The notes below the pieces were generated by a model. The model ran no database searches. It was not told the origin of the DNA and worked only from the letters and a program-made list of their open reading frames with translations. From assembly GCA_023565505.1 (NCBI GenBank), contig JAIMBI010000005.1, positions 67,784-131,783 on the forward strand: a stretch of 64,000 nt of DNA, written 5' to 3'. Shown in pieces: positions 1 through 64,000 of the stretch; position 1 is the first letter of the stretch; the number at the start of each line of letters is the position of its first letter. The stretch is from Actinomycetes bacterium (GTDB taxonomy: Bacteria > Bacillota > Sulfobacillia > Sulfobacillales > JAIMBI01). The translations under genes and the position numbers were made by a program.

Positions 1-971
1 AGCGGCAGGCCGAAGTCGTCCTGGAGGATGGGCGGGCCGGCATGGGTGCCGCCCTCGCCCCCGTCCAGCACCAGGAAGTCCGGTTCGGCCGGCATGACGG
101 CTTCGAGGTCGTCCAGCAGCCGGGCGGAGGGAACGAGCTTCAGGCCGACGGGGACGGGATAGGTCTCTTTGAGCCGTCGGATGAGCGCCACCAGGTCGTC
201 CGGGCGGTTCACGCCGTCCAGACGGGAACGGATCACCGCGTCCTCCCCGGGCTTGAGGCCCATGGCGTCCCGCATGGCGGGGGTGAGCGTGTCGGCCCGG
301 GCCACCAGCTCCGCGGCGGCCTGGGCCCCCTGCCCGATCTGGATCTCGATGGCGTCGGCCCGCTCGAGCCACGCGGGGTGATGCTGGGCGGACCGGGGCC
401 AGTCGCCGCGGTGGTATTGGACGATGAGCTTATGGGCCGCCTGCCGCTCCTCCGGGAGGTAGTTCTCCCCCGTGTTGGTGGCGGTGCCCACCGCGTTGGC
501 GGCCAGCGCGAGCGCCACCTTCACCGGCGCGGAGAGGGCGCCGCCGAAGGACATGCCGGCGATGACGAGCGGCGTGTCCAGGTGGAGGGGGCGTTCGGCG
601 GACGGCCCGATGACCGTGCGGGTGTCGATGCGCTCGCGCGAAGCGGTGGGCAGGCGCACGACCTGGGCCGGATTGAAGACCAGGCGGTCCCAGGGGGAGA
701 AGATGCGGGGCGGGCCCATGGGCCGCTCGAGGGCCGTGTCGCGCGTGGCCCGCAGGAGGTTCTCGAGGAAGGTCTGCGGGTCGGCGCGGCGGACGAGGCT
801 CAAGAAACTCGCCAGGTTGAAGCTGTACGGCGTCCGGAGCGTGGCCCGGAGCAGCCGGTCGACGGTGCGGTCCACGAGCCGGGGGCCGGCCAGCCACAGG
901 CCGGCGACCAGCAGGAGGACCCCGAGGAACAGGGCCACCAAGGCCGCCAGCACGACACCCCCGAAGGTCAC
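1..971 (-). CDS. FMN-dependent glutamate synthase-related protein (GltB central-domain family); 3' end cut by window edge
   Basis: My own minus-strand translation; it is absent from the ORF track because no stop lies in the window. GTG 971 is preceded by GGGAGGAG. The product begins VTFGGVVLAALVALFLGV (TM helix) and continues ...PLVIAGMSFGGALSAPVKVALALAANAVGTATNTGE...IEIQIGQGAQ...FLVLDGGEGGTHAGPP. Listed + ORF 42..1013 is its antisense shadow. Confidence 0.75.
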   Translation of the reverse strand, partial: MTFGGVVLAALVALFLGVLLLVAGLWLAGPRLVDRTVDRLLRATLRTPYSFNLASFLSLVRRADPQTFLENLLRATRDTALERPMGPPRIFSPWDRLVFNPAQVVRLPTASRERIDTRTVIGPSAERPLHLDTPLVIAGMSFGGALSAPVKVALALAANAVGTATNTGENYLPEERQAAHKLIVQYHRGDWPRSAQHHPAWLERADAIEIQIGQGAQAAAELVARADTLTPAMRDAMGLKPGEDAVIRSRLDGVNRPDDLVALIRRLKETYPVPVGLKLVPSARLLDDLEAVMPAEPDFLVLDGGEGGTHAGPPILQDDFGLP

Positions 972-1048
972 GGCGATCTCCTCCCGGGCCGAAGGGCCCT
1001 TTTTGGGGCATAGTGTCGGATTCCGGGGCGCCCTTATGCGTCGTGAGG

Positions 1049-2719
1049 TTAGCCGCGGCGGTGGCGGGCCGACCAGAGGAGTTGGACGGCCGCCCAGGCG
1101 AAGGCGAGGTCGGCTGCCAGACGCCAGTGCAACAAGGACAACCACACGCCGAGGGCGACCGAGCCGATGACCCACACGGCCGTCGCGACGGTGCGGAGGG
1201 CGCGGCTGAGGTCCTGCAGGGAGGCTTCTCCGGGGCGCCAGCGCACGTCCGCCTCGAGCTCGCCGTCCTCGACTTGGCGCAGCACCCGCGCGAACAGGGG
1301 CGGGATTCCCAGGGCGGCCGTGCCCCATTCCCGGGCCCGATGGAGCGCGAACCCGACGGGGCCGCCGGTCTCTTCGGTCACGAAGCGGCGCGCGTAGGGG
1401 GTGAAGAGCTGGATGAGGTTCAAATGGGGGTCGAGTTCGGTGGTGAGGCCGACCAGCATGCTGATGGCCCGACCCAGGAAGGCGAAGTGCGCCGGGAACT
1501 GGATGGGTTCCTCCCGGAGCAGCGTCTCCACGTCGGCCAGCAGGTTCTCGAGGTCGATCTGCCGCACGTCGGCCAGGGTCTCGGCGTAGTAGCGCTGGAG
1601 CAGGTAGGCCACGCGCGTGCGGAGCTGGCGGGGTTCGGCTTGGGGGCGCACCACCCCGAGCCCGTAGAGGGCCTCGACGATGACGGCGGGGCGCCGTTCC
1701 GAGACGCCGACGAAGAGGTTGCGGATCTGGCGGCGGTCCGCCGGCGTGATCTGGCCCACCATACCGAAGTCGAGCAGCACGAGGTCGCCGTCCGGGCGGA
1801 CGAGGATGTTGCCCGGGTGGGGGTCGGCGTGAAAGAACCCGGCGTCCATCACCATGTGCAGGTAGAGATGGATGAGCCGCTCGGCCACCAGCGTGCGGCT
1901 TATCCCGGCCGCCTCCAGGGCGGCGAGGTCGTTCACCTTGATGCCGTCGTGCCGGTCCATGGTCAGGACCCGGCGCGTGGTAGAATCGTGGTGGACGCGC
2001 GGGACGTGCAGCCACCGGAAGGCGGCCGCCTCGCGGGCGATGCGCTCGGCGTTCTCGGCCTCGCGGAGATAATCCAGCTCTTCGTATACCGTTCGCTGAA
2101 ACTCGGCCAGCAGTCCGTGGAGGTCGAACGTGCGGCCGAAGCGGGTGAGACGCTGGGTCACGGCGACCACGACCCGGAGCGCCGCCAGGTCCGCGGCCAC
2201 GATGCGGTCGATGTGGGGCCGCTGGACCTTGACGGCGACGGGACGGCCCTCGCGGTCCGTGGCCCGGTAGACTTGTCCCAGCGACGCCGAGGCCAGCGGC
2301 ACGGGATCGAAGGCGGCGAAGTGGGCCTCGAGGCTTCCGATCTCCTGCTGCAGGATGGGTTCGACCAGCTCCCAGGGCGCGCTGGCCACGTGGTCCTGGA
2401 GCGCGGCGAGCTCTTGGACGAAGGGCGGCGGGAGGACGTCGACCCGGCTCGAGAGGAACTGGCCCACCTTCACCAACAGTCCGCCCATGCGCTCCGCGGT
2501 GCGGCGGAACCGCGCGGCTTGGCGGCGGAAGAGCGGCTCCAGCTCCCCGGCCACCGCCTCGACGCCGAACAGACGCATCCGTTGGTTGACGACCCAAAGT
2601 TCCCAGAGGATCCCGAAGAACAGGCGGAGCACGGTGGCGACGCGCACCACCGGCCGGGTCGGAGGGATTCCCGGCCCGCCGGAAGGATGGGATATACTGA
2701 TGGCGTTTGAAGTGGACAC
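1049..2719 (-). CDS. ABC1/UbiB-family atypical protein kinase
   Basis: Track ORF 1049..3604 is over-extended. The C-terminal ~556 aa carry ASASLGQVYRA, VAVKVQRP, HADPHPGNILV and LLDFGMVG, plus C-terminal TM helices. Start set at GTG 2719, 6 nt after GGAGGA; GTG 2650 is an alternative. Confidence 0.85.
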   Translation of the reverse strand: MSTSNAISISHPSGGPGIPPTRPVVRVATVLRLFFGILWELWVVNQRMRLFGVEAVAGELEPLFRRQAARFRRTAERMGGLLVKVGQFLSSRVDVLPPPFVQELAALQDHVASAPWELVEPILQQEIGSLEAHFAAFDPVPLASASLGQVYRATDREGRPVAVKVQRPHIDRIVAADLAALRVVVAVTQRLTRFGRTFDLHGLLAEFQRTVYEELDYLREAENAERIAREAAAFRWLHVPRVHHDSTTRRVLTMDRHDGIKVNDLAALEAAGISRTLVAERLIHLYLHMVMDAGFFHADPHPGNILVRPDGDLVLLDFGMVGQITPADRRQIRNLFVGVSERRPAVIVEALYGLGVVRPQAEPRQLRTRVAYLLQRYYAETLADVRQIDLENLLADVETLLREEPIQFPAHFAFLGRAISMLVGLTTELDPHLNLIQLFTPYARRFVTEETGGPVGFALHRAREWGTAALGIPPLFARVLRQVEDGELEADVRWRPGEASLQDLSRALRTVATAVWVIGSVALGVWLSLLHWRLAADLAFAWAAVQLLWSARHRRG

Positions 2720-2821
2720 GGCCGTTCCTCCGGCCTTTAGCGTATCATAGGCGGCCCGGAGGACGGCCGGGCGCGGAGGAGCCGCGTCGGCGAGCGGTCG
2801 ACCAACCCCGGGTGGTAATGC

Positions 2822-3643
2822 ATGCTGACGTTCTTGCAGTCCTTGTCCTGGTCCCGATGGCTCCTCTCCATCGTCGACGTCGCCATCGTCGCCTATGGGT
2901 TCTACCGCCTTTTTCTGCTCATCCGGGGGACCCGCGCGGTCCAGCTGATCAAAGGCATCGCCGTGCTGCTGCTCGCCGTGCCAGTCTCGCAGTGGCTCCA
3001 GCTCAACGCGACCCACGCCATCCTGCAGGACATCCAGGTGATGCTCACGGTGGCGCTGCCCATCGTCTTCCAGCCGGAGCTCAGGCGCGCGCTGGAGCAG
3101 ATCGGGCAGGGGCGGTTTTTCGCCGAGCCGCTCGTGAGCCACGAGGAAGTCGACATGGTGCGGGTCATCGACGAGGTGGCCCGGGCGACCGAGCGGCTGA
3201 GCCAGTCCCGCACCGGCGCCCTCATCGTGCTGGAGCGGCAGACGGGGCTCAGGGAGTACGCGGCGACGGGGATCCCCATGGAGGCGCTGGTCTCGGCGCC
3301 GCTTCTGGAGAACATCTTCGTGCCGAACACCCCGCTCCACGACGGGGCCTGCATCATCCGGGGGGACCGGGTCGTGGCGGCGGCGGCGTTCCTCCCGCTC
3401 ACCGAGTCGGCCCGGCCGGGCAGCGAGCTGGGCAGCCGCCACCGGGCGGCGCTCGGCATCACCGAGCAGTCCGATGCCGTGGCGGTGGTGGTCTCGGAGG
3501 AGACGGGATGGATCTCGGTGGCGGTCGAGGGCCACCTCACCCGGCGCCTGGAGGACCGGACGCTCCGGGAGATGCTGCTCCGCCTTTTCCGGCGCAAGCC
3601 GCATCCCGGCCTCAAGCTCTGGATCCGAGGTGCCGGCCGATGA
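2822..3643 (+). CDS. cdaA: Diadenylate cyclase CdaA (c-di-AMP synthase)
   Basis: 273-aa ORF with three N-terminal TM helices followed by a DAC domain (NTPLHDGACII, GSRHRAALGITEQSDAVAVVVSEETG). Confidence 0.92.
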   Translation: MLTFLQSLSWSRWLLSIVDVAIVAYGFYRLFLLIRGTRAVQLIKGIAVLLLAVPVSQWLQLNATHAILQDIQVMLTVALPIVFQPELRRALEQIGQGRFFAEPLVSHEEVDMVRVIDEVARATERLSQSRTGALIVLERQTGLREYAATGIPMEALVSAPLLENIFVPNTPLHDGACIIRGDRVVAAAAFLPLTESARPGSELGSRHRAALGITEQSDAVAVVVSEETGWISVAVEGHLTRRLEDRTLREMLLRLFRRKPHPGLKLWIRGAGR

Positions 3644-4554
3644 TGGACCGGCTGCTCGAGAACGACACCATCCTCAAGATCCTCTCGCTGCTGGTGGCCA
3701 TCGCCGTGTGGGTCCAGGTCAACATGAGCCTCCCCCAGACGGTGGACCGGCGGCTCGGCCCGGTGCCGCTGGCCTGGACCCTCCCGCCCCACTCGCGGCT
3801 GGTGGTGCTGTCGATTCGGCCGGCCGAGGTGACCGTCCAGATCCAGGGGCCCACGAGCGCCATGGGGCCCAACGTCACCGCCGACGCCTGGGTGGACCTG
3901 TCCAAGCTGACGCGCCCGGGCACTTACTCCGAGCCGGTGGTGGCCTCCGTGCCGACGGGCACGCGGCTCGTGGCCGTCACCCCGGGCCACGTCCTGGTCA
4001 CGGTCGACACCGAGGTGAGCCGGAAGCTTCCCGTTACGCTCACCACCACCGGGCATCCGCCGCCGGGCTACGGCGTGGCGCGCACCAGCACGGCCACGTC
4101 GTCCGTCACCGTGAGCGGGCCGTCGCAGTACGTGGACCAGGTGGCGGCCGTCGTGGGCCGGGTGAACGTGAGCCACGCCACGGGCCCGTTCACCGCCCAG
4201 GTGCTCCTCTTCCCGGTGAACCGAAGAGGGCAGACGGTGGGCCACGTGGAACTGTCTCCGGAGTTGGTCTCCGCGGACGTGCAGGTGGCCGCCGAGCGGA
4301 CCCTGCCGGTGGTCGTCTCCTACCGCGGGACGCCTGCGGCCGGCTACACGGTGGGGACCATCGACGTCAAGCCGACGACCGTCACCGTGTACGGCCCGAC
4401 GTCGGCACTGGCCGGTCTGGACCACCTGGTCACGCAGCCGGTGGACATCAACGGGGCGACGGGCACGGTCACCGCGACGGTGGCGCTGGCGGCACCCTCC
4501 GGGGTGACGCTGTCGACCGGCTCGGTGACGGTGACCATCACCATCTCGCACTGA
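3640..4554 (+). CDS. cdaR: CdaA regulator CdaR (YbbR-domain protein)
   Basis: ATG 3640 overlaps the cdaA stop (ATGA). N-terminal TM helix (ILKILSLLVAIAVWV), then repeated YbbR-like beta modules (GY.V......P..V.V.GP). It occupies the canonical position after cdaA. Confidence 0.85.
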   Translation: MMDRLLENDTILKILSLLVAIAVWVQVNMSLPQTVDRRLGPVPLAWTLPPHSRLVVLSIRPAEVTVQIQGPTSAMGPNVTADAWVDLSKLTRPGTYSEPVVASVPTGTRLVAVTPGHVLVTVDTEVSRKLPVTLTTTGHPPPGYGVARTSTATSSVTVSGPSQYVDQVAAVVGRVNVSHATGPFTAQVLLFPVNRRGQTVGHVELSPELVSADVQVAAERTLPVVVSYRGTPAAGYTVGTIDVKPTTVTVYGPTSALAGLDHLVTQPVDINGATGTVTATVALAAPSGVTLSTGSVTVTITISH

Positions 4555-4643
4555 TTTGGGCAACGCCCGCGAGACTGCATAGGCTAAGGACGCGACCGCC
4601 CCTCCGCCCGGCGGAAGGCGGCAGTCGCCAGGGAGGAGACGGC

Positions 4644-6041
4644 GTGCCGCTTTTCGGAACCGACGGTGTGCGGGGCGTGGCCAACCGCGACCTGACCCCC
4701 GCCTTGGCGTTCGACGTGGGACTGGCGGCGGCGAGCCTCCTGGCCCCCGGTTCGCGGGTGGTGGTGGGACGCGACACCCGCCGGTCCGGTGCCATGCTGG
4801 AGGCCGCCGCCGCCGCCGGCCTGATGGCCGGCGGCGCCGACTGCGTGCTGCTCGGCGTGGCGCCGACGCCGGCCGTGGCGGCGCTGGTGCCCGTCCTCGG
4901 CGCCCAGGCGGGTCTCGTGATCTCGGCCAGCCACAACCCGCCCGAGTACAACGGCCTGAAGCTCCTCGACGGAGACGGACGGAAGTGGCCGCCGGCGCGG
5001 GAACGCGTCGTCGAAGCGATGGTGGCCGACCGGGCCGGCCGGGCGGGACGGCTCGTGCCGGCCCTCGAGACGGGGGAGGCGGAGCACCGGCCGGAGGCGC
5101 TCGAGGCCTACCGCGACCGCTTGGTGTCCTTGTTTGCGGGCCGGGTGGACCCGCTCCGGGTCGTGGTGGATCTCGGCCACGGAGCGGCGGTGAGCACCGC
5201 GGAGCCGGTTCTGACGCGGCTCGGCCTCTCCGTGACGGTGATCCACGGCACGCCGGACGGGCGGCACATCAACCGGCGCTCCGGGGCCACGCATCCCGAG
5301 GTGGTGGCCGAGGCCGTGCGGGAGCGCGGAGCGGACCTGGGCCTCGCGTTCGACGGCGACGCCGACCGCCTGGTGGCCTGTGACGAGACGGGGCGGATCC
5401 TGGACGGCGATGCGATAATGTATGCGTTGGCGACCGGCCTGCTGCGCGAGGGCGCGCTCGCCGGACGCCGCGTGGTGGCGACGGTCATGTCGAATCTGGG
5501 GCTGGAGCGGGCGCTCGGCCGGCTGGGGGTGACCTTGGACCGCACGCCCGTGGGCGACCGGTTCGTCGCCGAGCGCATGGCCGAGACGGGGGCCGCGCTC
5601 GGCGGGGAGCAGTCGGGCCACGTGATCCTGGCCCGCTGGGCGGTGACCGGCGACGGCCTCCTGACCGCCCTGGCCCTCTTGGCCGAGGCGCACCGGCGCG
5701 GGGCGCCGGTGTCCGCCCTGACGGAGGGCTTCGAGCGGTACCCCCAGGTCCTGCGGAACATCCGCCTCCCGGGGGGGATCGACGGGGAGCGGTGGCGGGA
5801 ATGGCCCGGAGTGGCCGACGCCTTGGGCGCCGCGGAAGCGGCGCTGGGCGCGGCCGGCCGGGTGGTCGTCCGCCCGTCGGGGACGGAGCCGCTTCTCCGG
5901 ATCATGCTGGAAGGACAGGACACGGACGCCATCACGACATGGGCCGACCGCCTGCAGGCGGTCTTCGAGCGGGCTTTGGGGTCGGCAACGAAGCCCTTCG
6001 GAGCAAGGCCGAGAGCGCCGGAACCGCCGCGAGGCGGTTGA
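4644..6041 (+). CDS. glmM: Phosphoglucosamine mutase GlmM
   Basis: GTG 4644 lies 5 nt after GGGAGGAG. Motifs: LFGTDGVRG, phosphoserine loop ISASHNPPEYNGLK, FDGDADR, GGEQSGH. The last ~20 codons run into the glmS ribozyme. Confidence 0.92.
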   Translation: MPLFGTDGVRGVANRDLTPALAFDVGLAAASLLAPGSRVVVGRDTRRSGAMLEAAAAAGLMAGGADCVLLGVAPTPAVAALVPVLGAQAGLVISASHNPPEYNGLKLLDGDGRKWPPARERVVEAMVADRAGRAGRLVPALETGEAEHRPEALEAYRDRLVSLFAGRVDPLRVVVDLGHGAAVSTAEPVLTRLGLSVTVIHGTPDGRHINRRSGATHPEVVAEAVRERGADLGLAFDGDADRLVACDETGRILDGDAIMYALATGLLREGALAGRRVVATVMSNLGLERALGRLGVTLDRTPVGDRFVAERMAETGAALGGEQSGHVILARWAVTGDGLLTALALLAEAHRRGAPVSALTEGFERYPQVLRNIRLPGGIDGERWREWPGVADALGAAEAALGAAGRVVVRPSGTEPLLRIMLEGQDTDAITTWADRLQAVFERALGSATKPFGARPRAPEPPRGG

Positions 6042-6160
6042 CGAGGAGAGGGATCTCGAAGCATTCGGCGGGTGACCTCCGGCTTCCCGGCGGCCGTCAA
6101 CCACGGAACAAAGGGTCGGCAGTGATGCCGCCACAAACCCGTGCGGCCGGGCCCGACAAT
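6013..6160 (+). ncRNA. glmS ribozyme: glmS ribozyme (GlcN6P-dependent self-cleaving riboswitch)
   Basis: AGCGCC cleavage-site motif at 6014-6019. It is followed by a short P1 hairpin (CCGCCgcgaGGCGG) and UUGACGAGGAgaGGgaUCUCGAAgcaUUCGGCGGgUGaCCUCCGGCU. That string closely parallels the Bacillus core UUGACGAGGAUGGAGGUUAUCGAAUUUUCGGCGGAUGCCUCCCGGCUG. GCCGUCAACC and GAACAAAG elements also match. It lies immediately 5' of glmS. The 3' boundary is approximate. Confidence 0.8.
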
Positions 6161-6191
6161 CCACGACGGACGTAGGAGGACAACAGACACC

Positions 6192-8015
<1,824 letters not shown>

Positions 8016-8135
8016 GCCGGCACCGGGCCGAAAGCCGAAACGAAGGAACGTGGCCCTGCTGGCCGGGGCCGGCGGGACGGCCGCACTGTCCGCTGGTTCC
8101 GCGAAGGGCCCTGCCCCATGCCGGAGGCGAGCGGC

Positions 8136-8170
8136 AAACAGCCATCTCCCCTGCGGAGGTGGCTGTTTGT
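8136..8170 (+). terminator. Candidate intrinsic terminator downstream of glmS
   Basis: AAACAGCCATCTCC-ccugc-GGAGGTGGCTGTTT: a 14-bp stem (one G.U) whose 3' arm ends in TTT. It lies 120 nt after the glmS stop. The U-tract is weak. Confidence 0.4.
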
Positions 8171-8343
8171 CGTGCGGATGGGCCACCCCAGGCGCCCAAA
8201 CACGGATGTCCGGGGGGTTACGAACACGCGATGCTTTCATGTCTTCCCGCGGGACGGTGTCTTTTCGGAGATCGAAATTATAAGGTGTCCGCGTGTAGAG
8301 CGAATGCTGTATTGTTGACAAAGATTCGACGCGAGCCGGATCA

Positions 8344-9225
8344 TTGAATCATCTCCAGAAGATGGTCTCAGCGGGGGGAAGGGTCGTGCCGGAGCAAGTC
8401 GGGACGATTCGGATCGTCGACGTGCATCACCATGTGGGCGTGCTGAGCCTATCCGAAGTCCGCGGCACCAAGGTGGAGCCGTTCGCGGATCTGTCGAGTC
8501 GATTGGCCCTCATGGACGAGCACGGCATCGCCCAGGCCTGCTTGTTTCCTGCCAACTCCTACCCGCAAGCCCAAGGGATCTTGGACACGCAGCGCCAGAA
8601 CGACTACATCGCCGAATACCGTGCCCGCCGTCCTGACCGCTTTCCCGCGGCCTGTGCCGTGGTGGAGCCGCTCCACGGCGAGGCGGCGGTGCGGGAGGTC
8701 CGGCGCGTGTTCGAGGAGCTCGGTGTGAACGGGCTGGTGTTTCACCACCGCTTTCAAGGAGGGCCGATTAACGCGGCCAACATGTATCCCATCCTGGATG
8801 CGGCCAGGGGATATCACCGCCCGATCTTCGTGCACGTCATAGCCGAATCGCAACTCGAGAGTCCCTGGCGACTCGAGGAGCTGGCCGATGCGTATCCCGA
8901 CGTGACCTTTGTCGCGTTGGACGCCTTCTCTAGTCCGAGTCAGTCGCAATGGATGTCGTACATCGCGACGAAGCACGCCAACATCTACTTCGAAACGGGT
9001 GCCATGACGTCGGTCGGCAACCGGCTGGCGATGTTCCTTGCCCGCCACGGGTCGGACCGTCTCATCTACGGGTCCGACTGCTACATGACGCCCCGCGGGT
9101 ATGCCGTTCCCCACCCCAAGAACGAGTTGCTGGCGTTGGGACTCGCGCGGGACGACCTCGAGCGAATCTTTTGGCGCAACGCTTACCGTGTGTTGGGTTT
9201 GGATACCGGAGGCAATGAACGCTGA
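8344..9225 (+). CDS. Amidohydrolase-2 family metal-dependent hydrolase/decarboxylase (ACMSD/LigI-like)
   Basis: 293-aa ORF with IVDVHHHVG (HxH metal site), FPANSY, GLVFHHRF, FVHV and LIYGSDCY. Start uncertain: TTG 8344, ATG 8362 or GTG 8386. Confidence 0.75.
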   Translation: MNHLQKMVSAGGRVVPEQVGTIRIVDVHHHVGVLSLSEVRGTKVEPFADLSSRLALMDEHGIAQACLFPANSYPQAQGILDTQRQNDYIAEYRARRPDRFPAACAVVEPLHGEAAVREVRRVFEELGVNGLVFHHRFQGGPINAANMYPILDAARGYHRPIFVHVIAESQLESPWRLEELADAYPDVTFVALDAFSSPSQSQWMSYIATKHANIYFETGAMTSVGNRLAMFLARHGSDRLIYGSDCYMTPRGYAVPHPKNELLALGLARDDLERIFWRNAYRVLGLDTGGNER

Positions 9226-9394
9226 CGCCGCGGCGCGTCCCGGTTCGGCGGCCCGAGGACACACCCGGGCGTCTCGACAACGCGTCGCAGGGAGCGGGAA
9301 CACGCCGGGGCGCAGGCGCGTCCGCGTTGCTGGTCCGTGTCCATCAGGCCGATATTCCCCGGCCAGGAGTCTAGGCAAGGAGGCAGTCGAATTG

Positions 9395-10579
9395 ATGCCG
9401 TTCCGGAAGGCGACGCCCCTCGTTGCGGGCACTGCGGGTCTGGCTCTCCTGTTGGCGGGTTGCGGGTCTACGGGTACGACGGCGTCCGGCTCCGGATCGG
9501 GCAACTCTCCGGAGTATGTCATCGGGGCCGACATCCCGCTGTCCGGCCCCAACCAGATTTACGGGCAACTTTACCAGAAGGCCATCAACTTGGCGGTCGC
9601 CAACGTCAACGCGAGCCACCTGCTCCATGGCCAGCTCAAGGTGGACTACGTGGACGGCCAGGCTCTGCCTGCGCCCTCTGTGGCCGGGATGGAGCAGCTG
9701 GTCAACGTAGACCACGTGCTGGCCGTCTTGACCGGGTTCAGCGCGCCGACCAAGGCTATTGCGCCCATTGCCAACCGGGACCACGTGGTGGAGATCAACG
9801 GCGGGGCGTCAAGCCCGGACCTCGCCCGCCTGGGCCCGTACATGTTGAACGACATTCCTTTGGCGGACGAACAAGTCCAGGTGATGATCCCGTGGCTCGT
9901 GCAACGGGGGTTGAACCGCTGGGCCGTCATCTACTCGAACGAGACGCTCGGGACCTCCATCTTCAACGCCATCCAGCAGGCTCTTCCGGCCGCCGGCGGC
10001 CAGTTGGAGGCGTCTTACCCGGTCGAACCCACCGCCGTGGACTACCAGTCGGAGGTTGCGAAGATTAAGGCGCTTTCCCCCGCGCCGAACGTGGTCTTCC
10101 TCGCTACGACGAGCGGCGGGCTGAATCCGATCATCATCAAGCAGCTTCGGCAGGGAGGGGTCAACGCGCAGATCGTGAGTTACGCGGGGTTCGACATCCC
10201 CGCGACGGTTGCCCTCCCCCAGGCCCAAGGCTCTATCTGGCCGGACCAATACATCGACTATCACTACAACGATCCGGCCACCCAGACATTTAACCAGACC
10301 TGGTCCAAGCAAAATGCCAAGCCGCCCATCACCCTGCAGACAAACTACTACAATGCCGTGTTGATCATCGCGGACGCACTGAAGTACATGGAGGACCACC
10401 ACGAGGCAGCTACCGGAAGCAACCTCCTCGCCGCCATCCACAGCGTCAAGCGGTTCCCGGTGGTCGGGGGCACGCTGACGTTCCAGTCCAACGGGACGGT
10501 CGTGGAGCCGCTGGCCATCAAACAACTCGAAAACCACCAGGAGCACATTCTCGTGGTAAAGACGGCGACGCCCCAATAG
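9395..10579 (+). CDS. ABC transporter substrate-binding lipoprotein (LivJ/K-like, Peripla_BP_6 type)
   Basis: ATG 9395 follows AAGGAGG. The signal peptide has lipobox LLLAGC. Type-I periplasmic binding fold features are present (IGADIPLSGP, VLAVLTGFSAP). The track ORF is over-extended 5'. Confidence 0.85.
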   Translation: MPFRKATPLVAGTAGLALLLAGCGSTGTTASGSGSGNSPEYVIGADIPLSGPNQIYGQLYQKAINLAVANVNASHLLHGQLKVDYVDGQALPAPSVAGMEQLVNVDHVLAVLTGFSAPTKAIAPIANRDHVVEINGGASSPDLARLGPYMLNDIPLADEQVQVMIPWLVQRGLNRWAVIYSNETLGTSIFNAIQQALPAAGGQLEASYPVEPTAVDYQSEVAKIKALSPAPNVVFLATTSGGLNPIIIKQLRQGGVNAQIVSYAGFDIPATVALPQAQGSIWPDQYIDYHYNDPATQTFNQTWSKQNAKPPITLQTNYYNAVLIIADALKYMEDHHEAATGSNLLAAIHSVKRFPVVGGTLTFQSNGTVVEPLAIKQLENHQEHILVVKTATPQ

Positions 10580-10658
10580 GCCATGCGGGAGCCGACCGGA
10601 TGGCGCGAGCGCCTCCGCGGCATTCGGCCGGCCTTCCCGCACCAGGGTGGAGATGACA

Positions 10659-11525
10659 ATGTTAGGTCTTCAGCTGTTGCTCTACGGCATCGCCCTCGGC
10701 AGTCTTTACGCCTTGGTCGCGATAGGATTCGCCCTCATCTTCAGCACCACTCGTGTTTTCCACATCGCGCACGGGGCGACCTACGTCCTCGCCGGGTACG
10801 TGTTCTTCGCCGCCAGCATCGCCGGACGGTGGCCCGTCTGGGTGGGCGTCCTGGTCGCGGCCCTGGCGGCTCTGGCCTTCGGGATGGGGACCGAGTGGTT
10901 CATCTACCGTCCCATTCGGCGGGCGCGCGAGTCGTTCTTTACCTTGTTCGTTGCGTCGTTCGGCTGGCTGGTCGTGGTGAGCAACGCCATCGCCCTGGTG
11001 TTCGGAAGTCAGTACGTCACGGGACAATCGGCATGGGTGACGGGAGTTCCTATTGGTCGCCTCGAGCTGAGACCCATCGACGGCTTGACGGTGCTGGTCG
11101 CCGGCGTGCTGTTCGGCGCCATGCAGTGGTTAATGCACCGTACCCGGCTCGGCATCATGTTCCGGGCGTTGGCGGATGATCCCGAGCTGTTGCGGGCCGC
11201 CGGCTTCGAAGGCTCCCGCTACTACTTGTGGGCGATGGCGATCGGGTCGCTGTTGGCGGTGCCGGCGGCGGTGATCGGGACGTATACCGTGGGGTTGACG
11301 CCGACGCTCGGGACCACCATCGCTACGGTGGCGTTCGCCGCGTCGATCGTCGGCGGAATCGGCAGCTACGTGGGCGCCGCCGTGGGCGCCCTGGTCCTGG
11401 GTGCGGCGGAGGACCTCGGGGTGTGGAAGCTCCCCGCGGACTGGCAGACGGCGATCGCCTTCGGCGTGCTCTTCGTGTTCCTGCTGCTCCGGCCGCACGG
11501 CATCCTGGGGCGGCCGTCCCGGTGA
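10659..11525 (+). CDS. Branched-chain-amino-acid-type ABC permease (LivH family)
   Basis: Polytopic membrane protein: LLLYGIALGSLYALVAIGFALIFSTTRVFHIAHG ... FRALADDPELLRAAG ... LLLRPHGILG. Start is ATG 10659 (GGTGGAG 6 nt upstream) or 10653/10647. Confidence 0.85.
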   Translation: MLGLQLLLYGIALGSLYALVAIGFALIFSTTRVFHIAHGATYVLAGYVFFAASIAGRWPVWVGVLVAALAALAFGMGTEWFIYRPIRRARESFFTLFVASFGWLVVVSNAIALVFGSQYVTGQSAWVTGVPIGRLELRPIDGLTVLVAGVLFGAMQWLMHRTRLGIMFRALADDPELLRAAGFEGSRYYLWAMAIGSLLAVPAAVIGTYTVGLTPTLGTTIATVAFAASIVGGIGSYVGAAVGALVLGAAEDLGVWKLPADWQTAIAFGVLFVFLLLRPHGILGRPSR

Positions 11526-11574
11526 GGGTGGACGGATCGGCGTCAATTCGCAAGGGGTGAGGCGGGAGCCTGCG

Positions 11575-12528
11575 ATGTTGAGCTTTGTCGCCAACGTGCT
11601 GATCCTAGCCGTCATCGCGTCCATCGTGGCGGTCGGCCTGGACGTCATGATCGGGTTTACAGGCATCTTCTCGGCCGCCCAGGCGGCCTTTTATGGGATG
11701 GGCGCGTACACCGCGGCCCTCCTGAGCAGCCACTTGCACAACTCCGTCCTGGCGGTGTTGGTAGTGGCCGCCGCGTTGGCGGTGGTGGCCGGATGGCTGC
11801 TGGCCGTGCCAGCTCTCCGGGTGAAGGACGAGTACTTCATCATCGCTTCGGTGGGCTTCCAATACATCGTGTATGCCGTATTCACCAACTGGCAGGCGGT
11901 GACCGGGGGGATGGGCGGCATCACCGGGATTCCCCAACCGGAAGTGTTTGGATTCCAGATCAGCTCGACGGCGGGCTTCCTGGCCCTCAGCGTCGTCCTC
12001 CTGGCCTGCGTCCTGGCGGCCACGTGGGCCTTGGTCGTGCGATCACCGCTGGGGCGCGCGTTGAAAGCCTTGCGCGACAACGAGCAAGCGGTTCTGGCTT
12101 TGGGCAAGAACACCGTCGGGCTCCGTATCTGGGCCATCAGCATCGGCTGCGCGTGGGCTGCCATAGGAGGGGTCCTCTACGCGTACTACGTCACCTTCAT
12201 CAACCCCGAGAGCTTCACCGTCGACCAGTCGGTCATTTTCATGACCATGGTGGTCTTCGGAGGAGTGGGGACCCTGGTCGGACCGGTAGCCGGTGCACTG
12301 TTCGTCACCATCTTCCCGTCGCTCCTCAATCTGCTTGGCTTGCCTAGCCAATGGATGGGGCCGCTTCAGGAGATCATTTACGGGCTGGCGCTCATCGTGT
12401 TGATGATCTACCGACCCGAGGGTCTATTGGGGGCGTGGAGAGGACTGCGCAGGCTCCTTCGCGGAGGTCCCTATGAAGGTGCCGGCCGCGCCTCAAGGGA
12501 TGCGGAGGTCCGCGATGTTGCGCCTTGA
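11575..12528 (+). CDS. Branched-chain-amino-acid-type ABC permease (LivM family)
   Basis: ATG 11575. Motifs: GLDVMIGFTGIFSAAQAAFYGMGAY, GGMGGITGIP, ALRDNEQAVLALG, IYRPEGLLG. The tail overlaps the next gene. Confidence 0.85.
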   Translation: MLSFVANVLILAVIASIVAVGLDVMIGFTGIFSAAQAAFYGMGAYTAALLSSHLHNSVLAVLVVAAALAVVAGWLLAVPALRVKDEYFIIASVGFQYIVYAVFTNWQAVTGGMGGITGIPQPEVFGFQISSTAGFLALSVVLLACVLAATWALVVRSPLGRALKALRDNEQAVLALGKNTVGLRIWAISIGCAWAAIGGVLYAYYVTFINPESFTVDQSVIFMTMVVFGGVGTLVGPVAGALFVTIFPSLLNLLGLPSQWMGPLQEIIYGLALIVLMIYRPEGLLGAWRGLRRLLRGGPYEGAGRASRDAEVRDVAP

Positions 12529-13240
12529 AGGGGTCTCGAAGCGGTTCGGGGGTCTTTGGGCGGTCAATAACCTGACGTGCGAAATAGCCCGGGATGTCAT
12601 CACCTGCTTGGTTGGGCCCAACGGAGCCGGCAAGACCACCGTGTTCAACCTCATCACCGGCTTTCTGCAGCCCGACGGCGGGCGGATTTGGTATGGCGAA
12701 CGGCGCATCGACGGCCAGCCGCCTCCGGTCGTGGCCCGTCTGGGCATCGGGCGGACGTTCCAGGACCTCAAGCTCTTCGGCAACATGACGGTCCTGGAGC
12801 ACCTGCTGTTGGCCCAGGAACGCGGGCTGCTGAGCTGGAGACGGTACCGGACGTTGAAAGCCGAGGCGGAGCGAATCCTCGAGCGGTTCGAGCTGCTGGA
12901 GAAAGCCCATTGGCTGGCGTCCGACATCAGCTACGCCGAGCAGAAGTTTCTCAGTTTGGCCCGCTTGGTGGCGCTCGGACCGCGCGCGCTGCTTTTGGAC
13001 GAACCGGCGTCGGGGTTGGACGGACCCTCGTTGGATAAGCTCGTGTATTTCATCCGGAGCCTGCAGGGAGAAGGGCGCAGCGTGTTGGTGATCGAGCACA
13101 ATCTGGACATCGTCCGCCAGCTGGCGGATCATATCCTCTTTCTTGACAATGGCCAGCTGGTCGCCGAGGGATCGCCCGAAAAAATTTTCGGGGACGATCG
13201 CCTGGCGGACCTGTACTTCGGGCGGGTGCGCGGAGCGTGA
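12515..13240 (+). CDS. ABC transporter ATP-binding protein (LivG family)
   Basis: ATG 12515 lies 6 nt after GGAGG. Walker A GPNGAGKTT, signature-region YAEQKFLSLAR, Walker B LLLDEPASGL. Confidence 0.88.
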   Translation: MLRLEGVSKRFGGLWAVNNLTCEIARDVITCLVGPNGAGKTTVFNLITGFLQPDGGRIWYGERRIDGQPPPVVARLGIGRTFQDLKLFGNMTVLEHLLLAQERGLLSWRRYRTLKAEAERILERFELLEKAHWLASDISYAEQKFLSLARLVALGPRALLLDEPASGLDGPSLDKLVYFIRSLQGEGRSVLVIEHNLDIVRQLADHILFLDNGQLVAEGSPEKIFGDDRLADLYFGRVRGA

Positions 13241-13956
13241 CCGAAGTGTTGCTCGAGGTGGCCGACGTGCACGCGGGCTACGGCAACGTGCCCGTGTTGC
13301 GCGGTGTGAGTCTGAGCGTGCGGCCGGCCGAGGTGGTCGCTCTGCTCGGACACAACGGAGCGGGCAAGACCACCTTGCTCCGAGCGGTGTATGGCCTCAT
13401 CACGGTCTGGAAAGGTCGTATCGCGTTCGACGGTCAAGACGTCCACACGCCGGCGGGCGCCCTGGCCGCCCGCCGCGGAATGGCACTGGTGCCACAGGGC
13501 AAAGGGGTCTTCGGCGGACTCACGGTGGGCGAAAACCTCCGCCTGGGGCTGTGGGCCAGTGGCCTCCGCGACAAGGACCCCGAGGCCCGGCGACGCCTCG
13601 AGCGCGTGTTCGGGTATCTGCCGGTGCTGCGGAACCGGTGGAACGAGCGTTGTCGGGCGCTGTCGGGGGGGCAACAGCAACTGGTCAGCATCGGTCGCGC
13701 CCTGCTGGTTCAACCACGGTTGCTGCTCCTCGATGAGCCGTCTGTAGGATTGGCACCCATCATGGTGGAGCAGACCATGGAGCTGGTTGGCCGTCTTCGG
13801 GACGAGGAGCGGCTTGGCGTCGTCCTGGTGGAGCAGAACGTGCGGCAGGCTCTGACCATCGCCGACCGGGTGGCCGTGTTGAAGAACGGCCGTATCATCC
13901 GCACGGGAGAGCCGGCGGAACTGGGGGTCGCCGAGCAGCTTTGGGCGCTGTTCTGA
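13237..13956 (+). CDS. ABC transporter ATP-binding protein (LivF family)
   Basis: GTG 13237 overlaps the upstream stop (GTGA). Walker A GHNGAGKTT, LSGGQQQ, LLLLDEPSVGL. Confidence 0.88.
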   Translation: MTEVLLEVADVHAGYGNVPVLRGVSLSVRPAEVVALLGHNGAGKTTLLRAVYGLITVWKGRIAFDGQDVHTPAGALAARRGMALVPQGKGVFGGLTVGENLRLGLWASGLRDKDPEARRRLERVFGYLPVLRNRWNERCRALSGGQQQLVSIGRALLVQPRLLLLDEPSVGLAPIMVEQTMELVGRLRDEERLGVVLVEQNVRQALTIADRVAVLKNGRIIRTGEPAELGVAEQLWALF

Positions 13957-13988
13957 TTCGAAGTGAAGCTGTGGGGGTGTGCGACACG

Positions 13989-15638
13989 ATGCAGGCCGAG
14001 ACCCTGTACCAGTGGCTCAAGGATGTGGCGACGCGTTATCGCGAGCACGTTGCGCTGGTCTCTCACGAGGCCGCCGCACGACGCGAGTGGACCTACCTCG
14101 CGTTCGTGGAGGCTGTCGAACGTGCCGCAGGCGGACTCCAAGCGCTGGGATACGGACGCGGCCAGGCCCTGGCCGTCTGGCTGCCCAACACGGTCGAGTG
14201 GCTGGTGATGGAGTTTGCCGGTGCGATGCTCGGCCTATTGGTCGTTCCGCTTAACACCCGGTACCGCGCCCATGAACTGGGACATCTCTTGCGCTTGAGC
14301 CGCGCGCGAGGCCTGGTCTTCATGCCACGGTTCCTGAACATCGATTTCGCGGGCATTCTGGAAGAGGTTCTCTCGGAAGACGGGAGTGAACTGGCCCTGG
14401 AGCACGTTTTCGTCACGGGGACGGATCCGTCTGCTGTCCGAGTGGGATCGCCGGCCAAGCCCGTGGCCGTTCACGCGCTCGGCGAGGTGTTGGCGGGTCG
14501 ACCGGCCGAGGAGGAGGCCTTCCCGCACGATCTCGTCAACGTGTTCGGCACGTCGGGGACCACGTCGGCACCCAAGCTGGCGGCCCACGACCAAGCCAGC
14601 ATCGTGCGTCACGCGGAGGCGATGGCGCGGGCCTTCGCCTTGGGCGAGGGGGAGCGGACGCTGGGCCTCCTGCCGTTCTGCGGCGTCTATGGGTTCTGTG
14701 CGGCATTCAGTGTTCTGGCGGCGGGCGGCACACTCATCCCCGTTCCGGCGTTCGACGCCCGCCGCGTGGCCGCGCTGATGGCCGACGAGTCCGTCACCTT
14801 CCAGCCGATGAGCCACATCATGCTCCGGCAGATTCTCGATCTGGAAGATTTCGACTTCGCCCGGCTGAGGTCCTGGACGCGCGGGACGTACGCCACCCTG
14901 AATCGTCCCCAAGAACTGGCGGAGCGTGCATTCCGCACGATCGGCGTCCGTCTGACCAACGTGTACGGCTCGTCGGAGGCGTTTGCCATGATGACCCACT
15001 GGCCTTGGGACGATCCGCTCGAGCAGCGGTCTCTCCCGGGAGGGCACGTGGTCAGCGACGACATCCGGGTCCGGGCGGTGGACCTGGGGACCGGTGCCGT
15101 GTTGCCGCCGCGGGTCTCCGGCGAGATCCAGCTCCAAGGCTACAACGTCCTGACCCAATATCTCGGGAACCCGAATGCGACGGCCGAGGCGTTCACCCCG
15201 GATGGATGGTTCCGGACCGGCGACCAGGGGTACGTCCTCGACGACCGCACGTTCGTGTTGGAGAACCGGCTGAAGGATACGATTCGCTTGCGCGGGTTCC
15301 TGGTCAGCCCGACCGAAATCGAGGAATTCCTGCTGCAACATCCTGCCGTGGAGATGGCCCAGGTCGTCGGGGTCAACCTTCGCCCGGAGGAGGACGACGT
15401 CGCCGTCGCGTTCGTCAAGCGGAAGCCGGGCCAGGAGACGACCGAGGAGGCGTTGCGGCTGTTTTGCAAGGAGCGCTTGGCCTCTTTCAAGCTTCCGTCC
15501 CGATTCGTGTTCGTCGAGGAGTACCCCATGACCCCGAGTGCGAACGGCGACAAAGTCCAGAAGGTGAAGTTGCGCGAGTGGGCGCGTGCCATTTTGACCG
15601 GCGCCGAGCCCAGCGCGGTGACCAAGGTGGTGCCCTGA
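13989..15638 (+). CDS. AMP-dependent synthetase/ligase (acyl-CoA synthetase-like)
   Basis: ATG 13989. Adenylate-forming motifs FGTSGTTSAPK, YGSSE, GWFRTGDQGY; C-terminal PMTPSANGDKVQK. Confidence 0.85.
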   Translation: MQAETLYQWLKDVATRYREHVALVSHEAAARREWTYLAFVEAVERAAGGLQALGYGRGQALAVWLPNTVEWLVMEFAGAMLGLLVVPLNTRYRAHELGHLLRLSRARGLVFMPRFLNIDFAGILEEVLSEDGSELALEHVFVTGTDPSAVRVGSPAKPVAVHALGEVLAGRPAEEEAFPHDLVNVFGTSGTTSAPKLAAHDQASIVRHAEAMARAFALGEGERTLGLLPFCGVYGFCAAFSVLAAGGTLIPVPAFDARRVAALMADESVTFQPMSHIMLRQILDLEDFDFARLRSWTRGTYATLNRPQELAERAFRTIGVRLTNVYGSSEAFAMMTHWPWDDPLEQRSLPGGHVVSDDIRVRAVDLGTGAVLPPRVSGEIQLQGYNVLTQYLGNPNATAEAFTPDGWFRTGDQGYVLDDRTFVLENRLKDTIRLRGFLVSPTEIEEFLLQHPAVEMAQVVGVNLRPEEDDVAVAFVKRKPGQETTEEALRLFCKERLASFKLPSRFVFVEEYPMTPSANGDKVQKVKLREWARAILTGAEPSAVTKVVP

Positions 15639-16051
15639 TGGCGACTCCGGGAAAGCTCGCAGATTTCTGCACGGGGCCGTGGGGGCAGGTCATCGCCTCG
15701 GAACTGGAAGCCCACCCGGGGTTTCAGGCCTCTGCCGCGTGGTTCGATGGGACGATCCGGCTGGCTGCAGACGGACGGAGTGTGACCTTCCGGATCTACA
15801 GGGGGCGGGTCATCGAGGTAGCCGAGCGCAATCCCTTCGGGCACACCTTCTCGATTGCCGCTGACGACGCGACCTGGGAGGCGATCCTGTCGTCACGGCG
15901 GAATCGGTTCGTGGCGTGGGCCATGCAAGACCGGGTCCGGGTCGAGGGCAACGTCCTGGAGTATCTTCGTGTTTTCAAAGCGGTCATGGCGTTGGTGGAC
16001 GTGGCGCGTGAGTGGTATCGGCAAGGTCGGTCCGAGGCGGGTGGGGCGTGA
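15638..16051 (+). CDS. SCP2 (sterol-carrier-like) lipid-binding domain protein
   Basis: ATG 15638 overlaps the upstream stop (TGATG). 137 aa. The C-terminal half (WEAILSSRRNRFVAWAMQDRVRVEGNVLEYLRVFKAV) resembles the SCP2 fold. Assignment rests on pattern only. Confidence 0.55.
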   Translation: MATPGKLADFCTGPWGQVIASELEAHPGFQASAAWFDGTIRLAADGRSVTFRIYRGRVIEVAERNPFGHTFSIAADDATWEAILSSRRNRFVAWAMQDRVRVEGNVLEYLRVFKAVMALVDVAREWYRQGRSEAGGA

Positions 16052-16854
16052 TGGAGGTCAGAGGACGTTACGTATTCGTGGAAGGCGTGCGCGCCTTCGT
16101 CGAGGAAGCGGGCGAGGGACGGCCCGTGGTCTGCCTCCACACGGCGGGCCAGAGCGGCTTCCAATGGCGCTATGTGATCGAAGATTTGGCAGCCAGGCGT
16201 TATCGTGTCGTGGTGCCGGACTTGCCTGGCCACGGCCGTTCGGCGTTCAAGGACGGTCGGCCGGTGCAGGACCTGCACGAGTACGCGGAATGGGTGTGGA
16301 GCTTGATAGGGGTCCTCGGGCTTCCGCGGCCGGTCATCGTGGGATGCTCGATCGGCGGGAAGATCGCGTTGGACTTGGCCGTCCACCATGGCGCCGACTG
16401 TGCCGCGGTCATTGCGTGCGAGGCCGACGGCCGACCGCGTCCGCGCAACGTGAACGCCCTGCTGCGCTCCCTTGAAGACGCCGCTTCGCCGAGCCGGCAG
16501 GATCGGACGTATTTCGGTACGCTGGCGGCCTGTGGGGACGTGACGCCTCCCGAGCGCCTGGAGGAGATTGCGATGGTTCACCGGCGGGAGGACAGCGTGA
16601 TCACGACGTACGACCAGTTGGGGTGGGCGCGCCACGATCTGATGGCCCAGCTCGGGGGGATCCGCTGTCCGACCCAGTTGGCCGTGGGCGACCAAGACTT
16701 TTTCGTTCCCGTTTCGTGGGTGGAGGAGACAGCTCGCGCGATTCCGGGCGCCGCCATCGAGGTGCTGGAAGGTGTCGGCCACTACCCGATGGAGGAGATG
16801 CCGGACTTCGCCGAACGTGTGGACGGGTGGGTGCGGAAACTGCTCGGCCGGTGA
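16051..16854 (+). CDS. Alpha/beta-fold hydrolase
   Basis: ATG 16051 overlaps the upstream stop. Motifs: CLHTAGQSG, PDLPGHGRS, nucleophile elbow GCSIGG, C-terminal GHYPMEE. Confidence 0.8.
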   Translation: MEVRGRYVFVEGVRAFVEEAGEGRPVVCLHTAGQSGFQWRYVIEDLAARRYRVVVPDLPGHGRSAFKDGRPVQDLHEYAEWVWSLIGVLGLPRPVIVGCSIGGKIALDLAVHHGADCAAVIACEADGRPRPRNVNALLRSLEDAASPSRQDRTYFGTLAACGDVTPPERLEEIAMVHRREDSVITTYDQLGWARHDLMAQLGGIRCPTQLAVGDQDFFVPVSWVEETARAIPGAAIEVLEGVGHYPMEEMPDFAERVDGWVRKLLGR

Positions 16855-17103
16855 GGTGGGCTGCCAAGCCGGGGACGCCCGGATCTCACCGAACAGACCG
16901 AGGCAACCTGTTGGCCCAGACCGTGGTCGCAGCGCATCCGAGTGCGCCCTCCGTGGGCGGAAGCGGCAGCGGGCGAACCCGTCCCGGAAAGCCGACGCCG
17001 TTCTATGCCGTGAACCCCTTCATGCGGAAGGGATGTCCATCCTTCTGCCGCGCATGTGCCTCGCCCAGTAGGGTCCTGGGAAGCACCATCCCGGGGTGAC
17101 TTC

Positions 17104-19965
17104 TCATGCGTCTGCTTCTGCGGAGGCCTCGGACTCAGAACTTTCCACCAGGGTATCGTCTCCCGTCAGGTCTCGTAGCGCCGTCCGGAGTTCCGCGAGC
17201 GTGGCGCCGTCGAACCCTGAGGGGTCCGACGCCGCCAGGTGGACTTGGATGGCCAGCGCCGGACTGCTCACGAGGGGCATCAACACCCGCCGATAGAAAA
17301 GGACCCACTTTTGGTGTGGGATGTTCCCGGACCAAGTCACTCGGGTGACGCGCCCAGGTGCGTCGTCGCCCGCGGGGATGTCCTCCCCGCCACGTTCCGC
17401 GTCTTGATCTTCATCTTTTTCCTGTCCGGCTCCTGCCCCCGTGTGATGAAGGTCTTCACCCTGCCGTTCGCGTTCGCCGGATCCGCCGCCCGTGGGCGTC
17501 TCCTCCACCCGCCGAGCACGCTCCAGCCGTCGCCGAGCCTCTTCGGCTGCCAGGAGATAGGCTTCCTCGCTGATGTCCACGTCCTTCGCGCTCAACGCCG
17601 TACCCAAGCGCAGCGTCTCATCCGGGAGGCCGACCAGACCGTAGGCGAAAAGCCCCTGTGCGACGCCCTCGGCGATGGTGTCCTGGATCGCGGTCCTGCG
17701 GAGCAGACGCGGAAAGACCGGGGCGGCAAAGATGGCATCGTGGACGGCCTTCGTCGGCCATGCGGTGCGTGCCGGCGGCCAGTTCGCCACGAGGCGCGAA
17801 GGGGCGAGCGCGGTGGCGACGTCGCCGCTGTGCTGGAGTTCCTCGATGATGAGGCTCTGCAGGGAGGGTGCGGCACTGGAGTGGACGAGGCCGAGGTCCA
17901 CGGACTTCAGGCTGCCATCTTTCCTCAGGAGGACAAGGTGCCGATAGGCACGCCACACCGCTTCCGCCAGGTCACGTTGGCTGGTCCGGACGTGTTCGGA
18001 GAGGAGACGACGCTGTTCGTCGTCCAGGCCGAGCCGTGCTTCGTCCTCCTGAAGGCCCTTCCAGGCGAGGAACCGCCGCGCGCGGTCTTCGAGATCCGTG
18101 CCGTCCGCCGCCACGGCGAACACCAGGGCGTTCTTGAAGGTGCGCCCCGTCTGCCCGTGCTCGCGCACGCACTGTTCGATGAAAGCCCGCGTCGCCGCTT
18201 CGTTCGCCATGGACCGATCCGGCCGAAGGACCACCAGCGTGAGGCGCGGTTCATCGGGGACGTCCCGGGTGTGTTCCGGCCCGAGCACGACCCGGAGGTC
18301 GGCTTCACCGACTCCCTTCGCGGACTGGAAGACCTCGGTGACGGCGTTCCAGACGGCTGTCGCGACCTCGGCATCGGCAATGGTGGCGCGCCGGTCGGCC
18401 AGGAGGTGGTTGAGGTTCGGCCGGACCCCGAACCGGTAGCGTCCGCCCGCGACATGCAGGTAGTAGCAGCTTTCCTCCAGCGCCGAGAGGGCCTGCTCGA
18501 CCGACCCGATGTCGAGATCCGGTTCGCCCACGGCCAGTCGGAGTTCCGGGAGCGTGGCCTCCGCGCGGGCCTGTCCGCCGTTGGACTCGAAGAAGATGGC
18601 GGTCGCCACCTTCCGGTGCAGGCCCAGGCGCTGGAAGGAACGCGGGGCCGTCTCATCGAGCCGTATCGCGTGCGCCCCCCGGTTTCCGGCGATGTCGGTC
18701 GTCACGGCGGGCTCCAGGCGTTGTTCGCCGAGCTGCTCGAACAACGCCGCCCGGAAGCGGCCGTTCTCTAGGGGTGCGGTCCCGAGGGTGATCAGGGGAT
18801 CCCTGTGCGCACCGCGAAGGCCTTGCTCGTAGGCGTCGACGACCCAAAGGGCGAGCAGGTGGAGGATGCCCCGCGTGCGCTGAAAGCGGGGCAGGGTCTG
18901 CCACTTCCGTTCGAAGACCGAGAGGACGGTCGGATGGAAGGGATACGCGGCGAGGAACTGAGCCTCCGCTTGATCCACGGGAAACCAGCCCGGGAGCAAC
19001 TGGCGATGCGCCGTTACCCAGGCGGCGTAGGCGGACGCGACCCGCGGGGCCGGCCGGGGCAAGCCCGTCCACTCGAAGAGGCGCCGGCGGACGATCTCGG
19101 CGATCTCCGTCCCCTCCGAGAGGAGCTCCGCCCGCGCCACGCGGTCGAGGAGTTTTTGCAGGCGTGCGTAGTCCGATTCGTCCTCCGCGGTCATTTCGAG
19201 CTCCGATGCCTGGAGTGCGACAAGGAGGGCGACGTTGCGCCGGCTCTGGACGGCTTCGATGAGGTTCTGAAGGAAGACGTAGAACTGGGTGGCGCCGTTC
19301 GACGCCCGGTTCTCGCCGGCCGGCACGGTGCGGGCCCGGGCGACGTAGTTCATGACCTCGTCCATCAGGATGAGGGCCGGCTGGTCGGGCGGGAAGATGC
19401 TTGCCAGCGTCATGGCGTCGGGCGCGACGCCGAAGCGGTCATGGTCGGCCACGCGGGCGAAGGCGCGTTCCCCGCCGAGCTGGAAGGCCATCTCCCCCCA
19501 CGGGGTCCGGCGGGTAGGCCCGTCCTCCTTCCGTCCGCCCACGGCATCGAACGTCTGCCCGACGAACACCGCCACGGCGGCGGCCTGGGGGGCCGCGACC
19601 CCCGCGTCCGCAAGAAGCGCCGGCACGCCGGGCCACTCCCGAGCACGCTCCCCCCCGCAGGCGAGGTGGTAGAGGAGCGTCAACGCATGGGTCTTGCCGC
19701 CTCCGAACTGCGTCGTGAGGTTGTACACGCCGGAGGCGCCGAGGGTCTCGCCGGCGAGTCGCCGCAGAACCTCCACCGCCAGGCGCCGGAGGTTGCGCGT
19801 GGGATACGTGCGCTCGAAGAACTGTGCCGGGTCCACGTACACGGCGGGAGCCCGACCCAGGCGGACGTCGTCCAGGCGGACGGCAAACTCCGCGGCGTCG
19901 AGGGGCCGCCCCTCCCGCAGGTCGGCCCGCGGCAGCACCACTTTGTACCACGGATCGAGGGCCAT
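17104..19965 (-). CDS. DUF499-family P-loop ATPase (COG1483-like), third gene of the helicase/methylase/ATPase module
   Basis: ~953 aa. N-terminal WYKVV.PR.DL..G block, Walker A TTQFGGGKTHAL, Walker B PALILMDEVMNY, an acidic low-complexity linker and a C-terminal domain. ATG 19965 lies after GAGGTGAGG; GTG 19974 is an alternative. Confidence 0.8.
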   Translation of the reverse strand: MALDPWYKVVLPRADLREGRPLDAAEFAVRLDDVRLGRAPAVYVDPAQFFERTYPTRNLRRLAVEVLRRLAGETLGASGVYNLTTQFGGGKTHALTLLYHLACGGERAREWPGVPALLADAGVAAPQAAAVAVFVGQTFDAVGGRKEDGPTRRTPWGEMAFQLGGERAFARVADHDRFGVAPDAMTLASIFPPDQPALILMDEVMNYVARARTVPAGENRASNGATQFYVFLQNLIEAVQSRRNVALLVALQASELEMTAEDESDYARLQKLLDRVARAELLSEGTEIAEIVRRRLFEWTGLPRPAPRVASAYAAWVTAHRQLLPGWFPVDQAEAQFLAAYPFHPTVLSVFERKWQTLPRFQRTRGILHLLALWVVDAYEQGLRGAHRDPLITLGTAPLENGRFRAALFEQLGEQRLEPAVTTDIAGNRGAHAIRLDETAPRSFQRLGLHRKVATAIFFESNGGQARAEATLPELRLAVGEPDLDIGSVEQALSALEESCYYLHVAGGRYRFGVRPNLNHLLADRRATIADAEVATAVWNAVTEVFQSAKGVGEADLRVVLGPEHTRDVPDEPRLTLVVLRPDRSMANEAATRAFIEQCVREHGQTGRTFKNALVFAVAADGTDLEDRARRFLAWKGLQEDEARLGLDDEQRRLLSEHVRTSQRDLAEAVWRAYRHLVLLRKDGSLKSVDLGLVHSSAAPSLQSLIIEELQHSGDVATALAPSRLVANWPPARTAWPTKAVHDAIFAAPVFPRLLRRTAIQDTIAEGVAQGLFAYGLVGLPDETLRLGTALSAKDVDISEEAYLLAAEEARRRLERARRVEETPTGGGSGERERQGEDLHHTGAGAGQEKDEDQDAERGGEDIPAGDDAPGRVTRVTWSGNIPHQKWVLFYRRVLMPLVSSPALAIQVHLAASDPSGFDGATLAELRTALRDLTGDDTLVESSESEASAEADA

Positions 19966-19975
19966 GTGCCTCACC

Positions 19976-22909
19976 TCACAGCTTCAGCAGGCGGCGCGCG
20001 GCCAGGACGCCGTCCACCCAGCGCTTCTCCTCGCTCAGGGGCGGGTAGAGGGCGGAGAGGGTCTGGGCCAGTCGCCAGAACCGGGCGTCCTTCCCGGCAC
20101 CGTCATCGACCAAGAGCCGGCGGAGGGCGTCCATCCGGCCCGCCGCGAACAGGAGCATGCTCTGCTGGAGGCGCTCCAGGGTGGTTGTCCCGGGGGTGAG
20201 AGGGCCGTCGAGAGACGCGCCCTCGCGTTCCGAGTCCTCTCCAAACAGGGTGGTTTGGCGCCCACCCCGGCTGCCGCGGCTCGGCCTGGCCGTGCCCGAC
20301 CGGCCGCCCAGCAGCGTGCGCTCACGCTCCCGGACCGAGAGGAGGCGGGCGGTCTCCCCGCGGAGCTCGACGATGCCGCCGGGGCGGCTCGCCGCCTCCA
20401 GGTGGACGCCGAGCCCCTGGGCGATCTTCCGCGCCGTGTCGAAGTCGAGGGCCAAGGCCCCCGTTCGGCCAGGGCTACCGTTGGGGTTGCCGACCATCTC
20501 CGCCTCGGCGTCCTCCTCCTCGGTCGCCTCTTCCATGGCCCCGGCCTCGCCGCCGTCCTTGCCGGCAAAGAGCGTCCAAAGCCACATGGCGGTGAGCCGA
20601 GCGTCTTCCTCGAACCCCGACGCGTCGGCCTCCTGGAAGATGACGCGAAGCGCTGCGCGGGCGACGGCCGCCCACACCTCGGTCAAGTACTCGGCGAGCG
20701 GCACGGCTTCCCCGGACGGTTTCTCGACGCGGTCGTAGCGGCTGAACACCTCGAGGGCGGGTCCGAGACAGGCGAAGATGGCGTCGGCGCCCACGATGCC
20801 TTCGGCCGCAAGGCGCGGGAGCCACGCGTGGACGCGCCGCGGCAGCTCTTCCAGGACGTCCCGCCAGTCGCCGACCGAACCTGGCGTCCGGGGCCGGCAG
20901 GCCAGATGGACGGAGGAGGCGAGTGCTGCCGACTTCTGGGCACGGAGACGTCCTGGCCGCTCTGTGTCCACAGGCCAAGAGCCGGTGATGGTCCAGCCCG
21001 CATCCACGAGAGCCTGGAGCATCGCCTCCCAGCCGGCGGTGGACTTGTGGGCGAAGACGACCACGGCGATGCCGTCGTCGGCCAGGAGCCGACGCGCCTC
21101 GGCGAGGGCAACACGCATGGTGGATTCGAAGTACGCCCGGTCCTTGCCGGCGGCCGGATTGACGACGCATTCCGCGTCCTTGGGGACGAGCGCGGTGCGG
21201 AACAGGTCGGGGTAAAGGTCTCCCACCGTGCGTCGCAACCACACGTAGAAGAAGTCCGAGAGGTCCCCGTAGGGGACGGCGTCGTAATACGGCGGGTCGG
21301 TGATCACCGCCTGGGCAAGACCGTCGGGGAGCGGAAGAGCCGTGGCAGAGGCCGGGACCGCTTGACTCTCGCCGACCCATGAGACGACGTTAGCGTGGCA
21401 TACTTGAGCCACCCACTCGACAGCCCCATCCCAATCTCCGGTGGCCCCGGAAAACGGGAATACCTCCACAAAGTCCCAAACTATGGGGAACGCTTGTCGA
21501 CCAAAGGTGTGTGCTACGAATTCACCACTGGATGCCCATATCGCAAGCGAGGAACCGTAGTCGGCTAGTCGGTCTAGAGCCAATCCCAAGCATGTACCCA
21601 CCACTCGGGCGAACTCCTCGCCCCGTTCCTCCCGAATTCGCTCGCTCGCAGTACGCACATACTTGGCCAGCGTCGTGAGGACGAGCAGCTGACGGGGGGT
21701 GAAGAGATCGCCCCAGACGGTGACGCCGTACGTGCCGGGTGTAAAGGCTCGAGAGTCGTGGGCGGGAAACAGCTCGTCCGGCACCGCCGGGAGGCCGTTG
21801 AGCCGCTCCCCCTGCCGCCGTGCCAGGTCCCGTGCCGCTTCGGCAGCGGCCACGAGATCCCGCTCGGTCGGGAGCCGGTAGTAGCGACCCTGGGTGCTCG
21901 GATGCGTCAGCACGACCGCGAGCAGACGCGCATCCGCGGCGCCGCCCCGGCGCGTCCGGAGCTGCTCCCGCACCCGGGCCACCGGCGTCGTGTAGCCGCA
22001 GACCGGGCAGGCGGCAGAACCCCGCCGCACCGTACCCGGCGCGACGTCGTCCTCGGTGGCGGGTCGGCCGTCCTGGCCGACGATCCGGAAGGCGACCTTC
22101 CCCGTCCGGCGTGCCGCGTCGTCGAGAGCCAGCCCGACACCGCGCCCCGTCTTTTTCCGCAGCCAGAACGAGCGCACGAGCGGCACCTCAATCCCGCAGC
22201 CCGGCCCCTCACAGCGAATGGTGCGGGCCCAGAGGTACGCGATGGGGGTCGAGCCGTCAGGGTCCTTCGGGTAGAACGCGCGCAGTTCCTTCTCCGCCTG
22301 ATCCTTCACCCACCGTCCCCAGGTCCGCACGGCTTGGGCCAATTCCGGTCCGAAGCGGGGGATGTCCTCCAGCACGACCCGGTTGAGGAGCACCGCCACC
22401 GGATTGAGGTCCGAGGCGAAGGCCTCGGCGCCGACGCGCGCCGCTTCGAGCGGGATGGCCCCCCCGCCGGCGAACGGATCCACGACCAGGGGCCGCGTGT
22501 CTCGGTCCCCGCCCAACGCCCGATGGGCCGCGTCGACGAGGCCGCGGGCGACGGCGAGGTACGCCGGATCGGCCGCGCGCTCCCAGTGGGCGAAGTCGGC
22601 GATGAACTCCAGCAGGGCTGAGCGTTGCGCCCAGGGGTCATCCCAATCGACCTGGCGCCCCCGGCGTGTCCAGAAGGGTCCGAGATGCGCGGCCACCGCC
22701 GCCCGAAAGGGCGGCGGGCACGCGGGATCCGCCGGATCGGGCCAGAGCGCCGCCAGCACCACGGCCCGGCAGGCGGCCAGCGGTCGCCGCGCCCACCAGA
22801 TGTGGAGCGTCGAGATGTGCCCGTGGCGGATCGACTTCTCCCGCCGGGCCGCGGCGCTCACCTGGCCGATCGGGAGGTCGACTTCGATAAGGCGCCGGGG
22901 TCCCGTCAT
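19976..22909 (-). CDS. DUF1156-type DNA methyltransferase with zinc ribbon (COG1743-like)
   Basis: ATG 22909 follows GAGGAAGGG and overlaps the helicase stop (ATGA). N-terminal LIEVDLPI...GHISTLHIWWARRP, SAM motif VVDPFAGGGAIPLEA, Cys pairs CEGPGC ... CPVCG, catalytic ITDPPYYD. Confidence 0.85.
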   Translation of the reverse strand: MTGPRRLIEVDLPIGQVSAAARREKSIRHGHISTLHIWWARRPLAACRAVVLAALWPDPADPACPPPFRAAVAAHLGPFWTRRGRQVDWDDPWAQRSALLEFIADFAHWERAADPAYLAVARGLVDAAHRALGGDRDTRPLVVDPFAGGGAIPLEAARVGAEAFASDLNPVAVLLNRVVLEDIPRFGPELAQAVRTWGRWVKDQAEKELRAFYPKDPDGSTPIAYLWARTIRCEGPGCGIEVPLVRSFWLRKKTGRGVGLALDDAARRTGKVAFRIVGQDGRPATEDDVAPGTVRRGSAACPVCGYTTPVARVREQLRTRRGGAADARLLAVVLTHPSTQGRYYRLPTERDLVAAAEAARDLARRQGERLNGLPAVPDELFPAHDSRAFTPGTYGVTVWGDLFTPRQLLVLTTLAKYVRTASERIREERGEEFARVVGTCLGLALDRLADYGSSLAIWASSGEFVAHTFGRQAFPIVWDFVEVFPFSGATGDWDGAVEWVAQVCHANVVSWVGESQAVPASATALPLPDGLAQAVITDPPYYDAVPYGDLSDFFYVWLRRTVGDLYPDLFRTALVPKDAECVVNPAAGKDRAYFESTMRVALAEARRLLADDGIAVVVFAHKSTAGWEAMLQALVDAGWTITGSWPVDTERPGRLRAQKSAALASSVHLACRPRTPGSVGDWRDVLEELPRRVHAWLPRLAAEGIVGADAIFACLGPALEVFSRYDRVEKPSGEAVPLAEYLTEVWAAVARAALRVIFQEADASGFEEDARLTAMWLWTLFAGKDGGEAGAMEEATEEEDAEAEMVGNPNGSPGRTGALALDFDTARKIAQGLGVHLEAASRPGGIVELRGETARLLSVRERERTLLGGRSGTARPSRGSRGGRQTTLFGEDSEREGASLDGPLTPGTTTLERLQQSMLLFAAGRMDALRRLLVDDGAGKDARFWRLAQTLSALYPPLSEEKRWVDGVLAARRLLKL

Positions 22910-25900
22910 ACGTCGTCCCTTCCTCGGGCAATACGGAGGACATCGGGGCCGAGCCGCCACCGTTCAATCCACTTCACGGGCTGCCACGCAAGACGGGTCG
23001 GGTCTTGGTGCCGGTGGAGCTCCGGCTTGGCTCGACAGCGGTACACGACGTAAAGCCAGTAATCCGCGCCCAGCTTCCTCGCGGTCTCATGCTCGTGGCG
23101 CGTCAGCTCCACCTCGTCGACATCCGCGCACCCCTTGACTTCGATGGCCCGCTGAGCCCCGGTGGCCGGGTGACGGGAGAGGATGTCGTAGCCCCGATTC
23201 TGTTCGTGCACGTCCTCGGGCTCCCATCCTTCAGCGCGCTCGAAGGCCATGGCGACCTCCATGGCGATCCGCTCCACCTCCTCGTCCCGGACGCGGCGCC
23301 GCGTCGCCGGGTCGGTGTGAGGCAGCACCCACGCCGAACCCAGTCGCTCAAACGTCCCGGCGATACAGTGTTGTTGAAGACTCAACTTGCGCTGAGTCTC
23401 GTCGAGGCGGCGGTTGAGGTCGGCAAGGTGCTGCTCCGCCTGGACGATCTGCCCCGCCAAGCCCGGCGCATCGGGTTCCTCCCGCTGCCGGTCGAGCAGG
23501 TCACCCAGGCGGACGTTGGCCTTCTCGATGAGGGCGTTGAGTGAGATCTGCGCGTGCTCCAGCACCATGGCGGTTTCCCGCCGCCGCGCGGCTTCCACCG
23601 TCTGCCGGAGCGGATAAACGGCCTGCTCCAGGACGAAGCGTTCGCTCGCCTGCGTGGACGGCAGGTCCGAATCGGCCGGGGCGGTCCCTTCGCCGGGGAG
23701 GAGGTCGAGGAAGACCGTCGGTTCCCGGAGGGCCAGCGTGCCATCCGCCCGCGCCTCGGCCACGAAAAGCCGCTCTTCGACGGTCGCCCCGGTCCCGTCG
23801 ACGATGGCGGCCCGGAAGAGGTCGAGCCGTCGGGGCTGTTCCGCCTCTACGTCAAAGAGGACGGTGCCCGCGCGCAGAGCATCTCGCGCCAACTCGGCCA
23901 CTTCGGCACGGACGGCCTCGAAGAGGGGATGTCCCGGAGTGACCCATTCGAGCGTGGGGGTCTTGACCAGCCGTTCTTTGTCGAAGGTGATGGGGCCATA
24001 TTCGTGCCCGAGGCGTCCGAAGCGCGGTTCGAGTTCGGGACCTCGGCGGAGAAGGGTCGAGGGCAGGCGGCCAATTCGGTAGACGTGGTTGTCCCCGCGG
24101 ACCGGCCGCGGAGTGAGACCCACCGACGGTGCCGCATCCAAGAAGAAGCGCTCCACATCTTCCGGGACGAGTCGCCGTTCCTTGACCTCGGCCTGTTGGC
24201 GGACAAGAGCCGAGAGGTTGAGCTCGCGCCGCGCCAGCCCCTCGAGGGCGGAGTCGGTGATCCGGCGGAACGCCTCCGGGCGGAGGCCCTTGACGATCCG
24301 CTCCTCGATCTCGGGCAGGGTGGTCTTCCTTGCGTAGAGCTCCCGCATCATGCGCTCGATCTCGTTCTGCGGGAAGATCTCGCCGACGACGTCGAACACC
24401 TGGTCGGTGCCCAGTTCGCTGCGGATCTCCTGCAGACGGGTGAGGAGCTTCTGCAGCACGCGGCCTTCACGGGTACCCCGGGCGATGAAGTTGAAGGCAA
24501 GCACGTCGCGTTCCTGTCCGTAGCGGTGGATGCGCCCGATCCGCTGCTCGAGCCGCACTGGATTCCACGGGACGTCGTAGTTGATGAGGAGCCAGCAGAA
24601 CTGAAGGTTGATCCCTTCGCCGGCCGCCTCCGTCGCCACGAGCACCTGGCTGGTTTCGCGGAACTCTCGCTCCGCATGGAGCCGGGTGCCGGGCGTGTCC
24701 CGGTCGCCGACCTTCATCCCGCCGTGGATGACGCTCACCGGGAGGCCCCAGCGTCTTAGCCAACCCAGCGGTCGGTCCTGCTTGCCGTCTCCGGCCAGGT
24801 AGTCCAGCGTGTCCTTGTGTTCGGTGAACACCAGGAGCTTCATGGTGGGGTCACCGAAGAGGCCTTGGTCCGTCACGAGTTGGCGCAGCCGCTGGAGTTT
24901 CGACTCCACACCCGCTGCCTCCAGCGCGCGGGCCCGATCGATGAGGGCCTCGAGCTGGCGGATGTCGTGACGCAGGGACGCCGGGTCGAAGGCCAGGACC
25001 AGCTTTTCGAGTTCCTCCTCGAACGCCTGCCGATCCTCGTCGGGCCAGTCGTCCTCGTCCTCCGGCAGGCGCCAAGCCTTCCGCTGCTGCTCGTGGAAAT
25101 AGCGTTCCGGGTCCTTCAGGATCTCCTCCCGGTGGCGTTTCATCCGCTCAAGGCTTCGCCGGCAGGCGTAGACCGAACTCGCGAACCGACGCTGCAGCAT
25201 CGCCATGGTGAACTGCATGGCGCGGGCCTGCGGCGAGTCTTGCCGGGCGGCTTCGGCCGACCGCTCCTCCACGTAGCGGGTCAGTTCCTCGTAAAAAGCC
25301 ATCTCCTCGTCCGAGAGGTCGAAGAGGATGGACTCGACCCGGCGATTGGTGAAGAGCTTCTTCACGGCGCCGGTTTCCGGGTCGGGAAAGCTCACGAGTG
25401 CCTCTTTCGTCCGGCGCAGGTAGAAAGGGGCGCGGTTCCGACGCATCGCCTCCTCAAGACTCTTGACGTCTCCGTAGACGTCCTTGTCCAACAGCTCGAG
25501 GAAGAGGCAGAAGTTGACCGGGTCTCCTTTATGGGGGGTGGCGGTCATGAGGAGGAGGTGGTCCGTTCGCTCCGAGAGAGCCTCCCCGATCTGGTACGCG
25601 TACGTCTTCTTGTCCCGGCTCTGGGCGCTCATCTTGTGAGCCTCGTCGACGATCACGAGGTCCCAGTGGGCGGCCCGGAGCAGGCTGTCACGCGCGTCTT
25701 CGATGCGGGAGATCCAGGAGATGGAGGTGATCACCTGGTCTTTCTCCTGCCACGGGTTCTGGCCATACACCGAGCGGAGTGTCTCGCCGCGCACGATCTC
25801 GAAGACTTCGCGGAACTTCTCGCGGAGCTCCCGCTGCCACTGGAACATGAGGTTGGCCGGGGTGACGACGAGAATACGACGAACGAGTCCACGCGCCTTC

Positions 25901-26364
25901 AACTCACGCAGCAGGAGCCCGGCCATGATGGTCTTCCCCGCCCCGGGATCGTCCGCCAGGAGGAAGCGGATGCGGGGGAGCTTCAGGAAGTACTCGTAGA
26001 CGGCCTCGAGCTGGTGTGGCAAGGGATCCACCCGGGAGACCGACAGGGCGAAGTAGGGGTCGTACTCGTAGGCGAGCCCCAGCCGCAGCGCCTCGACGCC
26101 CAACAGGAATCGCCGCGCATCTCCGGTGAAGGTGTCGTGCGAGCGCACGATCTCCACAGCGCCGATCTGCTCTGCGGTGAGTCGAAGCGGTTCATAGCGC
26201 CCCGACGGGATATGGACGACCTCGAGCTGCCAGCCGTCTCCAAGCACCTCGGCGTAGATCACCCGCACTTCGTTGGGGAAAAACGGGGCCCGGAGGACGG
26301 TGCCGCGACCGGGCGGGGGTGGTACCGGCACGATACTCCCTCCCCACCAAAAGGTGTGCGACAT
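22906..26364 (-). CDS. SNF2-family helicase fused to a C-terminal DUF3883-like (D-ExK nuclease-fold) domain
   Basis: Motifs: LLADDPGAGKT (I), VIVDEAHK (II), LLLMTATPHKG (III), ATEAAGEGINLQ (V), QRIGRIHRYGQ (VI). The C-terminus has GYDILS...AIEVKG. Start set at ATG 26364 (MSHTFWW); the track ORF extends to 26502 with a Gly/Pro-rich leader. Confidence 0.85.
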   Translation of the reverse strand: MSHTFWWGGSIVPVPPPPGRGTVLRAPFFPNEVRVIYAEVLGDGWQLEVVHIPSGRYEPLRLTAEQIGAVEIVRSHDTFTGDARRFLLGVEALRLGLAYEYDPYFALSVSRVDPLPHQLEAVYEYFLKLPRIRFLLADDPGAGKTIMAGLLLRELKARGLVRRILVVTPANLMFQWQRELREKFREVFEIVRGETLRSVYGQNPWQEKDQVITSISWISRIEDARDSLLRAAHWDLVIVDEAHKMSAQSRDKKTYAYQIGEALSERTDHLLLMTATPHKGDPVNFCLFLELLDKDVYGDVKSLEEAMRRNRAPFYLRRTKEALVSFPDPETGAVKKLFTNRRVESILFDLSDEEMAFYEELTRYVEERSAEAARQDSPQARAMQFTMAMLQRRFASSVYACRRSLERMKRHREEILKDPERYFHEQQRKAWRLPEDEDDWPDEDRQAFEEELEKLVLAFDPASLRHDIRQLEALIDRARALEAAGVESKLQRLRQLVTDQGLFGDPTMKLLVFTEHKDTLDYLAGDGKQDRPLGWLRRWGLPVSVIHGGMKVGDRDTPGTRLHAEREFRETSQVLVATEAAGEGINLQFCWLLINYDVPWNPVRLEQRIGRIHRYGQERDVLAFNFIARGTREGRVLQKLLTRLQEIRSELGTDQVFDVVGEIFPQNEIERMMRELYARKTTLPEIEERIVKGLRPEAFRRITDSALEGLARRELNLSALVRQQAEVKERRLVPEDVERFFLDAAPSVGLTPRPVRGDNHVYRIGRLPSTLLRRGPELEPRFGRLGHEYGPITFDKERLVKTPTLEWVTPGHPLFEAVRAEVAELARDALRAGTVLFDVEAEQPRRLDLFRAAIVDGTGATVEERLFVAEARADGTLALREPTVFLDLLPGEGTAPADSDLPSTQASERFVLEQAVYPLRQTVEAARRRETAMVLEHAQISLNALIEKANVRLGDLLDRQREEPDAPGLAGQIVQAEQHLADLNRRLDETQRKLSLQQHCIAGTFERLGSAWVLPHTDPATRRRVRDEEVERIAMEVAMAFERAEGWEPEDVHEQNRGYDILSRHPATGAQRAIEVKGCADVDEVELTRHEHETARKLGADYWLYVVYRCRAKPELHRHQDPTRLAWQPVKWIERWRLGPDVLRIARGRDDV

Positions 26365-26678
26365 CTGCTTCTCGGTGGGAACTGTCGATTCCTGCCAGTC
26401 GCCCGGTTTCCAGCTATTGGCACATTGGCTTCTGCCGCAAGGCCCGCGTGCGGCCCCGGGACCATGCTCTCCGGGACCCGTGGTCCCCGCCTGCGGGTGC
26501 ATTACCGAGAGCCGTACGGATACTTACGGGGAGGCCAAGAGGACAGACGCCACGGGTGTCGCTTCAACCGCGCGACGTTCGGCCGATGTCGGCTGGATGT
26601 GTTTACGGCGCATGTCATGGTCGGATGGCCCAGGAAACATCAAGGTGGGGCGGAGCAAGAGGGTGCCGGCCGGGACGC

Positions 26679-26711
26679 AAAAAAGGGGAGTTGGGCCTAA
26701 GCCCGCTTCCC
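26679..26711 (-). terminator. Candidate intrinsic terminator of the YIEGIA gene
   Basis: Minus-strand RNA GGGAAGCGGGCUUAGGCCCAACUCCCC followed by UUUUUU, 90 nt downstream of the stop at 26804. Confidence 0.5.
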
Positions 26712-26803
26712 GTCCAGCGGTCCGCACCTCGGTGAGCGTTCGGCGGCCGGCTTAGCGACACTCGCTGTGCTTGGCGGAGTTCCTTCCGGCCTTGGGGGCC
26801 CTG

Positions 26804-27760
26804 TTAGGTCGGCGACGGCTCCCGGCCGGGTCGGACCCGCACGGGAGATCGCTTGGCCTTCTCCGCGAGCACGGGACTCATCAGGTGATGCCACTTACTG
26901 CTCTCGAGGATAGGGGTCTGGCGGATGGCGTTGAGGAGCGCGTTCATGTCCGGCATGACGGGTACGATGGCGAGGGCGGCGCGGCCGGTGCCCTGGGGCA
27001 TCTCCATCCGCGTGAGGGGCGTGAAGTCGGGGTAGCCCACGTCCTTCATGGCGCCGACGGCCATGGCCGCCTCGTGGGTGATGGCCTGCCGTTGGGCGAG
27101 ATTCCAGAGGACGGCTTGGCCGCGGGGATTCTTCGGGGTGAGCACCACCCCCATGCCGTCCTTGAGCCAGCGGTCACGGACGTGGGGGAGACCGACCTCC
27201 ATCAGCATGACGTCGTCCACGTACAGGAGCGACTCCTTCTCGAACCGGATCTGGCCCGGCTGCACGTCGATGACGTCGCCGACCACGCCCCCGGACATGA
27301 ACCGTTCCCCGAGGACCAGGAGGACGATGCCGGCGACGACGCCCCCGACCCACCCGAACAGCGCCGTGGCGCCCGACGTGCCGAGCCCCACCAGCATGGC
27401 GAGGTAGTTCCGCGCCTCGAACGTCCGGGCGATCCCCTCGATGTACCCCGCGCCCCGGGGGACCAGGATGAGGTCCTCCTCCTGCTCCAGGGTCTTCCGC
27501 TCCGCTTCGCGGACGTTGCGGAACTGGGTCGCAGCGAGGGTGAGGAAGGTGGCGGCGGTGAACTCCTTGGCCACCAGCGACGTGATCACCGCCGACCCGA
27601 TCATCGCCGCGATGATGCCCATGGTCAGCTCCGAGATGTAGCCGCTGGGATAGCCGGGGTAGCCGCGTTGCCCCGGCCTGAGCGAGATGAGCCGGCTGAT
27701 GAAGCCGGCGGCCAGGCCGATCTCCATCGGCAGCCAGTTGACGGGACCCGAGCCCCCCAT
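26804..27760 (-). CDS. YIEGIA-family membrane protein
   Basis: 318 aa. ATG 27760 lies 7 nt after GGGAGG. Contains the literal family motif GAGYIEGIARTFE between TM segments. Confidence 0.75.
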   Translation of the reverse strand: MGGSGPVNWLPMEIGLAAGFISRLISLRPGQRGYPGYPSGYISELTMGIIAAMIGSAVITSLVAKEFTAATFLTLAATQFRNVREAERKTLEQEEDLILVPRGAGYIEGIARTFEARNYLAMLVGLGTSGATALFGWVGGVVAGIVLLVLGERFMSGGVVGDVIDVQPGQIRFEKESLLYVDDVMLMEVGLPHVRDRWLKDGMGVVLTPKNPRGQAVLWNLAQRQAITHEAAMAVGAMKDVGYPDFTPLTRMEMPQGTGRAALAIVPVMPDMNALLNAIRQTPILESSKWHHLMSPVLAEKAKRSPVRVRPGREPSPT

Positions 27761-27917
27761 GTCTCTGCCTCCCGGATCGAACTTTGCGTGAGGCTAGTGT
27801 GTCCGGACGGCGCCACCGGTAGCCGTGGCGCCGACCGCCGTCGTGCGGCGATTGCGACTCTTTGGCACCGTGCGCCGGGGCGGACTGGGTTCTGGGTGCG
27901 CGTATTACAATGGAGGC

Positions 27918-28904
27918 ATGGACGGTCATAGATTCTCCGCCGCGGCCTCGTCCGCGGCCCCCGCGGCGTCGGCCCGTCCGGGCCGGCCGTGGGCGTCGTT
28001 CGCGGCCCTCATCCTCTTTTGGGGCCTGTCGTTCGCGGCCATCAAGATCGGGCTCGACTACGCGCCGCCGCTCATCTACACCGGACTCCGGTCGCTGGTG
28101 AGCGGCGTCGCGTTGGCGAGCGTGGCCTTGTGGCGGCGCGAACCGCTCGACTGGCGCCGGGGGCTGCCGGTGTTCTTCGTCTCGGCGCTGTTCAACGTCC
28201 TCCTCTCCATGGGCGTGCAGACCATCGCCATGACCCACACCACCTCGGGCCTCATGGCGGTCCTGGTCTACTTCCAGCCCGTGGTGACGGGGCTTTTGGC
28301 CTGGCTCTGGCTCGGCGAGCCGATGACCGCCGCGAAGGGCGTGGGCCTGGTCCTCGGCTTCTTCGGCGTGGTGGCGGCCAGCAGCGCCACCTGGGCCGGG
28401 GGGACGGGCGGCCCCTGGGTGGCCATGGGGCTCTTCTCCGCGATCGCCTGGGCCACGGGCACGGTCTACGTCAAGAAGGTGCAGCACCGGGTGTCGCCGT
28501 ACTGGCTGGTGGCGGGCCAGTTCTTCATCGGCGGATCGGTGCTCACCCTGGCGGGCACCGGAGTGGAGTCGTGGGCGGCGATCGCCTGGACGCCCATGTT
28601 CTTCGCGGCGCTCTTCTACTCCGGCCTGGTGGCCCTCGGCCTCGCCTGGATCGTGTGGCTCCGGCTCCTGGCCCGCAACCAGGCGAGCCAGGTGGCCTCG
28701 GTCATCTTCGCCGTTCCCGTGATCTCCGTCGTCGTCGGGGTGCTGTTCCTGCACGAGCCGTTCACGCTCAACCTGCTGGTCGGCCTGGTGGCCGTCGCCG
28801 GCGGGATCTGGCTCGCCAACCGGCCGCAGGAGGCGCCGGCGCGCCCCGGAGCCGGGCGCTCCCGGCCGGCGGGCCGGCCGGTGTCCACTCGGCGAGACGT
28901 TTGA
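27918..28904 (+). CDS. EamA/DMT-superfamily transporter
   Basis: ATG 27918 follows GGAGG. About ten TM helices in two EamA repeats (ALILFWGLSFAAIK ..., SQVASVIFAVPVISVVVGVLFLHEP). Confidence 0.85.
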   Translation: MDGHRFSAAASSAAPAASARPGRPWASFAALILFWGLSFAAIKIGLDYAPPLIYTGLRSLVSGVALASVALWRREPLDWRRGLPVFFVSALFNVLLSMGVQTIAMTHTTSGLMAVLVYFQPVVTGLLAWLWLGEPMTAAKGVGLVLGFFGVVAASSATWAGGTGGPWVAMGLFSAIAWATGTVYVKKVQHRVSPYWLVAGQFFIGGSVLTLAGTGVESWAAIAWTPMFFAALFYSGLVALGLAWIVWLRLLARNQASQVASVIFAVPVISVVVGVLFLHEPFTLNLLVGLVAVAGGIWLANRPQEAPARPGAGRSRPAGRPVSTRRDV

Positions 28905-29000
28905 GGGCGGGGCCAGGAAGGGCGGGACCGACCGCGAAGGCGTAGGCGGGACCGAATATTGCGGCTAGCCTGTCGCGGGCGGCCGGCCGGAGGGAACGAG

Positions 29001-29981
29001 ATGATCCGCACGCGCTTCACCGAGCTGGTCGGCGTCGAGCATCCCGTCATGTGCGGGGGCATGTACATCGTCGGACGGGCCGAACTGGCGGCCGCCGTCT
29101 CCGAGGCCGGCGGCCTCGGCACCATCACCTCCAAGACCCAACCCACTCCGGAGGACCTGCGCCGGGAGATCCGGCGGGTCCGGGAACTGACCCGAAAACC
29201 TTTCGCGGTCAACCTCAACCTCTTCCCCAGCGCGACCCCGACTCCCAACGAGGGGTACATCGCCGTCCTCCTGGAGGAGGGCGTGCGCATCGTCGAGACC
29301 AGCGGGCGGAGTCCCGAACCGTACATGAAGGTGCTCAAGGACAACGGCGTCATCGTGATCCACAAGGTGCCCGGCGCCCGCTACGCCGTCACCGCCGAGC
29401 GGCTCGGCGTCGACGCGGTGAGCGTCGTGGGCAACGAGACGGGCGGGCATCCGGGGATGACCGACGTGGGCGGCCTGGTCATGATCCCCCGGACGGTCGA
29501 CAGCGTGCGCATCCCCGTGCTCGCCGGCGGCGGCATCGCCGACGGGCGGGGACTCGCCGCGGCGCTCGCGCTGGGCGCGGAGGGCGTGGTCATGGGCACG
29601 CGCTTCATGGCGACCCGGGAGTCCATGGTGCACGAGAACGTCAAACAGTGGATGCTCAGAGCGTCCGAGAACGACACGGTGGTCATCCAGCGGTCCATCG
29701 GCAGTCCCTCCCGCGTCGCCAAGAACCGCATCAGCCTCGAGGTGCTGGAGCGGGAGCAGGCGGGCGCCACGTTGGAGGAGCTGCTCCCGCTCATCTCCGG
29801 GGCCCGGGGGCGGGAACGGGTCTACGAGGCCGGCGCCACCGACGAGGGCGTGTGGTCTTGCGGCCAGTCGGTCGGTCTGATCCACGACATCCCGCCGGTG
29901 GCCGAGGTGATGCGCCGGATCATGGACGAGGCCGAGGCCGTGTTGCGCCGGCTCGGCCGGTTGGCGGATCCGGAGGCGTAG
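29001..29981 (+). CDS. NAD(P)H-dependent flavin oxidoreductase (nitronate monooxygenase / FabK-like)
   Basis: ATG 29001 follows GGAGGGA. Motifs: HPVMCGGM, GGLGTI, GNETGGH, PVLAGGGIADGRG, GAEGVVMGTRF. Confidence 0.85.
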   Translation: MIRTRFTELVGVEHPVMCGGMYIVGRAELAAAVSEAGGLGTITSKTQPTPEDLRREIRRVRELTRKPFAVNLNLFPSATPTPNEGYIAVLLEEGVRIVETSGRSPEPYMKVLKDNGVIVIHKVPGARYAVTAERLGVDAVSVVGNETGGHPGMTDVGGLVMIPRTVDSVRIPVLAGGGIADGRGLAAALALGAEGVVMGTRFMATRESMVHENVKQWMLRASENDTVVIQRSIGSPSRVAKNRISLEVLEREQAGATLEELLPLISGARGRERVYEAGATDEGVWSCGQSVGLIHDIPPVAEVMRRIMDEAEAVLRRLGRLADPEA

Positions 29982-30018
29982 GGTCCGGCGCGAAGCGGGT
30001 GGCGGGAGGGACTCCGGC

Positions 30019-31065
30019 GTGTGGTGGCGGCGATCCGGCCCCGCGGTGGGCCTGGACCTCGGGACGGCGCACACGGTGGTCCACGTCGAGGGGCGGGGCA
30101 TCGTCCTGGAGGAACCCTCGGTGGTCGCGGTCGACCAGGCCACCGGCGCCGTGGTGGCGGCGGGCCACGAGGCCCGGATGCTGTTCGGCCGCCATCCCGA
30201 AGGCATCCGCCTCCGGCGGCCGGTCGCCCGCGGCGTGGTGCAGGACGCGGCGGCCACCCGCGGCCTGGTGCGGCGCCTCCTGGCCAAGGCGCTCGCGCCG
30301 CTGAGGCGCCGCGGGCGGCCCCGCGTGGTGGTCGGGGTGCCGGCGGGAGCCACCCGGGTCGAGGCGGAGGCCATCCGCCGGGTGGTGGAGGAGGCCGGGG
30401 CCGCCGCCGTCTGGCCGGTGCCGGAGCCGCTGGCGGTCGCGGTGGGCGAGGGCCTCCCGGTGGAGGAGCCGGTGGGGAGCCTCGTCGTGGACGTCGGGGG
30501 CGGGACGGCCGAGGCGGCCGTGGTGGCCCTGGGCGGCCTCGTCGTGGCCCGCTCCGTGCCCGTGGCCGGCGACGCCGTCGAGGCGGCCGTCCTGCAGCAT
30601 CTCCGCACGCGCCACCGCCTCCTCGTGGGCGACGGGCAGGCGACCGCACTGGTCCGGGCCCTGGCGGCCGGCAGGGCGCGGCAGTTCGCCGAGGCGGTGC
30701 CGGTGGCAGGCCGGCGGCTCGACTCGGGGATCCCGGCGACGGTGGAACTGTCCGCCGCGGAACTCGACGCCGTCGTCGCCCCGCTGGTGCGGACCGTCCT
30801 CGACATGGTGCGCGCGGTGCTCGAGGCGGCCCCGCCCGAGTTCGCGCACGACTTCCTCGAGCGCGGCCTCGTGCTCACCGGCGGCGGATCCCTCCCCCTC
30901 GGCCTGGAACGGCGCCTTCAGGAGGAGACGGGCCTGCCCGTCACGCTGGCGCCGGCGCCGTTTCGGTCGGCGGGGCTGGGGGTGGGCCGGCTCGCGGAGG
31001 ACCCGGCGCGGCTGGCCCGCCTGGCGCGGGACGTCGGGACCGCCCTGCCTCAGCGCGAGCCGTAG
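30019..31065 (+). CDS. MreB/Mbl-like actin-family protein (divergent, Ala/Arg-rich)
   Basis: GLDLGTAHT (phosphate 1), VVVGVPAGATRVEAEA, VVDVGGGTAE (phosphate 2), LTGGGSLPLGL (adenosine). GTG start. The 3' end overlaps the convergent gene by 16 nt. Confidence 0.75.
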   Translation: MWWRRSGPAVGLDLGTAHTVVHVEGRGIVLEEPSVVAVDQATGAVVAAGHEARMLFGRHPEGIRLRRPVARGVVQDAAATRGLVRRLLAKALAPLRRRGRPRVVVGVPAGATRVEAEAIRRVVEEAGAAAVWPVPEPLAVAVGEGLPVEEPVGSLVVDVGGGTAEAAVVALGGLVVARSVPVAGDAVEAAVLQHLRTRHRLLVGDGQATALVRALAAGRARQFAEAVPVAGRRLDSGIPATVELSAAELDAVVAPLVRTVLDMVRAVLEAAPPEFAHDFLERGLVLTGGGSLPLGLERRLQEETGLPVTLAPAPFRSAGLGVGRLAEDPARLARLARDVGTALPQREP

Positions 31066-32231
31066 GAGGCCTGGCCCCGCATCGGGGCGGGCCGGGCGTC
31101 GTCGTGCCGGACCCGTGCGGGCCAGGGGAGCGTCTCGCGGCCGATGAGGTAGACGCTGAGCGGGGTGGCCGCGATGAGTCGCACCGCGAGCGTCGCCACG
31201 GCGAAGGTGAGCAGCACCGTGGCCGGGGTCACCACCAGGCGGGTGAGGGCGCCCACCTGGGGGACCAGGTACGTCGCGATCTGCTGCAGGAACCACGGAT
31301 GCACCAGGTAGATCCCGAACGAGAGGTCCGCCACGAGGCTCACCAGCGCCGATCCCCGCGGCCAGCGGGCGCGGCGCTCGGCCCACTTGAGCCCCAGCCA
31401 GAACAGCCCCCCGATGACCGCCGCCGCGTAGGGCACCATGAGCGGCTGTAGCACGCCCGAGGCAAAAGCCACCGACTGGTGGAAGACCAGGACGCCCACG
31501 GCGAAGGCGGCCCACATGGCGACCAGCGAGCCGACGAAGAGCAGCGCTACGAGGCGGCCGTGGGCGGCCACCCAGGCGGCCACGGCGCGGTAGTGCACCG
31601 CGGCCAGGGCGCCGAGGACCAGGAAGAATTCGTAGGTGAAGAACACCTGCCCGCGGAGCGATACCACCCAGCGGAGCCAACCCGGCAGCCACGCGGCGAG
31701 CGGCCCGGCCCAGTACTGGTAGACGCCGAACAGGACCAGGTCGAAGACGCCGGCGACCACCAAGAGGGTGCGATGGTGGCCTTCCGTCCGGCGCACGAGC
31801 CAGAGCAGGAGGGGGAAGGCGAGATAGATCTGCATCGTCACCAGCAGGTAGTAGAGGTGGAACCACGCCGTGCCGGTGAGGAGCGCGTGCCCGAGGGTGG
31901 CGAGGAACGGCCCGAGGCCCTGCCGGAGGGCGCCCCCGTAGACCAGGTAGAAGATGCTCCAGATGACGTAGGGGAACGCCACCAGCTTGAACCGGCGCGG
32001 CCAGAACCGCCGGAGGTCGAGCGGGCGGTCGTAGTAGTTGTAGAACAGGACGAACGCCGTCATGAACAGGAACACTTCGCGGGTGAAGTGCAGCACGTCC
32101 ATGACGGCGTTGGCGGAGAAGTTCTGGGAATCGTTGGTGAACCACGTGCTGTGGACCGAGACCACCCCGAGGATGGTGAGCGTCCGCACCAAGTCGATGG
32201 CGGCGACGTGGGACTTGCCCCGTCCGGCCAT
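31050..32231 (-). CDS. Membrane acyltransferase, Acyl_transf_3 family (OatA/OafA-like)
   Basis: 393 aa with about ten TM helices. N-terminal IDLVRTLTILGVVSVH with the conserved His. The start A is shared with the upstream stop (TGATG). Confidence 0.8.
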   Translation of the reverse strand: MAGRGKSHVAAIDLVRTLTILGVVSVHSTWFTNDSQNFSANAVMDVLHFTREVFLFMTAFVLFYNYYDRPLDLRRFWPRRFKLVAFPYVIWSIFYLVYGGALRQGLGPFLATLGHALLTGTAWFHLYYLLVTMQIYLAFPLLLWLVRRTEGHHRTLLVVAGVFDLVLFGVYQYWAGPLAAWLPGWLRWVVSLRGQVFFTYEFFLVLGALAAVHYRAVAAWVAAHGRLVALLFVGSLVAMWAAFAVGVLVFHQSVAFASGVLQPLMVPYAAAVIGGLFWLGLKWAERRARWPRGSALVSLVADLSFGIYLVHPWFLQQIATYLVPQVGALTRLVVTPATVLLTFAVATLAVRLIAATPLSVYLIGRETLPWPARVRHDDARPAPMRGQASYGSR

Positions 32232-33763
32232 CAGCGCGAACCTCCGCCGGCCTCGGCCAACACGGCGGCCCGGAGGGACAAGCGCTGCACCTTGCCCGTG
32301 GGACCGGACGGCAGCGACGCCACCACCTGGATCGTGGCCGGGCGCTTGTAGGCGCTCAGGTGCGCCGCGGCGAGGCGCTCGAGCTGCGCCACGAGCTGCG
32401 CCGGCGAGGGCGCCGCGGGGGTCGGCACCACATAGGCGGCGACCTTTTCGCCCAGGATCGGGTCCGGCACCCCGATGACGGCGGCGTCCGCCACACCGGG
32501 GTGGGCGAGGAGCACGTCCTCCACCTCCCGCGGCGCGATCTTCTGCCCGCCCCGGTTGATGAGCTCGCGGCTCCGGCCGGTGAGGAAGAGGTAGCCGTCG
32601 CCGTCGAAGTAGCCGTGGTCACCGGTGTGGAACCACCCGTCGCGGAAGGTGGCAGGGTCCACCGTCCCGCTCCAGTAGCGGCGGATGACGCTCGGCCCGG
32701 CGATTCGGACCTGGCCGGCCTCCCCCGGCGGCAGCACGCGCCCCTCCTCGTCGACGACCTCGATGCGCACCCCCACCGGTCGCCCCACGGACCCGGGCTT
32801 GCGCCGGCCCGGCGGCACCGGGTTGGCCGCCACTTGGCTCGCCGCCTCCGTCAGCCCGTAGGTTTCCACCACGGGATACCCGTAGCGGGCCTCGAATGCC
32901 TTGAGGGTGCTGACGGGCAGCGGCGCCGAGGCCGAGCGGACGAAGCGCACGCGGGGCAGGACGGGGGCGGTCCCCTCCTGCTTGGCGAGGATGCCCAGGA
33001 TGGCCGGCACGGCGTTCACCCACGTCGCGTCCACGCTCCGGACGGCCTCCCAGAAGTCGCTGGCGTGGAACCGGTCGTCCACGGCCAGGAGGCTTCCCGC
33101 CACGAGGCTGGCCAACAGGCCCACCACCTGGGCGTTGATGTGAAAGAGGGGAAGGCTCGAGAACCCGCGTTCGCCGGGTCCGAGGCCGTGATGGCGTGCC
33201 ACGGCCGCGGCGGTGTAGAGGAGCTGGCGGGCTTCGAGGCGCACGCCCTTGGGTTCGCCCGTGGTCCCGGAGGTGAAGAGGAGGACTCCGCCCTCGACGG
33301 CCGGGGCCTCCCCGGTCGGGACCAGTCGGAGCGGGACCCCCGCGGGGGGCAGGACCGTCGTCGGGGCCACCGTCCAGGTGGGGACGCCGGCCTCCGCCGT
33401 GGCCGCCCCGGGTGCTGCCAGCAGCAGGGCGGGGCGCGCCTTGGCCATGATCCGGGCGATCTCCCCCGCCGGCGCCTCCGGGTTGATCGGGAGCACCGTG
33501 GCCCCGCCGCTCACCCCGGCGAGGTAGACGACCGCGAAGGTCAGGCCGTTCGGCAGGGCGAGGGCGATCCGGTCGCCGGGCCGGACGCCGGTCCGCCGGA
33601 GCCACGCCCGCCACGCGCCCACGGCCGCGTAGGTCTCGGCGAAGGTGAGCCGGCGGTCGCCGCGGACGTCCACCAGGTAGGGGAGATCGCCCGTTTCGGC
33701 CGCCCGTTGCGCCAAGAGTCCCTCCAACGCGCCCGCCGCACGCCCCAAGCCCGCGTCCGCCAT
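32231..33763 (-). CDS. AMP-dependent synthetase/ligase (adenylate-forming enzyme)
   Basis: ATG 33763 lies 7 nt after GGGAGGTG. Motifs: [49 protein letters not shown]. Confidence 0.85.
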
Positions 33764-33889
33764 CCGACGCACCTCCCGGTCGGCATCTCCGGGCTTTAGG
33801 ATACCGTGTCGGCGTCCGGGGCTTCTCAAGAAAACCCAAAGATTAGCTAAAGGGTAACTGAAGCCGGGACGGGCGGGCGGCCGCGGCCC

Positions 33890-35074
33890 TCAGAGCCGGG
33901 TGAGGCGCCAGCGCGGCGACGGCGGCGGGAGGGCGGACGGGGCCCGGAGCGGCACGGCGAGGTGCTGGTCGCCCACGTCCACGTGCAGGATGCCGACCGT
34001 CTGGCCCGCCCGGACGCTCGGCCCGAGGGCGTAGGGGACCAGATGGATCCGTCCGGTGAGCCCGGGCCAGCCGACGACGCTCACCGTCCGGGGGAGCGTC
34101 ACCGTGAGCGGGGCGGCCCACGGGGCCTTGATGGTCGCGACCGGCGTGCCGGCCTGGAGCACGGGGGCGGTGACGAGGAAGGATCCCGCGGCGTTTAGGA
34201 GATCCCGACCGGCGCGGAGCGCCGTGAAGAGCGGCTGAAGCCCGCCCTGGCCCAGCACCGCCGCGATGACCAGGACGCGGTGCGACCCGGCGTTGCGCCA
34301 GGCGGCGCTGACGTAGCAGCCGCCGGCTTCGGCGGTGGTGCCCGTCTTGACCCCGACGATGCCGGACTTCCCGAGGTAGTAGTTGACGTTGTACACCGTC
34401 CCGGCGACCGGCAGCGTCGCCTGCGGCATGGCCACGATCTCCCGGAACGTGGGGATCTGCATGGCCGCGAGCGCCAGACGCACCTGGTCCGGCGCGGTGC
34501 TCACGGTGGCCGGGTTGGCGCCGCTCGCGTCCGCGTAGTGCGTGTGCGTCATGCCGAGCTGCTTCGCCATGGCGTTCATCTGCCGGACGAACGCCGCCTC
34601 GCTGCCGGCGTCCCAGCGCGCCAACACCCGGGCGATGTTGTTGGCCGAGGGTAGGAGCAGCGCCTCGAGCATCTGCCGCTCGGTGAGCTGTTCGCCCGCC
34701 ACGACCTTGGTGACCGACTGCCCTGCCTTCAGCTCGGCCTGGTACAGGCTCTGGTCCGCGGCGGTGAGCGTCACCGACGGGCCGGACGCCCCGGGGCCGA
34801 GCGGATGCCGCTTCAGGATGAGGTACGCGGTCATGATCTTGGTCAGGCTGGCGATGGGCTGGGGCTGGTCGACCGGTCCGGAGGTGCCCACCAGCCCGAC
34901 GCCCTCGACGGCGAGGGCCGCCTGCCCGCCGGCCGGCCAGGGGATGGCGGGCCGGGCACCGGGGACGGTCACGGCCGACGGCCCGGCGGCCGTCACGACG
35001 GGATGGGGGATGGGCCGGAACCACTGCACCAGCACCAGGGCCACGACAGCCAACGCCACCAACCACGCCCGCAT
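33890..35074 (-). CDS. D-alanyl-D-alanine carboxypeptidase (peptidase S11, low-MW PBP)
   Basis: Signal/TM anchor, then SLTK (SxxK), LLLPSANN (SxN), VKTGTT (KTG). ATG 35074 follows GGGAGG. Confidence 0.85.
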   Translation of the reverse strand: MRAWLVALAVVALVLVQWFRPIPHPVVTAAGPSAVTVPGARPAIPWPAGGQAALAVEGVGLVGTSGPVDQPQPIASLTKIMTAYLILKRHPLGPGASGPSVTLTAADQSLYQAELKAGQSVTKVVAGEQLTERQMLEALLLPSANNIARVLARWDAGSEAAFVRQMNAMAKQLGMTHTHYADASGANPATVSTAPDQVRLALAAMQIPTFREIVAMPQATLPVAGTVYNVNYYLGKSGIVGVKTGTTAEAGGCYVSAAWRNAGSHRVLVIAAVLGQGGLQPLFTALRAGRDLLNAAGSFLVTAPVLQAGTPVATIKAPWAAPLTVTLPRTVSVVGWPGLTGRIHLVPYALGPSVRAGQTVGILHVDVGDQHLAVPLRAPSALPPPSPRWRLTRL

Positions 35075-35230
35075 CAGGTCGCCTCCCGCTTCATCGTGGT
35101 CGGACGCCCCCGCCGCCGCGGAGCTTCCGGCCGGAGGCCCCGCGGCGGGGACGTCCCCCGAGGAATGACGTCCCGGACGCCGGCGGGGTTGCGGCTCCGC
35201 CGGCGCCCGGGCCTCTTTCCGCCAGCGGCG

Positions 35231-35389
35231 TCAGAAGTCGAACGGGATCCAGAAGCGCCAGTCGCACGCGCAGTGGTCTTCGCAGCGGCCGCACCCGGCA
35301 CAGTGGTGCGCCGCACAGCGGGCCTCCCGGCAGTCGAGGCAGGCGTACGCCGCCGTCTCGCCGCAGGGACAGGCCGGCGTCTCGGCCAT
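35231..35389 (-). CDS. Unlisted small Cys-rich protein (52 aa, B-box/zinc-finger-like)
   Basis: My own translation; it is below the track length cutoff. Sequence: MAETPACPCGETAAYACLDCREARCAAHHCAGCGRCEDHCACDWRFWIPFDF. GGGAGGG lies 6 nt upstream, third codon positions are G/C-rich, and it sits between co-directional genes. Confidence 0.5.
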   Translation of the reverse strand: MAETPACPCGETAAYACLDCREARCAAHHCAGCGRCEDHCACDWRFWIPFDF

Positions 35390-35440
35390 GGCCATCCCTC
35401 CCAACCCTTTTCGGGCCTAGGATGGCTGGCCGGGTCCGAT

Positions 35441-36391
35441 TCATGCGGACAAGAGCCGCGCGAGCGTCGCGGCGTCGACGTTGCCGCCGGAGAGCACTAC
35501 CGCCGTCCGGCGGCCGGCCAGGGGGCGCGACGGGTCCAGGACCCAGGCGGCGGCACAGGCGCCGGAGGGTTCCACCAGCACCTTGAGCCGGGACAGGAGG
35601 GTCCACAGGGCGGCCCGGATCTGCTCGTCGGTCACCGTGACGAGGTCGTCGACCGCCTCCTGGATGATGGGGAAGGTGAGCTCCCCGGGGGCCACCGACC
35701 GCAGCCCGTCGGCGATGGACAGGCCCGCCGGCAGCTCGATCCGCCGGCCCGCCTGGCGGGAGAGGTAGCTCGAGGCCGCTCCCGCGGGCTCCACCCCGAC
35801 CACCCGCACCGAGGGCCGGAGTGCCTTGACGGCGCTCGCGATCCCCGCGATGAGGCCTCCGCCGCCCACCGGGACCACGACGACCTCCACCTCCGGCCAC
35901 GCCTCCAGGATCTCGAGACCGATCGTCCCCTGTCCCGCCATGACGTCGGGATCGTCGTAAGGCGGCACGAACGCCAGGCCCTGCTCCGCGGCGAGCGCCT
36001 GGGCGCGGGCGAGCCGCTCCCGGCTGGTGGTGCCGCAGAACTCGACCGTGGCCCCGAAGGCGCGGACGGCCTCGAGCTTCGCCGGGTTGGCGTCCTCCGG
36101 CACCACCACGTGCGCCGCAAGCCCGTGCCGCCGGGCGGCGTAGGCCACGGCCTGGGCGTGGTTGCCGCTCGAGGCGGTCACGACGCCCCGGGCACCGGCC
36201 TCGGCCGCCAGCGCCACGCGGTTGGTGGCGCCGCGGACCTTGAACGACCCCGTCTTCTGGAGGTTCTCCGCCTTGAAGCGCACGGTGGCGCCGGCCGCGG
36301 TGTCGAGGCCCCGACTCGCGAGCAGGGGCGTACGGTGGATCTCGTCCTTTAGACGCTCCTGGGCCCGGCGGATCCGTTCGAGGGGGATCAT
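35441..36391 (-). CDS. PLP-dependent threonine/serine dehydratase
   Basis: 316 aa with PLP lysine motif QKTGSFKVRGA, SSGNHAQ, PVGGGGLIAG. ATG follows GGAGGTG. Confidence 0.88.
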   Translation of the reverse strand: MIPLERIRRAQERLKDEIHRTPLLASRGLDTAAGATVRFKAENLQKTGSFKVRGATNRVALAAEAGARGVVTASSGNHAQAVAYAARRHGLAAHVVVPEDANPAKLEAVRAFGATVEFCGTTSRERLARAQALAAEQGLAFVPPYDDPDVMAGQGTIGLEILEAWPEVEVVVVPVGGGGLIAGIASAVKALRPSVRVVGVEPAGAASSYLSRQAGRRIELPAGLSIADGLRSVAPGELTFPIIQEAVDDLVTVTDEQIRAALWTLLSRLKVLVEPSGACAAAWVLDPSRPLAGRRTAVVLSGGNVDAATLARLLSA

Positions 36392-36419
36392 GGGCGAACA
36401 CCTCCCGGGAGGTGGTGCG

Positions 36420-36845
36420 TCAGAAGACCAGGTCCCACCACACCGGGTTGGGTCCGCCGGGGCGCCCCTCCACCACCCGGTCGACCGGCATCCGCCGCCG
36501 GCGCGCGGGCTTGTGCAGCCCCACCGAGAAGGCGCGCGTGTCGTACTGGATGAGACGGGGCCGGTAGTGCTCGTGCACCTCGCGCAGGAAGGCCTCGATG
36601 TCCTGGGCCGCCCGGGCCCAGTCGGCGTCGCTCAGGTTGGCCAGGTACTGGCGCCGCCACATGATGAGGCGGACCGTGAACTTGTCCAGCCACACGATGG
36701 TCTGCGACCGCTCGGCCAGTCCGTGGCGCACCAGCGCGTCGGTCAGGGCCTTTTCGCTCCGGTCCCGCGGCTCGCGGATCACCAGGTCGATGGTCCAGCT
36801 GCTCGGCCGCGGAGCGACCGACGGCTTCTCGTCGTGTAGTCGCAT
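36420..36845 (-). CDS. Hypothetical protein (141 aa)
   Basis: ATG 36845 lies 7 nt after AGGGAG. Non-repetitive product (…TIDLVIREPRDRSEKALTDALVRHGL…VWWDLVF) with G/C-rich third codon positions. I recognise no family. Confidence 0.6.
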   Translation of the reverse strand: MRLHDEKPSVAPRPSSWTIDLVIREPRDRSEKALTDALVRHGLAERSQTIVWLDKFTVRLIMWRRQYLANLSDADWARAAQDIEAFLREVHEHYRPRLIQYDTRAFSVGLHKPARRRRMPVDRVVEGRPGGPNPVWWDLVF

Positions 36846-36886
36846 GCTCTCGCTCCCTATCCGCTGAGGTGGACGCGGGGCCGGCC

Positions 36887-37819
36887 TCAGGGGGCGTTCG
36901 GCGCCGGCGTGTCCGAGACGCGCTGGGACCGGAGCTCGATCCGCGTCGGCGCCGTCACGCGGCTGTACGGCGGCACGCTGTGGGTGAGCCACACGTTGCC
37001 CCCGATCTCCGACCCCCGCCCCACCACGGTGTCCCCGCCGAGGATCGTCGCCTCCGCGTAGACTATCACATCGTCCTCGATGGTGGGATGGCGCTTTCGG
37101 CCCCGAATGATGTGCCCTTCGGCGTCGCGCGGGAAGTTGGCGGCGCCTAGGGTCACGCCCTGGTAGAGGGTCACGCCCGTGCCGATGATGGTCGTCTCGC
37201 CGATGACCACGCCCGTGCCGTGGTCGATGAAGAACCGCGGGCCGATGCGCGCCCCGGGATGGATGTCGATGCCGGTCCGGCTGTGGGCCCACTCGGTCCA
37301 CATGCGCGGCAGGAGCGGTACCCCGAGCGTGTGGAGCGCGTGGGCCAGGCGGTAGACCATGGTGGCGAAGAACCCGGGGTAGGTGGCGATGACCTCCGTG
37401 GGGCTGTGCGCCGCCGGGTCGCCTTCGTAGGCGGCTTCGGCGTCCTCCAGGAGCATGGCCTGGATGGGCGGCAGCTGGTCGACGAACCGCCGCGCCAGCT
37501 CGACGCTGGGTTCGATCTCCGGGCAGGGCCGGTCGGAGGGGCAAAGGTGCTGCCGCACCCGGTGGATCTCGGCGGCGACCTCCCACAGCGCCCGGCCCAG
37601 CTCCCACACCCGGTCGTCGAAGCGGGACAAGCCCCGCGGTTCCGGCGGGAGGAACTCCTCCGGGAAGAGGACGTGGGCCAGCCGCCCGACCACCCGGGCG
37701 ATCTGCTCCTGGTCGGCATGGGGGCTCGTCGGCACGGCTCCCGCCGCGGGGGGCTTGAGCCGCCCGACGACGTCCAAGAGGTGGCGCGTGTCCCAGAAGT
37801 CGGCCTTCGGCTCGGTCAT
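36887..37819 (-). CDS. cysE: Serine O-acetyltransferase (long form)
   Basis: ATG 37819 follows AAGGAG and overlaps the upstream stop. SATase N-domain, then hexapeptide repeats GIDIHPGARIG, IDHGTGVVIGET, GVTLGA. The track ORF is over-extended. Confidence 0.85.
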   Translation of the reverse strand: MTEPKADFWDTRHLLDVVGRLKPPAAGAVPTSPHADQEQIARVVGRLAHVLFPEEFLPPEPRGLSRFDDRVWELGRALWEVAAEIHRVRQHLCPSDRPCPEIEPSVELARRFVDQLPPIQAMLLEDAEAAYEGDPAAHSPTEVIATYPGFFATMVYRLAHALHTLGVPLLPRMWTEWAHSRTGIDIHPGARIGPRFFIDHGTGVVIGETTIIGTGVTLYQGVTLGAANFPRDAEGHIIRGRKRHPTIEDDVIVYAEATILGGDTVVGRGSEIGGNVWLTHSVPPYSRVTAPTRIELRSQRVSDTPAPNAP

Positions 37820-39237
37820 GGCGTGTGCTCCTTCTCGCCTCCGCGCGGGGCGCCGCCGTCCGCGGCCCCGGCGCCGTCCCGGCCCGCCAGCGCCAGCCAC
37901 AGGCGGACCAGGGCCTCGGTGCCGCGGTAGAAGTTGTCCAGGGTGAAGAACTCGTTGGGGGCGTGGAACCGCTCGTCGGGGAGGCTGAACCCGACCAGCA
38001 CCGTCGGCGCGCCCAGGACGGACTGGAAGGTGTGGACGACAGGGATGGAGCCGCCCATGCGGATGTTGACCGGCTCTCGGCCGAACGTCGCCGCGAGGGC
38101 CCGGCGCGCCGCGGCCACCACGGGATGGTCGAGCGGGGTGAGCACCCCGGGATCCGCCTCGTGCCGCACGATCTCCAGCCGTACGGTGTCCGGGGCGCGC
38201 GCTTCGAGGAAGCGAACCACGGCGTCGACCACGGCGACGGGATCCTGGTCGGGGACCAGCCGGCAGGTGATCTTCGCCGTGGCGGAGGCGGGGACGATGG
38301 TCTTCCGGCCGTCGCCGGCGAAGCCGCCCGCTATCCCGTTGACCTCGAGAGTGGGCCGCGCCCAGACGCGCTCGAGGGTGCTGTAGCCCGGCTCGCCGAA
38401 GAGCCGGGGGCTGCCCGTGGTGCGCAGGAACTCCGCCTCGTCGAAGGGGAGCCGGGCCCACTCCGCCCGCTCGGCCGGGGTCGGTTCGCGCACCCCGTCG
38501 TAGAACCCCGGCACGGCCACCCGGCCGTCCGCGTCGTGCAGGGCGGCCAGGAGGCGTGCCAGCTCGTGGACGGGATTGGCCACGGCGCCGCCGAACACCC
38601 CCGAGTGGAGGTCCTGCGCCGGTCCCCGCACCGTAACGTCCAGGGCGGCCAAGCCTCGGAGCCCGTAGCAGATGGCGGGGACGCCGGCGGCGAACATGGG
38701 GGTGTCGGAGACGACCACCGCGTCCGCGGCCAGTTCCTCCCGGTGCGCCGCCACGAAGTCGTGCAGGTGGACGCTGCCCGACTCCTCCTCGCCTTCGAAG
38801 AGGAAGCGCAGGTTCAGCGGGATCCCGCCCGTGGCGGCCAGGGCCTCGGCCGCCAACACGTGCATGAGCACCTGGCCCTTGTCGTCGCTCGCGCCCCGCG
38901 CGTAGACGCGGCCGTCGGCGACGCGCGGGCTGAACGGCGGATGGGTCCAGGCGTCGGGGGGATCGGCCGGCTGCACGTCGTAATGGCCGTAGACGAGGAC
39001 CGTCGGCGCGCCGGGCACCGGGGCGCTCCGCGCGGTGACCACGGGGTGGCCCGCCGTCGGATGCACCCGGACGCCCTCCAGCCCGGCGCGCTCAAGCCGC
39101 TCCGCCAGCCACGCGGCCGCCCGCCTCACGTCCTCGCGGTGCGCCGGGACGGACGAGACGCTCGGGATGGCGAGGAACGCCACCAGATCCTCGAGCGCCG
39201 CCTCCCGCCGCGACGCCAATCGGTCCATCGCCTCCAT
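37816..39237 (-). CDS. M20-family dipeptidase/metallopeptidase
   Basis: Motifs: AIPSVSS, LVYGHYDVQP, RGASDDKG, FEGEEESGS, HAPNE. Start is ATG 39237 (MEAMDRL); ATG 39285 is an alternative. Confidence 0.85.
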   Translation of the reverse strand: MEAMDRLASRREAALEDLVAFLAIPSVSSVPAHREDVRRAAAWLAERLERAGLEGVRVHPTAGHPVVTARSAPVPGAPTVLVYGHYDVQPADPPDAWTHPPFSPRVADGRVYARGASDDKGQVLMHVLAAEALAATGGIPLNLRFLFEGEEESGSVHLHDFVAAHREELAADAVVVSDTPMFAAGVPAICYGLRGLAALDVTVRGPAQDLHSGVFGGAVANPVHELARLLAALHDADGRVAVPGFYDGVREPTPAERAEWARLPFDEAEFLRTTGSPRLFGEPGYSTLERVWARPTLEVNGIAGGFAGDGRKTIVPASATAKITCRLVPDQDPVAVVDAVVRFLEARAPDTVRLEIVRHEADPGVLTPLDHPVVAAARRALAATFGREPVNIRMGGSIPVVHTFQSVLGAPTVLVGFSLPDERFHAPNEFFTLDNFYRGTEALVRLWLALAGRDGAGAADGGAPRGGEKEHTP

Positions 39238-39361
39238 GCCGAGCCCCCCGAGGACGGCGGCGGACCCGGCGGTCCGCCCGCCCATTTCTTACGGCTTCAC
39301 TCGGAATTGTACACGATTGGTCCGCGGCCCACATCCCCGCACGGGCGGCCCGCGGCATCCG

Positions 39362-40606
39362 TCAGAAGATCCACGCGGCAGCCGCGAGCCCGAAGAACAG
39401 CACGGCCACGGCGGGCCAGAGGCGGCGGGCCCAGCGGGCGTTGGCCAGCGGGCCGCGGCCGGCCTCGTCGGCGATCCGGCCCAGGAAGAGGAGTGTGAGG
39501 GGCATCAGGACCGCCGAGAGTGCCTGCGTCAGGACCGCCAGGAACCCCTGGGTCCACCCCGGTCCCAGCACCAGCCCGGCGGCCAGCGCCAGGGCGAGGA
39601 AGCGCCGGATCCCCGGCCGGCGCCACCAAAGGCGGTGCCCGGCGGGCCGCGGGCGCCGGAGGAGGCCGGGCGCCCGCCCCCGGAACGCCTCGGCCAGCAT
39701 CCAGTCGGAGGACAAGGAGATGGTGACGGCGGCGAGCCACCCGGCGTCGAACACCCCCAGGGCGAACCACAGGGCGCTGGCCCGGCCGGCCTGGCGCGCC
39801 AGCCAGTCGAGCGGGTTGTAGGCCCCCGCGGGACTTCCCGCCAGGTGCGCCCCGAGCAGGAGCACGGCCGTCGCCATGGCGAGCTGGGCCAGGACCCCTG
39901 CGGCCAGGTCGACCCGGCCGCGGCGGAGCTCCCAGGCGCGCATGCCCCGGGCGACGACGGCGTTCTGCTGCCAGTAGACCATCCAGGGACAGACGGCGTT
40001 GCCCGCCAAGGCCAGGAGGTAGAACACCGTTCCGCCCGCGGGCGGGGCCCAGCGCAGCGGATCCACGCGGTGGGCGGAGGGGCTCAGGGCGGCCCAGGAG
40101 CCGAGGAAGGCGAGGTTCAGCCCGCCGACCACCAGGAGCGCGCGTTCCAGCGTCCGGTAGCGGGACAGGGAGACCAGGGCCAGCACGAGCAGCAGGGCGG
40201 CGCCCACGGCCGGACCGAACGGGATGCCGACGAGGTTCAAGGCCATGGCCATCCCGGAGAGCTCGGTGGCCAGCACCAGGATGTTGAGCGCGTGCATGCC
40301 GAGCGCCAGGCAGCGTGCGGGTCCGGCGCCGAAGCGGTCGGTCACCACTCGGGCGAACGGCCGGCCGGTGGCCAGCCCGACCCGGAGCGCCATATCCTGG
40401 ATGAAGACGGTCAGGATCCCCAGCAGCACCAGGGCCGGCAGGAACAGCCCCAGCTGGTGGCGGGCCCCGGTGAGCAGGTAGGAGGTCATCCCTCCCGCGT
40501 CGTTGTCGGCGACGAGGCCGATGAGTCCCGGGCCGAGCGCGCCGAGGGCCTTAAGCCCCCAACGCCAGGCGGGCGGCCGGAGGTCCTGGGGGCGCCGGTG
40601 CAACAC
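39362..40606 (-). CDS. NRAMP-family divalent metal transporter (MntH-like)
   Basis: 414 aa, polytopic. N-terminal GPGLIGLVADNDAGGMTSY (the DPGN-equivalent region) and about 11 TM helices. Confidence 0.75.
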   Translation of the reverse strand: MLHRRPQDLRPPAWRWGLKALGALGPGLIGLVADNDAGGMTSYLLTGARHQLGLFLPALVLLGILTVFIQDMALRVGLATGRPFARVVTDRFGAGPARCLALGMHALNILVLATELSGMAMALNLVGIPFGPAVGAALLLVLALVSLSRYRTLERALLVVGGLNLAFLGSWAALSPSAHRVDPLRWAPPAGGTVFYLLALAGNAVCPWMVYWQQNAVVARGMRAWELRRGRVDLAAGVLAQLAMATAVLLLGAHLAGSPAGAYNPLDWLARQAGRASALWFALGVFDAGWLAAVTISLSSDWMLAEAFRGRAPGLLRRPRPAGHRLWWRRPGIRRFLALALAAGLVLGPGWTQGFLAVLTQALSAVLMPLTLLFLGRIADEAGRGPLANARWARRLWPAVAVLFFGLAAAAWIF

Positions 40607-40734
40607 GTTCTCGCCTCCCCGGCATCGTATGAGCCGGGTGGGGCGGGAGCCCGGCGGCGGCCGCCCGGCCGGACCCGGGGCGGAGGAAGTGGGCCGCCCC
40701 GCGGAGAACCTCCACGCGACAAGGGGGGGCGACC

Positions 40735-42012
40735 GTGGCGAGCCGCATGGGGGAAGAGGAGAAGGTCCTCAAGGACCCGGTGCACGGGTACGTCTACATC
40801 CACGACCCGTTGTTCTGGGACCTGGTCAACACGCGGGAGGTGCAGCGGCTCAGGCGGATCCGCCAGCTCGGGACCACCTACCTCACCTACCCGGGCGGCG
40901 AGCACAGCCGCTTTTCGCACGCCCTGGGCACGTACGAGGTGCTCCGGCGCATCCTCCAGGCCTTCGGGCGGAACGGATATCCGGTAGAGCCGGACTGGGC
41001 CCGCCTGGTCATGGCGGCGGGGCTGTTGCACGACATCGGCCACGGCCCGTTCTCGCACGCCCTCGAGCCCCTGTGGGGCCCGTCCCACGAGGCGTGGGGG
41101 GAGCGCATCCTGCTGGACCCGGCCACGGAGGTGCATCAGGTCCTGGCCGCCGTGGCGCCCGCGTTCCCCGGTGAGGTGGCCGACGTCGTCATGAAGCGGC
41201 ACCCCAACCGCCTCGCCGTCTCGATGGTCTCGGGCCAGCTGGACGCGGACCGCCTCGACTACCTGATGCGCGACTCCATCTTCACCGGGGTGGACTACGG
41301 CAAGTTCGACCTGGCGCGCATCCTGCGGGTCATCCTCCCCCTGGGCGACCGCCTGGTGGTCAAACGCACGGGGATCCACACCGTGGAGGCCTATCTCCTG
41401 GCCCGGTACTTCATGTACTGGCAGGTGTACCTGCACCCCGTCTGCCGCAGCGGGGAGATCCTCCTGCGGAAGATCCTGTGGCGGGCCCGCGACCTGACCC
41501 GGGCGGGGCGCCGTCCGGCCGCGCCGCATCCGGCTTTGGCGGCCTGGCTGGAGGGGGACGCCCTGGACCTCGACGGCTACCTGGCGCTGGACGACGCCGT
41601 GGTGCAGTGCGCCATCGGCCTGTGGCAGGACGATGCGGACCCGGTGCTGCGCGACCTCGCCCGCCGCCTCATGGACCGCCGCCTCTTCAAGTACGCCGAG
41701 TTCCCGCCGGACCAGGACCCGCGGCTGTACGGGCGGCTCGAGCACCTCGCCCGCGAACGGGGCTACGACCCCGCCTACTACCTGGAAGTCGACGCCACCT
41801 CGGCCGTGTATTATGACTATTACGTGGGCGACGAAGGCCCGGCGGGCCGCGACGGCGCCCTCTACCTCTGGGACGGCCGGACGCTGGTGGAGATGTCGCG
41901 CCTGTCGCGGCCCATCCAGGGCATCGCCCGCGAGCGGCAGTCGGAACGCCGGGTGTATTTTCCCGAGAGCATCGCCGCCGAGGCGGAGCGGATCCTGGGG
42001 GGCCGGGGCTGA
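40735..42012 (+). CDS. HD-domain phosphohydrolase (dNTP triphosphohydrolase-like, YwfO/SAMHD1 fold)
   Basis: Motifs: VLKDPVHGYV, RIRQLG, RFSHALGT, LLHDIGHGPFSH, GQLDADRLDYLMRD. Start is GTG 40735 or ATG 40747. Confidence 0.85.
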   Translation: MASRMGEEEKVLKDPVHGYVYIHDPLFWDLVNTREVQRLRRIRQLGTTYLTYPGGEHSRFSHALGTYEVLRRILQAFGRNGYPVEPDWARLVMAAGLLHDIGHGPFSHALEPLWGPSHEAWGERILLDPATEVHQVLAAVAPAFPGEVADVVMKRHPNRLAVSMVSGQLDADRLDYLMRDSIFTGVDYGKFDLARILRVILPLGDRLVVKRTGIHTVEAYLLARYFMYWQVYLHPVCRSGEILLRKILWRARDLTRAGRRPAAPHPALAAWLEGDALDLDGYLALDDAVVQCAIGLWQDDADPVLRDLARRLMDRRLFKYAEFPPDQDPRLYGRLEHLARERGYDPAYYLEVDATSAVYYDYYVGDEGPAGRDGALYLWDGRTLVEMSRLSRPIQGIARERQSERRVYFPESIAAEAERILGGRG

Positions 42013-42035
42013 GCGCGCGAGAGAGGGGGCTGTCG

Positions 42036-43133
42036 TTGGGCACGGGAGGCGAGCGGGACGGCCGGGCGTGCCTGGTCGGGACGCCCGGGGACCCCGGCGG
42101 CGGGCCGGCGCCGGTCGGTCGCGGGTCGGCGGATGCCGGCGGGGAGCGTGACGCCGCCGCGGTCGCCGTCCTGGTGATCCCCGACGACACACCGGAGTTC
42201 GGCGGCAACTGGGTGAGCGCGCATCGGGTGGCGCGGGCGCTGGCCCTGGAGGGCCGGCGGGCCGAGGTGGTGCCCGCCGCCGCGGCGCCGCTGGCCGGCC
42301 CGGTGCTGCATGCCTTCAACGCCAACACCGCCGTGAAGCTCCTGGAGCGGGGGGCGGATCCCGGCCGCCTCGTGGTGACCTGGACCGGGACCGACGTGTG
42401 GACCGACCTGGTCCGCGACCCGGCGCGGTTCGCGGTCCTGGACCCGGTGCCGTGCCAGACGGTCCTGGAGCCGGGCGCGCGGCGGGCCATCCTGGCGCGG
42501 TATCCCGCCTGGGCCGACCGGGTGGCGGTGGTGCCTCCGGGCGTCGACACCCGGCGCTTCGGCCCCCGCGGTCCCCGCGAGGCGCTGGCCCAACCGGCGT
42601 GCCTCCTGGTCGGGGGCGGCCGGCCCGTCAAGCGGTCCCTCGAGGCGGTCGACCTGGTGGCGGCGGTCCGCGAGGCCGGCGTGCCGGCGGAGCTGGTGGT
42701 CCTGGGTCCGCCGCGGGATCCGGCCTATTGGGCCGCCCTCGAGGCCGCGGCGGCGGTCCGGCCGTGGCTCCGGACCGTGCCCGTGGTGCCCTTCGAGGCC
42801 ATGCCGCGATGGTACCGGGCCGCCGCCCTGGTGGTGAACAACTCCCTCGTCGAGGGCGTCTCCAACGCGCTCCTGGAGGCCATGGCCTCGGGCTGCGCGG
42901 TGCTGGCCCACGATATCCCGGGCAACCGGGCGCTCGTCGCCGACGGGCGGACGGGCGTGCTGTTCCGGGATGCGGCGGCGTTCGTGGCCGCGGCGGTGCG
43001 GCTGCTCCAGGATCCTGCGGCGCGGCAGGCCCTCGGCCGGCGCGCCCGCGCGAGCGTCCGGCGCCGGTTCGACGCCCGCCGCGAGGCGGACCGCTTCCTG
43101 GCGCTCTACGCGCGGGCCCGGACGGCGCCGTAG
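42036..43133 (+). CDS. Glycosyltransferase, GT4 (GT-B) family
   Basis: C-terminal sugar-nucleotide domain: LVNNSLVEGVSNALLEAMASGCAVLAHDIPGNRALVADGRTGVLF (E-x7-E type). TTG 42036 follows GAGAGGGGG; the start is uncertain. Confidence 0.72.
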   Translation: MGTGGERDGRACLVGTPGDPGGGPAPVGRGSADAGGERDAAAVAVLVIPDDTPEFGGNWVSAHRVARALALEGRRAEVVPAAAAPLAGPVLHAFNANTAVKLLERGADPGRLVVTWTGTDVWTDLVRDPARFAVLDPVPCQTVLEPGARRAILARYPAWADRVAVVPPGVDTRRFGPRGPREALAQPACLLVGGGRPVKRSLEAVDLVAAVREAGVPAELVVLGPPRDPAYWAALEAAAAVRPWLRTVPVVPFEAMPRWYRAAALVVNNSLVEGVSNALLEAMASGCAVLAHDIPGNRALVADGRTGVLFRDAAAFVAAAVRLLQDPAARQALGRRARASVRRRFDARREADRFLALYARARTAP

Positions 43134-43178
43134 ACCCGGGCGGCATCCGAGATCGTCCTGGAGGGGGCCGACGGCGGC

Positions 43179-44501
43179 ATGGGGCAGGTCATCGTGCGAC
43201 TCGACGTGGAGGACTGGCTGACGCCGGCCGCCGACTGGGCCCTGGAGGCCATCGTGGGCCTGTTGGAGACCTACGGGATCCGCGCCAACACCGCGGTGGT
43301 CGGTCGGCGCGCGGCCTCCCTCGTCGGGCGGGGCCGGGGCGATCTCCTCCGGCGCCTGGCCGCACGGGGGACCGTCGGGTATCACTCCTTCAGCCACAGC
43401 GAGCATCCCACCCTGGCGGAGGACCTCGAGCGGTTCGGGCCGGACGAGGCCGTGGCCCGGTTCGTGGCCCGCGAGCGGCCGGGCCTGGACATCCTGCGCC
43501 GGGCGGGGCTCGAGCCGCGCTTCTTTACCCAGCCCGGGGGCAACTGGGTGCCCGAGGCCGCGGTGGCGGGACCCGCCCTCGGGCTGGCCGCCTACTTCTC
43601 GGAGGCCTGGAACGCCTACCTGGTCCCCGCCCGCGAGCCGCTCTGGCTCGGGTCGGTCCTGCACTTGGCTCCGCCGGTCGACATGCCCAAGGGATTCCTC
43701 TTCGGCCTGCCCGAGGGCGTGGAGCCGGCCCTGGAGGCGGTGTGGGCGGCTTGGCGCCGGGGCACGTGGGCCGTCCTGGTGACCCACCCGACGGAGCTGG
43801 TGACCACCCGCTTCTGGGACGCGGACAACTTCGGCGGCGGGCGGACCGCCTACCCCCGGGTGCCGGCGCCCACCCGGCCGGCCGCCGCCTGGGAACAGGC
43901 CCGGGCCGGGCTCGAACGGTATCTCGCGGCCTTGACCCACGCGGGGGCGGAGTGGGTCACGGTGGCGGATCTGCTGGAGGCGGCGGCGCCGCCGGCCCCC
44001 ACCTGGGTGGACCGGGCGACCCTGGCCGAGTCCCTCGGGCGCCACGGGTTCGGACCGATGCGCGTGCCGGGGGGAAGCCTGTCCGCCGCCGAGGCGGTCT
44101 GGGCGCTCGCGGCCTGGGCGGAGGGGGGGCGCGATCCCTTGGCCGTCCCGGCGGTCGGCCCGCCGGATCCGCGACGCAACGAGCCGGGCGACCTCGCCCG
44201 GGGCATCCTGCGGAGCGTGGCGGACGGCGGCACCCTGCCGGGCCGGGTGGGCGGCCTGGGGTTGGCCGAGGCGGCGGGCGTCCTGGCCCGCCGGATGGGG
44301 CTCGGAAGCGTGCCGGTCACGTGCACCGCGTGGGTCCGTCGCCCCGCGGCGCTGCACTGGGATTGGCCCATCTTCCCGCCGGGGTTCGCCGCCTGGCGCC
44401 TGTGGACCGAGGCGCGGCGGCTGTCCTGGACGCTCAAGCCGGTCGTGTGGCGGCGGCCGCTCTGGGTCGCCGCAGAGCAGCAAGGAGGGGCGGAGCCGTG
44501 A
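43179..44501 (+). CDS. Polysaccharide-deacetylase-like (NodB/CE4-type fold) protein
   Basis: 440 aa with VRLDVEDW and GYHSFSHSEHP (HSxxH-type metal motif). The family assignment is tentative. Confidence 0.5.
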   Translation: MGQVIVRLDVEDWLTPAADWALEAIVGLLETYGIRANTAVVGRRAASLVGRGRGDLLRRLAARGTVGYHSFSHSEHPTLAEDLERFGPDEAVARFVARERPGLDILRRAGLEPRFFTQPGGNWVPEAAVAGPALGLAAYFSEAWNAYLVPAREPLWLGSVLHLAPPVDMPKGFLFGLPEGVEPALEAVWAAWRRGTWAVLVTHPTELVTTRFWDADNFGGGRTAYPRVPAPTRPAAAWEQARAGLERYLAALTHAGAEWVTVADLLEAAAPPAPTWVDRATLAESLGRHGFGPMRVPGGSLSAAEAVWALAAWAEGGRDPLAVPAVGPPDPRRNEPGDLARGILRSVADGGTLPGRVGGLGLAEAAGVLARRMGLGSVPVTCTAWVRRPAALHWDWPIFPPGFAAWRLWTEARRLSWTLKPVVWRRPLWVAAEQQGGAEP

Positions 44502-45514
44502 AGGCCGTGGTGGTCCATCAGCCGGGCGGGCCCGAGGTGCTCGGCGTGGAGACGGTTTTGGACCCCGAGCCGGGTCCGGGGGAGGTGCTGGTCGCCGTCC
44601 GGGCTGCGGGCGTCAACCACCGCGACGTGTGGCGCCGGCAGGGTGCGCTGGGGCCCGTCGTGCCGCCGGGCATCCTCGGCAGCGACGCGGCGGGCGAGGT
44701 CCGGGCGGTCGGGCCCGGGGTGACGGGCTTCGTGGTGGGCGACCGGGTGGTGGTGTGCCCCGGGCGCTCCTGCGGACGGTGCCCGGCGTGCCTGGCGGGG
44801 CAGGACGACGCCTGCCCGGCGTTTGCTATCGCCGAAGGGGCGTACGCGGAGCTGTGGGTGGCGCCGGAGGACCGGGTGGTGCCCATGCCGTCAGGCATCA
44901 CCTTCGAGGAGGCGGCGGCCGTGGGCATCCCCTACATGACGGCGGAGGCCGCCCTGCTGCGCGCGGATCCCCGCCCAGGCCAGTCCCTGGTGGTGTGGGG
45001 CGCGACCGGGGGGTTGGGCGTGGCGGCGGTGCAGCTCGGCCGGCTCCGCGGGCTTCGGGTGATCGCCGTGACCCGGCGCGCCGACAAGGCGGACCGGCTG
45101 CTCCGGGAGGGCGCCCACGAAGTGGTGGTGGGGGATCCGGCGGCGGACGACCTGGCGGCGGAGGTCCTGCGGCGCACGGGCGGGCGCGGGGCGGACGTGG
45201 TGTTCGACTCGGTCGGCCAGGCGAGCTTCGGACAGTCGCTGGCGATGGCGGCGCGCGGCGGCGTGGTGGTGACCGTGGGGGCGACCACCGGCGGGGCGGT
45301 GGGGTTGGATCTGGCGACGGTGTTCCGGCGCCGGCTGACGGTGGTGGGCGGCTACCTGGGACCGCGCGGCACGCTGATGCGGCTGTTGGGGCTGTTCGCC
45401 CGGGGGGCGCTCCGGCCGGTGATCGACACGGTGCTGCCGCTGGCCGAGGCGGCCGAGGCCCACCGGCGGCTCGAGGCGGCCCAGGTGTTCGGGAAGATCG
45501 TGCTGACCCCGTAG
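44498..45514 (+). CDS. Zinc-type alcohol dehydrogenase / quinone oxidoreductase (MDR family)
   Basis: GTG 44498 overlaps the upstream stop (GTGA), after AAGGAGGGG. Motifs: GVNHRD, GSDAAGEV, CGRCPAC, nucleotide loop VWGATGGLG. Confidence 0.85.
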   Translation: MKAVVVHQPGGPEVLGVETVLDPEPGPGEVLVAVRAAGVNHRDVWRRQGALGPVVPPGILGSDAAGEVRAVGPGVTGFVVGDRVVVCPGRSCGRCPACLAGQDDACPAFAIAEGAYAELWVAPEDRVVPMPSGITFEEAAAVGIPYMTAEAALLRADPRPGQSLVVWGATGGLGVAAVQLGRLRGLRVIAVTRRADKADRLLREGAHEVVVGDPAADDLAAEVLRRTGGRGADVVFDSVGQASFGQSLAMAARGGVVVTVGATTGGAVGLDLATVFRRRLTVVGGYLGPRGTLMRLLGLFARGALRPVIDTVLPLAEAAEAHRRLEAAQVFGKIVLTP

Positions 45515-45515
45515 G

Positions 45516-46919
45516 TCAGCGGGTCGGTTCGGCCTGCCGGGGCTCGTCCGGCGGGGCGGGCAGGTCGACGACGAACCGGGCGCCGCCTTCGGCGCGGTTC
45601 TCCGCCGCCACGCGGCCCCCGTGCGCTTCGACCAGCGCCTTGACGATGGCCAGGCCCAGGCCCGCGCCGCCGGCGGCGCGGGAGCGGGCCTGGTCGCCGC
45701 GGAAGAACCGTTCGAAGAGGTGCGGCAGTGCGGCGGGCGGGATGCCGGGCCCGTGGTCCTCCACCACGATGCGGGCGCCCAGGGGCCCGGGGCCGGCGCG
45801 GACGACGACCGGCAGCGGGGCCGGCGTGTGGCGGAGCGCGTTGTCCACCAGGTTCATGACCACCTCGGCCAGGCGGTCGCGGTCCGCCCAGACCCGGGCC
45901 GGCTCCACGACCAGCGAGAGGCGGTCGCCGCCCAGGGAGCGGAGCGTCGGTTCCAGATCGGCCAGCCAGCGCTCCAGGCGGATGGGCTCGGGGCGCACCT
46001 CCTGGGCCGGCGCGACGTCCAGGCGCGAGAGGGTGAGCAACTGCGTCACCAGCCGCGTCATCCGGGCGGTCTCGCGCTTCATGGCGGCCAGGCTCTGCTG
46101 CCGTTCCCCCTCGGTGAGGTCCCCGTGGGCCCAGACCTCGAGGAAGCCCGACAGGGCCGTGAGCGGCGTGCGCAGTTCGTGCGAGGCGTCGGCGAGGAAA
46201 CGGCGCATCTCCTCCTGGGCCTGGCGCTCGCCCGCGAACGCGTCCTGGACGGCGGCGGACATCCGGTTGACCGCCTCGCCGAGGCGGACCAGCTCCTCCG
46301 GCGCGTCCCGGACGTCGGCCTGGCGGCCGTAGCCGCCCGCCGCGATCTCCTCCGTCGTCGCGATGACCCGCCCGAGCGGCTCGAGGGTGCGCCGGACGCT
46401 GACGACCCCGAGCAGCCCCACGGCCGCTAGCACGGCGAACGCCAGGATGCCGTACAGCTCCATGACCCGCGTCAGGATGGCCCGCATCGGCGCCGTGCTC
46501 TCCAGGAGCCAGATGGTGCCAAGGCGCGTGCCCTGCTCCAGCATGGCCGACCCCACCACGATGTGGCCGGACCAGACGAGGTAGGTGCCTGCGGCGGGCA
46601 GGGGCGGCACGGCGTTGGCCGGCAGCGTGGGCGAGTTGGCGATGGCGAAGCCGCTGGGATTGGCCAGCACCACCTCGACCCCCGGGGCCCGGAAGCGGTT
46701 GAGGAGGATGGGGACGAGGTCGGAGAACGTGGCGTGGTGGAGTGAGTGGTGCAGCAGCGGCTCGAGGACCGACAGCTCGTCCAGGAGCGTGCGCGCCGCG
46801 GCGTCGTAGAGCACCTGGCGCAGGATGAGGAGCTGCGTCACGCCCAGGACCACCAGCAGGATGAAGAGCAGGGCGAGCTGTTGGCCGATGAGCGCGCGGG
46901 CGAGGGAACGACCGGGCAT
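45516..46919 (-). CDS. Two-component sensor histidine kinase (HAMP-HisKA-HATPase_c)
   Basis: Two TM helices, a HAMP domain, H-box FLADASHELRTPL, N-box VMNLVDNALRH, G-boxes EDHGPGI and GGAGLGLAIV. Confidence 0.88.
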   Translation of the reverse strand: MPGRSLARALIGQQLALLFILLVVLGVTQLLILRQVLYDAAARTLLDELSVLEPLLHHSLHHATFSDLVPILLNRFRAPGVEVVLANPSGFAIANSPTLPANAVPPLPAAGTYLVWSGHIVVGSAMLEQGTRLGTIWLLESTAPMRAILTRVMELYGILAFAVLAAVGLLGVVSVRRTLEPLGRVIATTEEIAAGGYGRQADVRDAPEELVRLGEAVNRMSAAVQDAFAGERQAQEEMRRFLADASHELRTPLTALSGFLEVWAHGDLTEGERQQSLAAMKRETARMTRLVTQLLTLSRLDVAPAQEVRPEPIRLERWLADLEPTLRSLGGDRLSLVVEPARVWADRDRLAEVVMNLVDNALRHTPAPLPVVVRAGPGPLGARIVVEDHGPGIPPAALPHLFERFFRGDQARSRAAGGAGLGLAIVKALVEAHGGRVAAENRAEGGARFVVDLPAPPDEPRQAEPTR

Positions 46920-46920
46920 G

Positions 46921-47586
46921 TCAGTCCCCGAGGCGGTAGCCGAACCCGCGGATGGTCTGGATGAGCGTCTTGTCCCGGTCCCCGAGCTTGTCCCGAAGAC
47001 TGGAGATGTGCACCTCCACCAGGTTGTCGTCGCCGGGGAAGTCGTACCCCCAGACGTGGCTCAGGATCTGGGCCTTGGACAGCACCTTGTTGGGGTTGAG
47101 CAAAAGATAGCGCAACAGCTCGTACTCCTTGGCCGTGAGGTTGACCGACTCGCCGTCCACGGTGACCTTGTGGGCGGGGTCGTTCATCACCACCGGCCCG
47201 AAGCGGAGGGCCTCGTCGCGCGGCGCGACGCGGCGGAGTCCGGCGCGGAGCCGGGCCACCAGCTCGTCGATGCTGAACGGCTTGACCATGTAGTCGTCCG
47301 CGCCGCCCTCGAGGCCGGCCACGCGGTCCGCGACGGCGTCGCGGGCCGTGAGCATCAGGATGTAGATGTTGGGGTCCTGCCGGAGCCGCCGGCAGAGCTC
47401 GAATCCGTCGAGGTTCGGCATCATGATGTCGATGACCGCTGCGTGGGGCAGGAACCGCGGCACGGCGGCCAGCGCCTCCTCGCCGTCGGCGTAGGTCTCG
47501 ACCTCGAAGCCGGCTCGTCCCAGGGCAATCTTGAGCAGCTCGCGGAGACTCTGCTCGTCGTCCACCACCATGACCCGGTCCGCCAT
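46921..47586 (-). CDS. OmpR-family response regulator
   Basis: ATG 47586 follows GAGAGGGAAGG. Receiver domain VMVVDDE...IDIMMPNLDG...KPF. Winged helix LTAKEYELLRYL...RGFGYRL. Confidence 0.9.
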   Translation of the reverse strand: MADRVMVVDDEQSLRELLKIALGRAGFEVETYADGEEALAAVPRFLPHAAVIDIMMPNLDGFELCRRLRQDPNIYILMLTARDAVADRVAGLEGGADDYMVKPFSIDELVARLRAGLRRVAPRDEALRFGPVVMNDPAHKVTVDGESVNLTAKEYELLRYLLLNPNKVLSKAQILSHVWGYDFPGDDNLVEVHISSLRDKLGDRDKTLIQTIRGFGYRLGD

Positions 47587-47636
47587 CTCGCCTTCCCTCT
47601 CTCCCGTGCGGCGTCGCGTTGGGCGCGGGGCGGCTG

Positions 47637-48080
47637 TCAGTCCAGGGGGTGCGCCGGCATGAAGTATTCGGCCGTGTCCCACCCGGCGCGGGAGATGACC
47701 CGCTCCATGAGCCGGCGGTCCCGGCCGAGCCAGGCGACCTCCTCGGCGAAGGGCGGCGGCGGCTTGGGCAGGCGGTCGGCGAAGTGGGTGTGGAGCGCGA
47801 TCCGCACCAGGAGGTGCGCCGCCACCCGGTTGGCCTCCGCCACGGTCAGCTCGCTGAACGCCTTGGCCGTCCCGAGCACGGCCGCCGTGACCTCCTCCTC
47901 GGTCACCACGTTGGCCTGCTGCACGGCGTGGTACCGATCCAGGAGATCCTCGAGCTTCTGCTCCTGCTGCGCCGTGAGCGGCTGGTCCTCGTAGCCCCAG
48001 GACCGGATGTAGGCGCTGGACCTCACACTGTTGACCCGGTTGATGGGAGTCACCTCCAGGACGTGGCCCTCCTCGGGCAC
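47637..48080 (-). CDS. Hypothetical protein (147 aa)
   Basis: Non-repetitive product with strongly G/C-biased third codon positions on the minus strand. It lies directly upstream of, and co-directional with, the two-component pair. I recognise no family. The GTG start is uncertain. Confidence 0.55.
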   Translation of the reverse strand: MPEEGHVLEVTPINRVNSVRSSAYIRSWGYEDQPLTAQQEQKLEDLLDRYHAVQQANVVTEEEVTAAVLGTAKAFSELTVAEANRVAAHLLVRIALHTHFADRLPKPPPPFAEEVAWLGRDRRLMERVISRAGWDTAEYFMPAHPLD

Positions 48081-48144
48081 CTCATCTCTATATTGTTAGC
48101 AGAACGGCGCCCCCGCCGCCATGGCCGGTCGGCCGGGTCCCGAC

Positions 48145-48173
48145 TGGCCAAGCGTCCCTGCGGTCGCTATACT
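48145..48173 (+). promoter_or_regulatory. Candidate sigma-A promoter for the superoxide dismutase gene
   Basis: TGGCCA (48145-50), a 17-nt spacer, then TATACT (48168-73). It lies 40 nt upstream of ATG 48213. Confidence 0.3.
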
Positions 48174-48212
48174 GGAGGGCGCGAGACGCTGCCCAGAAGG
48201 CGGAAAAGGGGG

Positions 48213-48818
48213 ATGAACGTGGCAACCGAGCGGAAGTACGCCGAGCTGAAGCCGTCGACGCTCACGATGCGGGGCATCAGCAAGGAAGAGATCGACCAGC
48301 ATTATGGAATCCTGTACAAGGGTTACGTCAATAAACTCAACGAAATTCGCCAGAAGCTCGAAAACGTCGACCTGTCCGCGGCGAACCAAACATACAGCGA
48401 CCTCCGGGGCCTGAAGACGGAGGAGACGTTCGCGCTGAACGGCGCGAAACTCCACGAGTGGTACTTCGACAACCTCGGGGGGCCCGGCGGTAAGGCCCAC
48501 GGCCGCATCCTCGAGCTCATCGAGCGCGACTTCGGCTCCTACGAGCGCTGGGAGGCCGAGTTCAAGGCCATCGGGCTGGCCGTGCGGGGCTGGGTGGTCC
48601 TGGCGTACGACCTGGACGACCAGAAGCTCCACAACTACGGGCAGGACGCGCACAACATCGGGGTGCCCTGGGGGGCCTACCCGCTCCTCATCCTCGACGT
48701 GTACGAGCACGCCTACGGCATCGACTACGGGGTCAAGCGCGCCCCCTACATTGACGCGTTCATGAACAACATCGACTGGGACGAGGTCAACCGGCGCCTC
48801 GCCAAGTACAACATCTGA
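48213..48818 (+). CDS. Fe/Mn-family superoxide dismutase
   Basis: ATG 48213 follows AAAGGGGG. Metal ligands occur in context: EIDQHYG..Y, LHEWYF, LDVYEHAYGIDY (D-x-[WY]-E-H-A-Y). Confidence 0.82.
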   Translation: MNVATERKYAELKPSTLTMRGISKEEIDQHYGILYKGYVNKLNEIRQKLENVDLSAANQTYSDLRGLKTEETFALNGAKLHEWYFDNLGGPGGKAHGRILELIERDFGSYERWEAEFKAIGLAVRGWVVLAYDLDDQKLHNYGQDAHNIGVPWGAYPLLILDVYEHAYGIDYGVKRAPYIDAFMNNIDWDEVNRRLAKYNI

Positions 48819-48837
48819 CCGTCCGCGGGGGGACGGG

Positions 48838-48871
48838 GCGGGGCGGGGACGATCCCGCCCCGCATTTTTTT
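48838..48871 (+). terminator. Intrinsic terminator after the superoxide dismutase gene
   Basis: GCGGGGCGGG-gacgau-CCCGCCCCGC: a perfect 10-bp stem followed by A and a T7 run (48865-71). Confidence 0.75.
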
Positions 48872-49007
48872 GCGGGCCCGCGCGGATCGGGGGACCGGGG
48901 GGAATTGCCGGGGGACGTGCCGAATGGGACCCGCGTCCCGCGCCGGGACACGCCCGACGCGGCAAGCCATGCGGCCGGTCCCGGGACCTGGCCGGCGGGA
49001 GGGATGC

Positions 49008-49436
49008 ATGTTGGCCGAGGTGTTCGAGAAGGCGAGCGTGAGCACGGAGCTGGCGCACCGGATGATCCAGGCGGCGGAGGCCAAGGCGAAGGCGCTCGGC
49101 AAGGCGTTCGTCATCGCCATCGTGGACGAGAGCGGCGTGCTGAAGGCGTTCTCCCGGATGGACGGGGCCCCCCTGCTGAGCGTGCAGGTGGCGCAGGACA
49201 AGGCCTACACCGCAGCCGGATTCGGCCTGTCCACGGACGGGTGGTACGAGTTCATCAAGAACGATCCCCCTCTGGCGGCGGGGGCCACCACCGGCATCCA
49301 CCGGCTGGTGGTGTTCGGCGGCGGTTATCCTATCCGGGTGGGGGACCGCGTCGTCGGGGGGATCGGCGTGAGCGGCGGACACTACACCGAGGACATGGAG
49401 GTTGCCCAGGCCGGCCTCGCCGTGGTCGGGAGCTGA
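49008..49436 (+). CDS. GlcG/HbpS-like heme-binding (DUF336) protein
   Basis: ATG 49008 follows GGGAGGGA. 142 aa. Motifs: AIVDESGVLKAFSRMDGA, AQDKAYTAA, GGYPI...GGIGVSGG. Confidence 0.8.
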   Translation: MLAEVFEKASVSTELAHRMIQAAEAKAKALGKAFVIAIVDESGVLKAFSRMDGAPLLSVQVAQDKAYTAAGFGLSTDGWYEFIKNDPPLAAGATTGIHRLVVFGGGYPIRVGDRVVGGIGVSGGHYTEDMEVAQAGLAVVGS

Positions 49437-49449
49437 CCGGGGCGGCGGC

Positions 49450-49479
49450 GCGCGGGGCGGGCGGTGGTCCGCCCCGCGC
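49450..49479. terminator. Shared hairpin between convergent genes (possible bidirectional terminator)
   Basis: GCGCGGGGCGG-gcgguggu-CCGCCCCGCGC: a perfect 11-bp GC stem between the stops at 49436 (+) and 49480 (-). No U-tract. Confidence 0.4.
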
Positions 49480-50004
49480 TCAGTGGGCGATCTGCCAGAC
49501 GTAGGCGGCCACCTGGTTCGCCTCGGTCGTCGTCAGCGTCCCCGGCGCGTTCGCGGGCATGTTGTGGTGGATGAAGGCGGCCAGCTGGGCCTCGGTCGGG
49601 AAGGTGGAGGCCACCGGGCTGGGTTTGGCCAGACGCGGGGCGCTGGCGGTTCCGGTGCCGTTCGGACCGTGGCAGCTCTGGCAGCGGGCCTGATACAGGG
49701 TGGCGCCGGCAGCCACCGGCGAGGGCGGGGGCGTGCCGGTGGCCTGGCGCTTGACCGCCCCGGTGCCGGACCGCGCCTGGTTTCTGGCCGCCTCGCCGGT
49801 GCGGCGGGCGGCCTCGCCGGCCTGGTTGGCCGTACTGGTCGCCTGCTGCTCGCCCCGGCGCACGTTCTGACCGGTCTTCTGCTTGGTCTCGTTGGCCAGG
49901 TGCTGGGGGGCCGGGGCGGAAAACCACGTGCAGCCGGCCGTCGTCGCCGCGAGGACGGCGAGGACCGCCCAGCGCGCCGCCCGGCCGGGTCCCGTCTTGC
50001 CCAT
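49480..50004 (-). CDS. Class I c-type cytochrome lipoprotein
   Basis: ATG 50004. Lipobox LAATTAGC, a low-complexity linker, a single heme motif CQSCH and a distal Met region (FIHHNMP). Confidence 0.8.
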   Translation of the reverse strand: MGKTGPGRAARWAVLAVLAATTAGCTWFSAPAPQHLANETKQKTGQNVRRGEQQATSTANQAGEAARRTGEAARNQARSGTGAVKRQATGTPPPSPVAAGATLYQARCQSCHGPNGTGTASAPRLAKPSPVASTFPTEAQLAAFIHHNMPANAPGTLTTTEANQVAAYVWQIAH

Positions 50005-50125
50005 GTGTGTCCTGCCTCCCTGGTGCGTCCTGCCGCTAGTATCTCCGGCGCATCCCGCCCCATGCGCGCCGCGGGCCGCGGGCCGGGCGCGGTATAATAG
50101 GCCAAAAGACGCGGAGGCCAGAGGC

Positions 50126-50671
50126 ATGGACGTGTTGCCGCTGGAGCTCAAGACCCGGATCGACCGCGAACACATCCGCGAGGGCCGCCTGTTCGGCGCC
50201 CTGCCGGCCGCGGCGCTGTCCCCCGAGAACCAGGCGGAACTGGTCAAGCGGGGGTGGACGCTCAAGGCCTACGAGGACCGCACGGTCCTCCTGCCGCCCG
50301 AGACCACCGTGGAATGGGACCGCGTGCTCGCCGTCTTCCGCGACAACCTGCTGCACCGCGCCGCGCACCGCCTCCCCCGCGGCCTGCCGCTCGCGCCCGA
50401 CGCGCAGGCCATCATGGAGGAAGTCATCGCGTCCACCTGGGAGCAGCGCGAGGAGCAGCTCCGCGTGGTGCTGTCGGCGTTCGCGTTCGCCTCGCTCCTG
50501 CCCCGGCCGGAGGGCCACACGGACCGGCGCGTGGAGAGTTTCGAGACCTTCTACTTCTACACCCAGGCCATGAAGCGCGCGGCGGAGCTCGCCGTCGCGG
50601 AGGCCGCCAAGGCCCCCGAGGACGACGACGAGGTCTGGGCCATGGTGGAGGCGGTCGCCGAGCGGTCCTGA
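50126..50671 (+). CDS. Hypothetical protein (181 aa)
   Basis: ATG 50126 follows GGAGGCCAGAGG. Non-repetitive product with an acidic C-terminus. I recognise no family. Confidence 0.55.
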
Positions 50672-50822
50672 GCCGTGCGCCGGCTCCACCGGCCCCGGCG
50701 GCGCGGGACGGCGACGCCCCGCGCCCGGCTTCCCGTTGCCCGGCCCGTTGACGGGCCTGTCCGCGAGCCCCAAAATGAACACGGGTTCAGGTGAACGGCG
50801 GTTCATTACGGGGGGTGGCAGG

Positions 50823-51638
50823 GTGATCGCCTGGGAACTGGTCCATCGGTACGAGGACGTCATTTTCGAACGCCGCGGCGCGATCGCCAAGATCACCATC
50901 AATCGGCCGGAGGTGCGCAACGCCTTCCGTCCTCAGACGCTGTTCGAGCTGTCGGACGCGTTCCACCGGGTCCACGAGGACCCCACGCTGGGCGTGGCCA
51001 TCCTGACGGGGCAGGGGACCCAGGCGTTCTGTTCCGGGGGCGACCAGAAGATCCGGGGCGACGCCGGCTACCTCGACGCGGAGGGCGTGCCGCGGCTCAA
51101 CGTGCTGGAGCTGCAGCGGCAGATCCGGTCGCTGCCCAAGCCGGTGATCGCGATGGTGGCCGGATACGCCATCGGGGGCGGACACGTGCTCCACATGGTC
51201 TGCGACCTGACCATCGCGGCCGACAACGCCGTCTTCGGGCAGACGGGCCCCAAGGTGGGCAGCTTCGACGGCGGCTTCGGGGTCGGCCTCATGGCGCGGA
51301 TGATCGGGCTCAAGAAGGCCAAGGAGATGTGGTTCCTCTGCCGCCAGTACACGGCCCAGCAGGCGCTCGAGATGGGGCTGGTGAACGCGGTGGTGCCCCT
51401 CGAGCGCCTGGAGGAAGAAACCGTGGCGTGGTGCGAAGAGATCCTGGAAAAGAGTCCCATGGCCATCCGCTTCCTCAAGATGGCCTTCAACGCCGACGCC
51501 GACGGCCTGGTGGGGCTGCAGCAGCTCGCGGGGGACATGACCATGCTGTACTACATGACCCCGGAGGCGCAGGAAGGGCGGAACGCCTTCGTCGAGAAGC
51601 GCAAGCCCGACTTCTCCCGCTTCCGTCGGCTGCCCTAG
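50823..51638 (+). CDS. menB: 1,4-dihydroxy-2-naphthoyl-CoA synthase
   Basis: Crotonase fold with MenB-specific blocks: [67 protein letters not shown] 50823. Confidence 0.92.
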
Positions 51639-51644
51639 GCCGCC

Positions 51645-53120
51645 ATGGAGTGGGACTGGGTGCGGCAGCAGGCCGCCCGGGCCCCCGAGCGGCTGGCCCT
51701 GGTCGAGGATGACCGGATCCTGTCCTATACGGCGCTCGACGACCGGGTGGCCCGCGCGGTGGGGTGGCTCCGGGCCCGCGGGGCGGCCCCGGGGGACCGG
51801 GTCGCGGTGCATCTGCCGGCGGGGTCGGCCTGGGTGGAACTGCTCTTCGCCCTGGTCCGGCTCCGGGCGACCCTGGTCCCGCTCAACCTCCGCCTGACGG
51901 CGGCGGAGCTCGGCCGGATCCTGGCCGACGCCGAGCCGGCGCTCGTCGTGACCGACGCCGCCGGCCGCCCGACGGTGGCCGCGGCCTGGACCGGCCGCAC
52001 GGCCGTGGTCGAGGATCCCGGGGGGGGCTGGGACGCCGAGCCGGCCGAGGGCCCGGCCGGTCCGCCCGACGGGGAGGACCTGCAGAGCATCGTCTACACA
52101 TCGGGGACCACCGGTACCCCCAAGGGCGCCCGGATCCGGCTCGCCCAGCACTTCTGGGGCGCCTTGGGGTCGATGCTCCGGCTCGGGCACCTGCCCGACG
52201 ACGTGTGGCTCCTGTGCATGCCGCCGTATCACGTCGGCGGCCAGGCCATCCTCTTTCGCGCCGCCCTGGCGGGCACCGCGGTGGTCGTCCATCCCCGCTT
52301 CGACGCCAAACGGGTGGCGGCGGCCCTGGGCGACGGGTCGGTGACCCTGGTCTCGCTCGTGCCTACCATGCTGCGGCGCGTGCTCGACGAGCTGCCCGGC
52401 CCCGTTTCGCCGCGCCTCCGGGTGGTGCTGCTCGGCGGGAGCGCGGCGCCGCCCGCCCTGGTGCAGGAAGCCCGGGGGCGGGGCCTGCCGGTCCGCCTGA
52501 CCTACGGCCTGACGGAGACCGCGTCGCAACTGGCCACCGAGGGGCTCGACGAGATGGCGCCCGCGGGCGCGTCGGGGCGCCCCCTGGCGTTCGCGGAGGT
52601 GGCCGTGGGTCCCGAGGACGGCAGCCCGGGACGGCTGCCGCCGGGGGTGCCGGGCGAGATCCTGGCCCGCGGTCCCCAGGTCACGGACGGCTACTGGCGC
52701 CGGGACGAGCCGGACCGGTTCGCCCCGGGCGGGTGGCTCCGGACGGGGGACCTGGGCTGGCTCGACGAGCGCGGGTGGCTGTACGTCCTCGACCGGCGGG
52801 TGGACCTCATCGTGTCGGGCGGCGAGAACGTGTACCCCGCCGAGGTGGAGGCGGCCCTCGCGGCGCATCCGGCCGTCGCGGGGGCCGCGGTGGTGGCCCG
52901 GGCGGATCCGGAGTGGGGCCAGGTGCCCGTCGCGTTCGTGGTGCGCCGGCCGGACGCCGCCGTCACGGAGGCGGAACTGCTGGCCTTTGCGCGCGGGCGC
53001 CTGGCGGGCTACAAGGTGCCCCGCCGGGTGTGGTTCGTCGAGGCGCTGCCGCTGACGGGCAGCGGGAAGATCGCCCGCCATCGGCTCCGGGCGGAGGTGG
53101 AGGCGGGACGGTGGGCATGA
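51645..53120 (+). CDS. menE: o-Succinylbenzoate--CoA ligase
   Basis: Adenylate-forming motifs (YTSGTTGTPKG, YGLTET, GWLRTGDLG, SGGENVYPAEVE, GSGKI), with operon context between menB and menA. Confidence 0.85.
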   Translation: MEWDWVRQQAARAPERLALVEDDRILSYTALDDRVARAVGWLRARGAAPGDRVAVHLPAGSAWVELLFALVRLRATLVPLNLRLTAAELGRILADAEPALVVTDAAGRPTVAAAWTGRTAVVEDPGGGWDAEPAEGPAGPPDGEDLQSIVYTSGTTGTPKGARIRLAQHFWGALGSMLRLGHLPDDVWLLCMPPYHVGGQAILFRAALAGTAVVVHPRFDAKRVAAALGDGSVTLVSLVPTMLRRVLDELPGPVSPRLRVVLLGGSAAPPALVQEARGRGLPVRLTYGLTETASQLATEGLDEMAPAGASGRPLAFAEVAVGPEDGSPGRLPPGVPGEILARGPQVTDGYWRRDEPDRFAPGGWLRTGDLGWLDERGWLYVLDRRVDLIVSGGENVYPAEVEAALAAHPAVAGAAVVARADPEWGQVPVAFVVRRPDAAVTEAELLAFARGRLAGYKVPRRVWFVEALPLTGSGKIARHRLRAEVEAGRWA

Positions 53121-53995
53121 CCCTGGCCGACTGGTGGCGCCTGGCCCGGCCGCCGACGCTGGCGGCCACCCTGGCGCCCGTGGCGGTGGGGACGGCGGCC
53201 GCCGCGCTGGCCGGACCGGTCAGCCCCGCGTGGACCCTCGTCATGCTGGTCGTGGGGCTTTTGCTCCAGATCGCGACCAACATGACCAACGAGTACGCCG
53301 ACTACGCCCGCGGCGTGGACGACCGCGAGTCGGTCGGCATCGCGGGGGTCATCGTGAGCGGGCGCCATGCGCCCGCGACCGTCCGGGCCTGGGCGTACGG
53401 CACGTATGCGGCGGCCTTCGTCCTCGGTCTCGCGCTGGTGGCGGCGCGGGGCCTGGTGCTCCTCCTCCTCGGCCTGGGCGCCATTCTGGCGGGGTTCCTC
53501 TACAACGCCGGGCCGCGGCCGTTGTCGGCCACGCCGCTCGGCGAGGCGCTGGTGTTCGTGGTGATGGGGCCGGTCGAGGTCCTGGCGAGCGAGATCGCGG
53601 CCGGCGGGCGCGTCACGGCGGCGGGCGCGGTCGCCTCGGTGGCTGTCGGGTTCCTGGTCGCCGCCATCCTGACGGCCAACAACCTGCGCGACTTGGACCA
53701 GGACCGGGCCCGGGGCCGGCGGACCCTGGTCATCCGCCTGGGGCGTACCGCCGGCTTCCGGTTCCTCGTCGCCCTGGTCGCTGCCGGGATGGGGTGGGCG
53801 CCCCTCGCGGCGGCCCTCGGCTGGCTGCCGCTCCCGGCGGCCGCGCCGCTTTTGGCGGTGCCCTGGGCGTGGCGCGCCCTGGAGCGGCTCCGGGAGCCGG
53901 GCGCCCTCCGCCGGGGCGTGCTGGTCGTGGGACGGATCCATCTGGTCACGGCGTTCTTGTTGGGGGCCGGGCTCGCGGCGGCGGCCGTCGTCTAG
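53117..53995 (+). CDS. menA: 1,4-dihydroxy-2-naphthoate polyprenyltransferase
   Basis: ATG 53117 overlaps the menE stop (ATGA). UbiA-type TM protein with NEYADYARGVD and NNLRDLDQDR Asp-rich motifs. Confidence 0.88.
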   Translation: MTLADWWRLARPPTLAATLAPVAVGTAAAALAGPVSPAWTLVMLVVGLLLQIATNMTNEYADYARGVDDRESVGIAGVIVSGRHAPATVRAWAYGTYAAAFVLGLALVAARGLVLLLLGLGAILAGFLYNAGPRPLSATPLGEALVFVVMGPVEVLASEIAAGGRVTAAGAVASVAVGFLVAAILTANNLRDLDQDRARGRRTLVIRLGRTAGFRFLVALVAAGMGWAPLAAALGWLPLPAAAPLLAVPWAWRALERLREPGALRRGVLVVGRIHLVTAFLLGAGLAAAAVV

Positions 53996-54026
53996 GCGGC
54001 CGGGAGCCGGTGGGGAGGCCGGGAGC

Positions 54027-55520
54027 ATGCGGACGGGGGACAGAGCGACGCGCCGGACCGTGAGGGACGGCCGCGGAGGGATGGTCGGCCTGGCGGCGGC
54101 GGTGGCGGCAGAGGCGGTGGCGCGGGCCCGGAGGGCGGGTCGGCCCGTGGTCCACGCCCGGGCCGTCCCCGTCGACCCGCGCGTCGGCGACGTGTGGTTC
54201 CGGTGGTTGACCGGGGCCCGGGCCCTGGCCTGGGTCTTCGCCGCGCCCGGCGGCGACCGGGCGGTGGGCGTGGGGGCGGCTGGCCGCTGGACGTCCGCGG
54301 GACCGGACGCGCTGGGCGCCATGGCGTCCGCCTGGCGAACGCTCGCGCAGGACCCGGCGCTGCCCCGCGCCGTGCGCCTGGGCGGGGGCTGGGCCTTCGC
54401 GCCGGAGGCGGCGCCGGACGGGCCGTGGGCCGGTTTCCCGGCGGTCGGCTTCGTGCTGCCGGCGCTCATGCTCGAGTGCCGCGCCGGCCGCTGGACCCTG
54501 GTGGCGGCGGTGCGGGCCCGGCCGGAGGAGGCCGCGTCGGTGGTGGCCGCGCGCCTGGCGGCGGCGTGGCGGCCCCGAGCCCGACCCGGCGAGCCGCGGC
54601 GGGTGGTCGGGGCCCGCTTCGTGCCGCCGGCGTCGGCGTTCACGGCCGCCGTCCGGGACGCCGTGGCGGCCATCGCCGCCGGGCGGCTCGCCAAGGTGGT
54701 CCTGGCGCGGTCGGTGGAGCTGGCCTTCGACGGGCCGCTGGCCGCCCACGCCGTGTGGCGGAGCCTGGCCGCCCTCTATCCCGACGCGTATCGGTTCGGC
54801 GTGTGGTACGGCGACGCGGCGTTCCTCGGTGCCACGCCGGAGGTGCTGGTGCGCACGGAGGGAGGCCGCGTCGAGACGATGAGTCTGGCCGGGACGGCGC
54901 CGGCCGACCGGCCCCCGTCGGTGCTCCGGGCCAGCGTCAAGGACCGGGAGGAGCACGCCGTGGTGCGGGACGCGGTGGTGGCGAGCCTGGGCACGGTCAC
55001 GGCGGGCGGGGTCGCCGTCGGGGCCCCGCGGGTCGTCGGCGGCCGCTTCGTGCAGCACCTGCTCACCCCCGTGGCGGGACGCCTGGCGGCCGGCCGGACC
55101 ATCTGGGACGCGGCGGCGGCGCTGCACCCCACGCCCGCGGTGGGGGGCGCCCCGGCGGCGGAGGCCGGGGCGTGGATCCGGACGCACGAAGGGTGGCCCC
55201 GGGGCTGGTACGCCGGGGCGGTGGGCACGGTGGACCTGGCGGGGGACGGCTTTCTGGTGGTGGCGCTCCGGTCGGCGCTGGTGCGCGGCGCCGCGGCGAC
55301 CCTGTTCGCCGGGGCGGGCGTGGTGGCGCGGTCGGTCCCGGAGCGGGAACTGGAGGAGACAAGTTGGAAGATGTTGCCCATGTTGACCGCGCTCGCGGCA
55401 GCGACCGCCCCGGGCCGCGGGCCGGGTTCGACCCGGATCCGGGCTACCCGGCGGCGCTGGGCCGGTGGGTCGAAGCGCTGGTGGCGGGGTTGGTGGCCGG
55501 AGGCGCGGACCGAGCGGTAA
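54027..55520 (+). CDS. menF: Isochorismate synthase
   Basis: Chorismate-binding blocks: KVVLAR, FLGATPE, DREEHAVV, LHPTPAVGG, RGWYAGAVG, AGAGVVARSVPERELEET. The start is uncertain (54027/54081). The last ~40 codons overlap menD. Confidence 0.85.
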   Translation: MRTGDRATRRTVRDGRGGMVGLAAAVAAEAVARARRAGRPVVHARAVPVDPRVGDVWFRWLTGARALAWVFAAPGGDRAVGVGAAGRWTSAGPDALGAMASAWRTLAQDPALPRAVRLGGGWAFAPEAAPDGPWAGFPAVGFVLPALMLECRAGRWTLVAAVRARPEEAASVVAARLAAAWRPRARPGEPRRVVGARFVPPASAFTAAVRDAVAAIAAGRLAKVVLARSVELAFDGPLAAHAVWRSLAALYPDAYRFGVWYGDAAFLGATPEVLVRTEGGRVETMSLAGTAPADRPPSVLRASVKDREEHAVVRDAVVASLGTVTAGGVAVGAPRVVGGRFVQHLLTPVAGRLAAGRTIWDAAAALHPTPAVGGAPAAEAGAWIRTHEGWPRGWYAGAVGTVDLAGDGFLVVALRSALVRGAAATLFAGAGVVARSVPERELEETSWKMLPMLTALAAATAPGRGPGSTRIRATRRRWAGGSKRWWRGWWPEARTER

Positions 55521-57166
55521 TCTGCCCCGGGTCCCGCTCGACCCCGCTTGCCCTGGGCCTCTTGCGCCACCCCCGGATGCGGGTGCGGATGCACTACGAC
55601 GAGCGGTCGGCCGCCTACTTCGCGCTCGGCTGGGCCCGGGCGCGGCGGCGTCCCACCGTGGTGCTGGCCACATCGGGTACCGCGGTGGCCAACTTCCTGC
55701 CGGCGGTGGTCGAGGCGCACTACAGCCACGTCCCCTTGGTGCTGCTCACCGCCGACCGGCCGCCGGAACTGTGGGACGCCGGGGCGGCCCAGACCATCCA
55801 CCAGGTGGGGATCTTCGGGCCCCACGTCAAGTGGGCGGCCTCGCTGCCCACGCCCGCGGACCACGACGCCTTGGCCCGGCATGGGGCCCTGGCCGGCCGG
55901 CGGGCGGCGGAGACGGCCCGGACCGGCCCCGCGGGTCCGGTGCACCTGAACGTCCCCCTGCGCGAGCCGCTGGTGCCCGTGTTCGGGGGCGACGCCGGGC
56001 GGGCCGTCCACCCGCCGGAGGTGTTCGGAGGCCCGCCCCCCGCCGCCGTGCCGGCGGGATTGGCCGAACGCCTCGAGGGCTCCGGTCCCGGGATCCTGGT
56101 GGCCGGGGCGTCGGACCTTAAAGATGCCTGGCCGGCGCTCAAGGCCCTGTCGGTCGCCCTCGGCTGGCCCATCCTGGCCGATCCCCTCTCCAACCTGCGC
56201 ACCGTTGCGGACCCCGATGGCCGGATCATCAGTCGGTACGACCTCCTGCTGCGCGGTCCGGCCCGGACGGTCCTGACCCCGGCGGTCGCGGTGCGCTTCG
56301 GCGCGCCCCCGACGTCGAAGGTGCTCAACACGTGGCTCGAGAGCATCCCCACCTGGGTCGTGGACCCCGAAGGCGGCTTCCGCGACCCCACCCTCGGGGC
56401 CGTGGCGTTCTGGACCGGGGGGCCGCCGGCCGCCGCGCCGGCCGCCGCGGTGCGGGACGGCCGGTGGCTGGCGCGCTGGCAGGCGGCCGAACGGCTGGCC
56501 GACGACGCGCTCCGCTCGGCGTTGGGGGAGATCGGGGCGGCGGCGCCGGGGTTCGAGGGACTGTGGTACCCGCGGCTCGAAGCCCCCTGGGCCCGGGGGC
56601 TGGCTGTGATGGTCGGGAACAGCATGCCCGTGCGGGACCTGGACAGTTTCTTCGGCCGGGCGGCCGGCGGCCCCCGGTTCTGGGGGAACCGGGGGGCGAT
56701 GGGGATCGACGGGGTGCTGTCGACCGGGCTCGGTCTCGCTGCGGAAGGGCAGCGGGTGCTCGTGATCCTCGGCGACCTGTCCTTCTTCCACGACCAGAAC
56801 GGGTTGCTGGCGGCGCGGTTGGGACGGCTCGACGCCACGGTGGTGGTGGTCCACAACGACGGCGGCGGCATCTTCTCCTTCCTGCCGCAGCGCGCCCTGG
56901 ACCCCGGGACCTTCGAGACGCTGTTCGGGACGCCGCACGGGCTGGACTTCGAGGGGACGGCCCGCACCTACGGCCTGCCCTTCCGGCGGGTGACGCACGT
57001 GGACGAGCTGGAGGCGGCGGTGCGGGCCACGCTCGGCCAACCCGGCACCCACCTCGTGGAATGGCGGGTGCTGCCCCGGGACGACAACGTCCGCCGGCAC
57101 GACGAGGTGGCGCAGGCGGTGGCGCGGGCCGTCACGGCGGAGGCGGTCGGGGATGCCGTGGTTTGA
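55364..57166 (+). CDS. menD: SEPHCHC synthase (2-succinyl-5-enolpyruvyl-6-hydroxy-3-cyclohexene-1-carboxylate synthase)
   Basis: TTG 55364 lies 5 nt after GGAGGAG and is the only in-frame start upstream of the conserved N-terminus (RWVEALVAGLVAGGADRAVICPGSRSTPL). ThDP motif GDLSFFHDQNGL...NDGGGIF. Confidence 0.88.
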   Translation: MEDVAHVDRARGSDRPGPRAGFDPDPGYPAALGRWVEALVAGLVAGGADRAVICPGSRSTPLALGLLRHPRMRVRMHYDERSAAYFALGWARARRRPTVVLATSGTAVANFLPAVVEAHYSHVPLVLLTADRPPELWDAGAAQTIHQVGIFGPHVKWAASLPTPADHDALARHGALAGRRAAETARTGPAGPVHLNVPLREPLVPVFGGDAGRAVHPPEVFGGPPPAAVPAGLAERLEGSGPGILVAGASDLKDAWPALKALSVALGWPILADPLSNLRTVADPDGRIISRYDLLLRGPARTVLTPAVAVRFGAPPTSKVLNTWLESIPTWVVDPEGGFRDPTLGAVAFWTGGPPAAAPAAAVRDGRWLARWQAAERLADDALRSALGEIGAAAPGFEGLWYPRLEAPWARGLAVMVGNSMPVRDLDSFFGRAAGGPRFWGNRGAMGIDGVLSTGLGLAAEGQRVLVILGDLSFFHDQNGLLAARLGRLDATVVVVHNDGGGIFSFLPQRALDPGTFETLFGTPHGLDFEGTARTYGLPFRRVTHVDELEAAVRATLGQPGTHLVEWRVLPRDDNVRRHDEVAQAVARAVTAEAVGDAVV

Positions 57167-57986
57167 GGCCGCCGACGGCCAGCGGCTGTGGTATCAGGTC
57201 GAGGGAGCCGACGACCGGCCCGCCGTGCTGCTGCTCCACGGCTTCGCCCAGACGGCGGCAACCTTCGACGCCTTGGCGGCGCGCCTGGCCGAGCGTTGGC
57301 GCACGGTCCGGGTGGATCTGTACGGGCACGGGCGGTCCAGCATCCCCGACGATCCCGCCCGGCTCGGCTGGGAACCGACCGGCCGGGACCTGGAGGCGCT
57401 CATGGGGTTCCTCGGAGCCGACCGGTTCGCGCTCCTGGGGTACTCCATGGGGGGGCGCCTGGCCCTCGACTTCGCGTGCCGCCGGCCCGGGCGGCTGTGG
57501 GCCCTGGTGCTGGAGAGCGCCTCCCCGGGTCTTGGCGACGCGGCCGAGCGGGCCCGGCGGCGGGCCGACGACGAGGCGTTGGCGGCGGCCATCGAGACCC
57601 GCGGGGTGGAGTGGTTCGCCGACTGGTGGGCCTCGCTGCCGTTGTTCGCCGGTCATGCCCGCCTGGATCCCGCGGTGCGGGCGGCCGTCCGCGCCATGCG
57701 GGCCGGCCAGAGCGCCCGCGGTCTGGCTCAAAGCCTCCGCGGGGCCGGTACCGGGGTGCAGGCGGACTGGTGGCCGCACCTGGCACGACTGGCGGTGCCG
57801 ACCCTGCTCGTGGTCGGCGCCGACGACGCCAAGTATGCGGCGATCAACCGGCGGATGGCGGCGGCGCTGCCCGCGGCCCGGCTGGTGACCGTGCCGGAGA
57901 GCGGGCACACGCCGCACCTCGAGCAGCCCGAGCGGTTCACCGCCGCGGTCGCGGCGCACCTCGCGGCCGCGGCCCCCTTCCTCTAG
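57153..57986 (+). CDS. menH: SHCHC synthase (alpha/beta hydrolase)
   Basis: Motifs: LLLHGFAQT, nucleophile GYSMGG, C-terminal SGHTPHLEQP. It is the last gene of the men operon. Confidence 0.78.
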   Translation: MPWFEAADGQRLWYQVEGADDRPAVLLLHGFAQTAATFDALAARLAERWRTVRVDLYGHGRSSIPDDPARLGWEPTGRDLEALMGFLGADRFALLGYSMGGRLALDFACRRPGRLWALVLESASPGLGDAAERARRRADDEALAAAIETRGVEWFADWWASLPLFAGHARLDPAVRAAVRAMRAGQSARGLAQSLRGAGTGVQADWWPHLARLAVPTLLVVGADDAKYAAINRRMAAALPAARLVTVPESGHTPHLEQPERFTAAVAAHLAAAAPFL

Positions 57987-58483
57987 AGGCCGGGCACGCG
58001 GCGGAGGCGGTCGGCCTCCCGGTAGCGGAGCGCGACCGGGTACGCCCCGGTGACCTTCAGCAGGTCGGCCGGGGTGAGCTCGAGCCACAGCGACGGTTCT
58101 CCCGCCGGAACCCAGAGGGTCTCGGCGGTCAAGAGCTCCTCGTCCAGGAACGCCGGCATGAGGAAGGCGAGGCCGCTCGGCGGCACCCCTTGGAGGTGCG
58201 TGGCCGCCAGCGCCGACACCTCCGTGGGCGTGGCCGGACGCACCGGCGCCCCGAACCAGGTGCCGATGCGGTCGAGATCAATGCGGACGGCGGGCGTGGT
58301 CAGGAAGAGCGCGGGGCGGTTGCCGCACCAGCAGATGATGGTGGCGACGATGCGGTCGAGCGGCGCCGGAATCAACTCCGCCGCCTCGTAGACGCTCCGG
58401 GTCAGATGGTGCAGGCGGCGCCGGTCCAACACCGTCACGCCCCGGGACCGGACCAGGTCCCAGAAAGGGATGGATAAGGCCAC
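57983..58483 (-). CDS. YbaK/EbsC-like aminoacyl-tRNA editing-domain protein
   Basis: GTG 58483 lies 7 nt after AAGGAGG. Pattern: RIDLDRIGTWFGAPVRPATPTEV...THLQGVPPSGL...FLDEEL...WVPAGEP...L.PADLLKVTGA. Confidence 0.62.
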   Translation of the reverse strand: MALSIPFWDLVRSRGVTVLDRRRLHHLTRSVYEAAELIPAPLDRIVATIICWCGNRPALFLTTPAVRIDLDRIGTWFGAPVRPATPTEVSALAATHLQGVPPSGLAFLMPAFLDEELLTAETLWVPAGEPSLWLELTPADLLKVTGAYPVALRYREADRLRRVPGL

Positions 58484-58609
58484 GACCACCCCTCCTTGTC
58501 CGCTTGAGGGCGGCATTCGTCGTCCCGGGTCGAAATCCCTGGCGGGCGGGCCCGGTTTGGGGGATCATAGTCCCGAAACGGGGACTCGACCGGAGCGAGG
58601 CGAGGCGAC

Positions 58610-59368
58610 GTGCACCTGTCCATCTTCCATCTCTATCCGGCGCGCATGAACCTCTACGGCGACCGCGGCAACGTGCTGGCACTGGTGCGCCGGGCCGAGT
58701 GGCGCGGCTGGACGGTGGAGGTCGTGCCGGTCGAGGCGGGCGAGCCCGCCGACTTCGCCCGCGCCGACCTCATCTTCATGGGCGGCGGGGAGGATCGTCA
58801 CCAGGCGGCAATCTTCGAGGACTTCCGCCGCCGCGGTCCCGAGATCCGCGCCGCGCTGGCGGACGGGGTGCCGGCGCTCGCCGTCTGCGGCGCCTACCAA
58901 CTCCTCGGGCACTACTACGAGACCGCCGCCGGCCAGCGGCTCGACGGGCTGGGGTGGTTCGACGCCTACACCCGGCCCGGGCCCGGCCGGGCCATCGGCA
59001 ACGTGGTCGTCGAGGCGACCCTGCCGCTCGAACCGCGGACCCTGGTGGGCTTCGAAAACCACGGGGGACGCACCTACCTCGAGCCGGGACAAGCCCCTCT
59101 CGGGCGGGTGGTGGCCGGCGCGGGGAACAACGGGGCCGACGGCACGGAGGGCGCGGTCAAACTCGCCACCGTGGGCACGTATCTGCACGGCTCCCTGTTG
59201 CCGAAAAACCCGCAGCTCGCCGACTGGCTCCTGGCGCGGGCGCAGGAGCGGCGCGAAGGGCGCGCGCAGCTCGAGCCGCTCGACGACACCCTGGAACTGT
59301 GGGCCCACGCGGGGGCCGTCGAGCGCACCCGACGTCTGACTCGCGTGAAAAACGGGGCGGGGCGATAA
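58610..59368 (+). CDS. gatD: Lipid II isoglutaminyl synthase, glutaminase subunit GatD (CobQ-type GATase)
   Basis: Collinear with staphylococcal GatD: HLYPARMNLYGDRGN, IFMGGGEDR, catalytic Cys in AVCGAYQLLG, GFENHGGRT, His in TYLHGSLLPKNP. Confidence 0.85.
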   Translation: MHLSIFHLYPARMNLYGDRGNVLALVRRAEWRGWTVEVVPVEAGEPADFARADLIFMGGGEDRHQAAIFEDFRRRGPEIRAALADGVPALAVCGAYQLLGHYYETAAGQRLDGLGWFDAYTRPGPGRAIGNVVVEATLPLEPRTLVGFENHGGRTYLEPGQAPLGRVVAGAGNNGADGTEGAVKLATVGTYLHGSLLPKNPQLADWLLARAQERREGRAQLEPLDDTLELWAHAGAVERTRRLTRVKNGAGR

Positions 59369-59410
59369 GAGTATAATGGGGACAGCGGTTCGGGAAAGGA
59401 GCGAGTCCCG

Positions 59411-59617
59411 ATGCTGGGGGATCTGGTATCGCCCGTCCACATCCTGCTGCTGTTGGTCGTGGCGCTGTTGGTGTTCGGCCCCCGGCGGCTGCCGGAGATC
59501 GGGTCGGGACTGGGGCGGGGCATCCGCGAGTTCCGCCGTGCGTTGAGCTCGATCACCAGCCCGGAAGAGGGCAAGGATCTGCCGATCAAGGTCGAGGAGC
59601 CGGAGAAAAAGCTCTAG
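59411..59617 (+). CDS. tatA: Twin-arginine translocase subunit TatA/E
   Basis: 68 aa. TM helix, then the hinge [25 protein letters not shown] follows GAAAGGAG. Confidence 0.88.
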
Positions 59618-59667
59618 ACGGACAACACGGCGGGCGCCCGGCCCGGGCCCGCGGGGGAGGTCTTCGC

Positions 59668-59814
59668 GTGTCCCTGTTGGCGTTGCTGGTGGCGCTCGCC
59701 GTGGGCGTGACGGTCTGGTGGGCCTGGCGCCGCCCGCGGCAGGTGTCGCAGGTGGCGCCTTTTTCCGTGCCGCGTTTGAAGGCCGGCCGCAACCTGCCCC
59801 GCGGACGGCGGTAG
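59668..59814 (+). CDS. Possible small membrane protein (48 aa)
   Basis: My own translation: VSLLALLVALAVGVTVWWAWRRPRQVSQVAPFSVPRLKAGRNLPRGRR. GTG lies 7 nt after GGGGGAGG. One TM helix plus a basic tail. It fills the tatA-cysK gap. Confidence 0.35.
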   Translation: MSLLALLVALAVGVTVWWAWRRPRQVSQVAPFSVPRLKAGRNLPRGRR

Positions 59815-59824
59815 GAGGGGACGG

Positions 59825-60772
59825 ATGGGCATCACGGCGCTCATTGGGGGCACGCCGTTGGTCCGGCTGGACAGCCTGTCGGACGAGACGGGGGCCGAGG
59901 TCTACGCGAAGCTGGAGCGGGCCAATCCGGGAGGGTCCGTCAAGGACCGGACGGCTTGGGCGCTTATCGAGGACGCCGAGGCACAGGGGCGGATCAAGCC
60001 GGGGGACCTCCTGGTGGAGGCCACCTCGGGGAACACGGGGATCGCTCTCGCCATGCTGGCGGCGGCCCGGGGCTACCGGTGCGTGCTGGTGATGCCGGAG
60101 GGCCAGAGCGTGGAGCGCAAGCAACTCTTCTACGCCTTCGGGGCCCAGGTGCTGGAAAGCCCGCGGGAGGAAGGGACGGCCGGGGCGGTGGCCCGGGCCA
60201 AGGCGATCGAGGAGGCGGTGCCCGGCGCCTACATGACGCGGCAGCACGAGAATCCGGCCAATCCCCGGGTGCACGAGCGGACCACCGGGCCGGAGATCTG
60301 GTATCAGACCCGGGGACAGGTGGACATGGTGGTGGCCGGCGTCGGCACCGGCGGAACCGTGACCGGGTGCGGCTGGTACCTCAAGGGGCGGAAGCCGGGC
60401 ATCACCATGGTGGCCGTGGAACCGGCGCGCAGCGCCGTGTTGTCGGGCGGGCCGCCGGGGCGCCACAACATCCAGGGCATCGGGCCGGGCTTCGTGCCCA
60501 AAGTGTTCGATCGATCCGTCGTCGACCGGATCGTGCCCGTCGACGACCAGGATGCGTGGGAGGCGACGGCGTACCTGGCGCGACGGGAGGGGCTCCTGGT
60601 CGGCCTGTCGTCGGGGGCCGCGTACCATGCCGCGCGCACGGTGCTGAAGGAGGAAGGGGGGCGCGGACGCACCGTGGTGGTCATCTTCCCCGACGGCGGG
60701 GACCGCTACCTGTCGGTGGGCGTCTTCCCCCCCACTCCGCCGTTTGACATGCCGTCGCCGCGCGGCATATGA
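59825..60772 (+). CDS. cysK: Cysteine synthase A (O-acetylserine sulfhydrylase)
   Basis: PLP lysine in NPGGSVKDR; TSGNTGIALA; GVGTGGTVTG. ATG follows GGAGGGGA. Confidence 0.92.
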   Translation: MGITALIGGTPLVRLDSLSDETGAEVYAKLERANPGGSVKDRTAWALIEDAEAQGRIKPGDLLVEATSGNTGIALAMLAAARGYRCVLVMPEGQSVERKQLFYAFGAQVLESPREEGTAGAVARAKAIEEAVPGAYMTRQHENPANPRVHERTTGPEIWYQTRGQVDMVVAGVGTGGTVTGCGWYLKGRKPGITMVAVEPARSAVLSGGPPGRHNIQGIGPGFVPKVFDRSVVDRIVPVDDQDAWEATAYLARREGLLVGLSSGAAYHAARTVLKEEGGRGRTVVVIFPDGGDRYLSVGVFPPTPPFDMPSPRGI

Positions 60773-60785
60773 TCCATGTCGCAGC

Positions 60786-60880
60786 GGGGGTAGGAGGAGG
60801 TCTGGTGCCTTCCACGGACTTCAAATCCGATGGCAGGCCGGTTGGTCTGCGGTGGGTTCGATTCCCACATACTCCCGCCA
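60786..60880 (+). tRNA. selC: tRNA-Sec (anticodon UCA)
   Basis: 95 nt. Acceptor GGGGGUA pairs with UACUCCC, followed by G-CCA. The anticodon loop CUUCAAA is identical to E. coli selC. The extra arm is long (GCAGGCC-gguu-GGUCUGC). T arm GUGGG-UUCGAUU-CCCAC. CCA is encoded. Confidence 0.85.
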
Positions 60881-60910
60881 GATGTTGGCGACATTCGACA
60901 CCGGGACGCT

Positions 60911-60945
60911 CCGAAGCGCGGACCCCACGCGGGTCCGCGCTTCGG
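60911..60945 (+). terminator. Perfect 15-bp hairpin 30 nt after tRNA-Sec (terminator/processing element)
   Basis: CCGAAGCGCGGACCC-cacgc-GGGTCCGCGCTTCGG. No U-tract follows. Confidence 0.45.
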
Positions 60946-61663
60946 CTACCCTGGTCCGGTCGAGCAAACCCCACGCTTTCGTGTGGCGGGCGGCGGGGCT
61001 GCGCAACCCCGGCGGACGACGCCCGCGAGGGACAGTTCGACGGGCTGGCGGGGTCGGTGAACGGGGCCTCGCATCCCGCCGGTCTGCCGGGCACGCGGGC
61101 GGGCTGACGTCCGGGGTCCGAGCGGCCGTGGCCCGCCGGCCGTGCCCCCTGCGCCCCGTGCCGCACCGGGCAACAGGGGAGCAGGCGGCGCCGGACGGCG
61201 GCAGCGGGCCGTGGGCCGGCAGTCGCCCGCGACGGTCGACGCTCCGCCCGACGGCGAGGCCGATCCCAGTGGCGCTCGACACGAGAGCCGCGTACACGAC
61301 GCCGACCGCGGCGACGAGCGGACCCTCGGCCCGCTGGCCGCTCCGAGACCCCGGGACGCGGGGGACAACGTGTCACGCCCACTTCGTTGCGACCCCCGAG
61401 CGCGTCCGCTTTCGTGGGAGTCATCTCGGTCTGTCCGCGGAGCCCGGACCGACCGTTGTCCCGGAGCAAGGCCCGGCTTCGCGTCCCCCGGTCCCGAACG
61501 CCGCGGTCGGCCCAGCCGCGACGTCCGGCTCCCTCTCGACACCGGCGTGGGGCGGGGCGGAGGCCGCGGAGCGTCCACTGCGATGCTCCGTCCCGCCCTG
61601 GGCGGCGGTCCGATCCTGCCTCACCGCGGCGGGAGCGGGCGGGCGTTCTCGGCCGGGTTCCGG

Positions 61664-62638
61664 TCAGTCGGAAACCAGGACGCTTCCCTCGGCGCCTTTG
61701 TCGACGTCACGGAAAGCATGCGTGACGAACTTGTAGGTGCCGGGCTGCCGGAACACGACGGTGATGAGCGCCCCGTCTCCGGGCGCGATGGTCCATGTCT
61801 GCAGGTCATGAAACACCGTGTCGGGGCTGCCGGACGGCTGAACCGTATCGAGAATGGCCCCGATAACGTGAAACGCCGACCAATCGTTGGGACCGGCGTT
61901 GACGACCGCAAAGCGCACGGGAACACCCACCTGCGCGTGGAGGGGCGCAGACATGTAACGGTTGGCCTCACCATTGAAGACGACGTAGGTCGGTGCGCCG
62001 TTTAACAGCGAGTTCATGGAATCGTAGAATTCGCTTTGGACCGGGACGTACTCCGGGCCTCCGGCCGTCGGCCCCGGCGGGTCGACCACGACGGCGCCGT
62101 ACATGCCTTTCTCCATGTGCAGGAGCCCGGGTTGGGTGGCGCAGTGATACATGAACACGCCCGGCACCGAGGCGACGAAGCGGATGGTTCGCGACTGGCC
62201 GGGCGGGACGTCGACGTAGTTCAGGTTGGGTGCCACCTGAGCGGCGTGCAGGTCGATGGAGTGGGGCATGTCGGGATCCAGGTTATGCAGGACGAGCGTC
62301 ACGTCGTCGCCCTGACGAAGGTGGATGACAGGCCCCGGTACGGTCCCGTCGAAGGTCCAGGCCGCGAAGCGCACACCGGGTGCCACGGTGACGATCCGCT
62401 GCTCGGTGTACAGGTTGATGGTGACCTGGTTGCCGTTTCTGACCAAGGTCATGGGCCGTAGGGGCTGGTTGAGGGGCTTCAAATTCATGTTCATCGGGCC
62501 ACTGGAGTCCATCACGGCCGGTGGAGCGGCGGCGGCCGGGTGGGCAGCCGTCGCCCCCGCCGTGCCGCAGGCGGAAAGGCCGGCCGCCAGAGCGCCCAGG
62601 AGGAGCCACCGGGCCGGCCGGGTAATCGTCCCCCGCAT
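61664..62638 (-). CDS. nirK: Copper-containing nitrite reductase (NirK-type two-domain cupredoxin) lipoprotein
   Basis: Lipobox LAAGLSAC. T1/T2 Cu ligands occur in NirK order: HSIDLH (H-x4-H with the catalytic D), YHCATQPGLLHMEKGM (H-C...H-x4-M), and FHVIG in domain 2. ATG 62638 follows AAGGGTGGTG; ATG 62665 is an alternative. Confidence 0.78.
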   Translation of the reverse strand: MRGTITRPARWLLLGALAAGLSACGTAGATAAHPAAAAPPAVMDSSGPMNMNLKPLNQPLRPMTLVRNGNQVTINLYTEQRIVTVAPGVRFAAWTFDGTVPGPVIHLRQGDDVTLVLHNLDPDMPHSIDLHAAQVAPNLNYVDVPPGQSRTIRFVASVPGVFMYHCATQPGLLHMEKGMYGAVVVDPPGPTAGGPEYVPVQSEFYDSMNSLLNGAPTYVVFNGEANRYMSAPLHAQVGVPVRFAVVNAGPNDWSAFHVIGAILDTVQPSGSPDTVFHDLQTWTIAPGDGALITVVFRQPGTYKFVTHAFRDVDKGAEGSVLVSD

Positions 62639-62883
62639 CGCTGACACCACCCTTTGAGTCAGCATCCCAGGGCAGTATGGCGGTCGGCACGGATGGGCAC
62701 GAACCGATGTCCGGGCCCACTTGCATCAGCCGCCCGTAAGCACCGGAATCGGTCCACGGTGGGGACTCTCCGCGTCGCATGGCTCAAAGCCGGGCGACGG
62801 TGACGGGGATCACAGACGGAACGGGGCTGACCGGGCGTGGACGTAGGGTGACCGTCGCCGCCGCCTCGCGCCAGATGACCGGG

Positions 62884-62911
62884 TCGCCATTGCATCAGTG
62901 AATGATATAAT
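62884..62911 (+). promoter_or_regulatory. Candidate extended -10 promoter of the MarR gene
   Basis: TCGCCA, 16 nt, then TGaTATAAT (TG 62903-04, TATAAT 62906-11). The predicted start site lies only a few nt before ATG 62923/62926, giving a near-leaderless mRNA. Confidence 0.4.
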
Positions 62912-62916
62912 AACTC

Positions 62917-63390
62917 GTGTATATGATGGCTGCCGAAGGGAGCCGCACGGCGATGGCGCAGGACGCGTTGGTCGAGACGGTGATCGACCTGATGCGGATC
63001 ATCCGGCGACTGACCCACCCGGTGCGTCGCGGCGAGATGACGCCCGAACAGTACGGGCTGCTCCGGCGGCTGGCCCGCGAGGGGCCGCTCCGGGTGGGTG
63101 ACGTCGCCGCCCAGCTGGGGATCAGTCAGAGTGCGGCGACGATGGCATGCCAGCGCCTGGAGCGGGCCGGGTGGGTCACCCGGGTCCGGCGCCCGGAGGA
63201 CGAACGCGTCGTCGAGGTGGCCCTCACCCCCGCCGGCCACGCGCGCGTCGGCGCGTGGCTCGCGGCACGGCGCGCGACGATCGGGCGGCTCCTGGACAGC
63301 CTCGACGCCCAGGAACAAGCGCAGCTGTATACCCTGCTGCGGCGGGTGGTGGAACGGGCGGAGGTGACCCTGCGTGACCCCGATGATTGA
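62917..63390 (+). CDS. MarR-family transcriptional regulator
   Basis: Winged HTH: LTPEQYGLLRRLAREGPLRVGDVAAQLGISQSAATMACQRLERAGWVTRVRRPEDERVVEVALTPAG. The start is probably ATG 62923 or 62926. Confidence 0.85.
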   Translation: MYMMAAEGSRTAMAQDALVETVIDLMRIIRRLTHPVRRGEMTPEQYGLLRRLAREGPLRVGDVAAQLGISQSAATMACQRLERAGWVTRVRRPEDERVVEVALTPAGHARVGAWLAARRATIGRLLDSLDAQEQAQLYTLLRRVVERAEVTLRDPDD

Positions 63391-64000
63391 GGTGGACCGA
63401 CTCGTGCGGCGCTTCGGGCCGCGCGTCGCCGTGGACGACGTGAGTTTCGCCGTCGCGCCGGGCGAGGTGTTCGGCCTGCTGGGCCCCAACGGGGCCGGCA
63501 AGACGACGACCCTGCGGGTGGTGCTGACGCTCCTCGCGCCCACCAGCGGGACCGTCCGCGTCGCCGGACTGGACGTGCGCCGTCACGGGGCGGCGGTGCG
63601 GCGCTGGTTGGGTTACGTGCCCCAACAGCTGTCCGTCGACGGGACGCTCACGGCCCGCGAAAATCTGCTCCTCGTCGCCAAGCTCCTGGGGTTGCCGGCG
63701 GCCGAACGGACCCGCCGGATAAGCCGCCTTCTGGAACAGCTCCACCTGGCCGAAGTGGCCGACCAGCTGGTCCGGACCTATTCGGGCGGGATGGTGCGGC
63801 GGCTCGAGATCGGCCAGGCGATGCTCCACCAACCGCGCGTGCTCGTCCTGGACGAGCCGACCGTGGGGCTGGACCCCACCGCCCGGCACCAGATCTGGCA
63901 CCTTCTCGAGCAACTTCGGGCGGAGACGGGGATGACCGTCCTCCTGACCACGCACTACATGGAGGAGGCCGAACAAGTCTGCCAACGCCTGGCCATCCTC
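63383..64000 (+). CDS. ABC transporter ATP-binding protein (ABC-2/DrrA-like); 3' end cut by window edge
   Basis: My own translation; there is no stop in the window. MIEVDRLVRRFG..., Walker A GPNGAGKTTT, Q-loop YVPQQ, signature YSGGMVRR, Walker B VLVLDEPTVGLD. ATG 63383 overlaps the end of marR. Confidence 0.85.
   Translation, partial: MIEVDRLVRRFGPRVAVDDVSFAVAPGEVFGLLGPNGAGKTTTLRVVLTLLAPTSGTVRVAGLDVRRHGAAVRRWLGYVPQQLSVDGTLTARENLLLVAKLLGLPAAERTRRISRLLEQLHLAEVADQLVRTYSGGMVRRLEIGQAMLHQPRVLVLDEPTVGLDPTARHQIWHLLEQLRAETGMTVLLTTHYMEEAEQVCQRLAIL

Follow-up and report, generated by a model that had tools for sequence, protein, structure and literature searches.

A compact three-gene operon, almost certainly of the Hma defence family, with a helicase-nuclease, a predicted methyltransferase and a BrxC-like ATPase

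The locus at 17104-26364 of the window, the 64,000-nucleotide stretch of an uncultured MAG analysed here, raises the question of what kind of system is encoded by three large minus-strand genes packed head to tail, and how such a system would act. The three ORFs (hmaA, hmaB and hmaC) were located where the first-pass annotation had placed them, and it was right to equate the trio with the putative helicase-methylase-ATPase system put forward in the PADLOC paper. In the comparison with PADLOC models that it had proposed, all three proteins were matched: HmaA (E 8e-173, model positions 22-1130 of 1176), HmaB (E 4.5e-128, nearly end to end) and HmaC (E 3.7e-118, model positions 1-847 of 941). These near end-to-end matches point to a canonical Hma system, and the locus is almost certainly an Hma, or Type-1 BR, defence operon. 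Every Pfam domain that had been anticipated (SNF2_N, Helicase_C and DUF3883/NOV_C; DUF1156; DUF499) was also matched, namely SNF2-rel_dom (4.9e-19), Helicase_C (1.5e-19) and NOV_C (8e-22) in HmaA, DUF1156 (1.6e-21) in HmaB and DUF499 (1.4e-17) in HmaC, and the motifs quoted earlier are all present in the translations.

The COG1743-DUF499-Snf2-nuclease operon was documented by Bell et al. 2020 (PMC7641849), and first notice of the family has been credited to L. Aravind and colleagues (2013) (PMC12839542). More recently, under the synonym "Type-1 DUF499-centred BREX-related (BR) system", the family was surveyed in about 3,600 taxa and an R-M-like model was proposed (NAR 2026, PMC12839542; model also PMC7641849). 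Thousands of genomes carry this widespread family, which already has a name, and the present copy is an ordinary member of it. On balance, we favour reading the operon as an intact, compact and cargo-free Hma system, that is, an R-M-like three-protein module directed against phages and plasmids.

The gene junctions (Table 1) were read directly from the sequence. As had been noted, the hmaA stop overlaps the hmaB start in an ATGA, upstream of which lies a Shine-Dalgarno-like GAGGAAGGG, and hmaC begins 10 nt past hmaB, with a GGTGAGG Shine-Dalgarno sequence (19969-19975) inside the spacer, immediately 3' of the hmaB TGA. This close coupling points to co-expression in fixed proportions, and all three ORFs are intact, with no frameshift. 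The hmaA start at 26364 agrees with the NCBI annotation (MCL8207346); the longest ORF extends to 26502, and a GTG at 26331, with GGGGAGGGAG just 5', is an equally good candidate. Scanned with simple consensus patterns, 26365-26803 yielded no sigma-70-like promoter. Upstream of hmaA, a GC hairpin followed by T6 (26679-26711) resembles a terminator, presumably that of the YIEGIA gene further upstream; folding shows the hairpin with a z-score that is not significant, and simple consensus scans for terminators did not flag it.

Table 1. Coordinates of the hma genes, their junctions and the principal protein features
Feature	Position	Strand	Remarks
hmaA	22906..26364	(-)	1152 aa, counted from the ATG of the first-pass annotation
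hmaB	19976..22909	(-)	977 aa
hmaC	17104..19965	(-)	953 aa; no N-terminal HEPN fusion
ATGA overlap	22906..22909	(-)	hmaA TGA stop / hmaB ATG start, context cgtATGAcg; translational coupling
hmaB-hmaC spacer	19966..19975	(-)	10 nt, ctgTGAggtgaggcacATGgcc
Intergenic region upstream of hmaA	26365..26803	(-)	presumed site of the operon promoter
HmaA Snf2 ATPase N-lobe, residues 134-372	25249..25965	(-)	PF00176 4.9e-19; alignment A3
HmaA Helicase_C lobe, residues 489-616	24517..24900	(-)	PF00271 1.5e-19; motif VI QRIGRIHRYGQ
HmaA NOV_C / DUF3883 predicted PD-(D/E)xK domain, residues 1030-1117	23014..23277	(-)	PF13020 8e-22
HmaB DUF1156 N-terminal helical module, residues 12-60	22730..22876	(-)	PF06634; EVDLPI...HIWWARRP
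HmaB SAM-binding motif I DPFAGGG, residues 144-150	22460..22480	(-)	invariant, 38 homologues (A2)
HmaB 4-Cys zinc finger, putative target-recognition insert	21998..22213	(-)	C233, C238, C301, C304
HmaB catalytic motif IV DPPY, residues 538-541	21287..21298	(-)	invariant in A2
HmaC Walker A GGGKT, residues 88-92	19690..19704	(-)	G88-K91 invariant, 37 homologues (A1)
HmaC Walker B ILMDE, residues 199-203	19357..19371	(-)	L200, D202, E203 invariant (A1)
HmaC acidic/Gly-rich disordered linker, residues 822-871	17353..17502	(-)	pLDDT below 50
HmaC small C-terminal domain, residues 872-950	17116..17352	(-)	pLDDT 71-88

By its sequence, HmaA is a Swi2/Snf2 (RapA/DrmD/BrxHII-like) helicase with a predicted PD-(D/E)xK nuclease fused to its C-terminus. 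The N-lobe carries motifs I (DDPGAGKT), II (DEAH) and III (TATP), and the residues K144/T145, D240-H243, T274-T276 and, in QRIGRIHRYGQ, Q607-R611 are invariant in five orthologues (alignment A3); RapA is the top PDB sequence match (2e-37). Motif VI includes the arginine whose R610A mutation abolished defence in Halomonas HmaA (PMC11232893). The predicted catalytic residues D1060, E1075, K1077 and E1091 are likewise invariant in A3, and we take them, by motif order and spacing, as counterparts of Halomonas D1084/E1104/K1106/E1121. The earlier statement that the locus has no separate endonuclease holds for the scanned flanks, but a predicted restriction nuclease is present, fused to the helicase C-terminus, as was only hinted at in the checks then proposed. 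Furthermore, describing the system as without an established mechanism is now dated. Halomonas HmaA on its own protects E. coli against T4, this protection requires Snf2 motif VI and the PD-(D/E)xK residues of NOV_C, and the nuclease domain, in isolation, nicks DNA in a Mn2+-dependent manner (Liu et al. 2024, PMC11232893).

HmaB is predicted to be a DUF1156-type amino-methyltransferase acting on N6 of adenine, in which a large nested insert separates motifs I and IV. It carries EVDLPI, HIWWARRP, DPFAGGG and DPPY and gives weak Pfam matches to UPF0020, MethyltransfD12 and N6_N4_Mtase. Its homologues in bacteria and archaea number at least 8000, with full-length identities of 55-60%; the DUF1156 module is the best-conserved block of alignment A2. 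The zinc ribbon reported earlier is present, but its spacing is Cx4C...Cx2C and not CxxC...CxxC, each of the four cysteines being invariant among the 38 homologues of A2. For BR methyltransferases, the TRD insert has been described as holding one 4C zinc finger. Across phyla the insert is far more conserved than typical target-recognition domains; sub-regions 241-300, 361-390 and 421-530 are distinctly more variable (A2) and could set specificity. The HmaB structure model (pLDDT 72) had no significant match in the PDB, and a tRNA m2G methyltransferase is the closest structural match reported for the protein (PMC11232893).

Judged from its AF2 model (pLDDT 85), HmaC is a DUF499 ORC/Cdc6-type AAA+ ATPase (motifs GGGKTH and ILMDEV) and a structural homologue of BREX BrxC. 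At E<=0.001, the sole significant Foldseek matches in the PDB were 9zdx, 9zll and 9zn5 (E 5.7e-8 to 4.8e-7), all 2026 cryo-EM structures of BrxC. The disordered linker corresponds to the gappy, least conserved columns of alignment A1, and the domain that follows it shows moderate conservation, W878 and W887 being invariant. By analogy, this domain would sit where DUF499 ATPases carry an RRM/ferredoxin-like sensor domain (PMC12839542); DSSP on the model did not resolve an RRM topology in residues 872-950. For BrxC itself, both self-association and DNA binding are regulated by ATP, and the protein governs the balance of methylation and restriction (PMC13326643). The locus had been set apart from BREX, which is true by definition since BREX has PglZ and the hma locus does not, but the family is formally BREX-related (PMC12839542) and the HmaC model shares the BrxC fold.

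In the R-M-like mechanism, hmaA-hmaB-hmaC would be transcribed as one translationally coupled operon. With SAM, HmaB would methylate N6 of adenine within a target recognised by the nested zinc-finger insert, marking host DNA as self, a role suggested by motif I DPFAGGG and motif IV DPPY. HmaC, given the BrxC fold of its model and the biochemistry of BrxC, may bind DNA in an ATP-regulated manner as a scaffold and sensor, linking the detection of unmarked or foreign DNA to the effector. The Snf2 motor of HmaA would then translocate on DNA while the PD-(D/E)xK domain (NOV_C) nicks or cleaves it, stopping phage replication; T4 defence and nickase activity were shown for the Halomonas orthologue, and the same is suggested here by the invariant catalytic residues. 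We give this three-step scheme an even chance of being right in outline. The restriction of T4 grown on an HmaB-expressing host was no different, which counts against it, with the caveat that T4 DNA is heavily modified and HmaC was absent (PMC11232893). The unusually conserved HmaB insert, the tRNA m2G methyltransferase likeness, the HmaB model without a significant PDB match and the hmaA loci that lack hmaB or hmaC were also counted against it.

An unlikely alternative is that HmaA is a self-sufficient effector, comparable to single-protein helicase-nucleases such as Nhi or Hna, acting without methylation-based self/non-self discrimination. Herein, HmaA would recognise a phage-specific DNA structure or replication intermediate, nick supercoiled DNA and slow the cell, while HmaB and HmaC would regulate it, extend its range or form a partly independent module. 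Besides the unchanged restriction of T4 pre-exposed to HmaB, this would fit the protection by Halomonas HmaA alone, which is non-toxic without HmaB, unlike what is expected of a nuclease aimed at unmethylated sites; the loss of protection when the multiplicity of infection is high, together with Abi-like growth; the nicking of supercoiled plasmid but not linear lambda DNA by the isolated nuclease; and the absence of hmaB or hmaC from about 15-20% of hmaA loci (PMC11232893). However, the experiment was informative for a single phage in a single heterologous host, the three genes keep strict co-linearity and are translationally coupled here, and HmaB and HmaC, each with its active site intact, retain 50-60% identity across bacteria and archaea, which implies strong selection on enzymatic function together with HmaA. 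Moreover, parallel BR subtypes swap the nuclease (PD-(D/E)xK, HKD, PglZ) and keep the methyltransferase and ATPase. It is improbable, in turn, that HmaB modifies RNA (m2G-type), a protein, or DNA at no discrete motif, and that the system senses or signals through that modification in place of classical site protection. The (D/N)PPY motif is common to N6-adenine DNA, m2G RNA and HemK-type protein methyltransferases; the best Pfam match at motif I is UPF0020 (RlmKL-like family, 4.1e-5), and no hypervariable TRD is visible in the conserved insert among 38 homologues. Against this stand the weak but specific D12 N6-adenine and N6_N4 DNA methyltransferase matches, matches to the PADLOC Type II methyltransferase and PglXI models, the variable insert sub-regions, and a core indistinguishable from the Type-3 BREX methyltransferase (PglXI/BrxXI), with a C-terminal HTH triad (PMC12839542).

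The surroundings and relatives of the operon bear on whether it serves defence at all. A Snf2/RapA-like housekeeping module for transcription or chromosome maintenance, associated with a methylase, or an inactive remnant, would accord with RapA as the best solved homologue of the motor and with direct neighbours that are metabolic or housekeeping genes, other defence or mobility genes being absent. The scan, which covered roughly 11 kb past hmaC (6126-16854) and 10 kb past hmaA, found no gene for PglZ, PLD, DUF1998, a specificity subunit or a separate endonuclease, in agreement with the first-pass annotation. Its "accessory, lower-GC stretch" holds in that GC is mildly lower (68.7%, vs 71.4% for the whole window and 73.6% for 27-64 kb), but the minimum lies in the adjoining liv transporter cluster (65.2%), and no integrase, tRNA or flanking repeats were found around the operon as island marks. 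The non-defence reading is nevertheless highly improbable: GC3 is 0.83 vs about 0.92 in surrounding core genes, the operon boundary is precisely where synteny with an 81%-identical relative ends, the ORFs are intact with all catalytic residues conserved, and an orthologue protects against T4 (PMC11232893). In addition, relatives are scattered over many unrelated lineages of bacteria and archaea, the closest matches belonging to other phyla. Bacillota, Planctomycetota, Nitrospira, Latescibacterota, Vicinamibacterales and Methanosarcinales are among the lineages that retain the same-strand A-B-C order, which also occurs on a Planktothrix plasmid. HmaC homologues were found on 113 plasmids and none in phage. 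The proposed survey of relatives' neighbourhoods revealed that most sampled relatives hold other defence genes between the hma genes, whereas this copy holds none. Among 10 inserted ORFs from 9 related loci, 7 matched defence models at E<=1e-30: four AAA_21-type ATPases (HEC-01A twice, HEC-04 and NsnB), PDC-M04A, a DarG-like macro protein and Ppl. Further inserts encode a RES-domain protein and an HD-domain protein.

The three large minus-strand genes hmaA, hmaB and hmaC are almost certainly an operon of the Hma type, also named the Type-1 DUF499-centred BREX-related (BR) system. In PADLOC searches, the top match of each protein was its own Hma model over nearly the full length (HmaA, PDLC00659, 8e-173; HmaB, PDLC00661 and PDLC00660, about 5e-128, best 4.5e-128; HmaC, PDLC00662, 3.7e-118), and the three homologues are all present and adjacent on one strand, in the order of the PADLOC definition. 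Pfam assigned SNF2-rel_dom, Helicase_C and a C-terminal NOV_C (DUF3883; 8e-22) to HmaA, DUF1156 (1.6e-21) with weak methyltransferase matches to HmaB, and DUF499 to HmaC. The first-pass annotation had read the locus as a helicase, methyltransferase and ATPase defence trio of precisely these families, an identification borne out by the Hma model matches. It described a separate nuclease as absent, but the nuclease is fused to the C-terminus of the helicase in the form of NOV_C, and the novelty it saw was overstated, the experimental work of 2024 and the classification of 2026 having been missed.

The locus is thus an already known type of system, intact and ordinary for its family. Payne et al. 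(2021; PMC8565338) described Hma from 1,638 instances spread over 26 phyla, and a later survey renamed it Type-1 DUF499-centred BR and reported it from 2,446 taxa, all BR types together accounting for about 3,600 taxa (NAR 2026; PMC12839542). All features that define Hma / Type-1 BR and could be checked are found here. The three-gene core with a DUF499 ATPase and without accessory genes is the same; HmaB has the predicted features of a DUF1156 N6-methyltransferase with a nested target recognition domain (TRD) and a single four-cysteine zinc finger; HmaA appears to combine an Snf2 helicase with an active C-terminal PD-(D/E)xK domain, an arrangement reported for 79% of Type-1 taxa; and HmaC has the DUF499, BrxC-like ORC/Cdc6 AAA+ core (PMC12839542). 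According to the same survey, an N-terminal HEPN RNase is present on the ATPase in ~56% of Type-1 taxa (1370/2446), which HmaC lacks. The locus is therefore of the Type-1 variant in which the helicase carries the nuclease and the ATPase has no HEPN domain. In the public record the proteins are named only as DUF3883, DUF1156 and DUF499 "domain-containing", since the related NCBIfam models score far below their equivalog cut-offs; the present assignment provides a firm annotation for all three as HmaA, HmaB and HmaC of a BREX-related defence system.

Features of the Hma operon and its surroundings (window coordinates)
Feature	Position	Strand	Remarks
glmS ribozyme/riboswitch	6003-6154	+	Rfam RF00234, 55.8 bits, E 3.5e-10
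GlmS-type gene	6126-8015		downstream of the glmS ribozyme; GATase and SIS domains
liv-type ABC transporter, acyl-CoA ligase and alpha/beta hydrolase genes	9101-16854	+	downstream of the operon, convergent with hmaC
hmaC	17104-19965	-	953 aa; NCBI MCL8207344, same start
hmaB	19976-22909	-	977 aa; NCBI MCL8207345, same start
hmaA	22906-26364	-	1152 aa, start as in the first-pass annotation; NCBI MCL8207346, same start
GC-rich hairpin with T6	26679-26711	-	~90 nt past the YIEGIA stop
YIEGIA membrane protein gene	26804-27760	-	upstream of the operon, same strand; Pfam 1e-101
tRNA-Sec	60786-60876	+	Rfam 74.3 bits; ARAGORN anticodon TCA; genuine

The three ORFs proposed at first reading (17104-26364) are real: each shows the codon-position GC pattern of genuine genes, is free of frameshifts and internal stops, and begins where the NCBI annotation places it, and every motif quoted for the three proteins was found. 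The sequence ATGA at 22906-22909 is common to the hmaA stop and the hmaB start, giving a 4-nt overlap, and 10 nt separate the hmaB stop from the start of hmaC, which is preceded by GGTGAGG. GTG at 26331, preceded by a strong Shine-Dalgarno sequence (GGGGAGGGAG), is an alternative to ATG at 26364 as the hmaA start; both are compatible with the orthologue alignments. No extra ORF lies inside the operon, which consists of three genes only. A BrxR-like small regulator gene upstream of hmaA was considered and rejected, only GC-rich spurious ORFs being present there.

In HmaA, the helicase motifs are conserved in the homologue alignment (K144/T145, DEAH 240-243, TAT 274-276 and QRxGR 607-611, the last within the motif VI sequence QRIGRIHRYGQ), and RapA is the closest solved protein to the motor. 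The predicted nuclease residues D1060, E1075, K1077 and E1091 are invariant and, judged by motif order and spacing, appear to correspond to D1084, E1104, K1106 and E1121 of the experimentally studied HmaA from Halomonas meridiana SCSIO 43005, which has the same Snf2, Helicase_C and NOV_C architecture and with which helicase motifs I and VI are shared. Joint mutation of these four residues was reported to abolish both defence and nickase activity. The Halomonas protein alone protected E. coli ~100-fold against T4, a protection that required motif VI and the PD-(D/E)xK residues, and it was harmless to the host, whose chromosome is unmethylated; the isolated nuclease nicked supercoiled plasmid with Mn2+ (Liu et al., 2024; PMC11232893). 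All residues needed for that defence, namely the motif VI arginine and the D/E/K/E set of NOV_C, are present in HmaA. The Type-1 helicase has also been described with an N-terminal Tudor domain and an internal inactive REase (PMC12839542).

The Halomonas locus differs in its layout and host. There, Septu is reported to lie between hmaA and hmaB, and an insert of two genes to separate hmaB from hmaC (PMC11232893), whereas the window operon has neither and is compact and translationally coupled. The host of this copy, in contrast to Halomonas, is an uncultured MAG of ~71% GC.

HmaB carries the SAM motif FxGxG and the catalytic (D/N)PP(Y/F) motif of N6-adenine methyltransferases, as DPFAGGG 144-150 and DPPY 538-541, both invariant among homologues. 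The two motifs are separated by an insert of ~390 aa that holds the invariant cysteines C233, C238, C301 and C304. The zinc ribbon noted at first reading thus exists, with the spacing Cx4C...Cx2C rather than CxxC...CxxC. The insert, which occupies the position of a 'TRD', keeps 55-60% identity between Bacillota and Methanosarcinales and shows no hypervariable block; noticeable variability is confined to segments 241-300, 361-390 and 421-530. The PADLOC paper describes HmaB as an m5C methyltransferase (PMC8565338); this was rejected, as DPPY points to an amino-methyltransferase, and in the PADLOC database itself HmaB is entered as a DNA-adenine methylase. Both DPFAGGG and DPPY would also suit a methyltransferase acting on RNA (m2G) or on protein. 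AlphaFold2 (AF2) gave a mediocre model of HmaB (pLDDT 72), whose confidence is low in precisely the DUF1156 and motif I segments, which are conserved, and a Foldseek search with it against the PDB returned only generic Rossmann methyltransferases (best E 0.03); because of this weak model and the non-significant fold matches, nothing is concluded about the HmaB substrate. Profiles built from the HmaB and HmaC alignments retrieved nothing meaningful from PDB sequences.

At least 8,000 HmaB homologues exist, the majority sharing 50-60% identity along their whole length. Several orthologues at 55-58% identity (P0143, P0147, P0176, P0183, P0192 and P0204) have extra N-terminal domains of the Macro (PF01661), NADAR/DUF1768 (PF08719) or DprA-like (PF02481) type. 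Hma methylases are recurrently linked with ADP-ribose-removing domains, a link of which no discussion was found in the accessible parts of the Hma literature. In a Methanosarcinales locus (L005), a DarG-like macro protein is inserted before hmaB.

The Walker A and B motifs of HmaC are invariant among homologues (GGGK 88-91; DE 202-203). Its AF2 model, built on 37 homologues (pLDDT 85), matched only BrxC structures at E<=0.001 in a Foldseek search of the PDB: 9zdx, 9zll and 9zn5, three entries for Acinetobacter BREX BrxC that became public in April 2026 (E 5.7e-8 to 4.8e-7, probability 1.0). At the sequence level, HmaC matched no PDB entry, BrxC chains included, and its family is DUF499, not DUF6079, so that the likeness to BrxC is at the fold level only. 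The retrieval of newly solved BrxC as the only significant PDB matches is the one independent new item of this analysis, and the predicted fold supports, independently, the published sequence-based claim that DUF499 ATPases are BrxC relatives. Residues 822-871 of the model form an acidic, disordered linker, followed by a small C-terminal domain (872-950) that is folded at pLDDT 71-88 and composed only of helices by DSSP; the C-terminus of DUF499 ATPases is described as the position of a variable RRM-like sensor domain (PMC12839542).

Several named systems resemble the operon in part, but it lacks the defining features of BREX, DISARM and Type-2 BR. Type-3 BREX (BrxC, PglXI/BrxXI, BrxHII, PglZ, BrxA and BrxF) shares the predicted HmaC fold through BrxC, although the coiled-coil dimerisation end of BrxC differs from the HmaC C-terminus; HmaA matches the PADLOC BrxHI and BrxHII models (2.6e-109 and 5e-100), and HmaB matches PglXI weakly, with the same nested-TRD methyltransferase architecture. 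However, where Type-3 BREX has PglZ, the nuclease of the operon is a PD-(D/E)xK domain fused to the helicase. The flanks, scanned for ~11 kb on the hmaC side and 10 kb on the hmaA side, contain no PglZ, BrxA or BrxB/BrxF gene, and PglZ, the defining gene of BREX, was likewise absent from the ORFs at 6.1-28.9 kb and in the 10 kb beyond YIEGIA. Type-2 BR (HKD/PLD-helicase, DUF3780, DUF1156 and DUF499) has a homologous ATPase, methyltransferase and Snf2 motor, and the Type-2 models NF042962-NF042964 (NCBIfam 'anti-phage-associated') gave partial matches (E 7e-48, 8e-60 and 3e-46) with scores far under the equivalog cut-offs (163 vs 1200, 203 vs 1000 and 158 vs 1100). The Type-2 nuclease is an N-terminal HKD domain, whereas that of HmaA is a C-terminal PD-(D/E)xK domain; Pfam found no PLD/HKD domain in HmaA, and the operon has no DUF3780 gene.

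A similar picture was obtained for class 1 DISARM (DrmD, DrmMI, DrmA, DrmB and DrmC). HmaA resembles DrmD (PADLOC 4.2e-123; NCBIfam 3e-112, at a score of 377 below the cut-off of 610), and a helicase and an adenine methyltransferase are common to both systems, but the DISARM methyltransferase belongs to a different family, and neither DrmA, DUF1998 (DrmB) nor PLD (DrmC) was found in the scanned ORFs. Type I and Type III R-M follow the same logic, with an SF2 translocase, a PD-(D/E)xK nuclease and an amino-methyltransferase in one operon. They differ from Hma in their HsdS or Mod-type specificity arrangement, which the operon lacks, in having HsdR or Res helicases rather than the Snf2/RapA type, and in lacking a third, giant ORC/Cdc6-like ATPase. 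In addition, the HmaA nuclease alone was reported to be non-toxic in E. coli, which also sets Hma apart from them (PMC11232893).

An R-M-like mechanism can be outlined for the operon, in which HmaB would mark self DNA by N6-adenine methylation, HmaC would serve as an ATP-dependent, DNA-bound scaffold and sensor, and HmaA would translocate along unmarked DNA and nick or cleave it. In BREX, BrxC is reported to bind DNA and self-associate under ATP control and to govern the balance between methylation and restriction (PMC13326643). We consider this three-step outline about equally likely to hold or to fail. It is weakened by the non-toxicity of HmaA in cells without HmaB, by the observation that T4 passaged on an HmaB host was restricted no differently, by the 15-20% of Hma loci reported to be without hmaB or hmaC (PMC11232893), and by the unusual conservation of the HmaB nested insert. 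The main rival, which appears somewhat unlikely, is that HmaA is a self-sufficient effector with HmaB and HmaC as modulators; the protection conferred by the Halomonas protein on its own stands beside the conserved three-gene order of related loci. A smaller rival, which we regard as improbable, is that HmaB has no discrete DNA motif as its methylation target.

For the family as a whole, this copy included, self/non-self discrimination may not rest on classical motif-specific methyl protection at all, a reading that we put forward as speculative and on balance unlikely. HmaC, with its BrxC-like fold and putative variable C-terminal sensor, may then license HmaA on DNA structures or replication intermediates, while the mark set by HmaB may be conserved, perhaps of low specificity or on a target other than DNA, and may tune HmaC rather than block sites. 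The HmaB insert, conserved across phyla and free of any hypervariable block, fits such a scheme, as do the protection by an orthologous HmaA that spares an unmethylated E. coli chromosome and the unaltered restriction of HmaB-passaged T4. Being compact, cargo-free and coupled, the operon offers a clean minimal system for testing this idea; the trio is also convenient for heterologous reconstitution, although thousands of equivalent loci exist.

Scanning species-representative genomes with HmaC yielded 41 loci from Bacillota, Planctomycetota, Nitrospira, Latescibacterota, Vicinamibacterales, Chloroflexota, Methanosarcinales and others, with the order hmaA-hmaB-hmaC on one strand wherever the flanking sequence sufficed. 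Gaps of 1.5-6 kb separate the hma genes in most of these relatives, whereas the window operon has none and represents the minimal form without embedded cargo. Ten ORFs were sampled from such gaps, and seven matched defence models at E<=1e-30: four AAA_21-type ATPases (HEC-01A twice, HEC-04 and NsnB), PDC-M04A, a DarG-like macro protein and Ppl. The other three were a RES-domain protein without a PADLOC match (L023:2191-3645), an HD-domain protein, and an ORF with no match in two profile libraries (L039:4933-6132). In line with this sample, about two thirds of Hma loci have been reported to serve as hotspots where other defence genes insert (PMC11232893), and the association of homologous trios with defence genes anticipated at first reading was thereby confirmed. 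Across the loci from other phyla (L003-L039), the gap cargo consists mostly of AAA_21/OLD-like ATPases (PADLOC HEC-01A); PDC-M04A is a DUF3800 protein.

More than 6,287 HmaC homologues were found, and the family, like that of HmaB, is very large and strongly conserved. Among PLSDB plasmids, 113 carry an HmaC homologue; no phage record does, and one annotated Planktothrix plasmid carries DUF3883, DUF1156 and DUF499 genes in the same order, with inserts. In a Ca. Argoarchaeum ethanivorans MAG (L007), the hmaA orthologue at 3324-6721 is frameshifted after codon 413, with many stops in the original frame. Pyrrolysine (TAG) read-through was rejected there, the defect being a plain frameshift followed by 25 stops. 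The gene is a pseudogene unless the assembly is in error.

Around the window operon, ~31 kb were scanned, and the operon is the only defence module in that interval. Its neighbours are metabolic and housekeeping genes, with a transporter, ligase and hydrolase cluster on one side and YIEGIA on the other, beyond which EamA, NMO, MreB and others lie on the strand of the operon. No integrase, transposase, genuine tRNA or convincing direct or inverted flanking repeat was found beside it. Two ARAGORN calls, tRNA-Arg at 10823-10920 (+) inside the permease gene and tRNA-Ser at 18941-19029 (-) inside hmaC, are overlong, unconfirmed by Rfam and false positives. A promoter scan found no sigma-70-like promoter, and a terminator scan gave fewer terminator-like matches than shuffled sequence. 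The hairpin with T6 behind YIEGIA, whose folding energy is no better than that of shuffled sequence, is a plausible intrinsic terminator insulating the operon from upstream transcription.

The GC content of the operon is 68.7% against 71.4% for the window, and its GC3 is ~0.83 against ~0.92 in most neighbouring genes. The adjacent liv/ligase/hydrolase cluster has a lower GC still, the lowest in the window (65.2%; GC3 0.80-0.86). The accessory, lower-GC stretch proposed at first reading is therefore real as to its GC, but it spans ~19 kb and is not confined to the defence genes. Contigs with an identical YIEGIA protein belong to the same population and are 100% identical to the window. In a relative (L046, 81% identical), the sequence is co-linear through EamA and YIEGIA, and similarity ends exactly at the YIEGIA stop (26805); as that contig stops 440 nt further on, the empty site was not recovered, and the loss of similarity is suggestive of an insertion boundary. 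Taken together, the neighbours, the lower GC and GC3, and the L046 break suggest that the operon was acquired horizontally.

Two further elements in the window concern the host. Genes of the YIEGIA family and the glmS ribozyme, here followed by a GlmS-type gene, are both typical of Bacillota. Among species-representative genomes, the closest relative of HmaB and HmaC is found in a Bacillota MAG (61-70% identity). The deposited 'Actinomycetia' label may be wrong, and a high-GC Bacillota-like lineage is possible. The window also encodes a tRNA-Sec, and selenoproteins are thus probably used by the organism.
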